In this document: in pieces, positions 1 to 64,000 of the stretch | Position numbering within the stretch: position 1 is the first letter of the stretch | Layout of the letters: the number at the start of each line of letters is the position of its first letter | The notes under the pieces: model-generated | Seen by the model: only the letters and a program-made list of their open reading frames with translations | Told to the model about the DNA's origin: nothing | The model's database searches: none | Assembly (NCBI RefSeq): GCF_006345805.1 | Contig: NC_042998.1 | Coordinates: 118,296,001-118,360,000, forward strand | Source of the DNA: Octopus sinensis | Taxonomy: Eukaryota | DNA length: 64,000 nt | Direction of reading: 5' to 3' | Position numbers and translations under genes: made by a program

Positions 1-70
1 TTTCTGTGGCTTTACTATCGGGGCTATTTTTAGCCCTAGAGTTATCCACATAGTGGTTAACTCTCTATTA

Positions 71-107
<37 letters not shown>

Positions 108-280
108 TCCCTTCCTGCGTGTGTGATTTATGTATAGTAATGCCCTCTATATAATATAAATAAATATATTTAATAGAAAAGATTGGTGGATTTTTCTCTT
201 ATGATGTTTTTCACGCTAACTACTTGATAAATTCTTGTAACGATTTTATCCTATTTTTAAATTTTATATATATATATATA

Positions 281-665
281 TACTAGCAGTATCGCCCGGC
301 GTTGCTCAGGTTTGTAAGGGAAATAACTATAAAGCATTTTTAGAGAGTTATAGCCAAAAAATAGCAAAAAAATGGAAAAAAAATGATGGTAAATTTTTTT
401 TTTGAGAGTAATAAAAGGTTGAGTTGCGTCCCCTAGACAGTCTGTGGTTTGTTTTTTTTTATTCTCGACCCCATGTTGAATTTATCGATTTTTTTCAGAA
501 CTGGGGGAACTTTTCAAAATTTTCGCTGCGTTAGTTTTGAATATGACATTGGGCTATGTGTGTGTCAAGTTTCATCAGAATCGGTTGAAAGCCGTGGTCA
601 GGGTGAGGGTACGAGAAAACAGACACACAGAAACACGCACAGACAAACTGCCGTTTATATAGATA
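281..665 (-). mobile_element. Non-autonomous Helentron/DINE-1(HINE)-like element
   Basis: On the minus strand the 5' end is ATATCTATATAAAC followed by a TGTC microsatellite and the AACCGATTCTGATGAAACTTG block. The 3' end is GCAACGCCGGGCGATACTGCTAGT. Family assignment is by recalled resemblance to Lep1/DINE-1-type elements. Confidence 0.55.
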
Positions 666-673
666 TATATATA

Positions 674-708
<35 letters not shown>

Positions 709-713
<5 letters not shown>

Positions 714-1032
714 TGGTTGTTCATCCGCCTGGAATTCTAGGTTTTATAACCATGGGTCATCATTTAGAATCAAACATAAGGCTAATAGCACTTCCTTATC
801 GCGTAGGATATGGGAACTTAAAGACGAAAATATCAACTTTAACCTTTGATGGTCCATACTTGGATCGGCAGCGATTTATAAAAATAATAGAACTGGTTGA
901 CAGTTATGTTCCTTAGAACTCTTGGAAATCATTAGATTCCCTGATAAGGACAAGCTAGTTAATAAAATATCAGATTTCAAACGAACTTGTATGCATAAAT
1001 TGACTGAAACCTTTAAATACTATGAGCTTTAA
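709..1032 (+). pseudogene. Penelope-like element GIY-YIG endonuclease fragment
   Basis: Manual translation YIGCSSAWNSRFYNHGSSF...STSLSRRIWELKDENINFNL*WSIL...*QLCSLE...LVNK shows the YIG, R..H, LS..IWELK and LC..E pattern of PLE endonucleases, with 2 in-frame stops. Confidence 0.75.
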
Positions 1033-2274
1033 GTCTCCATTATCAATTTTTTATCCCTTCATGATCTCTCGTTGGAAATTCCATCATCTGCTCCCTCCTG
1101 CCACTATTCAGGCATTTAATTAACAACTCCTGGGCTTACCTCCAACTACTTATTCGGTTTACTTTCGCCTAGCTAGATTCTAACCCCATATAGTACACAC
1201 TTATTAAACAATCCGAGAACTTTACACTTATTTATAGAGAACATATCTAAATAATTTAGTCACTGACTCTAAAATTTAGAATATCACTACCATACACGTA
1301 GGTCCTATTAGCCAACACTAATAACTTCAATAATGCTTATAACAATATTAACTTCATATAACACTTCCTAAACAATTAAAATAGGAGTATAATTTACACA
1401 AGTGGATAGACTTGAATTTCCCCAATCACTATATTTTCCCAATCATATTATTAATATTATATTATTATATTATTACTATTATTATAATTTTTCTTTATAT
1501 TCTATGTTTAACTTCCATCTTAAGTTTCATTTCATTTTAATTTATTCTTTACATTTTCAATTTGCTTTTTACCTCTTTGTAACCTATTATTATTTACCTT
1601 TTTATGTATCCTGTCAGATATATTTTGTGCATTTCCAAATATATTTGATAGATTTTGAAATTTTTGATATCTTACAACATCTTTCTAACACCACCGGTTT
1701 ATTCTGTCAGTATTTTTACTATTTCTAATGCTCTTTCACTATTATTTTTTTTAAATGATTCTGTAAAACTCTATTTTTTAAAAATGATTCTTGCAAAACT
1801 CTATTCCTATAGGACCTTATATCTCTATATAAATTATTTCAATTGCTAGTTTGTTAGTTTGTTACAATTGTATTGTTAGTTTGCTACTCCTTTTATCACT
1901 TATATTTATTTCTTTTCTTTTTAAATCATTTCATTTATTGATCATCCCTTATTTCAACTTGTTACTTAATACCAGGTCTATTGGATTTGTCACAGACAGA
2001 TCTAAAATTACTTTTTTAAAACTTTTAAATATATGGAACTCAATCTATTGAGGATAGTATATTCCATATAACGGTTACGTATTCGAAAACAAGATATACA
2101 CTTGTAAGATGTACTGTATGTGTGTATACATGGATGGACGTGCGTGAACTTATGGGAAACTCAGAGTAACAGGTTTTGTTGAATTTTCTGCTGCTTTAAA
2201 TAAAGCATATTACTGTACCACTGGTATTTGAGTACTCTTTTTTCCACCTTGTTTCACATTTATGTGTTTACTCC

Positions 2275-2313
<39 letters not shown>

Positions 2314-2929
2314 GTGTGGTTAAGTATATGTGGATATGGTAGTGTAGGTATACGTTTACTAGGGCGTAACTGTAGTTATGTGTGGAGATGTACGTGTAGA
2401 TTCATGTATTTAAAGCTGTGCATAATGGGGCGTACTTATATACGCTCGAGCATGTTAGCGTATATATCTGTATGAGCGCGTGTGTATACACACATTACAT
2501 ATACTATGACTTCTAAGTAAGACCCATGCAATAGATGAATTTATAAAGCTAGTAATTTTTCGTGGTGAGTTTGGGTAAACTGACCATTCATCAAATTACA
2601 AACTTAATCTATAATTCAACGATGGTCAAACTAAGAAATTATTTATGACCGCTACCATCTCATCAAAGCCACCATCCTGTTCTCAGCTCTATAGTATTTT
2701 ATCTCTTTATCTCTTATTCTACTTTGTTTTTATTTCTTTTGTTACTTTATTACAGTTTTGCTAAATCTCATTTATATGTGTATCTATCTTTATTATCCTT
2801 ATTTTTACTTTTTTATCCTTATTTTTACTTTTATTACTCTTATTTTTGCTTCTTTTACAATTATTTCTTACTTTATTTTTTATCTTTATTTTTTCCTTCT
2901 ATCATATACACTGTAATTAAATATAAAAT

Positions 2930-3060
2930 CAATCCAATCTATTTAACATTCACTCTATGCTGAATGGTGGTACAGTATGGGCAGACTTTTTAAATGTAAG
3001 GAACCTTTATACAAATATACCTTTTCAAAGATATCATAAACCTATTATAATGGGTAATAC
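2930..3060 (+). pseudogene. Penelope-like RT fragment
   Basis: Reads FLNVRNLYTNIP, matching the PLE RT motif DVxSLYTNIP. Short and degenerate. Confidence 0.45.
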
Positions 3061-3241
3061 TACGTGTACATTTTATTTTATTTTGTGATGTAATCTTTGG
3101 ACTAACAATATTTGCGGCTGAAGAGAGCTTTAAGCCAACTTTTATATCAATAATATACTTATTCTGATGCAATAACAGATAGTTTATATAGCTGGAAACG
3201 TGTACCGTGATGTCGTTTGTGTTCTGTTTTTAAATTATGTT

Positions 3242-3301
<60 letters not shown>

Positions 3302-3649
3302 CGATCATGTGACCTACCAATAGTACCAAATATAAGTACGCGTGCGCAGAAAGCAGTGTGACAATAATAAAGATATGTTATGGCGAAAGTGCAGATAATT
3401 TTTTACTTTCCATCTCACGTAAGTATTTATGTCCGTATATATGTATGCATAGACAACTAACACTCATATACACAAAAAAACACGCTTAATTTACACAGGC
3501 TAGAAAAAACATTCATCGCATCAACCCTGCGTAGAAAAAGCTCATGTTTACAAATTTTGTCACTTAGTTTGCTGGTGATACGTCCACTCGGGTGAGATCA
3601 GTGTTTAATGGGACACGCGCATACATACAAACGCGCATACATACACTTA

Positions 3650-3713
3650 AGCATGCATACATACATACATACATACATACATACATACATACATACATAC
3701 ATACATACATACA

Positions 3714-3742
<29 letters not shown>
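3650..3742. repeat. (CATA)n microsatellite
   Basis: Direct inspection. Confidence 0.95.
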
Positions 3743-3744
<2 letters not shown>

Positions 3745-4093
3745 GTAATATATCACGTTTCGTATTTGTATTTGGTTTGCAAGATTCTTTATGTGAATTC
3801 GTGTGTTGAAGCATATTTCATTGTGTCTGGGGAGAGTCATTCTGTTTTAATACCTTATTAATTAAAACACTTACCGGTTCGATTTCAACTCATTTATTTA
3901 TTTTTCGAACATTTCCGTAGCTTTTTGCAGGCTATCCCTTATCAGAGCTGTGTTCTGTTTGCCTGTGAGCATGTGTGTGTGTCAGTGTGCATGTATATGT
4001 ATGTATGTATGTATGCATGTATACATGTATATATGTATATATATATAGGTGCCTGTGTGTATGTATGTATATATATATTCATACGTGTATGTG

Positions 4094-4124
<31 letters not shown>

Positions 4125-4389
4125 GTGTGTGTGTGCATGTGTGTGTACGTTTGAATGCATGTATTCTGCATATTCATGTTTTTATATGTTCATGTTTGCG
4201 TGTTGGTTTGTGTAGGGGAATGTGAATGTTTGTGTGTATATACGTGTGTGCGCCTTTGTCTCCTTCTTTGAGCATGTTTCAGTATGTGTATGTGTGTTAG
4301 TTTGTGCGACTATGTACGTGCGATTATGTAAGGATGTTTCATTTATGAGTATGTGCTCCTATTTTTGTCTGAGAGTTGGGTCTTTCGGT

Positions 4390-6030
4390 TTCTTGGATAA
4401 AATGCGAACGTGAAGTCGACCTAGTGTGACTCCATATTAATAGAGTATGAAGGACTATTTTTGTCGTCACATTGACTCAAGTGGTCATTTAGTCTCCCCA
4501 CAATGCTTCTAGATGTCACTATGCACCTTACGCTGTAGAATATATTTCTAGTTCTACAGTTAATGTCAGGGTTAATCGAACATATTATACAGTTCTCATT
4601 GGTGTATATAGTATTCTCATAGGAGTAAATCCTACATAATTTGTGATCTGATGGACCTCCTGGGCTTTTCTATGGTCTTAACGTTGGGTTTCACCTCCTT
4701 CAGAGCTTTCCTATATCTTCGGGCTTGTTCTCCATGGGTTGTGACCTCTGTAAAGAGCACTCCTTGATATTTGTATACAATGTGTTTACCCTGTTTGCTT
4801 GTCACAAACTCTAAGTATCATATTCCAGTCTTTACTTCTCTATATATGGAAGGTACCACTGATTTCATTACATATAATGCTATCTGACTTCCTACTCGCT
4901 CCCTTATATACTTAAACTCTATCTTTCCTGTCATATCCAGAGAGCTGCATGCGGGTCATGAAGTTCTGAACATGTTTCTTTGTTTCATAGAGTTCGCATA
5001 GTGGTTACACGTTGTTCCTTATCCAAACTAAGTCTGTTATCAGTATGTTGACATTTATCTTCTGTAACAAAGCCGAGTTCTCGTGAACAACATATTTAGA
5101 AGCTGAGTTTCATATAATAGGAGTGGAGGAGCTGCACTCTATTGTTCAGAGTCTCTAACCAAAGTTCAGTATCAAGGGCAAGGAGTCTATTTTTAGGGTG
5201 CCTAGGGAGGTAATTTATAGTTACCTTGATACTTTGATTGATGGCATTATGTTCATCTCGGTTTCCACACTACAGTTACTAGAGTTTGTTCTAACTGGAA
5301 TATAAATGTCATCTACATACCTACCGTAAAGCAATAAAGTTGTGGATTATTCAGCTAAGTATTATTTAAGTTTTCTATCCCACCAGGTCATGAAGAGACC
5401 AGCCTCATCTCCATCCATACCTTTACCAATGGCTGCAACTTGAACTTGCATGTATAGCTTCCTGTTAAAATCTGATATCTGGTTCTTGAAGGTGGTTCTT
5501 ATACTAGCCCCTATTGCATGTGGAAGGATTCTTTTCACCTGAGTGTTGTTGTCAGGGTCCTGGGTGGGTATAGGACAGCCACTCCAGCGCTCTGCGGTGT
5601 TTTTCTTCACTGCTGAGGTGATGGTAGGTGGTCTTCCCCTATGTGACCTGGAAGGGCAGAATATACTAAGGTCATGATTGTCTAGGTAGTTACAATCATA
5701 GCTTAGTTTAAGAAGGAGGCCGAGTTCCTTCGTGCTGACTCCGCGGAACTCTACCTCATTCTCAATGCATTTTTCCTCAGCAACATATATGTCCATAGAT
5801 GAATAGAATGAAACTACATCCATATTACTCACTATACAACCCTGTAAGGTTATTGGAGTGGTTCTAACTACTGATTCCACTGAGTAGATACTCCTAGCTC
5901 ACAGGCATCCGGGAAGATTTCAATGAGTGGTCATAACACCTGTGAGAGAAAGTAGGATAGCCTGTAATAGCTGGAGATATTCGCTCCAGGAGTGTACCCT
6001 TTCGGCCATTACCCAATATTTGTAACCTTA
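4390..6030 (-). mobile_element. Decayed Penelope-like element (RT, thumb, GIY-YIG remnant)
   Basis: ORF 5362-5880 has DVVSFYSS and FNRKLYMQ...AIG...LFM motifs. RYVDDI lies at 5308-5319 (minus). Further downstream are MQLSGY and CRTRNIFYSVRC...RLNDH. Confidence 0.8.
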
Positions 6031-6519
6031 AATGAGGAAAACCAAACGCTGCAGCTTGCGTATTACTGTATGGGCATTTGCAATGTTATCTCTTTGTTCA
6101 GACTCGTACCTTATAGAATGTGCTTTAACATATCACATTGTAGATACTGACATGATTTTCTAGACATCAATATCGATAAGTAATCTGTGACTAATTGTTT
6201 ATCAGGTTCCAACACCGACCCTTTTAACAATACCAATTACTTCAGGGGAATGTAAAAGCATTTGGCTCAAAACATGACTTACTGCTTTCCCATTCAAATT
6301 ATTTTCTTGTTCACGATCAGGCTATGCACCATCTCCTTCAATTTCTGCAAGTTCGAAAAACCTGAAAATATGATAGGACTGTTCTATTATTAAAAACAAA
6401 ATCTAGTCAGTAGAACATATTTCATAGAGAGGAAGAAAATCTGATTATTACAAATAGCGTGGTGCACCAAGGAAAATATCAATATCACGTTCAAATTCGG
6501 TACATGGCCACCATGTCCG

Positions 6520-6700
6520 GGATAGGGGTTAAATCGGTTATATCGATCCCAGTGTTCAAATAGTACTTATTTTATCGACCCCGAAAGCATGACAGGCAAA
6601 GTTGACTTCTGTGGCATTCGAACTCAGAAACTTAAAACCAGAAGTAATATCGCTAAGCATTTCTTCTGGTGCGGTAACAATTCTGTCAGCCCACCGCCTT
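6520..6700 (-). mobile_element. SINE (octopus-type family), minus copy
   Basis: Contains TTTATCGACCCCGAAAG...GGCAAAGTTGAC...TTCGAACTCAG, homologous to the copies at 6700, 9760 and 10065. Confidence 0.75.
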
Positions 6701-6875
6701 AAGGAGAATATTAATATTATGTTGTAATTTAATTCTGCCGAGGCCGACTTTGCCTTTCATTCTTAGAGATTGATAAAATAAATACCAGTTGATCACTGGG
6801 GTTAGTGTGATCAACTTATCCCCTCCTTCGAACTTGCTCACCCTGTGCCAAAATTGAAACCAATATAATTTTTTT
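6700..6875 (+). mobile_element. SINE, plus copy (partial)
   Basis: AATTCTGCCGAGGCCGACTTTGCCTTTCAT...TACCAGTTGATCACTGGGGT is the reverse complement of the adjacent copy. Confidence 0.7.
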
Positions 6876-9759
6876 AATTCCAATAATGACAGCAGGCAAC
6901 TCAGAAAATATTTTTATTTTACTGGAATATAGATTTTGTCGTCCTTAAAGAAGTTTCAACTGAATTGCCAACAAAGATTAGCGTTTTAATATAAGAACAT
7001 CAAGTAAGAATTTGAATAAAATTATGTTTACCATTTAGCTAATGTCTCATCATTAGATTAATATGTGTAATTTAGATATTTGATGACTTGCATTAATATG
7101 TACATCTTTGCTGAACTTATAAAAATAAATGTGTCCATTAATTCATATTATACATAATATATGTAATACTAATCAATAGCACGCATTAACAACAAATGTC
7201 TTGACATTTTTTAGGAATCATTAAAGACTATATCCATGATTAAGAATTTGAATCAACTTTAGCGTGTTTGTACAAATGGAATTTATATATTAATACCAAA
7301 TTAGCAAATAAGTAGGATTAGGTGCTACAAAAATGAAATATCTTAGAATGGATAGCATATTCGATTATCATTAACTGTTAGGTAACTTTGTAACATTGAA
7401 AATATTGTAAATCATCTAAAACATAAAAAAAAACCATTAATTCTCGTGTCACGTTTACTCTAAACTAGGCGCAACTTGGTCATTGCAAATCAGATATAAA
7501 AGTAATTGACGTTTAAAAGCTGTTGCACATTAATAAAACTGTTAAAAAAAAGACAAAATATATTATTAACGTTGTTTCTCTCCAGTCCTCTTGTATCTCC
7601 TTTAATCTGTCGCTGCAATAAAAGAGATTGAATAACGTTAGTCTTAAAAATATAAAATACTTTAAAAGATTAATACTTGCGCATATTTCTTCAAAGAATA
7701 TCAAATAATTTTAGATGTTATGTGCCCATATCATATTTTAATACTTACATTTAAAGCGCATCTATCAAGAGCTATTTTTCTACACTCGTCATTTGCCGTC
7801 ATATTATCTTAGTTATAGCCATGAAGCAGTCTTAGATAAAAAGCAGACGCGGCCGAATAGTAATTTTAAAACCTGAAACCGATCGTTTACGTTTAATGGG
7901 AAACTATTTTCATATCAAGTTAGCAATATTGTAACTTCCAGAAACATTTTGCTTCGAATATAGCCTAAAAGTAAAGTATATATTTCTAACTATTTTACAA
8001 ATCATTTTTAGTTCATTGGGAGTTGACTGAAGGCATTAATTTTGGATAAGCTCTCCCAAAATATTCGTAATGAAAAATGTTATTATAAATAATAAAAACT
8101 GAAATGTTCGTGTCACCATAAACAAAATATCTCGTTGTTTTCGTTAATAGACAAATACTTTCTATCTCGAAATTGCATTTACTTATACACTATGTGTCAG
8201 TTTCTATTTAGGTTGCACAGTGGAGTTTGAAAGAAATTAGGTTACTATTGCTACCAGTTTGAAGTAATAGAATATGTTCGATTGTTGGAAATTTAATCGA
8301 AATGATAATCTGTATATGGTCAGAATATTTTTCCATATATAACAGAGAAGAAAATTGATTTGGGTTTTTCCTGATACTTGTACGCATTACAGTATGAAAT
8401 CGCCGAGCCTATACTCATGTAGGTTCCTGACTGAGAATATACTGTATGTAGTTTAGTTTACCTCAAACGCATATCAATGCAATGGAAGAAATATAGAAAT
8501 AAAACTACTTGATAGATTTGTAGGTAGTGTTTAATGTTCAGCATGGTAATCATGCAGATTGAAAAAAAACTGCCATAGTGTAGTGACGGCGCAAAGTTAT
8601 CGTGAAATCCGTTCACGATGTGCATTAAAATATATTACATCCAGAAAATAATTACCCCCAGCCCAGAGAGGTGTGGTATCATAATGTTAAACCGTAACCA
8701 CAATTCTACTCACAACCGAAAGCAATTGATTAACATTGCGTGCATACACAAAACCATATTTATATAGAATCACTGAATAGATATACACTTAACCGGCTTA
8801 TTGTTGTCTATCGAATTCTCTTTTCACTACTTTCCCTTTCATTAATGCCACTTCGATGACTGTACATTCGATCTTTGATGCGTAGCTGCGATTGCAGATG
8901 AGATGTGTATATGTTTTGTGTGTTTATGTGTGTGTGTGTGTGTGCGTGTGCGTGTGAGCGCGCGTGTGTGTGTGCGCCTGTATATGTGCAATTGTATGTT
9001 TGTATTTGTGCATCTGTTTATCAAGACCAAGCGCCTACTTGGCGCGTCAGCCTTGTTTTTCACATCTCCAGTTAATGTACAGATTGTTTCCACTCCACAA
9101 TTTCAATTCTTCTTCAGAACTGTATCACCAACTCACAGGAAGAACGGTTATCCACGTATTCCATTCTTTAACGTTGTATATGCTCTTATAATTAATCATC
9201 ACCAGATTTTGTACACCTTTGGCTTTCGAGTCAGTTACTGACTCTGGTGTAGCTAGATTACAAATGTTTATTAGGAGACAGAAGTAATACATGTATGCTG
9301 TATGTGTAAGCGATTTAGGTTGTTGTTCGTATGGGTAGATCCAATGGTGAGCTTTAGAACGCCTAATCTTATCTCAACAGATAAAGAGACCTTATGGAAT
9401 TTTCTAGACACAACGACGTGTGAACGCCTACAGGTAATAATGCATTGGCTCAATATGACCCTTATGAAAGGGTTGGAGCACTAACCGCCCGGAAAATGCG
9501 TTCTTGAAACTATTATACAGTTTGACATGTTTTTTTAAAGACTTTGGTTCTGAAGTTAGCGAAAGATACAAGGGCATTTGTAAGACAGTTAAGGATATTT
9601 TCATATCACAGGCAATCTTTGAAAATGGTGTCGCCTTGATCTCTGGAATGGCGTCGTGTGTGTCAAATAGATGTTGAACAGGAAGACTGAAGAGGGCTGT
9701 GCAAGTGCAATTGACTCAGGACGTTAAATAATTGGTTTATTTTTATATAAGTAGGAAGA

Positions 9760-9980
9760 ATCGTTAGAACGCCGGGTTAAATGCGTAGCAGCATTTCCCC
9801 CGATTTACGTGTTGTGTTAAAATTCCACCAAGGTCAACTTTGCTTTTCATCATTAAGGGGTCAATAAAATTTAAAAAAAAAACAGTTGGGCACTGGGGTC
9901 AATGTAATCGGCTTAATCTTTCCCAAAACTTGCTGGCCTTGTGCAAGAATTTGAAGCCATTGTTGTAATATAAGCTGAAA
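9760..9980 (+). mobile_element. SINE, plus copy
   Basis: GAATCGTTAGAACGCCGGG...AAATTCCACCAAGGTCAACTTTGC...CACTGGGGTCAATGTAATC, same family. Confidence 0.75.
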
Positions 9981-10064
9981 TGGTTGTTGAGATAATGGTT
10001 TGTAAGGTGTCACTGTGTGTGCTATCAAACCTCAGTGAGGCAGATGAGGAAAAATATTGGTTTC

Positions 10065-10265
10065 AGGGGTGGGGGTATGTTTCAGGGGAGGAGTTATATC
10101 GATTATATCGAGCCCCAGTGCTCAACGGCTATTTATTTTATCGATCCTGAAAGGATGAAAGGTAAAGTCGACTCCGGCGGAAGGTAAACTCCGAACAGAA
10201 AGACAGACGAAGTGCCGCTAATCATTTTAACCGGCGTACTAACGATTCTGCCACCCCGCCGCTTT
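10065..10265 (-). mobile_element. SINE, minus copy
   Basis: TTTATCGATCCTGAAAGGATGAAAGGTAAAGTCGAC...CTAACGATTCTGCC, reverse complement of the 9760 copy. Confidence 0.75.
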
Positions 10266-10983
10266 TTAGGTGACGAAAAATATTTAGCAATGTCGAAGCC
10301 TATATAGTTTACATGTTTACCTTATTGATATCTACAAAGTGAAATAAACATTTTCTCATGTTGATTTCCTTTTATTTTGGTTACGTCCCTCGTGATATAT
10401 ATGCATATTTACCTTTCTGTCTCCCTGTATATGTGAACGTGCAAAACTTATATACATCGTAGTATTTCAGTTCATCGCTAACGTTTTCATACAATTGTTA
10501 CTTACCTCTGGCTTTTGGTGACTCGGTTTATTGGCAGTGTCGTCAAGTAGTGTATTTTGTGGTATTTGGTCCCTTTTTCAGCGTCCTGAATACAAAACAC
10601 GTCTAGATCGATTTTACTTCGCATCACTTCGAGGCTAGTAACAGAATATATCAGTGAAGTAACTCTAACGCATGCAGTAATCCCAGCACAGCTTCCGACC
10701 AATATTGCAAAAAATGATTAAGCGTGCTGAATTGAGAAACGAGATACAGGAAAATATTTTGCTGCATTTCTTTCTGTTCATTACGTTATGAGTTAAAATT
10801 CTGCCGAGGTCAACATTGATTAAGATCATTATAGATACAGATGGCCATAGACGGCACACAAAGAAACGGCAAAAACGAGCTCCCTCTCAACCTGTCTCTC
10901 TTTATCTCTCTCAGTCACTCAGCCTCACCCTACCTGGTTGCCTTTCATATTGTTAGAGAAACAGAGAAAGAGTATGCAGGCAT

Positions 10984-11288
<305 letters not shown>

Positions 11289-12659
11289 TGGAGAAGTAGG
11301 TTGCAACCAAAAAGTATTAATAAAGAGACGTATAGAGTGCAATATATTCGGCTGAAAACATAGATAACTTGCTACTCGTTTTTCCAAGCGACAAAATACC
11401 AAATATATGTAAGTATATATCTGCTTGTGCGTGTACGAGTATGAGCGTGTGCCTAAGTTTCTACAGGCCAGTGTATTTTATACAGGCAGTGCCATATTCA
11501 GTTGACAACTCCTACACAACATTTGTATTTTTGCGTCCCTAACTATTGAAACCTTACTACTCTCAAATCAGTGTGCAATACTATAAATCACTTTACGAAT
11601 ACACCAAGCCCCACTATGCAGATAGGTGCTGACTGCAGTAAACATAATTATTGCAAACCTTCGCAAAACTAATAATTGTGAAAACCAAAAATAAGTTTAT
11701 ATTATCAGAAGGCAACAATAGTTTTGCATTGCACATATTTATTTAACTGGAGGAACTATCAGATGAATTTTAATCAAATTTTATTTTTATGAAATCAAAT
11801 AAAATGTCTTTATAAAAGTTTGTAGAATATTTCAGTATAGAATTCCTTACTAATTTGTACATACGATGATTTTGGATGTACTTGTGCATGTGTGTGCTTA
11901 TTAGAGTTAGTAAAATAATCTTTGTTGAAATCTTGAACAGATATTACAAAGGAATTTCATTCGCTTTCAAATATTCTGAATATTTGATTAAAATTAGCCA
12001 AATATATCCTACATTGTTAGAAATATGAATGAAGATTGCAAAGCCAATATATAGCATTTTATGTGTGTGTGTGTGTGTGCGTCATGTGTCTGTGTTTGTG
12101 CGTGTGTGCGTGCGCGCGCGTGTGCGAGTGAGTATATATGTATGTATTTGTATATATATATATATACATATATATGCTATGGTGTTTGATAAGCAGCGTC
12201 GATTTTTACAATTCAATAAATAATAATGATAGTATATTTAAGCTTATAACTTAGAGGCGATCACTGTGCAGTTACACAAGAAAATAGTCTAATAATGTGG
12301 CATGTTAGCCCTCGACGAAAAAAAATGTACAAACTACCGTTGACTACCATTGTCCTACTACAGATTTATTTCGGCTTAACGTCGAAAGGCTCGGCAAACA
12401 TCTACACTCCCACCTACTTCCTGCTTCTTTTAAACTATTACTTAATTAGCATATTAACTTAATAGTAACAATGGTCCAGGAAATAACAAAAACATCATGG
12501 GAGCATTACTTTCTTTAATTTCGTATTATTCCCACCCTTTTTCCCTCACACCGCACTACTATACCTCCCCACATCGAAATTTAAGTTAATTTAAACTAGT
12601 ACGTTAATATTAAATAATAATAGTAGTAATAATACTTACGATTTAAATTTAGGGTTAGA

Positions 12660-13450
12660 CATTATTAATTAAGCATTTCAGTCTGTTTACATTCTATTTT
12701 TCTTTCCTCCTGAGCGTTTAGAGGTCCCGTTTCGGCCCTTAATATCTCCATGAATTCATGGGTACGTAAGAGACATGACCTATTTCCAATTCTATACGAT
12801 TTCGTGTTACTTATTATAACCCATTTTAATTCATAATTGATTTCTTTCGACTTTAACCTCCAAATGTATTTACTTAATCCTGTCGAATTCATTAGTTTCT
12901 TATTTTTAAATGAATTCATATGCGGTGCTATTCGTTGTTTACTTTTATTCGATGTTGACCCATTATACGTACTATCTGGATAATTTTCAATATCCGTATT
13001 ATTTTTTCCGCTTTTTTCATTTCCATCTACTTTTACAGAAACCACACATTTATATACTACATCCATTACTTTACATCTTCCATTACATTTCCAGTGATTT
13101 TTATCCCAACAATTACAACTATTACGGTCTCCAACGCTCCTATTCAGATGCTTATTTAAATTATCATAGTAATATTTATTCAGCCTATACTTATCTATTG
13201 ATGAAATAATGTTCCCTACATTGTTAGGAATTGGATACCCCAACTCCTATATTATTTTTATAGAATATTTCCATATATTTTTTTTCCATAATAAATGATA
13301 CTATTGTATTAGTGATATCTTTAATAATATTACTTTTAACTTACCATATCGGACTATCAACCATATTATTATATTATTATTTTTATTAATGTTTATATCA
13401 TTAATTCCCGTATCTTTATTTACGCAAGTCTTGTTACTATCTTCTATATT
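12660..13450 (-). mobile_element. Penelope-like element 3' part with GIY-YIG domain
   Basis: ORF 12665-13243 has CNC...C...VVYKC...TYNGST...QRIAPHMNSF...TGLSKYIWRLK...CLL...E...LN, typical of PLE endonucleases. Confidence 0.8.
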
Positions 13451-16400
13451 ATTTTAAGTATTGTCACGATTATGATTTTCGTTTAATTTTAAAACCTTCC
13501 CTATTAAACCAGACCTATCCTTATACTTTATACCATTTATATTTTCCTGTTTTTTATGTGTTTTATCATCTTGAATTCCTTAAAATTACAGTATGTCACC
13601 CTATTATGACTATTATACGTATTTTTCTTTTTCTGTTTATTATTATATATATATTTCTATTCTCGTTTACATTTACCTTTATGTTACTCCCTTCACTAAA
13701 TGAGCAACGTTCATTATACTCAATTGGTCGACAGGTGTGTGAACGGTCCTCGAAGTTAAAATTAAATTTGAAAAACACGCTCATGTATTACTCGTCAGCC
13801 CAATATATTCTATACGATTGTGTGCATGTGAGTGTGTGTGTATGCGCGCGCAAGGTTGTGTTTTTGTGTGTGTGAGTGTGTGCGTGTCTGTGTGTCTGTA
13901 TATTTGTGTGTGCGCGTATGTGAATGTGCGTGCAACCGTGTGTGTGTGACATTATACGAGTGCATATCTAACCAGAACTCAATGGTTTGATATATATTAC
14001 CCTGCATTATTGCTGGCAGCTGAAGAAAATAGTTCCCTTAAATAGTCGCAAGCTGAAGGTTGCAACAACATTCACTAGCTCACGTTCTTGGAATGAAAGA
14101 CAGAGTCTAAAAAAGGTGTTTAGTAATGTGGTTGGGTGTGGTGGGAACAGTATGAGTGAGAGGGGAGGTGTATTAATCGCAAGTACTTCGGTGGAGGGGG
14201 AACACAGTAGCCTGCAGTAAGAAAATAATACCAGTGGAAAAGACATTGTGTCTGTTGACGAGAAATTGATGTTGGTTGACGTTAGACTTAATGCTAATAC
14301 TTACGATCTAGATTTTGGACTTTGTATACGGTGCATGTGTGCGTAGCAGTATTTCCGCTTATATGTAATAGCAGATATTCATTATCGACTTTCTAGGATA
14401 TTAATAACTTGGGGAATACGAAATATTTTCTTACTCTGAAAAATGCTACATTTATACAGTTTTTCTTATTTTGAGAAGCAATTGCCAGGAAAAATACTCA
14501 GCAATTATCAGAAAAATACTCAAAAATTACCAGGAAAATACAAGCAATTAGCAGACCAAATGAAACCAAGAATTGTTAGAAAGGGGAGGGCCCTAGTTGC
14601 TAAATGTGCATATTTAGGCGGAAATATATCGTGTGACATCTGTTGTGATTATAATGCTAAGGTTGACAATATTGACAGGTCAGATAACGATTTGGAGATA
14701 ACTGTTCACGTACTGTACAAATATCTATGCTTGGAGCGCAATGTTTCGCTTGTATGTGCTACGATGGTGTGATCCGACACGAACATTCAATTAGATAAAT
14801 GAGAAATAGTAGATACAGTAGAATATGTATGTTACTGCTACGAAGTGCAATGACTCTAACCAAACTTCCCGAAAGCGTGGGTCTATTTCTGAACAAAATT
14901 GTATTGTAGTGATCTATTAAATTTGATGTTATAGAAAACTGAATAATTATCATTCAGGAACGCGATTTCTATAACCATAGATTTGTTGATTGAGATCTAT
15001 ACTTAAATGTTTTGACTGGATTAGACAGATTGCCTTACTAGGAGTTGGATACAATACTGTGTGTTTACGAGAAGGGGAATATTGAGGCGATCTAGAGTGA
15101 TGGATTTGAAGCCAGATGAATGCAAAGCGGATATCAAGTAGGGAGGTTTCCGCCACAGGAATACGGTTTGCAAAACCAACAGGTTTACAAAGAGGATAAA
15201 CAGAGAATTTCTGTAAATGTGGTAGAAGTTCTTTAGCTTTGATAGACAGATGAACTTGTGAACTGAACTGAACGAAGTACATATGTATAGTTATATTTCA
15301 GTTGATTGTTTTCAGCAACTGGAGTGCTAAGTAAATTAGCATAGTGTGTAGATATAGGAATTTCCCCAGCTATTGTCAATTAGCTAGGAAAATGCCTTAA
15401 ACCAATTAGTTTTACTCCAGAAGCAATTGAGTTGAAATTAGCTTTCTTATGTAATTAACATTATTTTTCCATTTGCATGCTCGCTTATTCAGACATCATG
15501 ATACTGTGCAAGACTGAAGTATAGTTGAAAATGGGGAAATTCAAATCTACAGCCCAACAAAATATCTCTCATACAACTACAATAAAATGAGAATGTAACT
15601 ATCAATTATTGATAGTAAAAATTGTTTCTAAATGTAACTTCCGAGAAACTAAAACAGGCACACAAAGTTTTCGCAAGCGCTAAGCAAGAACTGCTCGTTT
15701 AAGGAACTGAATATCTTAGATATGCCATTTGTACATCAGTAATTTAAAAGTATGTAAGCATTGATAGTAGAACAGCGTGAACATGTTTTAACATAAGACA
15801 TGCATCCACAGCAGGCATTTAAAAATTATAGTAAACATCCCTAGATACTATCGTGCATTTTAGTTACCGAAGTTGAGAAAACTATTTTTCACATTATGTA
15901 CATAATATTTCTTCCAACAAATGTAACTTCATAGATGATTAAAATCTTTGAAAATATACTCCGATATCAATTACATATGAAAACATATTTTTTCTCGTTA
16001 TTTATCAACGTTCATATTGACCTACATGGTTTAAAATAATGTATTTTCCTCCGATTAGGCAGCCTCTATAGACTTTACTCTGGAGGTGACCCCTAAACTA
16101 TGATCACCAACAACCCGCCTCCCACTAAATAGTAAACAGGAATCCAAAGATTAGCCGCAAAGGGTGATAAAATATACACGGACGACTGTGCAAAATAGTA
16201 AATTTCCACCGTAATTGATTTTGCATTTTAATTTTATTGATTATGAATTAGATAAATGTAGAATAGCCGCGTCCAGCACTTTTTCCAGTGACTTTGTAAG
16301 AGACGAATTGTAGAGAGGTTGTCATCCTGAGAAAGGGTACCAGACCCAAATATTTCCAACAGATTAGAGTGCTAAAATTACCCATGAATACATAGAGTTA

Positions 16401-16739
16401 GTAACAAGAGTGGCCGTGTAGGTTTGCCACTCATAAGTAGGAACAAATTCCCAACACCTAATGTTTTTCACAACGCGTTTTATAGATTCCTGGCTGTAGG
16501 ACTACAAACATCTTCAAGATACTGTGGTGTAGATGGATTCTTACTTGACATAGTTGCGAAATGAATTCTTAAGCACATATCATGCATAGAACTAATGTTT
16601 AAATTTTAATTTAAAATAACGTCATATTATCTTCAATTTAACAAAAGAGTTCGATTATTATTGTTAATTCCTTTTTAGTCAAGTGTGTAACCTATTGCAA
16701 ACATACTGTGCTACAAGCCATTTTTAGAAGATAGCTTTC

Positions 16740-17430
16740 TCTATATATAAAACACAGGACGTGTGTCTGTCTGTGTTTTTGTCATGTCATTAAAACTCGA
16801 GATCCACCCAACCGATTTTAATGAAATTTTACACATGCATTACATAGAGTCCATGGAGTGCCACGAGTCAAAAGAAATTTCAATGTCTTTCCTAATGCAG
16901 GCCCAGGAACAGATAAACTGCATGTTTATGAGCATTTTTGCAGCGTTAAGGCTGTAACTTGGAGAGTATCAAGTCGTTTTCCTCCAAATTTGCAACAAAG
17001 ATTGTTCAGGCTCCTCGAATTGTTATTGACTGAAAAGAATTTCTGACACCACCTATACCTCCACCCGACCACCACAAAAATGCGGATTAATCAGAGTTGA
17101 ATACACTACACTGAATTTTATCTTTGTTTTAAGCCATTTTCCGACGATAAAATATTGATATTACTTATGCATTATAAGCAGCGTATAATATTTCATGAAA
17201 ACCTTTTTGTCCAGTTTGGCAGAGAAGATGAAAAGAATATTAAAATTTTTATAGGCGCCCTATTGATGCTGCATGTTACCATCCCGCGCACCACAGAGCC
17301 ATGTGCGTGTGTGTGAGGTTGAGCAAAAGCACAACAAACCCATTCATCCATTCTCCAGAAATACCCTGTTGATGTTTCACGTTTCCAGTCCTGCGCAACG
17401 CAACATGGCTCAGCAGCATGTCTGCTTTCT
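16740..17430 (+). mobile_element. Helentron/HINE-like non-autonomous element (degenerate)
   Basis: 5' end CTATATATAAAAC...GTGTGTCTGTCTGT...CAACCGATTTTAATGAAATTTTACACATG resembles the 35720 element. A degenerate GCGCAACGCA end lies near 17400. Confidence 0.4.
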
Positions 17431-17590
17431 ATGTCATCCATGTCTGAACTATATAATGCAAATTGTTCATACAAAAAAACAAACTCACAGCCATTTGAGT
17501 TTGACCGCGTGACCACTTCCGGAAGTTATGCTCGACACCTGCAATTAGACCTCTCCTGTGTTCTCTCCCTCATTTAGTCGGACGAGTAAC

Positions 17591-18050
17591 TACTGGGTGT
17601 CCCAGAATTAATGATGATTCGAGAGAAATCGGACGAATTTTTTAAAACTCACTTTTATTTATGTTTATCATGTTGAATGTGTTAAAAGTGTATAAATCTT
17701 AAACTTTGTTCATAATTTTATTTTCATTCTTGTTGGACCCATCTTATATGTCCATGATACCTTTTTTTTTAATTTGGCAGCAATCATTTTCTTTACCTCT
17801 ATCCCTAAGACGAAGGAATCGTTCAGCTGAGCTTAAAGAACACGCACGTTCTGTTAGTTGTGTAGGAGCTAACTCCCGAAATGCCTCAAAATGTGTTTCA
17901 CAACGCTGAGAGATTTGATGTATGCAGGGTTACAAACATGTTGAAATGTTCAATAAAAGTTTGATATAAGATTTATAAATTTGTTTTGGTTATAAACATA
18001 AAATTCTGTCAATTTCATTGAAACATATAGTTGATTCTGGACACCCTGTA
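17591..18050 (+). mobile_element. Internally deleted Tc1/mariner derivative
   Basis: Imperfect TIRs TACTGGGTGTCCCAGAAT and ATTCTGGACACCCTGTA with terminal TA. Internal ELTPEMPQNVF resembles a transposase C-terminus. Confidence 0.55.
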
Positions 18051-18179
18051 TGGTGCAGTGTTATTAGTTGTTGCATTGCTCGAGTAAATATTAAAATCAA
18101 ATTTTTCTCGCCGGGAACATCCCATTTTTGTTAAGTATATTGTATCAAGGTGTATATTATCCAAAATGCATCTCACATT

Positions 18180-18295
18180 TATAGGCGTGGCTGTGTGGTT
18201 GAGAAGCTTGCTTTACAACCATGTAGCGTGGGTTCAGTTCTACATTGAGCCATTATTTTTCATTAGAGCTCCGTGCTGATCAAAGCCTTGTGTAT
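18180..18295 (+). mobile_element. tRNA-derived SINE head fragment
   Basis: A-box-like GGCTGTGTGGT and B-box-like GGGTTCAGTTC. Confidence 0.55.
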
Positions 18296-19067
18296 TATAT
18301 GATTGCCATTACTGCATTGATATATAAAATAACACATACAACTCACTTATTACCATAGAATAAACAAACAGAAGTTCGTGTATGAAATAATCTTTTTTCT
18401 ACTTCAATTATTACATGTTTTTTTTTTTACTTCATATAAAATACCCACAGATAGGAGGAGTAATTACCAGATTAACGATGGGTTTTTGAGACCGTGTGAT
18501 TTGAAGTTTCTGCGCACAAATCATATATTCTGCGCACTTATCTGGTCTCCATTTCGAATTATCTTACAGATGTTCACATTTATTTATAAAATACTTTTAA
18601 ATATAATGAAACACTTTGCTCAATAAATAAAGTACATATTCTAACTTATCTACTATGTTTAGGACGAAAATGAAATAAACTCAGATAGAAATTCAATATT
18701 ATACGGAAGTGAGACGAGACTAAAGTCATATCATGTCAGAAAAATATGCTTTCATGTTAATCTTCCATTCACCAGAGATCTTCTATCATATATCATCTGA
18801 TTTGTAAGTAATTCATAAAACCTCATAATTTCCACTCACGCAGCTTGTTACTTTGAATTATTAAAAGTATTTTCTTTCTTCTTTTATATTTAAATATTGT
18901 CTCTAAAAGTACATTACACTACCATCAAGTGACTCCAGTATAACATACTTTATACTTGTCACGAAACACATCAAAGACAGCACATTCTTTTTTCTAGTTA
19001 TAGCATTGGCCGTCTGTAGATCAAGCTGAGTATATTTTTCACCTCTCATCGTGTTATTTATTAATAT

Positions 19068-19068
<1 letters not shown>

Positions 19069-19148
<80 letters not shown>

Positions 19149-19173
19149 CAGCAGCAGCAGCAGCAGTAGTAGT
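19069..19173. repeat. (AGT)n/(AGC)n trinucleotide repeat
   Basis: Direct inspection. Explains the poly-S and poly-L ORFs. Confidence 0.95.
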
Positions 19174-22100
19174 GTTATTGCATTGTGGATAATGCTAATT
19201 CCACAGCCATTACCCCACACTGTGCTTCTTCATATTTGAAATTGCAATGCAATATGGTTAAAAAGGCCTTTGCCACCTGCGAAGTAAACTAACAGGTTTT
19301 ATTATTGGAAATCTGATAGGCTTTTAAAACTCTAGTGTTACACTGTGTTCCTAGATCGGCAGAAACTGAATTTATAACTGCCCGATAAACACATCATATA
19401 AATATATAGTATATTTTGAAATATATAAGGTTTGGTGAAATTCTGGGTCCAGTCCAGAATAAGTGAAAATTGGTGTACTGGCATTTATTCAAAAGGCCCC
19501 AGAGGGAACATATTTCATTTGTCTTTAGTAGACTCACTAACTGAGAAAATTATTACTATTCACAGGTTCTCATTTGGAACGCATTTTCTATCAACAGAAA
19601 ATAATGACACACAAAATATGATAATGGAATACATCACAGTATCTCATATATACACATAAATCTTTACTAGCTTCAAGATAAAAGTTAAATTTTTAATACA
19701 TACATAAAGACATATATATATATACTTGTGTATGCGCGTGTGTGCGTGTGGCTGCGTGCCTGTGTGTGTGTGTGTGTGTGTGTGTACGTGTGTTTGTGTG
19801 AGTGTGCATATGTGCGCGTGTGCGTGCGTGCTTAACAATTCATATGCACAAAATTGCAATCATGAGCTCCTAATACACTATAGAGCACAGGTGCTGAAAT
19901 CATTTAAAATTTAAATAACAATATTTTCAATTACTTAAGTCACTCGAATATAGTAATTGGGGTTATTACTCTGTTAAATATATTAAGAGAGCCAAGAAGG
20001 TTTTCTTGAAAGCAAGTAAAATATTTCTCAAGAAAAGAAACTAAGTAAAACTTATATATAATAATTCGTGGTAGATACAGAATTCCTTTTATAGAAATAT
20101 CGGACATAACAAACACTGAGCAAGGTGGACCGACAACACAAACTCATAAAATTATCAGTACTTTAGACTGTCACGTTTGGAATATTTTCCTAGTAATTCA
20201 ATGAGAATTGTACATCCTTATTTAATGTATACATACTAGATTATAGTTTTCATGATATCTAATCATGTTATACCGGAGTTTCTTGCTAGCTCACAATTTG
20301 TTTGAAGACACACATACTCATACACACACATATGCACATATACACAGACATGTGGACGGCTTCTAATTGCACTCAATAATGGAGATATTCATACCTATTT
20401 TGTTTTTCTACTTTTAAACAATTTCTCATTTATGCATTCAGAGCCCGTGTAGTTGAGGGAAGATATGGAAGGGCCAGCAAATATCTGAATTATACCTAAA
20501 AGCTAACTTGTTATCATATAACTGAGAATCAAACATTATTAAGAATTGCCATCTAATCAAGATTATAAACAGCAACATGAGACAATCGCACTGTAAAATG
20601 CATTTCTAATTCATAAATTTGATACTTCGGTAACTTTGTTCGATATACGAGGTTATGTCTTATTGGAAACATGGAGCCAAAACAAGAAACCATTCTCTTT
20701 TTAGCCGTTAGTCGACTGATCTACTCTGCTAGTTTTATTTGAGGGAAGAAATATATTGTTGAAATAAAAATTGTATAGTTAGAATCGCAAAAACATTTAT
20801 GGTGTTCAATTGAAAACAACAAATGCTCTATAGTATATTAGGTGACGTATTATGATAGTAATAGATATATACTTGCCTCCAATTCCATTAGTAGAATATG
20901 TTTGCGTTTTGTCTGAAACTTATGCTTAAACTGTCTTATATTATTAAATTAAACCTATTTTACTTTCCTGTTTGAATGTGTATCCTAATAAAGTGACAAC
21001 AAATGATATTGCGTTTCCAACTTGAAAGCAGAATATTTAAAATCTTCCAACTAATTGAGAATAAAAGAAGAGGTTTTCCCATGAGCTCTATGAAAGTTAA
21101 TTTCAGTAGAAAAGTGCCCACGTAATAAAATGTAAATTTTAAGTACAGTGTGATACTTCTAACTACCATTTCGTTCATTATGGCAATTGGGAACATGTCA
21201 GTTACATCGCATCCAATTTACCCTTAAATTGTTAGGACAAGACCAGAATCATTGAATTTTACTTGATAAATTCTCAAACTTGGCATTATATTAACAGACT
21301 TGATTATCCGCCATAGAATAATCAAGCTGCTTGCCGGCACTGTATCAAGGTGAAAAACATATTTATAGCAATTAACTATCAGCTTTTCACATATTTCTGC
21401 CAAACAACTGGTCCTCATTTCAAGAGAGAATAAACACGCAACTAAAGTCAAATAAATCTCCTGATATTTACAGTTAATGATTCGCTGCAAATTGCATGAA
21501 AGCCTACGGTATTTGGACTAATAAGTTAAAATTGATCCAACAGCATTTCTAATTATATTAAGAATTCAAGCAAAAAGCTAATTAAACACTTTTCCTTTGC
21601 ACCTGACACAGAGTATCAAAATAATTATATCATACCCATCTCTCGATTAGCATAATTACTTTAGAAACTGAAATCAACAAAGGCATGATAATTAATATCT
21701 GTCAGTGATATTGATCTCACTGTCAAAAGCCTTCAACATTTGTTTCTTTTAATTAAATTACGCTAAAAAAAAATGCTGATTGGAGTAAAGATGACCGTGA
21801 ATGTGAAAACATTTCCATAACGTTCATTTTAATTTGTGATAAGGATAACGCATAGAACCATGTATAGAAATATGTTTCCGACTTTGCATGTGCAGGGTGT
21901 TGAGTTATCATGCGTTTGAGCATTTTAAACTCTAAATAATACTCTTTCCATGTTGTTTTATTATTTACAGACACAAAGCAATTAGTTATATTTTCCTGTG
22001 TCAATGAACAATATAATGATAATTGAAGCCAATAACAATTTAACCGTTATTATTAAGTCTGGCTTGGTTAAGCTTAAGCTTTACATTTCGAAAAGGCGTT

Positions 22101-24680
22101 TCAAAGTCTGGGATTAGCAGTTTTACAATAAGGTAACGCAAAATAATAGCAAACAATACAGGCGTGGCTATAAATATATACTGCATTATTGTGAACGCAC
22201 GTATTTAAGATGATTGCTGCACTTAGTGCAATGCATATGTACGTAGTCATAATGATATATATATAAATGTAACGCTGTATAAAAGTTTATGAGAATGCAT
22301 ATTTATGATTATATTTGGACTGATTGATTGTAATTTATACTTTAAAATTATCCGCAATGGGTGGGCATGAAACATGTTGTGCAGTTTTTAACTAACCATA
22401 TGTTATTATAACTCAATGTAACAGCGTTGAGTGTGTTTATTTTTTAAATCTAATATTTTTAGCCTGCAATTATTAATGCAGCTAAAGGTCTGCATGTTTA
22501 TGTGTGTATGCATATGTGCATGTGTCTGTGTCTAGTTTGGCTACATTCTAGTGGTTGTAGAACAGACCGAGAATTTTGTCATTTTTACATTAGCTGATGA
22601 AAAATAGTTATTTTATTTTTGATGTCATTAGAAATATGAGCAATCAGATGAACTTGTCGCTAATAATCAGGAATAACTCTTACAAACATAATCATTGAAT
22701 GGTTTTGTTGATTATTGTTAGCCAACCTGACCAGTTCCTTTTGGCTTGAATATACCTTCAGCAACATTTGACCTGTTAGACACCGATGTTTTCTTTCGAC
22801 ACCTAAAATGAACACAGAAAGATCTAGCTGACGGAGGTATCCTGATCATATAACTACAGTTGATAGAACAATGCTTCACTACTGTAGGAGCGATACATTG
22901 TCAGCGTCCTTATAAGATGGGAATTAGAGAAACTCACCCGTATTGTTATGAGCAAAAAAAAATTCTGTAGAGTTACACCAATCATTGGCTAAATGTTTCA
23001 AACTCCAACTTCAATGTTGTCTGAGATGATACCAATATGCCAACAAACGCGTAAAACATATTAACTAAAACATCGAAAAGGAGTTTTCTTGAAATCAAAC
23101 CCAACAAACGGTTCACCAAGCGTTTCACAGAACAATAATAGAAAATGATAGAAAGGTTATTTCCAAACTGCGAGTTAATCTCTTCTAACATGGCTCTGTT
23201 CATTCTATCAATTTCCATCGTATGATTTCGCCTGTAATTTATGATGTACTCTCATAACAGCTTTGTTTCTAGAACTCGTTTACAATTCTTGTATTGTGTA
23301 AGGTATTAAAGTATTAGGTTAGAATGTCCCCCCCCCCCCCAATTACAGACGATGAACTATCATTTGCTATATAAACACATGCACTCTAAGACACACACAC
23401 CAGAACGCACACACACCCTGACGCACACACAAGCATGCAAAACGAACGAACACACACACACACACACACACACAAGCACGCACACATGGGCACATATTTC
23501 ACACACAGATATGCAAACGCACATACATAAACATATTTCTGATCTGCATCACGGGTTTCAGTAAATTGTATGACATATCAACCTATTTTTATTTTAAGGT
23601 TTTCTGTTTTTATGAATATTTAACAGCTTGATTCTCCTCTGTAAACGTATTCAATAATAAATAGGTTCTTTTAAAATATATTATTTAGTTAAGACCTTCG
23701 AGACTCCTATCAATATGCATAGAATTATCTGTTCTGTTCAAGTGTAATTATCACCATGACTAAATTAGCTACTTTAATTATGCTTGTGTTTGGGAGGTAA
23801 TATTTGCACTTTCATCACTGAGCACTTGCTGCTTGTAATGCGCTCTCACTAAGTCACATTCATTCACAAAATCTCCACTACTATTCACCCAATCACAAAG
23901 AAATGCCTGTATGTTTCGTACATACACACACAGAGCCACACACACACATACTCTCATAAAAACAGACGACACACATACACATACGCACACACACATAAAA
24001 CCTCACAAACACACTTACACATACGCACTTACACAGAGGTACAAAAACACACAACATACACACTCTCCAAAACACATACATGCACACAGATACAAACGCA
24101 TGCATAGACACATGCACACATAGATATGTAATTATATGTGTGTATTGTGTTTGTATGTAACAATGTTTGTTTGTTACATAGACAAAATTTATTATTTTTA
24201 TAGTGGATATTTATTTAACTTCGAAATTACCATCACGCCTCTGTTTGAAATATATATACACTTGCGTCAGAAATTAATTAGCACTTCTCAAATTTCTACA
24301 TTAAATAGGTTAAATCAATTAACCTATGAGCTGTTCAAAACGTCTTACGCGATGAGAAAACTTAGTATGGTGTGATTTCGGTCCTTGCGAGGCGCTACCT
24401 ATATCTATTAAACAAAGGAAGATTTGTCTGCATCCGCACTCCAAGTTGTTGCACTGCTATGTCAACATCATAAGGCTGTAGACTCTCAAACTGCTCTGCA
24501 AACAAAGTTACGTCATCGTTCTGCGCAACAGTGAACTCGCAACAAAGCAATAGTTCGAGATATGGCCACTAGGTGACAGCACATACCTTGAGTGAAGAGC
24601 AAATCAAGGGTGCTAATTAATTTCTGACGGTAGTGTATATATATATATATATATATATATATGTAGAGAGAGAGAGGGGA

Positions 24681-24803
<123 letters not shown>

Positions 24804-25714
24804 CTCTTTATCTTGCATCAATCTCTGAACTATAACAAATGGAAAACCACCTACGCAACCGCCTTGAAGAGTTTTCTTGAACAAAACGACTCAAAAACAT
24901 GCTTTTGAGTTTTCAACTTACTCCATGGAACTTATTGTGCTGAACTGTTAGGTAGCAGGGAACTAAACAAACTAACCCCAGTTGTCAAGTGGAGATGGAG
25001 GAACAGACACACAAACAAATACACACACACACACATTAATGACGCCAAGGAAATACCGGAAACTGATCGGTGAATATAAGGAATTCTCGATCGGTGTTTG
25101 GGCGATTACTGTCCCTCTCAGCATATATGTATAAAATTATGTGCTTTAACTACAGCATAAGATCATCTTGGTTCTTATTTCTAGCAATGTACGAGTTCTA
25201 ACACCCTTACACCCTTAATCGCATTTGGTAACATTTATAGTTCTCCTTTCTGGAAACACATTGCGCATAGCTGTTTATATGTAAATAATAAGGTACTCTC
25301 TTCAGCTAATAAAATGTGCTTCAGCACACGAATTCAAATAAAGAATCTTGCAAACCAATTGCAAAAACGAAATGTATATATATATAAAGTTAATCCAAAC
25401 AAGAAAGCACAAAAAAACACACAACAATGCGAGGACGTGGAACAAATATAGTATTATTGGACGCTCAGGAAAGAAGGAAAGAAGGAGGGTCCAACGATTC
25501 GTCGGAAACATAGGAGAAGGAAAGATCCAGAGAAGGAAGACACAGGGACAAAATCCACTCCTAAGGCTCGGTCTTCAAAATCCACTCCTAAGGCTCGGTC
25601 AGTCCTGAGCTATAGTGGAAGACAATTGCCAAATGTGCTGCACAGAGAAACAGAGCCTTCTTACCCTACGCACACGCTTGTAGCGAAGCCAATCTCTATA
25701 TATCTATCTATCAT

Positions 25715-25783
<69 letters not shown>

Positions 25784-25939
25784 ATCTATCTATCAACGTT
25801 ATATGTGTGTGCTTGTCTGTGTGTACGTATGTATGTGTGTACGTATGCATTTACGTATGTATGCATGTCTGCACGCATGCATGTATGTATGTATGTCAAT
25901 ATGTCGCTGCGTGTGCATACACACACACAGACGCATACA

Positions 25940-25974
<35 letters not shown>

Positions 25975-26011
25975 GTACACCCCCACACACACACACACAT
26001 ATACATACAGA

Positions 26012-26055
<44 letters not shown>

Positions 26056-26505
26056 AAGCGATGGCTATCGGTGTGGCGTGTATTACTTTGTAAACTTTAC
26101 CTAGGCGAATATCTCAGATTATTATTTTATTCCGATGAAACAGATATGATAATATGAGCATCTCTCTATCATACTACAAATATATATTTTTAGTGCATGA
26201 AGATGTATTTCGAAACATAAAAGACTGAATCTAGTAAAATATCGATAAATACCTACCCTGGATGATAAAATGTATTGAGTACTGAAATTGCATATATTTT
26301 CACTGATGGGTTTAAAATGGAATTGAATATTATATATAGATTCTCTATGTTACTCTTTTACTCTTGCTTTTCATTTAGTCATTGGACTGCGATTAAGTAA
26401 GGCTGTCTTCTCGATTCTAGGAAGCATTTATTGAAACTCTATTATTTATTTTCTCGCAATGTGCAAAAACACATATATAAGGAGAGAAATTCCTTCATAT
26501 ACATA

Positions 26506-26718
26506 TACGAGGGAGTGCTGAAAAGTACCTGACTTTGGGTAAAAGAAAATACAGGAGGACTGGTTAATTATGATTTTATACAACATATTCTTCTCTCAGA
26601 TTGACACACTTATTGTAGCGGTCTTTCAGTTTTTTTAAGCCTTGTAAGAGTTTGAAGCTTCAACCAGGCCTTTCATGATACCCTTAGAGCCGGGAACTTT
26701 TTTACTAAGCCCTCAAGA
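26506..26718. mobile_element. Mariner-type MITE
   Basis: Left end TACGAGGGAGTGCTGAAAAGTACC and degenerate complementary right end GGGAACTTTTTTACTAAGCCCTCAAG. Confidence 0.55.
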
Positions 26719-27815
26719 TATTGTGGTCCATTTCCTTCATTCTCGAAGAACATTCACTTGTTCAATCATCTGCATAACGGCTTCTCATTTAATGTGCAAG
26801 TAACTGAGAATTCAACAGTCGTGTGTATCCATAACACAATTCTCGCATTTTATTGCATGTGACAAGGCGCTACCTGTATGATTTACACAGACGATTTCAC
26901 TGACGGGATTAGTCTCAAAATTTCTTTTCACATTGTATGGGCAAACCTCAAACCGTAGAAAATATGATCAGTTCAAAACACCACGCTGTGAACTAGGATT
27001 CGGCTTCTTGTACTTGGAGAACTGTCTTCGTCTAACACCTTACTCATGCTTGACATGCAGACACATGTGTGTAGGTGTGTACGTATGTGTATACGTGTAT
27101 GTTTGTTTGCATGGATTTATGTAGAAACAGTGTTTGTGTGCGCGTGGAGATGATATGAACAACTGCATAACTTCTATTTATGAATTTATTCATAAAGCAT
27201 TAATCAGTACATGGCTGTAGGAGAAGACACTTGCTGAGAATGATACGCCGTGAGACAAATCCAGAAAGTGCTCAGTTCCTAACAGATTTCTTAAGAAGTC
27301 AACATGGCCTAATTCTTGTTAATGAAACACAAGCATGACACTGAAATCAGCATGGGATTATTCATGAGGCACTGCATTATTTTCATTTTTGCACAGCCCT
27401 ATGTTAATTTCCTTTGAATACTCATTTTATCATAATATTTCAATGTTCTTTCAGTTTTTAAATGTAAACACACTTTTAGCGCCCCGTAATATTTCATCTG
27501 TGCTATAATAAATGCATGACATTGCTAATTCTGTAGATCTCAGGAAAATTTCGTTTTTCAACTTCTAAAGCATATGGTTGAATATTGTACAGCATGGCTG
27601 AATCCATAGGTGAAGGTTTCACGGAATATAATTGCAGAAATAACATTAAAGGTACAATTTGAAAACCTTACGGATTTAGGTACACAAATTTCCAAGTGTT
27701 TCATAGAGAATTGTATTATTTTAACAGATGATTATAACCCTATTCAATTACAGCGTAAGAAAAGGGGCAGGTGTGTTAAATGATTTATTGGTGACTGTTA
27801 TGCACTCGATTAAAG

Positions 27816-28134
27816 CAATGGTACTCAACTGGGGTCCATATAAGATTTTGGGGGTTCTCCTAAAAATAGTAAATAGGGGCCACAATAATATTTGCACCCC
27901 CCCCCCCGCCGAACAAAATTTGCTTCAGATGTATGTATTGGCATGTATTGTAAGAAACAGCCATATGCTTAAAAATTAAACCTACGCAAGTTAATGTGTG
28001 AAAAACAAAGTAGGAACCTTAAAGGAATTTTCTACAAAACTAGTTTTTAAACAGCAAATGACTGTGAGGGTCCAGCAGAATAAAATAGTTATCAAAGGAG
28101 TGCATAGATAGAAAAAAATCGTTGAGAATCCCCA
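27816..28134. mobile_element. hAT-type MITE
   Basis: TIRs CAATGGTACTCAAC and GTTGAGAATCCCCA, flanked by the 8-bp near-TSD GATTAAAG/GTTTAAAG. Confidence 0.65.
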
Positions 28135-28199
28135 GTTTAAAGTATACGCACATACATAAACATTCATTAGCACGTATTCGTATTTTCTGATAAAACGAA

Positions 28200-28530
28200 T
28201 GACCTATATGAAGTTACTAACAATCTTTATGACAAGTTGTTAAAACGCATAATTTCCACTAAATATAAGAAAACTAACGTAGCGAGATACTATGATATTA
28301 ATGATGAGGCCAAATTCCTCGTTAAACCTACTAATATTGATGACAAATCAGGATGCTTAGCTAAAAGAGAGGCTTTTATTACTTTAAAAGACTATAATCC
28401 TAATTTCCATGATACTCCTACTTCTATATTGTTAAAACCCAACCAGATTTGAGCTAGTAGCTAAACAAATACTAAGAAGCATTAATAATGAAATTAGAGA
28501 AATTACTGGGTTTCAGTTATGCAACTATTA
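28200..28530 (+). pseudogene. Penelope-like RT N-terminal fragment
   Basis: KYKK...DINDEAK...LAKREAFITLKDYNPNF...LLKP matches the PLE pattern AFITLKDHKxNF...RLINP. Confidence 0.75.
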
Positions 28531-28740
28531 GTAGCACTCAGAGAAATCTATTTTCTTATTTAAATAAATAATATTTATCGCTCATCAGATGGGGTGTTTT
28601 TTATTGATCTTTGTATCACATAGAGTACAGTGTATATATATGTTCATACATACATGTACGTGTATGTTGTGCTAAGATGCGTATGTGTGTCTGTTTATCT
28701 TTACAAACCAAAAATGTATCTTGTAATAGAACATAGACTG

Positions 28741-28799
<59 letters not shown>

Positions 28800-28893
28800 T
28801 ACATGCATGCATACATACTTACATATATATATTCATATACATATATACCTATATATATACATATTTATATATAAATAAATAAATAAATATATA

Positions 28894-28932
<39 letters not shown>

Positions 28933-31900
28933 GGTTTGTAGATGATGTACAGGTATTATATATTAGAAGAAATGAGTTTAATTTGAAGACTCCACTAGAA
29001 TGGACGAAAGCGCTATTATATGATATAAGCATTATGCAATGGATGATAGAAATATAGCGGATGATATAACGAATATCAGGAATAAGCTATATAAAACAAT
29101 TATCTTTCGTCCAAACCAATATTTTCATGCTCTTCCTGCACAGGAAAGATATGGCAATCCTAATACTTCCATGATTCCTAAATTCTAAAAATATTTCATA
29201 TCTTCATAATTTATCTATCATACTTATAATTCATACTTATAATATATCTATCATACTTATAATTATGGTTGACTGTCTCTTAACGCAGCCACTGACATGC
29301 TGTCGGTGCGTCTGAAATAAGTTTTACAAAAGAGAGCCGGTATAAGTTGGTGATTAGCATGTTTGCTTTGAAAACCATGTTTGCTTTAATCCAGCTTCGA
29401 TCGCATTGCGGGACACGTCCAGGTTGTAATTGTCGATTAAAAGAACAAGAAGTATTTGGTTTATTAAGACAGTTGTTTTCGATGTTATTTTTCCAGAGTT
29501 ACGGCCATTACTTTCACAAGCTCGTTCTCAAGAAGGCATTAAACTATTAATTCATGTCTCGAATACGGATGGCCAATTCAGATACGAAATGTATAGATGG
29601 ATAAATAATTATGATTACGTTTTCATTTTTTTCTAGATTTTTCAAATTGTAAAGGTACTTTATGGTCACCTTGTACTATCCAGTTACCAACAATTTTTCA
29701 CCGAGACTTTCTGTATAAATTTCTGTACAAATTTAATGTCACTACATTGATGTTGTTGTTTGTAAGAGGAATTAGTCAAATGTTTCCATCAGGTCTCTGC
29801 TATTAGTTAACTTGATACATTAGGCTCTCATTCCACTGTAAATATCGATGTGTAGTTATTCTTCTTCTTTGCTTCCGCCAGTTACAGAGGACGTGCAAAT
29901 TATCGTGTAAAGTACTTGGTCAATTGACTGACTTTGACAACTTTAGTACTCATTTTGATTTTGAAAATTGGAAAAATTATTGATAGGAAAATTTTATTTC
30001 TAAATACACATTTATTTAATAAATTTCTGAACAAAATTTTCTTGTATGGGTCGAATATTAGTTTAGTAGTCATATGTTAGTTAATACCAGTCGTGGTTTC
30101 TAAAATACATAGACACTAAAAACGTATAAATCTATTAGAGACATAGGAGTGGCTAAGACAACAACTCCACTGATATTCGCTTTCGTTACTTAGAAAATAT
30201 TCATCAGATGCCATTCAAATGTACAGTGTCATACGAAACAGATTTTCAAGAAAAGTATTTATGACAGAACAATACTTTTGTAGAATATGGTCTGCGATTC
30301 ATAACCTAATTCTTCATAATACGAGAATACATTCGTTCTTTTTCTATTAAATCCAGATCAGGTCTGACTGAGGGCTGGGATTAAATGAGTCTCCAGTTTG
30401 TTTTTCAAATACTATTTCTTCAATCGATAGAGTACATTTCCCAATACGTGTTCTACGTTTCTGAAGAGTGTTTGGTATGCTTTGTTGGAAACTTTAGTTC
30501 ATTTTCTAACATGTAAAGTGATTGCGTAAAGACTGACACCATGACGTGTGTATGACTATTTTCCTACTGAATTTATAAAGTAATCCAGTTCTCATCGAGA
30601 AATTGTTGGGGTTCCAAACATGACTCTTTCGACATTTTACACGACAGACAGTATGCCTTTCTTGCTCTCAAGACAATAGGGTGTGATTTTGAAATGAAGT
30701 TTGCTTTTTCTTGCCAATCAACATATGTATATAGCTTTTCTCCATGACGAAGCGTTAAGTACGGTGACAGGATAACCTCCATGTGATTGTCAATAGAAAT
30801 AGTATCATAAAAGAATATATAGAACATTCTATATTTCAGAAATCATTCATTTCTCGGGAATAATTTTTTCTAGAGAAACAAATTTCTGTTATGCTATACT
30901 GCCATTTCAATCATTCTGCCTAGTCTCTTCGTATATTTCAATATGTATGCATTATCATTATAATTAATCAGATCAATTTAGCATAAATATGTACTTATTT
31001 GGTCGCTTTTATATAGATATCTTTCTTGGAGTATGAAACGCCTAATATAATATATATACTATCTTGATCATTATCATAACAGGTAGGTCTATCGCATAAA
31101 ATTCAACAAATTATCTTAAATACGAAGCACTTTCAAAATAATAGACGGAAATATAGAAAATTTGTACAATCATATCATATTACTGATTGATATTTTATCG
31201 GATAATACGGTGTGTTTAGCAACATATTTTTCATAGATATCTTCTTCCACAACCTAATGAGATCTTCAATATCCATTTCATGAATAGTTTTTTGTATTAT
31301 ATAACATTTATTTATGCCTGTGTAAGTGTACATGGGTATGTATGTGCGTGTGTGTTCAGATATGTAAATATTCTAATATACATAAACGCATATATATATA
31401 TATATATTATATATATATGTGTGTATGTGTGCCTTTATGCAAGTATATATATATATATATATATGTATGTGTATATATATATACAGAGAGAGAGAGAGAG
31501 GGTGAGAGAGATAGTGAGAGAGAAGGAGAGAGAGAAAGAGATAGATGAATATGTATCTATATATGGTTATATTGCCTGACTCTCGCATGTATGTATATGC
31601 ATCTGTATACACGCGTACAGGCATGTATACATACATATATATCTATAAATGTACATAGTGATATGTGTTTATAAATTTCTATATTACAAACGTACACTTG
31701 ACCATACTATCCCTTCCCCTCACTCACGTAGCCCACCCTCACACATACATACACATTTATGCACACACTGAAAGACATTTTATCACTACTCTACATGGTA
31801 ACACTAGTAAATATCATTAACCAATTGAAAATATTTCGATATTTGTATCCTCATTTTATTCCCAGACAATATTTTAAGATACCAATTTTGCCCGCTGTGT

Positions 31901-32317
31901 TATAATCAATATTGAATATTTTCCACCGTTGTTTTGTTGTGAAAATTACTCATTTTATTAATATTACATCTTATAAATCATATCACTGTGATTAAGTAGA
32001 ATGAAGTAAGAATATTCCATTTTATTGTAAAATTTCCTTTTCTTTTCGAACAGTTCTTTTATCCAGAAGAACAAGATTATGCCCCTAACAACCTGTGGAA
32101 CCCGTTACTGAGAAAAAGAATGGAGGTTTTCTGCAGGCCAGAACCATAATCCGAATGCAGCTCATCCAACTAGTTGTACTATTTTTAACCCCAGCGCCGA
32201 AGATGGTGTTAGGTTGAGTGACAACTGTTACCAACCCAAAACAGAATGATGGACAGGGTTTCTAGCGATTATATGAGTATACAACCTTAATTTCATACTT
32301 GGTGCAATGCAAGCGTG

Positions 32318-32357
<40 letters not shown>

Positions 32358-32429
32358 TACATATATATATACACATATATATATATATATACATATATAT
32401 ACATATATATATATATATACATATATACG

Positions 32430-32488
<59 letters not shown>

Positions 32489-34880
32489 ATCTATACAATT
32501 AATATCATCATATGCAAAAATAAGTCGTATTTACACAAGCGATTGTGTATTAAAGAAACATTATCAGGAACAACTTAAATTACTCTAAGCTTTTGCCAAT
32601 TTCTTTACCTTGATACATCTACTCCTTTGGTAAACTTGCATAGAAACGGGTAATACGTGTCTTTTCTTTCTTATAGTCTCTGGTGATGCTCAAATGTTAT
32701 CTAAATGAATATAGATGTAAATCTAAAAGAAATTATTCAGACGAATTTTGAAACAATGCGCTTTACTGCACTCCCGTGAATTCACAATTATATTTCGAAA
32801 CAAGAGGTTCATTGTTAGTTGGTTTGCTCGATTTTCTTAAACATTGGTCGTGTATATCTCACCTGGAATTTCAGAAGATAAGCACATACCAAGTTTAGAT
32901 GAAAATATAACGAAATATTACATTGCTGTACTACGTATTCTCAAATGCGAAGAAACACCTGCAAGGGTTTTGAGATGCGCTTTCTATTTAGTTTGAAATT
33001 TGACATATTTTGCATTCATTACTTTCATTTTCTTCGTGTTCGCGAAGTTATATTTAGCACAGCATTTCTCTACTTCCTGTTATATAAGCACAAAGACGTA
33101 CCACCACTTTTCCTCAGAGAAAATGAAAATATACTACAACTTACATCTATGTTTCAAGTAACTCCAGAGTTGTTCTTCAACTTAAATATTTTTCAAGATA
33201 AGTGTAAATTCAGCTGGGCCTTTCTTTCATATTTGTCTCTGTAATGCATCAATTTATTCATACAGCATTATTGTTTTCTTTGCAATATAATTTTACCACA
33301 CGTCCAAAAATACATACACATAATGTTATAGTCATTAAATATTGTTTCGTCTTTATAACTCTATATAACGCATCATTTGGATTTATATGTTTAAGAACAG
33401 TCGACCTAGTGTTATATATCATATGATATGTGCTTTCTGAGTGACAAAATATAACATTATTGCCTTCCATATTATAAACAATTTATTACGATCCACACTG
33501 TAACTTCATACAATACAGTTATTAAGATTAGTAGTATTCAGTGTTCACTGAAACAGTTCACCTTTTTTATGCAAAACATGATTTTTTACAATTTGAAATT
33601 AACTGACCTTATAAAGTTTTCATCATGCACGATAGCAAATTTAAGACGACGGTCGAAAATGGTAAATAGCTGCAAGTCACAATTTTAGCTCCAGTTTATT
33701 TATAGCATGTCGGTAACAATCGCGCATGAACCCTCAGAAGCATAAGATGCCAATGGTACATGTCATAATATATTTTCCGTGAACTTTGTATTGTATATGA
33801 AATATATCAAATAATGGTATCATTGCTTTTGTATCCTATTTTAATTTTATATACTTCTTTACAGTTTCGTCTGACAACTTGGTTTATAATTATTGTCACA
33901 ATTCATTTTGTTACAGTTTATTAAGATTAGCCAGATTTATAATTAGCTTCCCTACACTTTATGAGTTCATGTATTGAATTTCTTTTTCTATAAGTTTCTA
34001 CTTCAGAGCAAAGCATTATTAATACACCTTCCGCATTTTTGCTGGACTTGTAATAACGCTAAAAAAGAGCCGGGAAGAGAGTTGTACTTTGAAATGAATG
34101 TTGAAATAGTTATATTAAAGCTTTCAGTTTACGAATGAGTCATGGAGTAAAACATGCTAATGAAAGTAAACTTCAAAGAAATATTCATAACAAGTGATTT
34201 CAACATTAAGTTAGCAGTTTTATCAAACAGAGTACATATCCTTGAATGTGAACCACACATTCTCTATTCTTTAAAGTAATATTCAAGATTTTGGATGTTC
34301 CCTTTCAAAGCGAAATATTTCAATAATATATGTTCACATATAAGTTATATGATTGTTGAATATTATAGATAAAACACATTCAATATGGTAACTTTCAAAT
34401 TGATCATTCACTGATATATTCTGATTTGGTAGAACTGGAGACATCACATATCAACAATTGTGAAGCTACACTTTAAATACTTCAGCAATAATATGATATA
34501 CAAATCTGGTGATATCAACGGTGTTCCTTATATATATAAAAGCATGCATATTATAACAATTTGCTTGCTGAAAAGCCCATGTCAATCATCTACGATAAAA
34601 TCGGTAACATTCACTTCTGTGACATTTAGATTATAAGCCATTATTATTCCAGATACTTTGCCATCGGGGGTTATATCACGAAAACGATATACATAGCATG
34701 ACCAGAAGTTTCCAACACGGGTTCAAGTATGTAGAAATATTTCTATTACGATAACTGGCAATCTAACAATTACAAGCTTGAGCATGTCGTTCGTCTTTAG
34801 TCTTTACTGCTTGGTAATTGTTATATACATACACACATACATATATATACATAAATACATGCATATGTATGTATATATAT

Positions 34881-34914
<34 letters not shown>

Positions 34915-35648
34915 ATATATATATATATAATATATATATATACATATTTATGTGTTTGTTTTGCAAGATTCTTGATGTGAAATCCTGTGTTGAAACAGAT
35001 GTTGTATTTAGGAATGGACATTTTGCCAATTTAACCAATAAAAACACACGCACTATATATTTGGTGTTAATATGCTTCAGCGTTGTTTATTTTTTACATT
35101 AATCTTAATCTTATTTCGGCCAGAGTTCTTTCGTAACACTTCTGTGACCTCATCAGTGGTCCTTTGCTTTCTTCTTTCTTATTTGTGTGTCTCGCCTTAC
35201 TAACGGTCAGCCATTTGGTATTTTGTATTTCTATTGTCTGTGTCTTCATGTGCGCACGCGTATACCTTTATGTGTGTCTATGTTTAGTTAGTGTGTATGA
35301 GGATGGAAGTGACTTTAATATTTGCATCTCATATAAGCAAAGCGAATAACCAAGTTTTTTAGCCCAGATCTGGCAGTCTTATAAATGAAAGTATGTTGGG
35401 GATTATAAGACTCAGAATTCGCTGTGGTCGTTTCTGTTTTATATACGTGTCTACGTGTTCTCTATAAGACAAGAAAGTGATGTTCAAGCCTTTGTCATTG
35501 ATACAAAGATTATATATATAGAGTATCATAACAGGCGTTTATCAATATATTGTCTTAAAAAAAGTACACTAAAATGATGGTTCACGATAGTAATAACTTT
35601 TGCTATAGAGAGAAGTGTGCAATGTAAAAGACAATACCATAACAAAGA

Positions 35649-35719
<71 letters not shown>

Positions 35720-35727
<8 letters not shown>

Positions 35728-36180
35728 TGAGAATGTGTGTCTGTCTGTCTGTCTGTGTGTTTTCCTAAAACTTGAGAACTACACAACCAATTTCCTTCAA
35801 ACTTTACACATGCCTTACTTAGGATCCGGGGAGTGTCATCGGCAAAACAAATGTTTAACTTTTTAACTTTTTGCCTAGGGCGAGCCCACATCAATATCAT
35901 ATCTTCTCCACTACGATTCCCTAAAACCTGAGAACTGAACAACCAATTTCATTCACATTTTACACATGCCTTACTTAGGATCCATGTAGTTTCATGGGAA
36001 AAAAAGTTCAACTTCTTGCCTAGAGCGAGCCCATAGCAATATCATATCTTCTCCACTATTTCAGTATTACGTGTTAAAAGTGAAACAAAAGCATTTCTCT
36101 ATTTTATGTCAGATACTTTCACTTTAACAATAAAAATAATAATAACAATTGAATTATATTTAGTAAGTAATAATTAAATC
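35720..36180 (+). mobile_element. Helentron/HINE-like element, 5' portion with an internal ~150-bp direct repeat
   Basis: TATAAAACTGAGAATGTGTGTCTGTC head. Repeat units at 35764-35913 and 35920-36058. No 3' terminal hairpin nearby. Confidence 0.55.
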
Positions 36181-36299
36181 AAACTAAAGTATAATATAAT
36201 CGTAACATAAAAAAAATTAAAATAGCAATTGGTATAAAATTGCATCAATGAGTTGAACTTAAATAAGTGGTTTCACATGAATGGAAATAAATAAAAAAT

Positions 36300-36421
36300 A
36301 AAATTAGCGTGCAGAAATGGAATAGTCCTGATGGATAATAAAAAATTAAATTAAAGAAAAGACTATTGTCTATAAAGTATACAATGTAGAGAAAAAAGAA
36401 GATTTGAACAGATGGAGGAAA
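36300..36421 (+). pseudogene. Relic Tx1-like ORF1, left half (interrupted by the array)
   Basis: Reads KEKTIVYKVYNVEKK, then RFEQMEE after a frameshift. Aligns with B ORF1 KKRIIYKTYDTTKKMIQKIEE. Confidence 0.6.
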
Positions 36422-38180
36422 TTTACCCAGTGTGTTGTTATCTGTGATTAGACGTTGAAATTTTGTTGTGTAAAGTGATTAATATCGCGCGAGGCATTTG
36501 CCTCCACGTTTGGAAACCTTCTGAAGAAGGTGAATTGACCCTCTAGTCATGGCGACTTACGCGGGGGTCACGGGAAAGAATAATAATGATTCGGCAATAA
36601 TCGTGAAGGATGTTTTCTTTGAGAAAAGTAAAATCAAAGAATGAAAAGCTATTCAAAAGGGAGGGTGATAGCGTGAAGCTAATCCCCCCCGCGAAAGCAA
36701 AGGAGGACAAGGAAAACAAAACTGTAACGTATAGAACCCAGGACAAAAGTACAAAGAAACTGGCAAGAGTGGAGATAGCAGAGATCGAAAAATGTCTGGG
36801 AGACATAATGGATAAATCGACCTACGTGAGTAGAGGAAAAAAATTTGGTACGGTGGAGGTGAGATGTGCAACGGAAGAAATTGCAGCCTCACTGGCTACC
36901 ACTGTTCTAAGAGCGGAAACATTTATAATGTGGCCCTCATACAAGGGAAGAAGAGGGGTCCGGGTTAAAATCCCGAATATACCCCCAGAAGTAAAAACAG
37001 AATGGCTGGCAACAGCTATTCTAGGAGCAGCAGAAGAGGAAGTGGAGGTGGAATCCTTTAAGGAGTCCAACGCAGTAAATTGGAGAGGATATGGGGTAGA
37101 ACTGTGTTTGATGGCCACAAAAGAGGACATTGAAAGGTTCCCCTATAGAATAGAAATCGAAGACGAGAAAACCCTCAGTGTAATTGTAGAGGGAAGAAAG
37201 CCAAACTGCTACTTGTGCGGGACAAGGGGGCACATTAAAAAAGAGTGCCCGTTATATGAATTCATGGCGGAGTATGAGAAGGAAAATGAAGAAAAAAGAA
37301 TACGGTAAATGAAAAGAAAACATAGAAAAGGAGACAAAACAACAAGAGAAAGGAAATAATAAGTCAACGAAGGAAAGAAATAAAAGAAAAGAAAGAAATA
37401 GAACCAAAACAGAGTCAGGAAAAGAAAAAGGAAAAAGAAACAACAGGAAAAAAACAAGAGAGAGAACAGAACCAAACGAAAAGAAAAGACGGCACACAAA
37501 AAGAAAAAGAAAGGAACATAAAACACGAGAGAAAGAGAGAACAGACAAGAACCAAAAAGACAAGAGAAGGAAGAAGAAAGAAAAGAAGGCAAAAAGAGAG
37601 AAAGAGAGAAACAAAGAGAGGAGAACAAGGAAGAAATAAGCCCGAAAAGAAAAACGAGAGAAAACGTAGGACGGAACAAGATTACTACAAGTTAATAACC
37701 TTCCATTTCAGCCCCGAAATGAAGGAATTGACATGTAGTATGGAGGGACATGTGTGGGTCAACAGGATGACTGATCAGTGGCAGGAGACTGCTCTGATCC
37801 CCAAGAAAGAGTCGCTGAGTTCCTCAGAGCAGCTGGAGAGAGTGTAATTTTTTACACGGTGTTCGAGTGAAAGAGCGGCTGCCTGAGGGCTCAGTGATTG
37901 ACTTTAGAGACTTGAAAAGTATTATGGAATACGTGTGAGATTGTGAGAGGAGAGAGAAAAAGAAGAGAAAAAAGAAAAAAAAAATTGTGAACTATAGGTG
38001 ACGAAAATGTAACCTCTCGATTCCGGGGATCGAGTGGGCATTTGCATCTCATTGTAAATATTCTTTCATTTGTCATTTTATTTTTATTTTTTCCCTTCTT
38101 GTCATTTCGCTTTCTTATTTTAAGTTCCCCGATTGTATTGTCCCCTCTATGTTCGCCCCTTGTGGGTAGTAATAAAATCA
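36422..38180 (+). mobile_element. ORF1-only element, family A'
   Basis: About 125-nt 5' UTR, CCHC ORF1, 3' UTR and shared tail. No ORF2. Confidence 0.85.
36549..37938 (+). CDS. Tx1-type ORF1 (gag-like, CCHC knuckle, K/E-rich linker), frameshifted as assembled
   Basis: Starts ATGGCGACTTAC (MATYAGV). Knuckle CYLCGTRGHIKKEC at 37207-37248. C-terminus ...IMEYV* is homologous to family A. Confidence 0.75.
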
Positions 38181-38191
38181 GATGGAGGAAA

Positions 38192-39866
38192 TTTACCCAA
38201 GTGTGTTGTGAGTTATTTTTGCATGTGAAACTTTGGAAAAAAACTGTTAAAAAAATTGTCAAAAATTGAATCGCGCGAGGCGTTTGCCGCTGCGTGTTTG
38301 AACCTTTTATAGAAGGTGTGTCGACCCTCAAGTCATGGAGACTTACGCGGGTCGCCACAACAAAAGTGACGAGTCACTTAGAATAAACGAAGTGTTCTTT
38401 AGAAAAGAACAATTGAGGAATACGAGAAGTTCGTCAAAAGGGAGGGTGACAGCGTGAAGCTGGTCCCGCCTGTGGAAACAAAGAAGAAAAAAATAACAAG
38501 ACGATAACGTATAGAACGCAAGATAGAAACACTAGAAAAACTGGTGAGAGTGACGATTGAAGAAATAGAGAAATGTCTGGGGGACATCATGAAAAAAGCG
38601 ACTTTTGTAGACAGAGGAAAGAAATATGGTACGGTGGAGGTGAGATGCGCAACAAAGGAATGGCGGCCTCATTGGCTTCCACTGTCCTGAAAGCGGAAAA
38701 TTTCACCATGTGGCCGACATATAAAGGAAGACGAGGGGTACGGGTAAGAGTCCCAAAGGTGCCCCCAAATATTAAAACAGAAATGCTGGTAACAGCCATT
38801 ATTGGGGCAGCAAAAGAGGAAGTAGAAATAGGGTCAATTAAGGAGACGAACGTTAAATTGGAAGGGATTCGGAGTCGAGTTGTGGCTGATGGCCACAATT
38901 GAAGACATCGAAAGATTCCCTTCCAAATAGAAATAGAAAACGAAAAAACAATTAGTGTAATAGTGGAAGGCAGAAACCGAATGCTACTGTGCGGCTCAAG
39001 AGGGCACATAAAAAAGGAATGTCCGCTGTATGAATTCACAGCGGAGCAAAAAGAGACACAAAGTGGAGAGAAGGAAAACGAACACGAAGGAAAGAACAGC
39101 AAAAACAAGGAAAAGGAAATAAAATAACGGAGAAACAACAGAGAAGGGAAGTAACAGCGCACTGAAGGAAAATGAAAACAAAGGGAAGAAGATAGTAGAA
39201 AAGGAGAAAAATTCACAGGGTGCAGAAGTAGAGGAGAAGGAGCCAAGGCAGAAGCAAGAGAAAGAAAAGGAAAGTACATTAAAGGAAAGAGAAAAAGCAG
39301 GAAAAGAACAAGAGAAGGAACAGAACCAAGAGAAAGGAAAAGATGGTATGCAAAAAGGAAAAGAAACAACAGGAAAGGAACTTAAGGCACAGGGTAGAGA
39401 GACGGCAGACAAAGAGCCAAAAAGACAAGAGAAGGAAAAAGAAAGAAGAGAAAGCAAAAAGAGAGAAAGAGAGAAACCGAGGGAGGAGAAAAAAGAGGAA
39501 GTAAGTCCTAAGAGAAAAACTAGAGAAAACGCAGGTACGAATAGAAAATTCAAATACTATGGAACGTTGATCCATCACAAGCACTGTGAGGAGATGGAAA
39601 ATTTAATAAGCGAAACAAACGGATATACGTGGGTCAGGATGGGCACCGAATGGAAAGAAACAGGTGCACTCGTCCACGAGAACGACGCCGAGGCGTTCAT
39701 CGAGGCAGCTGGCGAGAACGTGTTAAAACATATGAAATGCCGACTTCCAAGGTGGCCTCGAACGATGGAAATTTACTCAGATTTGGTAGACATAATGGAG
39801 AGTATATAAAAGAAAAGGTATTGTGAAAACTTTAATTTGGAAATGAAAAAAAAACTTTAAATTCGG

Positions 39867-39898
<32 letters not shown>

Positions 39899-40120
39899 AA
39901 TGTTGAACTTTGTAAACTTTTTGAAATGTATGTTGAAAATGTATAAAATGTTTATTTGAAAAATATTGTTGACGAATGAAAATAATGACGAAATGTAACC
40001 GCTCGATTACGGGGATCGAGTGGGCATTGCACCACATTGTACAAACTTCATAATTCATTATTCATTTTCCCGATTGTATTGTCCCATCTATGTAGCCCCT
40101 AGTGGGTATATAAAAAAACA
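38192..40120 (+). mobile_element. ORF1-only element, family A, copy 1
   Basis: Near-identical to 45352-47290 and 47302-49250. No ORF2. Confidence 0.9.
38335..39809 (+). CDS. Family A ORF1, frameshifted as assembled
   Basis: METYAG start, MWPTYKGRRGVRVRVPKVPP core, zinc knuckle, K/E tract, and C-terminal GYTWVRMGTEW domain. Confidence 0.7.
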
Positions 40121-40346
40121 AGTGGAGGAAATTTTTTGCGTTATTAGTAAGTTGATATATATTTTTGCTCTCGTACTATTATCTCTGTTATTATATACTG
40201 TTGGTCTACCTGTTTTTGTCTATTGTTGTCTAACGGACGAAGTCAGCCTTCGCGCGAAGACTTCGCGTTGGTGTTCCCCCCTCAGTGGGGGAAAACTACA
40301 ATTAATTTGGATTTACCAAAGGCTTGTTATAAGCCATTTGTTCAAG

Positions 40347-41717
40347 ATGGAGTCCCCCATCACTTATTCGCCCGTGACGAGCGAGGATGAATACCCGGCG
40401 TTGTCGCCAAGTAAAAAAGAGGCGTTGTCGCCAAGAAAAAAAGAGGCGCTGTCGCCGAAGAAAAAAGAGGCGGCGTCGCCCAAGAAAATGGAAAAACCAG
40501 TACCAGCATCAACTCCAGCAAAAAAATTCGCTGAAGTGGCTGGGAAAAAGATAAAAAAAATAAATATAGACAATTTTAAAAAATTTGCAGACTGTGTAAA
40601 AAAAGAAGGCACAGAAGTGACTGTGGCCACAAACATACAAATACATGACGATATAGAGAAAAAAAGAATAATATATAAAACTTACGACACAACGAAAAAA
40701 ATGATCCAAAAAATCGAAGAAAAAAAAATAGAGTCTTGTCTAAAACGTTTATGGACAAAATAACGTATATAAACAGAGGAAAAAGATACGGCACAGTGGA
40801 GGTGCATTTACTACGGAGGAGATAGCGAAAAGAAACTATCGATGGAGCAATCAAAGCGGAAAACATGTCTTACTACCATTGTATAAAGAAAAAGGACGTC
40901 GAAAATTTCGATGAACAACATTCCGCCAGAGGCAGATGCTAATGTCTGGTGGCAGCAGTGATGGTAGGTCTGGAGGAAAAAATAAACATCCTCCAGGCCA
41001 CAGTGGAGGAAGAGGATTTTGGAAAGGCCAAAAAATAGTGATAGCCATTCAGGCGGAGGTGCAAACACTGGAAGAAATTCCAGAAACGGTAAAGATTAGT
41101 GAAGACGAGAAAATAACAGTGTTCGTGGAGGGCAGGAAACCGAGGTGCTTCGGCTGCGGCAAGAAGGGGCATGTAAGGGCGGAATGCCAACCCCAACCCA
41201 AACCGCAGGAAGCACCTAAGCCAAAAGAAAAAGAAGACAATGTGTCACCAGAAGCAGCGTCAGACGGCCCAGAAGGGAAGACTGAAGGTGTGGAGGTGAC
41301 GGTGACAGCAGAACCAGCGGCGGAAAAAAAAAAGAGCGAGGAAAAGATAAATGAGGAGGGGTGGGAAAAAATTATCGGAAAAAAAAAAAGAAAAACGGAA
41401 ACCACCCCTCCCAGAGTAATTTTAAAAAAGAAAAAAGAGTCAATGAACTCATATATGGCCGTAAAGGCAGCAAATAGCAGACTCGGAAACGTGTTGGCAG
41501 CCATGGCCAAAGTGGAGAAAGTAGAGAAAAAAAACGACTTTGTAATTTACAGAATAGGCCGGAAGGATTACGGGCGGATAAAGTCAGAATTCTTCCATGA
41601 CGTAGGCCCACTTAGATTGGATGTGACATCTCCACATATATTCGAGGGCCTACGTCAACTCCCCCACGAGGCCCAGAAAAAGAGTTAGAAGAACAAGAGA
41701 GAAAACCGAACCACTGA
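40347..41717 (+). CDS. Family B ORF1, frameshifted as assembled
   Basis: MESPITYSP start, SPxKKEA repeats, RGKRYGTVEV core, knuckle CFGCGKKGHVRAEC. The exact stop (41688 or 41717) depends on unresolved indels. Confidence 0.75.
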
Positions 41718-41730
41718 TATAAGGTAAGTA

Positions 41731-44700
41731 ATGGATTACATTTATGTTGGTTGTTTGAATGTGCGCGGCCTGGGAGCAGACTGGAAGCAAGGTCGCTTCC
41801 TGCATGATATCAGGTCGCGTAATTTAGATGTTATTGTTGCTACAGAAACCCGGTTAGAGGGGCCAAGAGGTCTACTCCCGCTGTTTGACGGCTACGAGAG
41901 TTTTTTCTCTCCTGGCAGTCCTACAGGCGGGAGTGGGGTGTTGGTCCTATTAAAAGAAACCGGGTTCTGAGAAAAAGTTAATTTTTGCAGATCCAGAAGG
42001 TAGGCTGGTCGTCATGGATTTGACGTTCAGTAACGGTAAAGTTATCAGACTGGTTGCAATTTACGCACCCAACCATACAGGGCAAAGTGATTATTTTCGT
42101 GAACTAGAAAACTTCTTGGTACTTCGCATTCATTAGTGGTGCTAGGAGACTTTAACACAATTGCAAAGCGGATGTAGATTATGTTGGCTCGTGTCCAGAT
42201 AGAGAAAAGGCAACAGTGGCTTCATGGAACTGCTAAGCCGCTTTTGAGCTAGCAGATCCTTATAGGCTGGAATTTCCGAACGCTCCATTGTGGACATGGT
42301 CAAACAGCGACGGATCTTCCAGGTCATATTTAGATAGAATACTAATTAGAAAAGTAGACAGTAAAATAGCTAAGTGTCCACAGTTTTTCCCGATCAGCTA
42401 CAGTGATCATAAAATGGTCACTTGTAAGCTTGACATAGATAAGGTTAAAAATAGAGGATCCGGTTACTGGAAACTTAATACGTCCCTTTTGGCGACTAAG
42501 GAGTACAAAGACCGGATTAGGAATATAATTCAGAGGGCACTATCTGGTACCATCATTAATAACAAATGGTGGTACGCCCTCAAACGAGCCATCAAGTTTG
42601 AGTCTATTAGATATAGCATAGGAGTAGTGGCTAGAGAGGCTAGAAGGGAAACTACTCTAGTTAAGGAATTAGAGGAAGCCATGAAAACTGGCTCTGCGGC
42701 TCAGGTGGCGTCCAAGAGACTGGTGTTAAACCAGCACCTCGAGGCCAAACACATGGGCTGCATTGTCAGGGCTAGAATCCGCCATATGGGATGTGAAGGA
42801 ATCAACGCCGTGAGATGGGCCGAGTGGTGGAAGCTCGGCATGGTAACGATGCCACGATTCGATCTTTGACGAACCAACAAGGTGAGTTGATAAACGAACC
42901 CGAGGAGATGTGTGAGGCCTTTCAGGAGCACTTCGCTCAGCTTTTCGGTGAGTGAGTGCGGCGGACTGGATAGGAGGAGGGCCTTTACGGACCTACTCGA
43001 CGGGCTGCCGCGCTTATCGGGGCGAGATGCGGAGGGTTGTGAAGGGCCAATCACGCCTGAGGAGAGGTGGTTGAGGCAATGGCGGACTGCGGCGCGGGCA
43101 AGGCGCCGGGTTTGGATGGTCTACCCTATGAGTTATATAAGAGTATGCCAGACTTGTTCGGGCACCTACTGGCGGAGGTCTATGCGAACTGGCAGCAGAA
43201 CGGGCTTATACCCAGATCTGTGCGCCGGGGAGTAGTGACTCTCGTCAGAAAGGACCCGAGCAAGGGGGAGTGCATTGATAATTTCAGGCCCATCACTCTG
43301 CTAAACACAGAGTTGAAGATTTTGGCCAAGTGTTATCGAAAAGATTGGCGCGTGTCGCGGATGGTCTGATCGGAGAGGCACAGACATGTGCCGTTCCGGG
43401 CAGATCCATTCAGGATAATCTCCATCTAATGCGGTACACTATAGAGGGGTTTAATAGTGATTCTGGCAAGGGTGGGGCACTGGTCCATTTAGACCAATCT
43501 AAAGCTTTTGATAGGGTCGACCATCGTTACCTGGTGTCTGCCCTGGCACAGTTCGGGCTGAGCCTTGGCTTCCTCAGGTGGATTATCCAAATTTATGATA
43601 ACATCGACTCGGTAGTTGGGGGTGAACGGCTTCTTGTCGAAGCCGTTCAAAATCAAACGCTCGGTTCGTCAAGGGTGTCCGCTCTCCCCGCTTTTGTACG
43701 TGATGACTCTTGAGCCATTACTGCGAAAACTGAGCGGCATCCCGAGACAGCCAGGTAATGGAAAATCAGTGTCAGCGTACGCGGATGACATCACCATCAT
43801 CGTAACCGAAATGGACCACCTATGTAAAGTAGGCAAGGCCATAGAGGTTTACGAGACGGTGACAGGAGCAAAAGTTAATCGCGAAAAGTCAGTCGGCTTG
43901 CAACTCGGCACCTGGAGAGGCAAGTCGATGCCTCCTGACAGCGTCGTGGGACGTTGGACGGAGGGTCCGATTAAACTGCTAGGGGTCTGGTTCGGTCCAG
44001 ACCTCCAAATAGAGAAGAATTGGGGCGAGGTAACGAGCAAGGTGGCTGCAGTAGCCAAGACCTGGTCTTGGCGGTGGCTATCCTGAAAGGGAGGGCGGAG
44101 GTGGCCAATGTGTTTATCGCATCGGTTATCACCTACCGCCTTTCCGTCGTTCCTTGCCCTGATTCGTGGTTGATCAAGTTGGAAAGACAGCTCTTCTACT
44201 TCTTGTGGAAGGGCGGGAAACCACTTGTGAAACGCTCTACTTGCTGTCAACAACCGTTAAAGGGTGGGCTAGGGATGCCTTGGCTGATGATGCGCAGACA
44301 TGCGCTGAGGTTAAGACATCTGTGGCTCTACCTGGATGGTGAACGGGTGTGGTCTTCGCTAGCAAAACTGATGTTTCCCAAGTTCACTAGTTTCGGTGGA
44401 TGGGAAACCTGGCTGAATCGTAGATCGAAACTTGGTACTTGGTACACGGAGTGTCGCAAGGCTCTCCTGCTATTCGTCGCTCGGGAATTCTCTATAGAGG
44501 GTTGGTAGAGGCGGAATGTGAAGATACCTTGGGGGAAACCCTAGGTCTCGACGATAATCAGCTGGCCAGTCTGTTCCGACGTACGTTCGAGCGAGGACAC
44601 TGGACAACTTCCAGAAGTCTCTGGCATGGCAATGCTACAGAGGAGCTCTACCTGTTCGGGATAAACTCGCAAGGCACGGTGGCCAAGACAGTCCGATATG

Positions 44701-45100
44701 TCCAAGATGCGGGCGGGATAGGGAAACCGTCCCGCACGCTATTGTTCATTGTCCGGACGTGTCTGAGGTGTGGGTTTATGCCGAACACCTGTTGTCAGGT
44801 ACACGAAGAGTACAGCTGTCGACTGAGTCGATTACAAAAATTGACCCCACGGATTTCCTCGTGAATGAAGGTAAGTTTCGTTTTCTCGTTGTAGTAGCAA
44901 TTGCGAAAGAGGTGATATGGAAGACGAGAATGAAAGGTTTACAGTCAGGCAAGTTCATCTCCGGCCCTGGTTTGATGAATTATTTCATCTTCCACCTGAA
45001 AAGGAAGATAGGGCTGGAGAGAATATGCCTGACTAGGAGAGTGTATGAACAAGGATGGAAGGATGTAGCACGAAAGTTGCGAGTGAAAGATACAACATAA
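41731..45100 (+). pseudogene. Family B ORF2 (AP endonuclease, RT, C-terminal Zn motif), multiple frameshifts
   Basis: Motifs LNVRGL, ATETR, GDFN, SDH, KAPGLDG, DQSKAFDRVDH, RQGCPLSP and YADD. Carries a ~27-bp deletion near 44486 relative to copy 2. Confidence 0.85.
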
Positions 45101-45351
45101 ATGTAATACCAAGCGCAACCAAAAGTATCAGTGGGGAGGCGGGGCTCGTGGGGTCCGAGCTAAACCCGCACCCACTCCACCCGTAATGTCTTCCGGTCTG
45201 TCCCATCATTCGATTTCTGTCCATTTATTGTAATTCATGAAAATTTTTAAATCCGATTTATTGTAAAAACCCATTCGTTTGTCTGACTCAGATTGTATTG
45301 TCCCATCTATGTTCGCCCCTTGTGGGTAATAATAAAATCACATGGAGGAAA

Positions 45352-47290
45352 TTTACCCACGTGTGTTGTGAGTTATTTTTGCATGTGAAACTTTGGAAAA
45401 AAACTGTTAAAAATTGTCAAAAAAATTGAATCGCGCGAGGCGTTTGCCGCTGCGTGTTTGAACCTTTTATAGAAGGTGTGTCGACCCTCAAGTCATGGAG
45501 ACTTACGCGGGGGTCGCCACAACAAAAAGTGACGAGTCACTTAGAATAAAAGCAGTGTTCTTTAGAAAAGAACAATTGAAGGAATACGAGAAGTCGTCGT
45601 CAAAAGGGAGGGTGACAGCGTGAAGCTGGTCCCGCCTGTGGAAACAATAGAAGAAAAAAATAACAAGACGACGATAACGTATAGAACGCAAGATAGAATC
45701 ACGAGAAAACTGGTGAGAGTGACGATTGAAGAAATAGAGAAATGTCTGGGGGACATCATGAAAAAAGCGACTTTTGTAGACAGAGGAGAGAAAGAAAGAA
45801 ATATGGTACGGTGGAGGTGAGATGCGCAACAAAGGAAGTGGCGGCCTCATTGGCTTCCACTGTCCTGAAAGCGGAAAATTTCACCATGTGGCCGACGTAT
45901 AAAGGAAGACGAGGGGTACGGGTAAGAGTCCCAAAGGTGCCCCCAAATATTAAAACAGAAATGCTGGGTAACAGCCATTATTGGGGCAGCAAAAAGAGGA
46001 AGTAGAAATAGGGTCAATTAAGGAGACGAACGTTGTAAATTGGAAGGGATTTGGAGTAGAGTTGTGGCTGATGGCCACAATTGAAGACATCGAAAGATTT
46101 CCCTTCAAAATAGAAATAGAAAACGAAAACACAATTAGTGTAATAGGGAAGGCAGAAAACCGAATTGCTACCTGTGCGGTTCAAGAGGGCACATAAAAAA
46201 GAAATGTCCGCTGTATGAATTCACAGCGGAGCAAAAGAGACACAAGTGGAGAGAAGGAAAACGAACACGAAGGAAAAGAACAGCGAAAACAAGGGAAAGG
46301 AAATAACGGAGAAACAACAAGAGAAGGGAAGTAACAGCGTACTGAAGGAAAATGAAAACAAAAGGGAAGAAGATAGTAGAAAAGGAGCAAAATTCACAGG
46401 GTGCAGAAGTAGAGGAGAAGGAGCCAAGGCAGAAGCAAGAGAAAGAAAAGGAAAGTACATTAAAGGAAAGAGAAAAAGCAGGAAAAAAACAAGAGAAGGA
46501 ACAGAACCAAGAGAAAGGAAAAGATGGTATGCAAAAAGGAAAAGAAACAACAGGAAAGGAACTTAAGGCACAGGGTAGAGAGACGGCAGACAAAGAGCCA
46601 AAAAGACAAGAGAAGGAAAAAGAAAGAAGAGAAAGCAAAAAGAGAGAGAAAGAGAGAAACCGAGGGAGGAGAAAAAAAAGAGGAAGTAAGTCCTAAGAGA
46701 AAAACTAGAGAAAACGCAGGTACGAATAGAAAATTCAAATACTATGGAACGTTGATCCATCACAAGCACTGTGAGGAGATGGAAAATTTAATAAGCGAAA
46801 CAAACGGATATACGTGGGTCAGGATGGGCACCGAATGAAAGAAACAGGTGCACTCGTCCACGAGACCGACGCCGAGGCGTTCATCGAGGCAGCTGGCGAG
46901 AACGTGTTAAAACATATGAAATGCCGACTTCCAAGGTGGCCTCGAACGATGGAAGTTTACTCAGATTTGGTAGACATAATGGAGTATATATAAAGAAAAG
47001 GTATTGTGAAAACTTTAATTTGGAAATGAAAAAGAACTTTAAATTCGGAAAAAAAAAAAAAAAAAGAAATGTGAACTTTGTAAAACTTTTTGAAATGTAT
47101 GTTGAAAATGTATAAAATGTTTTATTTGAAAATATTGTTGACGAATAAAAAATAAATGACGAAATGTAACCGCTCGATTACGGGGATCGAGTGGGCATTG
47201 CACCACATTGTACAAACTTCATAATTCATTATTCATTTTCCCGATTGTATTGTCCCATCTATGTAGCCCCTAGTGGGTAAATAATACAAC
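45352..47290 (+). mobile_element. ORF1-only element, family A, copy 2 (ORF1 about 45495-46993)
   Basis: Near-identical to the other A copies. Confidence 0.9.
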
Positions 47291-47301
47291 ACAGGAGGAA
47301 A

Positions 47302-48994
47302 TTTACCCACGTGTGTTGTGGGAGTTATTTTTTGCATGTGAAACTTTGGAAAAAAACTGTTAAAAAATTGTCAAAAATTGAATCGCGCGAGGCGTTTGCC
47401 GCTGCGTGTTTGAACCTTTTATAGAAGGTGTGTCGAACCTCAAGTCATGGAGACTTACGCGGGGTCGCCACAACAAAAAGTGACGAGTCACTTAGAATAA
47501 AAGAAGTGTCTTTAGAAAAGAACAATTGAAGGAATACGAGAAGTTCGTCAAAAGGGAGGGTGACAGCGTGAAGCTGGTCCCGCCTGTGGAAACAATAGAA
47601 GAAAAAATAACAAGACGATAAACGTATAGAACGCAAGATAGAAACACGAGAAAACTGGTGAGAGTGACGATTGAAGAAATAGAGAAATGTCTGGGGGACA
47701 TCATGAAAAAGCGACTTTGTAGACAGAGGAAAGAAATATGGTACGGTGGAGGTGAGATGCGCAACAAAGGAAGTGGCGGCCTCATTGGCTTCCACTGTCC
47801 TGAAAGCGGAAAATTCACCATGTGGCCGACATATAAAGGAAGACGAGGGGTACGGGTAAGAGTCCCAAAGGTGCCCCCAATATTAAAAACAGAAATGCTG
47901 GTAACAGCCATTATTGGGGCAGCAAAAGAGGAAGTAGAAATAGGGTCAATTAAGGAGACGAACGTTTTGTAAATGGAAGGGATTCGGAGTAGAGTTGTGG
48001 CTGATGGCCACAATGGAAGACATCGAAAGATTTCCCTTCCAAATAGAAATAGAAAACGAAAAAACAATTAGTGTAATAGGGGAAGGCAGAAAACCGAATT
48101 GCTACCTGTGCGGTTCAAGAGGGCACATAAAAAAGGAATGTCCGCTGTATGAATTCACAGCAAAAAAAAAAAGAGACACAAAGTGGAGAGAAGGAAAACA
48201 AACACGAAGAAAGAAAAGAACAGCGAAAACAAGGAAAAGGAAATAACGGAGAAGAACAAACAACAGAGAAGGGAAGTAGTAAAGGCGTACTGAAGGGAAA
48301 ATGAAAAACAAAGGGAAGAAGATAGTAGAAAAGGAGCAAAATTCACAGGGTGCAGAAGTAGAGGAGAAGGAGCCAAGACAGAAGCAAGAGAAAGAAAGGA
48401 AAGTACATTAAAGGAAAGAGAAAAAGCAGGAAAAGAACAAGAGAAGGAACAGAACCAAGAGAAAGGAAAAGATGGTATGCAAAAGGAAAAGAAACAACAG
48501 GAAAGGAACTTAAGGCACAGGGTAGAGAGACGGCAGACAAAGAGCCAAAAAGACAAGAGAAGGAAAAAGAAAGAAGAGAAAGCAAAAAGAGAGAAAGAGA
48601 GAAACCGAGGGAGGAGAAAAAAGAGGAAGTAAGTCCTAAGAGAAAAACTAGAGAAAACGCAGGTACGAATAGAAAATTCAAATACTATGGAACGTTGATC
48701 CATCACAAGCACTGTGAGGAGATGGAAAATTTAATAAGCGAAACAAACGGATATACGTGGGTCAGGATGGGCACCGAATGGAAAGAAACAGGTGCACTCG
48801 TCCACGAGAACGACGCCGAGGCGTTCATCGAGGCAGCTGGCGAGAACGTGTTTAAAAATATGAAATGCCGACTTCCAAGGTGGCCTCGAACGATGGAAAT
48901 TTACTCAGATTTGGTAGACATAATGGAGTATATATAAAAGAAAAGGTATTGTGAAAACTTTAATTTGGAAATGATAAAAGAACTTTAAATTCGG

Positions 48995-49027
<33 letters not shown>

Positions 49028-49250
49028 AATGTTGAACTTTGTAAAACTTTTTGAAATGTATGTTGAAAATGTATAAAATGTTTTATTTGAAAATATTGTT
49101 GACGAATGAAAATAAATGACGAAATGTAACCGCTCGATTACGGGGATCGAGTGGGCATTGCACCACATTGTACAAACTTCATAATTCATTATTCATTTTC
49201 CCGATTGTATTGTCCCATCTATGTAGCCCCTAGTGGGTAATAATAAAACA
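47302..49250 (+). mobile_element. ORF1-only element, family A, copy 3 (ORF1 about 47447-48937)
   Basis: Near-identical to the other A copies. Confidence 0.9.
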
Positions 49251-49481
49251 AGATGGAGGAAATCTATTTTTTGCGTTATTAGTAAGTTGATATATATTTT
49301 TGCTCTCGTACTATTATCTCTGTTATTATATACTGTTGGTCTACCTGTTTTTGTCTATTGTTGTCTAACGGACGAAGTCAGCCTTCGCGCGAAGACTTCG
49401 CGTTGGTGTTCCCCCATCAGTGGGGGAAAACTACAATTAATTTGGATTTACCAAAGGCTTGTTATAAGCCATTTGTTCAAG

Positions 49482-50868
49482 ATGGAGTCCCCCATCACTT
49501 ATTCGCCCGTGACGAGCGAGGATGAATACCCGGCGTTGTCGCCAAGTAAAAAAGAGGCGTTGTCGCCAAGAAAAAAAGAGGCGCTGTCGCCGAAGAAAAA
49601 AGAGGCGGCGTCGCCCAAGAAAATGGAAAAACCAGTACCAGCATCAACTCCAGCAAAAAAATTCGCTGAAGTGGCTGGGAAAAAGATCAAAAAAATAAAT
49701 ATAGACAATTTTAAAAATTTGCAGACTGCGTAAAAAAAGAAGGCACAGAAGTGACTGTGGCCACAAACATACAAATACATGACGATATAGAGAAAAAAAG
49801 AATAATATATAAAAACTAACGACACAACGAAAAAAATGATCCAAAAAATAGAAGAAAAAAAAAATAGAGTCTTGTCTAAAACCGTTTATGGACAAAATAA
49901 CGTATATAAACAGAGGAAAAAGATACGGCACAGTGGAGGTGCGTTTTACTACGGAGGATATAGCGAAGAAGAAAACTATCGATGGAGCCGATCAAAGCGG
50001 AAAACATTGTCTTACTACCATTGTATAAAGGAAAAAAGGACGTCAAAAATTTCAATGAACAACATACCGCCAGAGGCTGATGCTGAATGTCTGGTGGCAG
50101 CAGTGATGGTAGGTCTGGAGGAAAAAATAAACATCCTCCAGGCCACAGTGGAGGAAGAGGATTTTTGGAAAGGCCAAAAAATAGTGATAGCCATTCAGGC
50201 GGAGGTGCAAACACTGGAAGAAATTCCAGAAACGGTAAAGATTAGTGAAGACGAGAAAAATAACAGTGTTCGTGGAGGGCAGGAAACCGAGGTGCTTCGG
50301 CTGCGGCAAGAAGGGGCATGTAAGGGCGGAATGCCAACCCCAACCCAAACCGCAGGAAGCACCTAAGCCAAAAGAAAAAGAAGACAATGTGTCACCAGAA
50401 GCAGCGTCAGACGGCCCAGAAGGGAAGACTGAAGGTGTGGAGGTGACGGTGACAGCAGAACCAGCGGCGGAAAAAAAAAAGAGCGAGGAAAAGATAAATG
50501 AGGAGGGGTGGGAAAAAAATTATCGGGAAAAAAAAAAAAAAAGAAAAAAACGGAAACCACCCCTCCCAGAGTAATTTTAAAAAAGAAAAAAAGAGTCAAT
50601 GAACTCATATATGGCCGTAAAGGCAGCAAATAGCAGACTCGGAAACGTGTTGGCAGCCATGGCCAAAGTGGAGAAAGTAGAGAAAAAAAACGACTTTGTA
50701 ATTTACAGAATAGGCCGGAATGATTACGGGCGGATAAAGTCAGAATTCTTCCATGATGTAGGCCCACTTAGATTGGATGTGACATCTCCACATATATTCG
50801 AGGCCTACGTCAGACCCCCACGAGGCCCAGAAAAAGAGTTAGAAGAACAAGAGAAACCGAACCACTGA
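49482..50868 (+). CDS. Family B ORF1 (copy 2), frameshifted as assembled
   Basis: Same motifs as copy 1. Confidence 0.75.
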
Positions 50869-50881
50869 TATAAGGTAAGTA

Positions 50882-53800
50882 ATGGATTACTTTATGTTGG
50901 TTGTTTGAATGTGCGCGGCCTGGGAGCAGGCTGGAGAAGCAAGGTCGCTTCCTGCATGACATCAGGTCGCGTAATTTAGATGTTATTGTTGCTACAGAAA
51001 CCCGGTTAGAGGGGCCAAGAGGTCTACTCCCGCTGTTTGACGGCTACGAGAGTTTTTTTCTCTCCTGGCAGTCCTACAGGCGGGGAGTGGGGTGTTGGTC
51101 CTATAAAAAGAAACCGGGTTTCTGAGAAAAAGTTAATTTTTGCAGATCCAGAAGGTAGGCTGGTCGTCATGGATTGACGTTCAGTAATGGTAAAGTTATC
51201 AGACTGGTTGCAATTTACGCACCCAACCATACAGGCAAAGTGATTATTTTCGTGAACTAGAAAACTTTCTTGGTACTTCGCATTCATTAGTGGTGCTAGG
51301 AGACTTTAACACAATTTGCAAAGCGGATGTAGATTATGTTGGCTCGTGTCCAGATACAAAAGGCAACAGTGGCTTCATGGAACTGCTAAGCCGCTTTGAG
51401 CTAGCAGATCCTTATAGGCTGGAATTTCCGAACGCTCCATTGTGGACATGGTCAAACAGCGACGGATCTTCCAGGTCATATTTAGATAGAATACTAATTA
51501 GAAAAGTAGACAGTAAAATAGCTAAGTGTCCACAGTTTTACCCGATCAGCTACAGTGATCATAAAATGGTCACTTGTAAGCTTGACATAGATAAGGTTAA
51601 AAATAGAGGATCCGGTTACTGGGAACTTAATACGTCCCTTTTGGCGATTAAGGAGTACAAAGTCCGGATTAGGAATATAATTCAGAGGGCACTATCTGGT
51701 ACCATCATTAATAACAAATGGTGGTACGCCCTCAAACGAGCCATCAAGTTTGAGTCTATTAGATATAGCATAGGAGTAGTGGCTATAGAGGCTAGAAGGG
51801 AAACTACTCTAGTTAAGGAATTAGAGGAAGCCATGAAAACTGGCTCTGCGGCTCAGGTGGCGTCCAAGAGACTGGTGTTAAACCAGCACCTCGAGGCCAA
51901 ACACATGGGCTGCATTGTCAGGGCTAGAATCCGTCATATGGGATGTGAAGGAATCAACGCCGTGAGATGGGCCCGAGTGGTGGAAGCTCAGCGTGGTAAC
52001 GATGCCACGATTCGATCTTTGACGAACCAACAAGGTGAGTTGATAAACGAACCCGAGGAGATGTGTGAGGCCTTTCAGGAGCACTTCGCTCAGCTTTTCG
52101 GTGAGTGCGGCGGACTGGATAGGAGGAGGGCCTTTACGGACCTACTCGACGGGCTGCCGCGCTTATCGGGGCGAGATGCGGAGGGTTGTGAAGGGCCAAT
52201 CACGCCTGAGGAGGTGGTTGAGGCAATGGTGGACTGCGGCGCGGGCAAGGCGCCGGGTTTGGATGGTCTACCCTATGAGTTATATAAGAGTATGCCAGAC
52301 TTGTTCGGGCACCTACTGGCGGAGGTCTATGCGAACTGGCAGCAGAACGGGCTTATACCCAGATCTGTGCGCCGGGGAGTAGTGACTCTCGTCAGAAAGG
52401 ACCCGAGCAAGGGGGAGTGCATTGATAATTTCAGGCCCATCACTCTGCTAAACACAGAGTTGAAGATTTTGGCCAAAGTGTTATCGAAAAGATTGGCGCG
52501 TGTCGCGGATGGTCTGATCGGAGAGGCACAGACATGTGCCGTTCCGGGCAGATCCATTCAGGATAATCTCCATCTAATGCGGTACACTATAGAGGGGTTT
52601 AATAGTGATTCTGGCAAGGGTGGGGCACTGGTCCATTTAGACCAATCTAAAGCTTTTGATAGGGTCGACCATCGTTACCTGGTGTCTGCCCTGGCACAGT
52701 TCGGGCTGAGCCTTGGCTTCCTCAGGTGGATTATCCAAATTTATGATAACATCGACTCGGTAGTTGGGGTGAACGGCTTCTTGTCGAAGCCGTTCAAAAT
52801 CAAACGCTCGGTTCGTCAAGGGTGTCCGCTCTCCCCGCTTTTGTACGTGATGACTCTTGAGCCATTACTGCGAAAACTGAGCGGCATCCCGAGACAGCCA
52901 GGTAATGGAAAATCAGTGTCAGCGTACGCGGATGACATCACCATCATCGTAACCGAAATGGACCACCTATGTAAAGTATGCAAGGCCATAGAGGTTTACG
53001 AGACGGTGACAGGAGCAAAAGTTAATCGCGAAAAGTCAGTCGGCTTGCAACTCGGCACCTGGAGAGGCAAGTCGATGCCTCCTGACAGCGTCGTGGGACG
53101 TTGGACGGAGGGTCCGATTAAACTGCTAGGGGTCTGGTTCGGTCCAGACCTCCAAATAGAGAAGAATTGGGCGAAGGTTGGGGCGAGGTAACGAGCAAGG
53201 TGGCTGCAGTAGCCAAGACCTGGTCTTGGCGGTGGCTATCCCTGAAAGGGAGGGCGGAGGTGGCCAATGTGTTTATCGCATCGGTTATCACCTACCGCCT
53301 TTCCGTCGTTCCTTGCCCTGACTCGTGGTTGATCAAGTGGAAAGACAGCTCTTCTACTTCTTGTGGAAGGGCGGGAAACCACTTGTGAAACGCTCTACTT
53401 GCTGTCAACAACCGTTAAAGGGTGGGCTAGGGATGCCTTGGCTGATGATGCGCAGACATGCGCTGAGGTTAAGACATCTGTGGCTCTACCTGGATGGTGA
53501 ACGGGTGTGGTCTTCGCTAGCAAAACTGATGTTTCCCAAGTTCACTAGTTTCGGTGGATGGGAAACCTGGCTGAATCGTAGATCGAAACTTGGTACTTGG
53601 TACACGGAGTGTCGCAAGGCTCTCCTGCTATTCCGTCGCTCGGGCAACGCCTGCGGTGGGGGTTCCACCACATTCCTCTATAGAGGGTTGGTAGAGGCGG
53701 AATGTGAAGATACCTTGGGGGAAACCCTAGGTCTCGACGATAATCAGCTGGCCAGTCTGTTCCGACGTACGTTCGAGCCGAGGACACTGGACAACTTCCA

Positions 53801-54287
53801 GAAGTCTCTGGCATGGCAATGCTACAGAGGAGCTCTACCTGTTCGGGATAAACTCGCAAGGCACGGTGGCCAAGACAGTCCGATATGTCCAAGATGCGGG
53901 CGGGATAGGGAAACCGTCCCGCACGCTATTGTTCATTGTCCGGACGTGTCTGAGGTGTGGGTTTATGCCGAACAGCTGTTGTCAGATACACGAAGAGTAC
54001 AGCTGTCGACTGAGTCGATTACAAAAATTGACCCACCGGATTTCCTCGTGAATGAAGGTAAGTTTCGTTTTCTCGTTGTAGTAGCAATTGCGAAAGAGGT
54101 GATATGGAAGACGAGAATGAAAGGGGTACAGTCAGGCAAGTTCATCTCCGGCCCTGGTTTGATGAATTATTTCATCTTTCACCTGAAAAGGAAGATAGGG
54201 CTGGAGAGAATATGCCTGACTAGGAGAGTGTATGAAGAACGATGGAAGGATGTAGCACGAAAGTTGCGAGTGAAAGATACAACATAA
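50882..54287 (+). CDS. Family B ORF2 (APE-RT-Zn), disrupted as assembled
   Basis: 633-aa open stretch 51290-53191 runs from GDFN to YADD and KLLGVWF. The 320-aa stretch includes CPRCGRDRETVPHAIVHC. An 11-bp duplication at 53167-53188 shifts the frame. Confidence 0.85.
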
Positions 54288-54528
54288 ATGTAATACCAAG
54301 CGCAAACAAAAGTATCAGTGGGGAGGCGGGGCTCGTGGGGTCCGAGCTAAACCCGCACCCACTCCACCCGTAATGTCTTCCGGTCTGTCCCATCATTCGA
54401 TTTCTGTCCATTTATTGTAATTCATGAAAATTTTTAAATCCGATTTATTGTAAAAACCCATTCGTTTGTCTGACCCAGATTGTATTGTCCCATCTATGTT
54501 CGCCCCTTGTGGGTAATAATAAAATCAC

Positions 54529-54840
54529 ATGGAGGAAAGCACATTCGAAACGTGTCTTGGCGTGACTATGAAAGACATCTAATCAGAGGCGGTAAATTCG
54601 CCACAATAGAAGCAAGGTTCGAGTCAACGGAGCGTGCAAGGGAGCACTCGACTCGAACTTGCAAAGTGGAAATATTTTAGTTATACCTTTATATCTGGGA
54701 CGTAGGACGTTCCAGAAAAAAATTTAAAATGTCCCCTCCCCCAGAAGTAGAGGTAGTCTGGATTGTAGCCACACTTCTATACAAGAGGGAGGACATGATA
54801 CAATTGATCGAAATTACAAGAGACGGGCTAACAATTCCAG
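54529..54840 (+). pseudogene. Relic Tx1-like ORF1, right half
   Basis: MEESTFETCLGVTMK / LIRGGKFATIEARF / PLYLGRR / PPEVEVVWIVATLL is collinear with A' EKCLGDIM / SRGKKFGTVEVRC / PSYKGRR / PPEVKTEWLATAIL. Confidence 0.8.
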
Positions 54841-54968
54841 TCTGTTATATATTTTGCGTATTTTTATCACTAGCGATATGTAACTTTGTATTTTGGATTT
54901 TATGTGTAGATGTATATATATAGATGTACATGTAATATGTACACATATATGTACACATATATACATGC

Positions 54969-55010
54969 ACTAGCACTATGACCCGGCAACGACGGGCCTT
55001 TCATGCTAGT
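54969..55010 (+). other. Helentron/HINE-type 3' terminal hairpin
   Basis: ACTAGCA...CCCGGCAACGACGGG...TGCTAGT. Same motif class as the terminus at 281-310. Confidence 0.6.
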
Positions 55011-55055
55011 ATATACATATATGCGCATTTATGCATACATACATATACGTGTATG

Positions 55056-55100
<45 letters not shown>

Positions 55101-55208
55101 GGCGAGAATCATTCTCTTTTGGTGTCTTATAATTTAACACATCGGTAAAATGTCCATATATATATATATATATACATACACACACAAATATCAAAAATCA
55201 TACACATA

Positions 55209-55790
55209 ATGGCCCTCTCAGACATGCCCTCAGCCACACAGAGAGCCACGATCACAAGTTATGCAGATGATACAAAACTTTCACAGGCAATACAGAACCC
55301 TGAGGACACTAAACGCCTGCAATGTGAGCTGGACAAAATATACAAGTGGGCTGCAAAGAATACCATGCAGTTCAATGCTGATAAGTTTCAAGATTTATGC
55401 TATCAGCATGCAAAACTAAATGCAATACCCAATGAATACACTGGACCCGGAGGAATTGCAATCCCAGAGGCAAAATCAGTACGTGACCTGGGTATTTACA
55501 TGAGTGATGACGCAACCTTTCATGTACATGTTGCTAAATTGACAATGAAATGTAGACGACTGGCCGGATGGATTCTTAGAACCTTTAGAACAAGAGAACA
55601 AGAAACCATGATGGTCCTCTGGAGGACACTTGTCCTAAGCCACTTTGACTATTGCTCTCAGCTATGGTCACCATCCAGTGTCAAGCTGATCACAGAACTT
55701 GAGGCGATCCAACGTAGCTACACGAAGAAGATAGCCTCTGTGCAGCATATAAGCTACTGGGAAAGACTCAAGAGATTAAAACTCTATTCT
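55209..55790 (+). mobile_element. CR1-clade LINE RT C-terminal fragment
   Basis: YADDTKL, QFNADK, RDLGI, DYCSQLWSP and LEAIQR...YWERLKRLKLYS. Confidence 0.85.
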
Positions 55791-56172
55791 AGTGGGCTTT
55801 TCAAATCAAATCAGTTGTGGGGAGTTTGAACCTTTTTATAGTTTCGTAGTAGTGGGTGAGGAGGAAGTGAGACAGAGAGAAAATATGTGTGTATGTGTAT
55901 GTGTGTGTGTGTGTGTATGTATGTGTGTGTGCGTGTGTGTGGTGTGTGTGTGCTCGTTTATATCTGAGAGTGAAGAAGTGTTATTTCCGTTGGTCTGCTG
56001 GACCGCCTGTGGTTTTATAAGAACTTTGGCCGTCCATTTCGATGTCACTGAGTGTGTGTTGTGCGTAGGTTGGCCTGGCAAATGTCATTTGGGGTCACAC
56101 TTTCTATGATCATTCTGTGGAGGTGTGTGTGTGTGTGTCTCAATGTGTCCGTGTGTGTTTTTGTGTGCGTAC

Positions 56173-56203
<31 letters not shown>

Positions 56204-56280
56204 TGTGTGTGTCTGTGTGTTTGGAGAAGGGGAGAGATCAAAAAGAGAAAAGGGAAAATAAAAATAATAATAATAAAAAT

Positions 56281-56468
56281 AAAAAAATAAAAAAATATAG
56301 AAATATAAAAATAAAAAATTAAAAAATAAAATAAAAATAAAAAAATATAAAGAATAAATAAAAATATAAAAATAAAAAAAATAAAAAAATATAGAAATAT
56401 AAAAATAAAAAATTAAAAAATAAAATAAAAATAAAAAAATATAAAGAATAAATAAAAATATAAAAAAT
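56281..56468. repeat. A-rich tandem duplication, period 94 bp
   Basis: TATAGAAATAT recurs at 56296 and 56390 with identical context. Confidence 0.85.
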
Positions 56469-56530
56469 AAAAAAAAATAAAAATAAAAATAAGGGAGGAA
56501 GTGGAGAAGAAAAAATATTTTTGTGTGTTG

Positions 56531-56851
56531 ATATTTATACCAACACATATATATACACACACACAGACTTATACATAAAATATTTGAAAAAACCTTTTTA
56601 TTGGTTCAAAATGAACAACCAAATTATACCATCTTGAAAGTTGTATATCATAGGAAAGTTAAAATTAAAGTGACAATTAAAAGGTAATTAAAAGGTACCT
56701 TTTAATTGTCACTTTAATTTTAACTTTCCTATGATATACAACTTTCAAGATGGTATAATTTGGTTGTTCATTTTGAACCAATAAAAAGGTTTTTTCAAAT
56801 ATTTTATGTATAAGTCTGTGTGTGTGTATATATATGTGTTGGTATAAATAT
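56531..56851. repeat. Perfect inverted repeat with 155-bp arms
   Basis: 56531-56685 is the reverse complement of 56697-56851. The 11-bp spacer duplicates the arm end. Confidence 0.95.
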
Positions 56852-56960
56852 ATATGTAAAAAATGTAATATATAAATAAATATCTACAAATATGAACCAT
56901 CTGATCTGATTACCTCAATTTTTCTAATATATAATACCTGTACATCATCTCCAAACCTTC

Positions 56961-57007
<47 letters not shown>

Positions 57008-57010
57008 TGT

Positions 57011-57842
57011 AATATGTGACAATTATTCGGTTGCCATAATAAAACTCCTAGTTTCGGACGTCGGGTCGGAAAGCTGCTCCGACATCTCGTCAGTTACTAA
57101 GACAAACAAAAATGCTATGAAAATGAACGTTAAATAAAGGGGAAAAACCTGAAAAGGATTAGGTAAAATCGCTCATAGGATTCGCGTATGCGCGCATGTA
57201 AATACTTACAAATATGCACACGCACACCCACGTACATGTGCATGTATGCATATGCTCATCACACTCGCAAGAAACGCATGCATGCACGCCCACACACAAA
57301 CCTATATGTGCACATATATAGGCATCATTACACATGTACGCATATGCAAATCCGCACACACACACACACACACGTACACTTACTCATACTCGCACAATCG
57401 TATTATATACACGTCTAAATAAGCACATGCTATATATCCATATGCTTGCTCACACTCTCGTGAAACATATACATTGACATCCACGTTTGTGGGTGAGCGG
57501 CTATGTGTTTCACGCGAGTATGAGTGAGCATCCGCATATATGCAGATATACGTGGGCGTGTGTGCGCGCATGTGTATGTATGTGCATGCGCGCATACGCG
57601 ATTTCTTTAAGCGTTTTTTCACTTTCTCCCCTTCGGTTTTTTCCCTTTATTTAACGGTCTTTCTAATAGCTCTTTTGTTTGTTTTAATAGCGGCCATCTA
57701 AATAGTAATTACCCTTTGTTTAACGGTCATTTTCATAGCATTTTTGTTTGTCTTCATTACTGATGATATGCTGAATCAGATTTCCGCCCCGACATCCAAA
57801 ACTCGGAGTCTTATTATGGCAAACGAATAATCGTCGTATATT
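57011..57842. mobile_element. Fold-back element with diverged inverted arms (inverted Penelope pLTR-like)
   Basis: About 190-bp terminal inverted homology plus inverted internal CA/TG-rich segments. Each arm carries a hammerhead motif. Confidence 0.7.
57037..57099 (-). ncRNA. Type I hammerhead ribozyme motif
   Basis: Minus strand reads TAGTAA-CTGACGA-GATGTCGG..CCGACGTCC-GAAA-CT(AGG)AG-TT-TTATTA: stems I, II and III plus the conserved core, with a GUU cleavage triplet. Confidence 0.65.
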
Positions 57843-57944
57843 ATATTACAGATAAATTCTTCAATTTACATAATATCGAGGTCTCATTCATTCTTTTGTT
57901 GTCATACTATTAGTATTAATGTATTCATGTATGTATACTCTTAC

Positions 57945-58032
57945 TCTTTTACTCTTTTACTTGTTTCAGTCATTTGACTGCGGCCATGCTGGAGCACCGC
58001 CTTTAGTCGAGCAACTCGACCCCGGGACTTAT
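57945..58032. mobile_element. SINE tail fragment
   Basis: CTTTTACTTGTTTCAGTCATTTGACTGCGGCC...TCGACCCCGGGACTTAT. An inverted partner lies at 58790-58960. Confidence 0.7.
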
Positions 58033-58033
58033 G

Positions 58034-58067
<34 letters not shown>

Positions 58068-58081
58068 ATTACATATGTATG

Positions 58082-58139
<58 letters not shown>

Positions 58140-58238
58140 GTATGTATATATATATATATATATATACATATGTATGTATATATATATATATATATACATA
58201 TGTATGTATATATATATATATATATATACATATGTATG

Positions 58239-58269
<31 letters not shown>

Positions 58270-58451
58270 ATATATATATATGTATATATATATAATATAT
58301 ATATATATATGTATATATATGTATATATATGTATGTATGTATATGTATATATATGTATATTATATGTATATATATATGTATATATATGTATATGTATGTG
58401 TGTATATATATGTATATGTATGTGTGTATACATATGTATATATATGTCTAT

Positions 58452-58510
<59 letters not shown>

Positions 58511-58626
58511 ATATATACGCATACACACGATATGTGTGGGAGTGAGTGAGTGAGGAAATGAGTGAGTCAGTGAGTCAGTGAGTGAATGAGTGTGTGAGTG
58601 AGTGAATGAGTGAGTGAGTGAGTGGT
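58033..58626. repeat. Long compound (TA)/(TATG) plus (TGAG)n microsatellite
   Basis: Direct inspection. Confidence 0.95.
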
Positions 58627-58789
58627 GAGCGAACGAGGAAGTACTTTGAATGATTGATAATTTGGATGATTGATGTCTGCTGGGGTTCTGAATAATGACC
58701 AAGCCTTCGAAAATCTAAAGTAATATGTATATGTATTTATGTGTGTATCTGTCTCTCTTTGTGTTTGCCCCCCCTCCCTCCCATTGCTT

Positions 58790-58960
58790 GACAATCGCTA
58801 TTGGTATGTTCATTTCCCCGTAACTTAGCAGTTGGGCAAAACAGACTGATAGAATAAGTACTCGTCTTAAAGAAATAAGTCCTGGGGTCGATTTCTTCGA
58901 CTAAAACACATTAACGCGGAGCTGCAGTCAAATGACTTAACGCGTAAAAGTATAAGTATA
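58790..58960. mobile_element. SINE fragment, inverted relative to 57945
   Basis: ATAAGTCCTGGGGTCGA...CGACTAAA...GCAGTCAAATGACT. Confidence 0.7.
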
Positions 58961-60339
58961 AGTATAAGTATAATATTTCATAATTTCTGTTTAAAACATG
59001 TATACTAACTTATTGAGATTATCATATTTTCGGAATGAAGAGATTATTAAATATGAATGCAAAAATACTGACAAATTCCTATTGCTAATAATTCTGTTTC
59101 TTCCAATTCTCGAACCTGAATCCATTCTGATTCTCTGACTACGACTGCGAGGCACAGGACTAGAGAATAAACTGCTTACAGCCTGCTTTATATTCAATTA
59201 TTTAGACTGACATTAGATCCCATCGTCTTACATAAAGAAATTTAAAATTTTGCAAGCCTCAAGGGCCACGTTAATTCACTTTGACGAAATAACTTTCATA
59301 TCGAAACATATATGCTATTCACATCGACAGATTTTAATATGATATTTCAAAAGGCTTTATATGAAAATGAATTCAATCTTTTGCATTTACAGCCATATCA
59401 AATAAAACTACAATGACAAACATTCAGATGGGAATTTATGTATCTATATGCAGAAATCGGCTTAGAAATGTGCTATGTTCAATACATTCGTAAATTTACA
59501 TAAGTTTAAGCATATCGTTGAATATAATGCGATAGCCGCCAAGAATAGACATTAGCTTTATACATGTAGGGAAATAGACAGTATGGTCAAGTTGCAGCAA
59601 TATATATTTTGGAAAGGTTCGATACACATCCTTAAAACAAAATTATGCGTAATTAGCAATTACATATTTGTTGTTTAGTACCACCTTTCGTGATTAATAA
59701 AACATTTTATCATAGTTATGATAAACCCTATGGCCACAGAATTCCAACAGTGATCATTTTTCCTATATGCAGGGTACAGAGGACCACGTAATACAACGTC
59801 TTTTTCTAAGTGGATAAATTGTGATACGTTCTTCGAAGGAAGAATCTTGATATAAATAATCTATATCGCTAAATCTCTCAGTCACTTAAAGTGTATATGT
59901 ATGCGCACATGTGAGTGTGCACGCGCACATGTGTGCGTGCGTGTGTGTTTGAATGTACAGGGATGGATTCGAGGGTTTCGCTTATTTATGAAATGAGTTC
60001 TTAATTTCACCGGAGTATAAATATCTATAATGGTGACAATTGAATACAAAAAAAAAATTAAATTAATCTAACTTTAAAGTTTCCTGATAAGTAAGTAGTT
60101 ATATTATTTATATCCTACAACGAATTACACAAAGTTTAATTCACATTCAAAGACGTTTCTATGCAATATTTTTGTATTTCATTTTGTTCACCTTCTTTTT
60201 CATATGATTCGACCTGAGTCTGCGTCTGTATAGACTAAACAAGTGGGGAGAAGTCCTGGTGTAACCTCACAAATTCTTAACGTTACGCACTTCGACGTCT
60301 AGTAATTAACGATTCTATTGTTATTAAGATGGCAGGTTA

Positions 60340-62110
60340 GGGAGGTGCTATCGTAATTATGGACAAAAGTGAGTATATTTCGGCTAGTGAAGAAGTTTTA
60401 AACCTTCATATGAAGAATTACCTGTCGATCCAAACACCAATTACATAGAGGAACCTGACAAAATACATCTGGAAATGGGGGAAATCAATTTCGTTAATAA
60501 GGCTAAATCTAAGATGTTAAGTTCAGAAAGAAGAACATCTGTATCTTATGGTCACCCTAAAATACACAAAAAGTCCGAAAGTTTTCCTCCAATGCGTCCA
60601 ATTTGCAGTGGATATAAATTTTGCACGGCCAAAATTTCGGAATGGCTGGATGGCTTTCTACTCCCCGTCGCAAAACGATCGCCTTCCTATATTCTAGATA
60701 TCTTTGATTTTTTATCTAAAACCAACAATTTTTTTAAGCACCGAGGATTAGAAGCATGCATGGGCGCCTTCGAAAACGCGGTCAAAGAAAAGTATTCCCT
60801 CAAATTTTCCCTGTAGATTATTGAGGTTTGTGTAAGAAAGTAACACAATGCAGTTTAGACAAAGCTTTTACCACCAGGCGAAGGATTGCGCTATGGGTAC
60901 CCCCCCCCCCCACATGGCAGTTAATTTCACTAATGTCTTCATGACGAAATTCGAGACACAGTTACTGAAGACATTCAAATCCCTACATGTTCATTAACCA
61001 ATACTCTGGCTCAGGTTCATTGACGATGTATTTTTTGTCTTGGAAGTATCACAGGATACTTTAATGGACTTCTTGCATTTCTGTAACTGTTATCCTAGAA
61101 ACTATGACTTTAAGTCCAACATAAAATTTGCGTCTAGTTTTTCAAAAACTCGAGTTGAATTTTTGGACACAAAAGTCAAGTTTTCTGGAGGCAGAATGGT
61201 GAGAGAGTTATTTTGCAAGCCCACGTCACCCCCCATTTATCTCCACCGCCGCTCCGATCATCCACATCATCTTATTTGGTTAAATCCGAAATCCCAATTT
61301 TTTAGGATAAAACGGATTTGTACTGACGTATGGGATTACTGGAAACATGCAAATACTTTTTTTATGTCATTATGTTAAACGCGGTTACAGGGAATCACGA
61401 TTAAAGAGAATAGCAAATGAAATAGCTAAGATTAGCAAAGATAGTCAAACCTACGCGCATAATTTTAGCAAACACAATACAATAAATGACAGATTAGCTG
61501 GCACCGACATTTCGCTGGCATTTCAAAATTGTTGCATGGAAGTTACCAGCATGTGGCAAAAAAATATCCTCGTTTGAAACAGATATTTCCTCAGCCGGCT
61601 ATTGTAGCCTTTAAACGGAATAAGAATATAAGAGAATTATTGACCTCTATATCTGACTCCGAGAAAACGAACATTGGAGTTACTGCACGCTGTACCTTAT
61701 AGAACAGCCGCAAGATAGGTAAGCCCTGTTCATTGTGCAACAACATGAGTGAAGTGAATTCCATTAGAAATCATAACAGAAATGTTATGATTTATACAGA
61801 AGGTGGAACATGTAAAGAATCATGTATGCTGCAGAATGCACAAAACACAACTTAATTTATGTTGGTTTTACAACAGGATAATCAACCAAAATGTTTAAAT
61901 GCGCACAGATTCGACGTCAGGCACAATAACAGTAGTTCGACCGAACATGCTGAAAATTTCATTTCAAGCGGCTGCAATTTTGCAGAAGACTTGAAAGTGC
62001 ATATTCCCAGAAAATATTCTGAATCTGCTTCACTTTCACTTCTCAGAATGTATGAGGAGAAATGTTATCAGGTTATTAACATCACGCCCTGGAGGAATGA
62101 ATAACATGGC
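60340..62110 (+). mobile_element. Decayed Penelope-like element (RT plus GIY-YIG remnant)
   Basis: GHPKIHK...PMRPICSG, AMGT, RFIDD at 61013-61027, EFLDT, YLHRRSDHP, and a later CTKHNLIYVGFT. Confidence 0.85.
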
Positions 62111-62479
62111 AGGAGAATATCATCAAATTTATAAAATACTGTTTGATTAAATATTCTTCTTTCTCTCGTTTTCTTTCCATTTTTTCTGTCGTCTTCTTTT
62201 TTCCTGTTTTTTTTTGTCCTTTTCTTTTTGACTGTTATAAAATTGTAACTTAAAAACGGATGATGTCATTCCATCAACGTGTTGGCGCTAGTTGCTCTAG
62301 TTCAAACTTTACGTTTAAATTTCTGTAATTTTGAATTTTTATCACTTATTTTGAACTTGACAAATACAGACGTTCTGTTGAAATATCATTCGACTAATAA
62401 AATACCTTACAATCTAATCCTGCTCTTCCTCCTGACTGTTTACATTTGTGAAGAGCTACGTCAATCCTTTTAAAAATAT

Positions 62480-62514
<35 letters not shown>

Positions 62515-62764
62515 TTATTATTATTATTATTATTATTATTAGTATTGTTGTTATTATTATTATTATTGTTATTATTATTATTATTTTGTTGTTGTTATTA
62601 TTGTTATTGTTATTATTATTATGGTTTGTCTTAGGTTCGGTCTTATTCGAGGGAGGATGTATGCGAGTAACAGGTTACTTTCTGTAACCATAGATGTCCG
62701 CAATCTTTCAACAGTCTTTCATGTGTTTAAGGTCCTCCTGATAACCCTTGCTATTCCTAAGAGA

Positions 62765-63419
62765 CTAGCTTGAGAGTATTGACTACATAGTTGCCGGTTG
62801 TTCAGTTCTTGCCCTTACAGAATATAAAACCAGGCATGAACGAGTTGGTCAATAATTGAACTGGAGCTTATACCGTCACTATGATATCCTGCACCCTAAG
62901 AACTGTTTTGAACACCAGTAACTGATGGCGAGAATGCTACCAGCCTATGAGATTATGGGATACATAGGGATAGACAAATAAATACTAACAACCGAGACAT
63001 CGTCATCAAAGACTTAAAACAAAAATTATGTCTGTTAATTGATACGACAGTGTCTATGGGCAGAAACATCTCAGCAAAGGAATTAGTAAAACTGTCGAAA
63101 GATATGAACATTAAATTTGAAATATTGAAATGACGTGGCAAGTAAAACTCCAAACCATTCCCGTTGTTGTTGTAGGTGCCCAGAGAATAATCAAGAAAGT
63201 TACTGACAACTTTTCTTCAACAGATCCCTGGGAAACCAAAAATGTATGAGACGCAAAAAATTGTGTTGACATCAACCGCCCACATTCTCAAGAAGTTTCT
63301 CTACATCAAATATGTACGTGCCGTGGGTCTCTGGTTGAGACACCGTCGAAAGATGAAATAAAATACAAACCAATGGGATAATAATAATAATAATAATAAT
63401 AATGATAATAATGATAATA

Positions 63420-63460
<41 letters not shown>

Positions 63461-63480
63461 ACTAATAATAATAATAATAA
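62765..63480 (+). mobile_element. R4/Dong-like non-LTR 3' fragment (restriction-like endonuclease domain) with (TAA/TGA)n tail
   Basis: ESIDYIVAGCSVLALTEYKTRH...DIVIKD...LID...KE.VK...TIPVVVVGA...TSTAHIL matches R4-clade C-termini. Confidence 0.7.
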
Positions 63481-64000
63481 TGGCTTCTAATCTTAACTGA
63501 TTGGAAGTGGTATCATGTACATTGTTTTGTCTTGGTATAAAATATGGCCTACAGCAAATATTTTGCTCAATACCACAGATTTGCTTGTCAGTTGTTTGAC
63601 CTTAACCTTTTGAGCATGTCTCTTAGTGACTGACGATATGTGCATCTCTGATCACGATCGGAAGTAGTGGGGGAGCATCATAGCCATGTGTTGAGAGGGA
63701 TTCTTTGGAGTTTGAATAATTCACCTCTGGAAACATAGCTGTTTCGTTCAACATCCTTAAACAACCCCTATTTAGGGACCTATTGAGCGGAATGGGTTAA
63801 CCGACCAGAAGAAAATTCTTACTGGGCCCCACATGCAATGTCATGTGCTGTTTATCTTGATATGAGATCACAATATCGCGCACAAATGGTTGTGATGCAT
63901 GTGGCTAGTGTATCCTTATCAGATGAGAAGTCATGATGGGTATACTGGGCTTCGTATATTTTACTCCAGTGTCACTTTGATTGCATGCACTGCTCTCTCA
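63481..64000. repeat. Unclassified interspersed repeat (recalled as abundant in octopus)
   Basis: Recognition from memory only. No ORF. Confidence 0.3.

Follow-up and report, generated by a model that had tools for sequence, protein, structure and literature searches.

Tx1-Mar LINEs of crocodilians and their SINEU partners (Kojima 2015, PMC4494074), together with the original Tx1L/Tx1D pair of Xenopus cited there, are among the closest known systems. Target-specific LINE of the L1/Tx1 type, with non-autonomous partners inserted at the same fixed site inside a dispersed transposon. Tandem partner copies are described as 'sandwiching a TSD' and are attributed to sequential insertion. Two preferred sites lie within one host element. 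The partners are short, non-coding SINEs with snRNA heads. HeT-A, TART, TAHRE and other telomere-specialised Jockey-clade elements of Drosophila (bioRxiv 10.1101/2025.06.09.658640) form head-to-tail arrays that grow at one end and insert at chromosome ends without endonuclease cleavage. ORF1-only (gag-only) lineages depend there on ORF2 from co-resident elements and give rise to further ORF1-only lineages. HAL1 'half-L1' elements of mammals are mentioned in PMC5753468. LINE-derived, non-autonomous, retaining ORF1 of the L1 type (coiled coil, RRM, CTD; Pfam Transposase_22) and lacking ORF2, dispersed without site specificity. SIDE elements are internally deleted R2 or R1 parasites in rDNA. Short, non-coding deletion products, sharing the 3' end and the exact target of a site-specific LINE.

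The locus described here is an array of six retrotransposon units, A'-A-B-A-A-B, all on the + strand, without spacer, in a window of 64,000 nucleotides of Octopus sinensis (NC_042998.1, positions 118,296,001 to 118,360,000). As in the Tx1-Mar/SINEU system, a LINE and its apparent partners share a fixed site in a dispersed repeat. The A-type units, however, are 1.7–1.9 kb in length, carry a selected ORF1 of their own and belong to several old families; arrays reach at least 8 units in a consistent order, and the host repeat has no detected terminal inverted repeats and ends in (TA)n. Functionally similar to HeT-A/TART, but not a member: the RT is closest to L1 ORF2p, arrays lie 12–157 Mb inside chromosomes of 73–226 Mb, within a repeat and not at chromosome ends, insertion uses an endonuclease and makes target-site duplications, and no host function is implied. 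Distinct from HAL1: the ORF1 is of the CCHC-knuckle type with no Pfam Transposase_22 hit but only zf-CCHC, insertion is site-specific and arrayed, and several deeply diverged families exist. Distinct from SIDE elements: the A-type units are coding and are not recent derivatives of the complete element. Literature searches for ORF1-only or ORF2-less LINE partners in molluscs or in the Tx1 clade found no description.

Features of the array and of its host repeat (positions within the 64,000-nucleotide window, all + strand; L-numbers denote other loci, see text)
Position	Feature	Limits with the 5' duplication copy	Description and basis
35664..36408	Left arm of host repeat H		Begins in a (TA)n tract; internal tandem duplication of ~155 bp at 35761-35913 / 35917-36058; homologous (88-95%) to the left flank of the arrays in L001-L004, L006, L011 and L012, DNA further out unique at each locus
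36409..36421	First copy of the target-site duplication		CAGATGGAGGAAA; site 1 of the host repeat; the same 10-13 nt recur at every junction and as the last 13 nt of the array
36422..38178	A' unit, ORF1-only	36412-38185	Youngest A' subfamily; conceptual ORF1 36549-37938; open 232-aa piece with a CCHC knuckle at 36610-37308; 1.3-2.3% diverged from the leftmost A' units of five O. vulgaris arrays
38179..38191	Junction copy of the duplication, A' to A1		
38192..40118	A1 unit, ORF1-only	38186-40122	Conceptual ORF1 38335-39809; internal A-run 39869-39897; 3' UTR hairpin at about 39987-40033; 3' tail 40072-40118
40119..40131	Junction copy of the duplication, A1 to B1		CAAGTGGAGGAAA
40132..45338	B1 unit, full-length L1/Tx1-like LINE	40123-45344	ORF1 (CCHC) 40347 to about 41685; ORF2 (APE, RT, zf-RVT) 41731-45100; 3' tail 45291-45338
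45339..45351	Junction copy of the duplication, B1 to A2		
45352..47289	A2 unit, ORF1-only	45345-47293	ORF1 45495 to about 46993
47290..47301	Junction copy of the duplication, A2 to A3		CACAGGAGGAAA
47302..49248	A3 unit, ORF1-only	47294-49251	ORF1 47447 to about 48937
49249..49262	Junction copy of the duplication, A3 to B2		CAAGATGGAGGAAA
49263..54525	B2 unit, full-length LINE	49252-54538	ORF1 49482 to about 50865; ORF2 about 50886 to 54287; open 665-aa stretch (51194-53188) with the end of APE plus RT; open 321-aa stretch (53322-54284) with zf-RVT
54526..54538	Last copy of the duplication		CACATGGAGGAAA; runs straight into host sequence
54539..54831	Host repeat segment X		Present only in host copies that carry site-1 arrays
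54832..54849	Unoccupied site 2 of the host repeat		CAATTCCAGTCTGTTATA; the sequence duplicated around the A and B' units in L002, L003 and L006
54850..55060	Right arm of the host repeat		Ends in (TA)n

The six units of three families reported in the initial annotation were confirmed by self-BLAST and pattern searches, and its limits of 36412-54538 are exact, running from the first to the last copy of the duplicated target. The 29-nt tail pattern occurs 6 times (0 expected by chance) and ATGGAGGAAA occurs 5 times (0.19 expected); all matches lie at unit boundaries, and nothing similar occurs elsewhere in the 64 kb. The junction motif that had been regarded as one shared motif is composed of two parts, a conserved 3' tail of about 45 nt and a copy of the target-site duplication (CAnATGGAGGAAA). 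The latter derives from a host repeat that had not been recognised. A and A' are 75% identical over 0.8 kb. A and B share only the last ~50 nt. Every unit of the window has 9–14 one- or two-base indels but no nonsense substitution; this looks like assembly indel error, and the broken reading frames of the window are not reliable evidence of decay. A consensus of the three A copies did not restore the reading frame, owing to private indels in each copy. Rfam (gathering threshold) and ARAGORN searches of the whole window found nothing; the target is therefore not a known RNA gene.

B units possess Pfam domains Exo_endo_phos, RVT_1 and zf-RVT, corresponding to an N-terminal APE-type endonuclease followed by RT and a C-terminal zinc finger. 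The closest solved protein is human LINE-1 ORF2p (E 2e-50), ahead of R2. 'Tx1-like' fits the behaviour and architecture of the element and does not rest on an RT phylogeny; none of 409 relatives of B ORF2, nor their cluster members, carried a clade name. A repeat survey of O. vulgaris lists, without sequences, 13 recently active 'L1-Tx1' families (PMC13282606). Intact ORF2s of 1131–1132 aa exist in sister B'' copies. The B copies inside the arrays of this host repeat have 2 or more frameshifts, though at homopolymers; the two shared one-base deletions lie in G5 and A5 runs and are not informative as evidence of a dead B master. The endonuclease domain is conserved between B lineages that use the same site (99.1% aa, dN/dS 0.15). 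It is the fastest-evolving domain between lineages at different junction sequences (dN/dS 0.43–0.55, and 1.55 between the two intact B'' copies), which fits target choice residing in ORF2, absent from A-type elements. An RNA 'address tag' (3' read-through) as the reason for different targets with similar ORF2s is not needed given this divergence, but is not excluded.

A and A' of the window encode only a CCHC knuckle ORF. ORF1 of A-type elements (A, A', A'', A''' and C) comprises an N-terminal domain, a CCHC knuckle, a Lys/Glu-rich stretch and a C-terminal domain. The CCHC knuckle is also found in B ORF1. An AlphaFold2 model of A' ORF1, built on a 15-row alignment, had a mean pLDDT of only 45, too low to show an RRM; the C-terminal ~65 residues alone reached pLDDT 70–80, with a predicted beta-alpha-beta-beta-alpha-beta order. 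Intact ORF1s of 493, 467 and 473 aa exist. A, A' and A'' differ at dS 0.9–1.5 with dN/dS 0.18–0.22. Identity of A to B ORF1 is 34% over 210 aa (BLASTP, E 2e-43). The ~45-nt tail motif, TGTCCCnTCT...CCCTnGTGGGTAnTAAnAAA, is present in A, A', A'', A''', C, B, B', B'' and one SINE-like end. RNAalifold on nine diverse 3' tails gave only a trivial 3-bp stem without covariation, so the tail is a sequence motif and not a demonstrated structure. An upstream hairpin is present in A- and C-type UTRs. The lack of an RT or endonuclease of their own and the 3' end shared with the autonomous element match the features of non-autonomous partners of a 'stringent' LINE (SINE-like dependence through a shared 3' end).

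Eight further arrays (L001-L004, L006, L007, L011 and L012) were found in the same dispersed host repeat of about 1.3 kb, spread over six O. vulgaris chromosomes, at two sites 0.3 kb apart (6 + 3 host copies). All loci were reached through annotated ORF1 proteins, and host copies that are empty, or that hold only A-type or only B units, could have been missed. Two conditions had been set beforehand as capable of overturning the interpretation, namely A copies with an ORF2 and A copies without independent insertions. None of 37 A-type units in 11 loci carries an ORF2; the units are fully accounted for by ORF1 plus UTRs, and tblastn with ORF2 pieces gave no hit inside them. A, A' and further ORF1-only families occur as separate insertions flanked by target-site duplications, at 9 loci of one host repeat on at least 6 O. 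vulgaris chromosomes and at another target. Internal junctions always carry the duplication of the local site, 10–19 nt in length: CAnATGGAGGAAA in the window, L001, L004, L007, L011 and L012, CAATTCCAGTCT in L002, L003 and L006, and AAACGTyAGCACGCCG in L005.

In all nine arrays the A-type units lie 5' of a B, and B is the 3'-most unit. In L011, a filler specific to the B junction (ATGGCTCCAAGCTAT) is duplicated at the host/A' junction; A' therefore inserted after B, at the 5' junction. A' subfamilies form a ladder, and in five arrays on four chromosomes their physical order runs from youngest (next to the host left arm) to oldest (next to B). Leftmost units on different chromosomes are 1–2% apart, but 4–9% from units further right in the same array. 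Host arms are 5–10% diverged between loci, B copies only 0.5–4.4%, and the outer flanks are unique. B therefore entered host copies that had already dispersed. Spread of the host repeat plus B as one composite was rejected on the same divergences, and because the B' founders have different 5' junctions.

The region is best explained, and with good though not full confidence, as a site-specific retrotransposon array. In this view, an autonomous L1/Tx1-like LINE nicks one fixed site in the host repeat and inserts by target-primed reverse transcription, the upstream host sequence and the left copy of the duplication survive each insertion, and the target is thereby regenerated at the 5' junction, where later insertions, mostly of A-type elements, pile up head to tail with the newest furthest from the founder B. 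Separate insertions, a shared nick site and tail, absence of ORF2, purifying selection on ORF1 and the order of units are established by the analysis. Recognition of the shared 3' end of A-type RNAs by the ORF2 protein of B-type elements, their copying in trans, and a need for A-type ORF1 protein in their own propagation are inferred from sequence alone, without experiment or RNA data; indirect support for mobilisation is given by the same nick site, the same tail, co-residence, and parallel splits of the A, A' and B lineages between site 1 and site 2 (about 10% each). The founder is a B in 9 of 9 arrays in this host repeat, which the model does not explain. The B copies of L001 and L007 are only 0.5% apart, no older than the youngest A' units, which fits poorly with B being the oldest unit. 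Junction copies of the duplication vary far more than ordinary repair synthesis would predict, and in L004 and L007 do not change monotonically along the array. The reading of A and A' in the initial annotation as protein-coding partners mobilised in trans by B into the same target is supported, mobilisation itself remaining an inference. The A-type families are old, selected, ORF1-only lineages.

Concatenation in a single event is unlikely, but survives best among the alternatives. ORF2 protein would start on its own B RNA at the nick and jump, at the 5' end of B, to the 3' tail of A-type RNAs, laying down an (A)n-B array at once. This would explain why B is always the 3'-most unit. Template jumping is established for the non-LTR RT of R2, and the unusually variable junctions would be consistent with it. 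A jump would not, however, create copies of the local target duplication at internal junctions or of the B-junction filler in L011 unless the RNAs carried flanking sequence. The same youngest-to-oldest order in five arrays needs successive waves, and the window has B units in the middle of the array.

Amplification at the DNA level, by tandem or segmental duplication (unequal crossing-over) of an old composite whose units never transposed separately, is less likely. Some neighbours are nearly identical and share identical junctions: units 6 and 7 of L001 differ by 0.2%, L009 has three identical internally deleted B'' copies, and in the window A1-B1 and A3-B2 align as one 7.3-kb block. The A parts of that block differ by 3.3% but the B parts by 0.9%, and its origin as a segmental duplication was rejected for this reason. 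Units at the same rank on different chromosomes are closer to each other than to neighbours in their own array, and in the present tree the units of each array do not always form a clade. Arrays differ in composition, the B' founders in L002, L003 and L006 have different 5' ends and different duplication lengths, and host arms are older than the inserts.

Origin of A-type units as recent internally deleted, non-coding copies of B with a decaying ORF1 remnant, in the manner of SIDE derivatives of R2, is very unlikely. Tail and target are shared with B, and an internally deleted B'' does exist (L009), but ORF1 is only distantly similar to that of B, the 3' UTRs are unrelated apart from the last ~50 nt, and at least five ORF1-only families exist, with the divergence, low dN/dS and intact ORFs given above. 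A domesticated host gene family in tandem, suggested by purifying selection and by annotation as LOC118764671-like proteins, is the least likely reading, since every copy is bounded by a LINE 3' tail and a target-site duplication inside the same repeat at many loci, subfamilies succeed one another like LINE lineages, and most copies carry frameshifts.

A more far-reaching reading is not excluded, but is doubtful on present evidence. Loss of ORF2 with long-term survival of protein-coding ORF1-only lineages may be a predictable outcome whenever a LINE regenerates its own target and builds head-to-tail arrays. The octopus system would then be an independent, non-telomeric replay of the HeT-A/TART arrangement, and the arrays would act as a dated layer record of subfamily succession. 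The invariable position of ORF1-only units just upstream of an ORF2-bearing unit would reflect a functional coupling, for example read-through co-transcripts giving A-type RNA cis-like access to ORF2 protein, and not mere history.

The A-type ORF1s are currently annotated as ordinary octopus genes. The arrays offer a natural ordered record for dating LINE subfamily turnover, and the pairs of near-identical ORF2s with divergent endonucleases at different junction sequences are a ready-made system for studying how APE-type endonucleases change specificity. ORF1-only LINE partners are well documented only at Drosophila telomeres and, in a different form, as mammalian HAL1; repeated ORF2 loss has been remarked in telomeric elements but not in their non-telomeric relatives (bioRxiv 10.1101/2025.06.09.658640). 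A second, unrelated system would separate two explanations. Here the clade is L1/Tx1-like, the host is a mollusc, and the target is internal and endonuclease-dependent, yet the combination of arrays, several selected ORF1-only lineages and a shared 3' end is the same. This suggests that array-forming site specificity itself, and not telomere biology, favours this kind of parasitism or partnership.

Six units on the + strand, A', A1, B1, A2, A3 and B2, with no spacer, as shown by self-comparison of window 34000-57000. The initial annotation had described this array, and its description and coordinates are correct. The 29-nt pattern GATTGTATTGTCCCnTCTATGTnnCCCCT occurs six times, against none expected by chance, and ATGGAGGAAA occurs five times, against 0.19 expected. 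All these matches lie at unit boundaries. Nothing related occurs in the other 46 kb of the window. B carries Exo_endo_phos, RVT_1 and zf-RVT domains. A and A' give only a CCHC zinc knuckle. The closest solved relative of B ORF2 is human LINE-1 ORF2p (E 2e-50), well ahead of R2 proteins. Other features of the window, and features of the fetched loci, are listed with the units below.

Coordinates of the array units, their surroundings and features noted in the fetched loci
Sequence	Coordinates	Strand	Feature
Window	35664-36408 and 54539-55060		Dispersed repeat of about 1.3 kb in which the array sits
Window	36409, 38179, 40119, 45339, 47290, 49249, 54526		Junctions carrying copies of the target-site duplication
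Window	36412-38185	+	A' unit
Window	38186-40122	+	A1 unit
Window	39987-40033		3' UTR hairpin with a G-rich loop, also in the A', A2 and A3 UTRs
Window	40123-45344	+	B1 unit
Window	45345-47293	+	A2 unit
Window	47294-49251	+	A3 unit
Window	49252-54538	+	B2 unit
Window	54832-54849		Site 2 of the host repeat, present once and unoccupied
Window	55149-55826	+	Fragment of an unrelated reverse transcriptase (weak RVT_1 hit), just beyond the host repeat
Window	56221-56524		A-rich minisatellite with 8-13-nt periods
Window	56531-56851		320-bp near-perfect (98%) palindrome, following the minisatellite
L004	5530-5600		SINE-like element ending in the shared 3' tail motif
L005	12306-12600		Third target, in a SINE-like repeat
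L009 (O. sinensis)	6110-9508		Intact B'' ORF2, 1132 aa
L009	9760-21353		Three identical B'' copies with the same 1.67-kb internal deletion
L010 (O. vulgaris)	6061-9456		Intact B'' ORF2, 1131 aa

All six units look frameshifted. A1-A3 were aligned to an intact A ORF1, and B1 and B2 to an intact ORF2. Each carries 9-14 private indels, mostly of one or two bases, and none carries a nonsense substitution. Copies of the same families in O. vulgaris have 0-4 frameshifting indels. The two indels shared between copies lie in G5 and A5 runs. The window probably comes from an assembly with many indel errors, and its broken frames should not be read as decay.

The A' ORF1 matches only proteins of Octopus vulgaris GCA_951406725.2. 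B ORF1 also matches O. sinensis GCA_006345805.1. The ORF1s of these elements (proteins P0001-P0009 and P0199-P0203) are annotated in O. vulgaris and O. sinensis as ordinary 'uncharacterized protein LOC...' genes. Some are fused by gene models to unrelated exons (P0008, P0009; one is named EPM2A-interacting 1-like). Twelve loci around these proteins (L001-L012) were fetched; they were found through annotated ORF1 proteins, so the sample is small and biased. Eight of them (L001-L004, L006, L007, L011 and L012; six chromosomes) hold arrays of the same families, each embedded in the same repeat of about 1.3 kb as in the window. Left arm of the repeat 0.5-0.75 kb, right arm 0.2-0.5 kb, ending in (TA)n on both sides. 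In the window, an internal tandem duplication of ~155 bp is present and no terminal inverted repeats were seen. No empty copy was among those sampled. The DNA beyond the repeat is unique at each locus.

Two insertion sites are used. Site 1 (window, L001, L004, L007, L011, L012) is duplicated as CAnATGGAGGAAA. Site 2 (L002, L003, L006) lies 0.3 kb further along the host repeat and is duplicated as CAATTCCAGTCT, extended to 18-19 nt around B'. Internal junctions of each array carry the duplication of the local site, not a constant element sequence. A third target, AAACGTyAGCACGCCG, is used by two further ORF1-only families in L005. The 'shared junction motif' of the initial annotation is therefore two things, the conserved 3' tail of each element followed by a copy of the target-site duplication. 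Copies of the duplication (window, L001, L004, L007, L011, L012) are specific to each array and far more variable than the ~1%-diverged units they separate, with up to ~40% of positions changed. L001 and L012, 51 Mb apart on one chromosome, share the variant CGTGTC(G/T)GAAATCTATGC.

The units are separate insertions, not one duplicated block. Host arms differ by 5-10% between loci, while B copies differ by 0.5-4.4%; B therefore entered host copies that had already dispersed. The three site-2 founders (B') have different 5' ends and different duplication lengths. In the window, the A parts of the apparent 7.3-kb A-B repeat differ by 3.3% and the B parts by 0.9%. In L011, the filler at the 5' junction of B (ATGGCTCCAAGCTAT, in place of the usual ATGGAGGAAATCAAT) is repeated at the host/A' junction; A' therefore arrived after B, at the 5' junction, with a duplication of at least 15 nt. 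Some local DNA duplication also occurs. L001 units 6 and 7 differ by 0.2%. The three internally deleted B'' copies of L009 are repeated with a 3.57-kb period behind one full-length copy, which is either local tandem duplication or repeated copying of a deleted element.

An ORF2-bearing B is the 3'-most unit in all nine arrays in this host repeat, and every ORF1-only unit lies 5' of a B. The B-to-host junction is visible in six arrays; in L001, L006 and L012 the locus ends or B is truncated. The A' units form a ladder of subfamilies, at distances from the youngest type of about 2.5, 4.5, 5.5 and 8.7%, with the site-2 A' at 10.4%. In L001, L004, L007 and L012 the youngest type lies next to the left host arm and the older types lie towards B. 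L011 has a single old-type unit. Leftmost units on different chromosomes are 1-2% apart. The A' of the window is 1.3-2.3% from the youngest O. vulgaris copies. The simplest reading is that new insertions go to the 5' junction, the only junction where the host's upstream sequence and the duplicated target remain together. Three observations do not fit neatly: the founder is always B, the B copies of L001 and L007 are only 0.5% apart, and the junction copies are far more variable than the units they separate.

Thirty-seven A-type units were examined. All are 1.7-1.9 kb in length, and none contains any ORF2 sequence. Intact ORF1s are present: A 493 aa, A' 467 aa, A'' 473 aa. Pairwise dS among them is 0.9-1.5 with dN/dS of 0.18-0.22; the three families separated long ago and kept coding under selection. 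A fourth family (A''') and a fifth (C, about 35% identical to both A and B ORF1) were found in L005, and a C-like unit in L008. A ORF1 is 34% identical to B ORF1 over the 210 residues that end at the CCHC knuckle. The C-terminal halves and the UTRs are unrelated, apart from the last ~50 nt. Not recent deletion derivatives of B.

B-type elements occur as several lineages: B (alpha, beta, gamma), B', B'' and B'''. ORF2s are 92-99% identical, but ORF1 and the 5' UTR are much more divergent, with ORF1 61% identical between B and B''. B-only arrays with other junction sequences are also formed (L008-L010). Compared with window B, the elements of L008, L009 and L010 are modular: ORF2 is 92-95% identical, ORF1 only 61% identical and the 5' UTRs are unrelated, which suggests recombination or module exchange between lineages. 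Domain by domain, the endonuclease is the fastest-evolving part between lineages at different sites or junction sequences, with dN/dS of 0.43-0.55, against 0.10-0.24 for RT. Between the two intact B'' copies, which lie in arrays with different junction sequences, dN/dS of the endonuclease is 1.55 (92.8% aa identity), while RT is 99% identical. Between B alpha and B beta, which share site 1, the endonuclease is 99.1% identical with dN/dS of 0.15. This is what is expected if ORF2 sets the target. Both A and A' have site-1 and site-2 sublineages about 10% apart, paralleling B and B'.

All families end in TGTCCCnTCT...CCCTnGTGGGTAnTAAnAAA. The motif is also found on a SINE-like end at L004:5576, and the third target also lies in a SINE-like repeat; the B-type machinery may therefore also move ordinary SINEs. 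No covarying structure was found in the tail. About 85 nt upstream of the tail, A-type UTRs have a stable, conserved hairpin with a G-rich loop (z -3.7), with one compensatory pair and several wobble changes among six sequences. C-type UTRs have a hairpin with a similar G-rich (GGGG) loop but a different stem (z -6). The corresponding B hairpin is not significant (z -1). A recognition hairpin is therefore suggested, not shown.

The nearest precedent is Tx1-Mar with its SINEU partners in crocodilians, where a LINE and its SINE share a site inside a Mariner element, and tandem SINE copies 'sandwiching a TSD' are explained by sequential insertion (PMC4494074). The partners in the octopus arrays differ in being coding, selected and old. 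In function the system resembles HeT-A/TART. ORF1-only lineages depending on the ORF2 of others are reported as widespread across Drosophila telomeres, and as absent from non-telomeric Jockey elements (bioRxiv 10.1101/2025.06.09.658640). The octopus system differs in clade, location and mechanism. A 2026 repeat survey of O. vulgaris lists 13 recently active L1-Tx1 families but does not mention arrays or ORF1-only partners (PMC13282606), and no description was found in other literature searches.

Of the alternative explanations, one-step concatenation by template jumping survives best but is unlikely. Pure DNA-level amplification is somewhat less likely still. Origin of the A-type units as recent deletion derivatives is very doubtful, and a domesticated gene family is the least likely.

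The interpretation offered in the initial annotation, that A and A' are protein-coding non-autonomous partners mobilised in trans by the ORF2 of B, is supported. The separate insertions, the absence of ORF2 from the A-type units and the selection on their ORF1 are read from the sequences, whereas copying in trans is inferred from sequence alone. In the model considered most likely, and held with fair confidence, a site-specific L1/Tx1-like LINE regenerates its target at each insertion, and ORF1-only elements that share its 3' end and its nick site would be copied by its ORF2 protein in trans and accumulate at the 5' junction.

What the first reader, a model, noticed from the sequence alone, without database searches (positions are those of the whole stretch)
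54529..54840. The array splits the ORF1 of an older relative: the two flanks rejoin into one gag-like reading frame
Seen: joining the left flank (to 36421) with the right flank (from 54539) and keeping one motif copy gives KTIVYKVYNVEKK-RFEQMEESTFETCLGVTMK-LIRGGKFATIEARF-PLYLGRR-PPEVEVVWIVATLL. This is collinear with the A' and B ORF1 cores. The target motif encodes MEE, where B has IEE (ATCGAAGAA or ATAGAAGAA), so B's own equivalent site does not match. Inference: these elements target the ORF1 of a sister family while avoiding their own, as either a safe harbour or inter-element conflict. Precedents for element-targeting elements are Tx1L into Tx1D and Zepp self-nesting.
Basis: partly seen in the sequence, partly recalled or inferred. 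Interest (0 to 1): 0.82.

Follow-up and report, generated by a model that had tools for sequence, protein, structure and literature searches.

The report
Octopus LINE arrays targeting dead repeat
An octopus jumping-gene family inserts again and again at one exact spot inside the decayed gag-like gene of an older, dead repeat, building age-ordered head-to-tail stacks; this is a clear new example of a known behaviour (target-specific LINEs that home into other transposons), not a new kind of system.

Summary
Window 36422-54528 is a head-to-tail array of six non-LTR elements: A', A, B, A, A, B. It splits a ~1.1-1.25 kb repeat, the "relic". Joining 36421 to 54539 restores a stretch collinear with the elements' ORF1 (33% identity to B ORF1, E 2e-16). 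The frame is continuous across the joint (RFEQ-MEE-STFETCLG). It is not one open frame, because frameshifts and a stop, shared by all relic copies, break it.

The window is Octopus DNA. I fetched eight more A/B arrays from six O. vulgaris chromosomes, and every one lies in a copy of the same relic. Five use the same site. Three use a second site (TTCCAGTCT) in a relic variant with a 300-bp deletion. Relic copies are 92-95% alike, with unrelated DNA outside them. B and A' copies reach 98.5-99.5% identity between loci, so insertions are independent and site-specific.

Arrays are age-ordered, youngest at the relic-5' side and B last (permutation p ≤ 5e-6). This indicates repeated insertion at the leftmost junction.

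The "conflict" and "self-avoidance" readings are unsupported: the relic was already non-coding when it spread. The closest precedents are Tx1-clade LINEs that target other transposons. Verdict: a new member of a known kind, of moderate interest.

The parts
35648..35723 (.). (AT)n microsatellite directly upstream of the relic. Most relic copies sit in (TA)n on both sides.
   Evidence: TRF; boundaries in 7 loci
35726..36421 (+). Left arm of the relic repeat. It begins at ACTGAGAATGTGTG and contains a ~150-bp direct duplication (35761-35913 and 35917-36058).
   Evidence: Homologous at 92-95% to the left flanks of arrays in L001, L002, L005-L009. Homology stops at the relic end.
36359..36421 (+). 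ORF1-like left piece of the relic: KTIVYKVYNVEKK, a frameshift, then RFEQMEE.
36412..36421 (+). Left copy of the target motif ATGGAGGAAA (the upstream target-site duplication).
   Evidence: This copy is degenerate in other loci.
36422..38181 (+). E1. A' element of 1.76 kb, ORF1 only, and the youngest in the array. Its longest ORF is 36610-37308.
   Evidence: It is 99.0-99.5% identical to the leftmost A' copies on other chromosomes.
38192..40121 (+). E2. A element of 1.93 kb, ORF1 only, frameshifted.
40132..45341 (+). E3. B element of 5.2 kb with ORF1, APE endonuclease, RT and zf-RVT, frameshifted.
45352..47291 (+). E4. A element, frameshifted.
47302..49252 (+). E5. A element, frameshifted.
   Evidence: Long stretches of E2+E3 and E5+E6 are 97-100% identical, which indicates a local duplication.
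49263..54528 (+). E6. B element of 5.27 kb, rightmost. It has a 665-aa open stretch holding part of the endonuclease and the RT (51194-53188).
54529..54538 (+). Right copy of the target motif ATGGAGGAAA, native to the relic. It is perfect in all 4 site-1 loci whose right flank was seen.
54529..54855 (+). ORF1-like right piece of the relic: MEESTFETCLGVTMKD, LIRGGKFATIEARF, IPLYLGRR, PPEVEVVWIVATLL, through to LTIPVCY.
54835..54843 (+). Second target site TTCCAGTCT, empty here. It is occupied by arrays in the short relic variant (L005, L006, L008).
54856..55012 (+). 3' part of the relic, ending at ...GACCCGGCAACGACGGGCCTTTCATGCTAGTAT and followed by TA-rich simple sequence.

Best explanation
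B is a target-specific LINE of the L1/Tx1 type. It carries ORF1 with a CCHC knuckle, an APE endonuclease, an RT and a C-terminal zinc domain. A and A' are ORF1-only, non-autonomous partners that share only B's last ~50 nt.

All three integrate, by target-primed reverse transcription, at one position of an older, dead, dispersed repeat. This relic is an internally deleted LINE derivative that still contains a decayed ORF1 fragment.

The bottom strand is nicked just after ...GAAGA(N3-4)AACA. A 10-15 nt target-site duplication is made (ATGGAGGAAA in the intact site).

The upstream relic sequence survives each insertion, so the next element lands again at the leftmost junction. This builds head-to-tail arrays that are ordered by age. 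B is the pioneer at the right end and the youngest A' lies next to the relic's 5' arm. Local unequal exchange also duplicates units (E2-E3 and E5-E6 in the window).

Shown: the site specificity, the independence of the insertions, the age order and the protein domains. Inferred: the nick positions, recognition of the upstream arm, and mobilisation of A and A' by B in trans.
For: Anatomy:
- Six elements are each bounded by the motif.
- B domains are RVT_1 (4.5e-32), Exo_endo_phos and zf-RVT. ORF1 has zf-CCHC.
- The best solved relative of B's EN+RT is human L1 ORF2p (E 4e-19). No R1 or TRAS endonuclease was hit.
- A', A and B share only the terminal ~50 nt.

Site specificity:
- Arrays at L001, L002, L004, L007 and L009 have the same relic flanks and the same insertion point as the window.
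- Arrays at L005, L006 and L008 are in a short relic variant at TTCCAGTCT.
- Homology between loci ends at the relic's ends.

Independence:
- Relic arms are 91.6-95% identical between loci.
- B is 98.5% identical between the window and L002, and 99.5% between L001 and L004.
- Leftmost A' copies are 99.0-99.5% identical across chromosomes.

Polarity:
- Identity to the youngest copy falls from left to right in every array (permutation p ≤ 5e-6).
- B is rightmost in 6 of 6 arrays whose right end was seen.

Upstream recognition:
- Left junctions lie 16-19 nt after the same relic sequence at both sites.
- Degenerate left motifs (ATCGAGCAAA, GTGTCGGAAA, CATGGCTCCAAGCTA) did not stop further growth, and they are duplicated locally as TSDs.
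- Site 2 is empty in 4 of 4 long relics although the 17-mer is intact.
Against: - Loci were found through A/A' ORF1 proteins, so the sample cannot reveal A/B copies outside relics that lack a called ORF1. It also cannot reveal empty relic copies. No empty site-1 copy was seen.
- A sub-lineages sort by site: 94-95% identity between site-1 and site-2 copies, against 96-98.6% within a site. Young A' copies are absent from site-2 arrays. This fits two distinct specificities as well as, or better than, one upstream-recognition rule.
- No fully intact B ORF2 was seen. The best are L006, with one stop, and L002, with an 892-aa ORF.
- Tx1-clade placement was not tested by phylogeny.
- The age gradient uses identity to one reference copy, and local duplicates are not independent data points.
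Confidence: 0.8

Rival explanations
1. Two separate sequence specificities. One B lineage recognises ATGGAGGAAA and its surroundings, another recognises AATTCCAGTCT. Each has its own A partners. The similar distance from the relic's left arm is a side effect of the 300-bp deletion, and arrays could grow at any junction.
For: - A-type copies fall into site-1 and site-2 sub-lineages.
- B copies at site 2 are only 84-91% identical to site-1 B copies.
- Element 3' ends differ slightly...AAAATCAC against ...AAAACAA.
- Kojima 2015 (PMC4494074) describes two unrelated hot regions in one host transposon for Tx1-Mar families.
Against: - Site 2 is intact but empty in 4 of 4 long relics.
- Arrays kept growing at left junctions whose motif is badly degenerate.
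- The strict left-to-right age order is not expected if every junction were an equal target.
Confidence: 0.3
2. The relic-plus-array units are copies of one ancestral composite, spread by segmental duplication or by retrotransposition of the whole composite. They are not the result of repeated homing.
For: - Every locus has the same order: A-type elements first, then B, then the right arm.
- L001 and L007 share a 3-nt deletion and the same odd junction CGTGTCGGAAATCTATGCG.
Against: - Homology ends sharply at the relic ends, with unrelated flanks on six chromosomes.
- B and A' are far more alike between loci than the relic arms that hold them.
- Arrays differ in number and type of units.
- A' copies cluster by position in the array, not by locus.
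Confidence: 0.04
3. Inter-element conflict. A and B evolved to disrupt the ORF1 of a competing LINE family while sparing their own.
For: - The insertion does cut an ORF1-derived sequence.
- B's own homologous codons differ at 2 of the 10 motif bases and throughout the flanks.
Against: - All relic copies share the same frameshifts and stop, so the family spread as a non-coding element.
- No intact relative with this ORF1 was found in 5.8 billion proteins.
- A relic variant lacking most of the ORF1 part is targeted too.
Confidence: 0.05
4. The ORF1 resemblance of the flanks is chance, and the flanks are ordinary AT-rich DNA.
For: The flanks are AT-rich and full of stops. The frame-corrected peptide was chosen by eye, which inflates its score.
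Against: - Unbiased single-frame tblastn gives E 6.5e-7 and 2e-6 in two independent relic copies.
- The aligned blocks are collinear across four frames and hit the conserved ORF1 motifs CLG..M, RGxKFxTxExR, YxGRR and PPE.
Confidence: 0.01

Closest known systems
Tx1-clade target-specific LINEs that insert into other transposons. Examples are Tx1L into Tx1D (a piggyBac derivative) in Xenopus, crocodilian Tx1-Mar with SINEU into Mariner-N4_AMi, and Tx1-8_Crp and Tx1-4_AMi into LTR retrotransposons (Kojima 2015, PMC4494074).
   Same: - An APE-type LINE with a CCHC ORF1 homes to fixed positions of an abundant dead transposon.
- Non-autonomous partners share the target.
- Tandem copies sandwiching a TSD arise by sequential insertion.
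- There are two preferred positions in one host element.
- Transcription from the host element has been suggested as possible.
   Different: - The host here is a LINE-derived, ORF1-bearing non-autonomous repeat, not a DNA or LTR transposon.
- The partners are ORF1-only elements of 1.8-1.9 kb, not SINEs.
- Arrays reach 8 or more units and are strictly ordered by age.
- Tx1-clade membership of B was not tested by RT phylogeny.
Zepp (Chlorella), which nests in its own family.
   Same: LINE copies pile up in clusters by inserting next to or into earlier LINE copies.
   Different: Zepp inserts into its own family. Here the host is a different family, with no nucleotide similarity to A or B, and the insertion point is exact.
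R1, R2 and other rDNA- or repeat-specific LINEs; double insertions as seeds of tandem arrays (McGurk & Barbash, bioRxiv 10.1101/158386)
   Same: - Exact target.
- TSD-bounded tandem copies, with later expansion by unequal exchange.
- Variable 5' junctions and precise 3' junctions.
   Different: - The target is a dispersed dead transposon, not a multicopy RNA gene.
- B has an APE endonuclease, not the R2 type.
- No self-cleaving ribozyme was detected.
HAL1 (half-L1) in mammals and HeT-A in Drosophila: ORF1-only non-autonomous LINE derivatives (from general knowledge)
   Same: A and A' keep an ORF1 (gag-like) gene but have no RT. They appear to depend on a related autonomous element.
   Different: A and A' share only about 50 nt of 3' tail with B, and they inherit its site specificity.

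Membership tests
APE-type non-LTR retrotransposon, L1/Tx1 superfamily (element B) | ORF2 with an N-terminal apurinic-type endonuclease followed by a reverse transcriptase | tested here: met
   Pfam Exo_endo_phos 1.6e-6 and RVT_1 4.5e-32 on window 51194-53188
APE-type non-LTR retrotransposon, L1/Tx1 superfamily (element B) | C-terminal zinc-binding domain after the RT (zf-RVT type) | tested here: met
   PF13966 7.8e-9 on window 53322-54284
APE-type non-LTR retrotransposon, L1/Tx1 superfamily (element B) | Closer to L1-group than to R1/Jockey-group enzymes | tested here: met
   PDB search: human L1 ORF2p at E 3.7e-19 and L1 EN at 1e-9 to 1e-10. No TRAS1 or R1Bm endonuclease below E 0.01.
Tx1 clade proper | RT domain groups with Tx1 reference sequences in a phylogeny (RTclass1) | not testable with these tools
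   No named Tx1 reference sequences were returned.
Tx1 clade proper | ORF1 with a nucleic-acid-binding core and a CCHC zinc knuckle | tested here: met
   zf-CCHC 4.9e-5 in A' ORF1, and CFGCGKKGHVRAEC in B ORF1. The RRM fold was not tested.
Target-specific LINE | Independent insertions at the same nucleotide position of the same target sequence | tested here: met
   9 of 9 arrays lie in relic copies, 6 at site 1 and 3 at site 2. Outer flanks are unrelated, and the inserts are younger than their hosts.
Target-specific LINE | Empty target copies exist, contiguous across the site | tested here: inconclusive
   Site 2 is seen empty and contiguous in 4 long relics. No empty site-1 copy is in the sample, and the octopus genome could not be scanned.
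Target-specific LINE | Target-site duplication flanking each insert | tested here: met
   10-nt ATGGAGGAAA in the window; 15-nt CATGGCTCCAAGCTA in L009. Left copies are often imprecise.
Non-autonomous partner of a LINE (A, A') | No RT of its own, with a 3' tail shared with the autonomous element | tested here: met
   Only ORF1 is present in 1.76-1.95 kb. The last ~50 nt are shared with B. Mobilisation in trans was not tested.
R2-like co-transcribed element | Self-cleaving ribozyme at the 5' end and a restriction-like endonuclease | tested here: not met
   No ribozyme family at E ≤ 1 in 35500-55500. The endonuclease is of the APE type.
Self-nesting LINE (Zepp-like) | The host of the insertion is a copy of the same family | tested here: not met
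   No nucleotide similarity between the relic and A/A'/B (best E 0.07). Protein identity is about 33%.
Segmental duplication | Homology continues beyond the repeat into the flanks | tested here: not met
   Pairwise BLAST of 5-kb flanks stops at the relic ends.

The most novel reading that the evidence does not exclude
The elements do not read the 10-mer at all. Their machinery binds the relic's left arm (...AGAGAAAAAAGAAGA...AACA) and cuts at a fixed distance downstream, whatever sequence lies there. Each insertion therefore re-arms the site, and the array grows only at its 5' end as a dated stack. The relic's 5' arm, with its duplicated ~150-bp unit, would also serve as the promoter for the newest unit. 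That would be promoter capture from a dead LINE.
Probability: 0.3. Interest if true: 0.6.

Novelty: new member of a known kind. Interest (0 to 1): 0.48.

Why it matters
This is a clean case in a cephalopod of a LINE family that homes into a dead transposon. Insertion is exact to the nucleotide and recurs on many chromosomes.

The arrays act as dated stacks. The order of units records the succession of subfamilies, from B through old A' to young A', in parallel at independent loci. This gives an unusual natural record of how a site-specific LINE and its ORF1-only dependants replace one another.

The two insertion points sit at the same distance from one upstream sequence. The arrays also tolerate degenerate motif copies. 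Together these offer a testable clue to how APE-type LINEs pick targets, which is relevant to retroelement-based safe-harbour insertion tools.

It does not reveal a new class of element or a new kind of inter-element warfare.

Tried and rejected
- **Intact relatives of the relic.** A profile search with relic, B, A' and A ORF1 sequences returned only A/B-like and other ORF1 proteins. None carried MEESTFE.
- **Relic copies in JGI metagenomes.** A scan with an invariant 21-mer found nothing. The genome collection holds only bacteria and archaea, so it was not used.
- **Exact look-up of the window's own A' ORF1.** It is not on record, so the window's assembly and chromosome were not identified.
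- **Clade naming for B.** A homologue search gave 409 hits, but almost all are unnamed and none carries a clade name. The cluster look-up added no further names.
- **Rfam search for a 5' ribozyme.** It gave only sub-threshold microRNA-like hits in TA/TG simple sequence.
- **TRF on the relic's left arm.** It did not report the ~150-bp duplication. That duplication rests on BLAST.
- **Orthology of L001.** I first took L001 for the orthologous locus. I rejected this because homology stops about 600 bp upstream and is only 94%.
- **Homology-driven conversion between element ORF1 and relic ORF1.** Rejected, because inserts are full length and begin with their 5' UTR, not in ORF1 register.
- **The upstream motif copy travelling in the element RNA.** ATCGAGGAAA recurs at L002 and L004, which raised this possibility. 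It is not resolved. Local TSD inheritance explains L001, L007 and L009 better.

Full report
**1. What is in the window**

Region 36422-54528 differs sharply in composition from its AT-rich surroundings. It consists of six head-to-tail non-LTR retrotransposons on the + strand.

| Unit | Coordinates | Type |
|---|---|---|
| E1 | 36422-38181 | A', 1.76 kb |
| E2 | 38192-40121 | A, about 1.94 kb |
| E3 | 40132-45341 | B, about 5.2 kb |
| E4 | 45352-47291 | A |
| E5 | 47302-49252 | A |
| E6 | 49263-54528 | B |

- B encodes an ORF1 with a CCHC knuckle, an apurinic-type endonuclease, a reverse transcriptase and a zf-RVT domain.
- B's closest solved relative is human L1 ORF2p (E 4e-19).
- A and A' carry only an ORF1. 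They share just the last ~50 nt with B. This is the usual signature of non-autonomous partners.
- All window copies have frameshifts. Elsewhere, an intact 340-aa B ORF1 (L004) and a B ORF2 with a single stop (L006) exist.
- Every junction carries ATGGAGGAAA or a near-copy. There are 5 exact copies against 0.19 expected by chance.

**2.

- The frame runs unbroken across the joint: RRFEQ-MEE-STFETCLGVTMKDI.
- The whole stretch is collinear with ORF1 of B and A'.
- The frame-corrected relic peptide shows 33% identity to B ORF1 over 114 aa (E 2e-16) and 32% to A' ORF1 (E 2e-12).
- An unbiased single-frame tblastn gives E 6.5e-7. A second relic copy gives E 2e-6.
- MEE aligns without a gap to B's IEE. 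B's own DNA there is AAAATCGAAGAAAAA or AAAATAGAAGAAAAA.

The rejoined sequence is not one open frame. It needs at least four frame changes and has a TAA after MKDI.

**3. Source organism and other loci**

A' ORF1 finds Octopus vulgaris and O. sinensis proteins at up to 99% identity. I used these proteins to fetch nine O. vulgaris loci (GCA_951406725.2) on seven chromosomes.

- Eight loci hold A/B arrays.
- The ninth (L003) holds a divergent family with a different target.
- All eight arrays, like the window, are flanked by the same sequences as the window's flanks.

**4. The host repeat (the relic)**

- Homology between loci covers about 590-740 bp to the left and about 490 bp to the right. 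It then stops, and the outer flanks are unrelated.
- Full-length copies begin at ...ATAAA|ACTGAGAATGTGTG and end at ...GACCCGGCAACGACGGGYCTTTNATGCTAGTAT.
- Most copies have (TA)n on both sides.
- L002 is 5'-truncated.
- All copies that hold the region share the frameshift before RFEQ and the TAA after MKDI. The family therefore spread when it was already non-coding.
- The relic has no nucleotide similarity to A or B.
- No intact relative was found among proteins.

The relic is thus an old, dead, non-autonomous LINE derivative that retains a decayed ORF1 fragment.

**5. Two insertion points**

- Site 1 (ATGGAGGAAA) is used in the window and in L001, L002, L004, L007 and L009.
- L005, L006 and L008 carry a relic variant that lacks the equivalent of window 36407-36421 plus 54539-54824. 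The deletion boundary, GAAGA|GCTAAC, is identical in all three.
- Arrays in these short relics sit at TTCCAGTCT.
- That site is intact and empty in the window (54835-54843) and in L002, L004 and L009.
- In both cases the left junction lies 16-19 nt after the same relic sequence...AGAGAAAAAAGAAGA, and an AACA precedes the duplicated bases.

**6. Independent homing, not duplication**

- Relic arms are 91.6-95% identical in all pairs.
- B is 98.5% identical between the window and L002, and 99.5% between L001 and L004.
- The leftmost A' copies of the window, L001, L002 and L004 are 99.0-99.5% identical across chromosomes.

The inserts are therefore younger than the relic copies that hold them.

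**7. Age-ordered arrays**

- A' copies cluster by position in the array, not by locus.
- Identity to the youngest copy falls from left to right in L001, L002, L004 and L007 (permutation p ≤ 5e-6).
- B is the rightmost unit in all six arrays whose right end was seen.
- The right motif copy is perfect in all four site-1 loci that have a right flank.
- Left copies vary: ATCGAGCAAA, GTGTCGGAAA, CATGGCTCCAAGCTA.
- Within a locus the same variant is repeated at successive junctions. This is expected if each new insertion duplicates whatever 10-15 nt then lie at the leftmost junction.
- Growth continued at such degenerate junctions. The upstream relic arm, not the 10-mer, is therefore probably what is recognised.
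- Local duplication also occurs. Long stretches of E2+E3 and E5+E6 in the window are 97-100% identical; the two B elements are 99.1% identical overall, and the three A copies are about equally alike (98.2-98.6%).

**8. Open point**

- A-type copies split into site-1 and site-2 sub-lineages.
- B copies at site 2 are only 84-91% identical to site-1 B copies.
- Two distinct specificities therefore remain possible.
- The empty site 2 in 4 of 4 long relics, against 3 of 3 filled short relics, argues that upstream context matters. The sample is small and was found through ORF1 hits.

**9. Comparison with known systems**

Kojima 2015 (PMC4494074) describes the following.

- Tx1 inserts into the piggyBac derivative Tx1D.
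- Crocodilian Tx1-Mar families and their SINEU partners insert at two hot regions of Mariner-N4_AMi.
- Some Tx1 families insert into LTR retrotransposons.
- Tandem copies sandwiching a TSD arise by sequential insertion.

The octopus system behaves in the same way. It differs in three respects:

- The host is a LINE-derived relic.
- The partners are ORF1-only elements.
- The arrays are long and stratified by age.

Tx1-clade membership was not tested by phylogeny. No ribozyme of the R2 type was found.

**10. Verdict on the interpretation**

- Homing into this repeat is well supported.
- 'Sister family', 'self-avoidance' and 'conflict' are not. The host was dead before it spread and is only a distant relative. 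A variant lacking most of the ORF1 part is targeted equally.
- Safe-harbour use is plausible. Use of the relic's 5' arm as a promoter is possible but untested.

This is a new member of a known kind, with moderately interesting mechanistic clues.

Noticed in passing
window 35648-35723 and 55013-55110; L001, L005, L006, L008, L009 relic ends: Relic copies are embedded in (TA)n microsatellite at both ends. The relic family may itself have been a (TA)n-specific element. That would give a three-level nesting: (TA)n, then the relic, then the A/B arrays.
   Followed up: partly
L003:10266-12305: A divergent ORF1-only family (about 75% identical to A') sits in tandem with a different junction, AAACGTYAGCACGCC. 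It lies next to a SINE-like sequence (...TCGATAAATTAAGTACCAG...). Relatives of A may home to other repeats.
   Followed up: partly
L009:440-560 (- strand): A SINE-like repeat ends in a 46-nt tail that is 87% identical to the A/A'/B 3' tail (TTGTTTGTCCCCTCTATGTTTAGCCCCTTGTGGGCAGTAAAGAAAT). An octopus SINE probably uses the same RT.
   Followed up: partly
window 40373-40512 and 49508-49647: A 24-nt tandem repeat (GGCGTTGTCGCCAAGAAAAAAAGA, 4 copies) in the N-terminal part of B ORF1 encodes repeated KKEALSP units.
   Followed up: no
window 37300-37680, 39100-39600, 46200-46700, 48150-48700: A long purine-rich stretch in A and A' encodes a lysine/glutamate-rich C-terminal extension of ORF1. It is in frame in O. 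vulgaris protein P0001 (380 aa) but out of frame in the window's E1.
   Followed up: partly
window 35761-35913 and 35917-36058; also window 16742-16905: A ~150-bp unit is directly duplicated (about 80% identity) in the relic's 5' arm in the window, L007, L008 and L009. A weaker copy (71-75%) lies elsewhere in the window. It may be a monomer-type promoter or a separate small repeat.
   Followed up: partly
window 57941-58032 vs L002:7429-7519 (inverted): A 92-bp stretch, 94.6% identical, abuts the truncated 5' end of the L002 relic. It is a different repeat that may have cut that relic copy.
   Followed up: no
window 63380-64000: An unrelated dispersed repeat, 81-88% identical to L003:16017-16569, L003:18918-19532 and L001:2058-2661.
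   Followed up: no
window 54899-55116: Rfam mir-297, mir-466, mir-3149 and mir-1277 hits lie far below their gathering scores. They fall in TA/TG simple sequence and are artefacts.
   Followed up: yes
L007:8440-8563 (- strand): A 124-bp piece of the relic's 3' part (96.8% identical) lies inverted just upstream of the L007 relic.
   Followed up: no
L001 and L007 left junctions: Two loci 51 Mb apart on chromosome OX597814 share a 3-nt deletion in the relic arm and the unusual junction CGTGTCGGAAATCTATGCG. Whether this reflects a relic sub-lineage, gene conversion or an RNA-borne 5' end is unexplained.
   Followed up: partly
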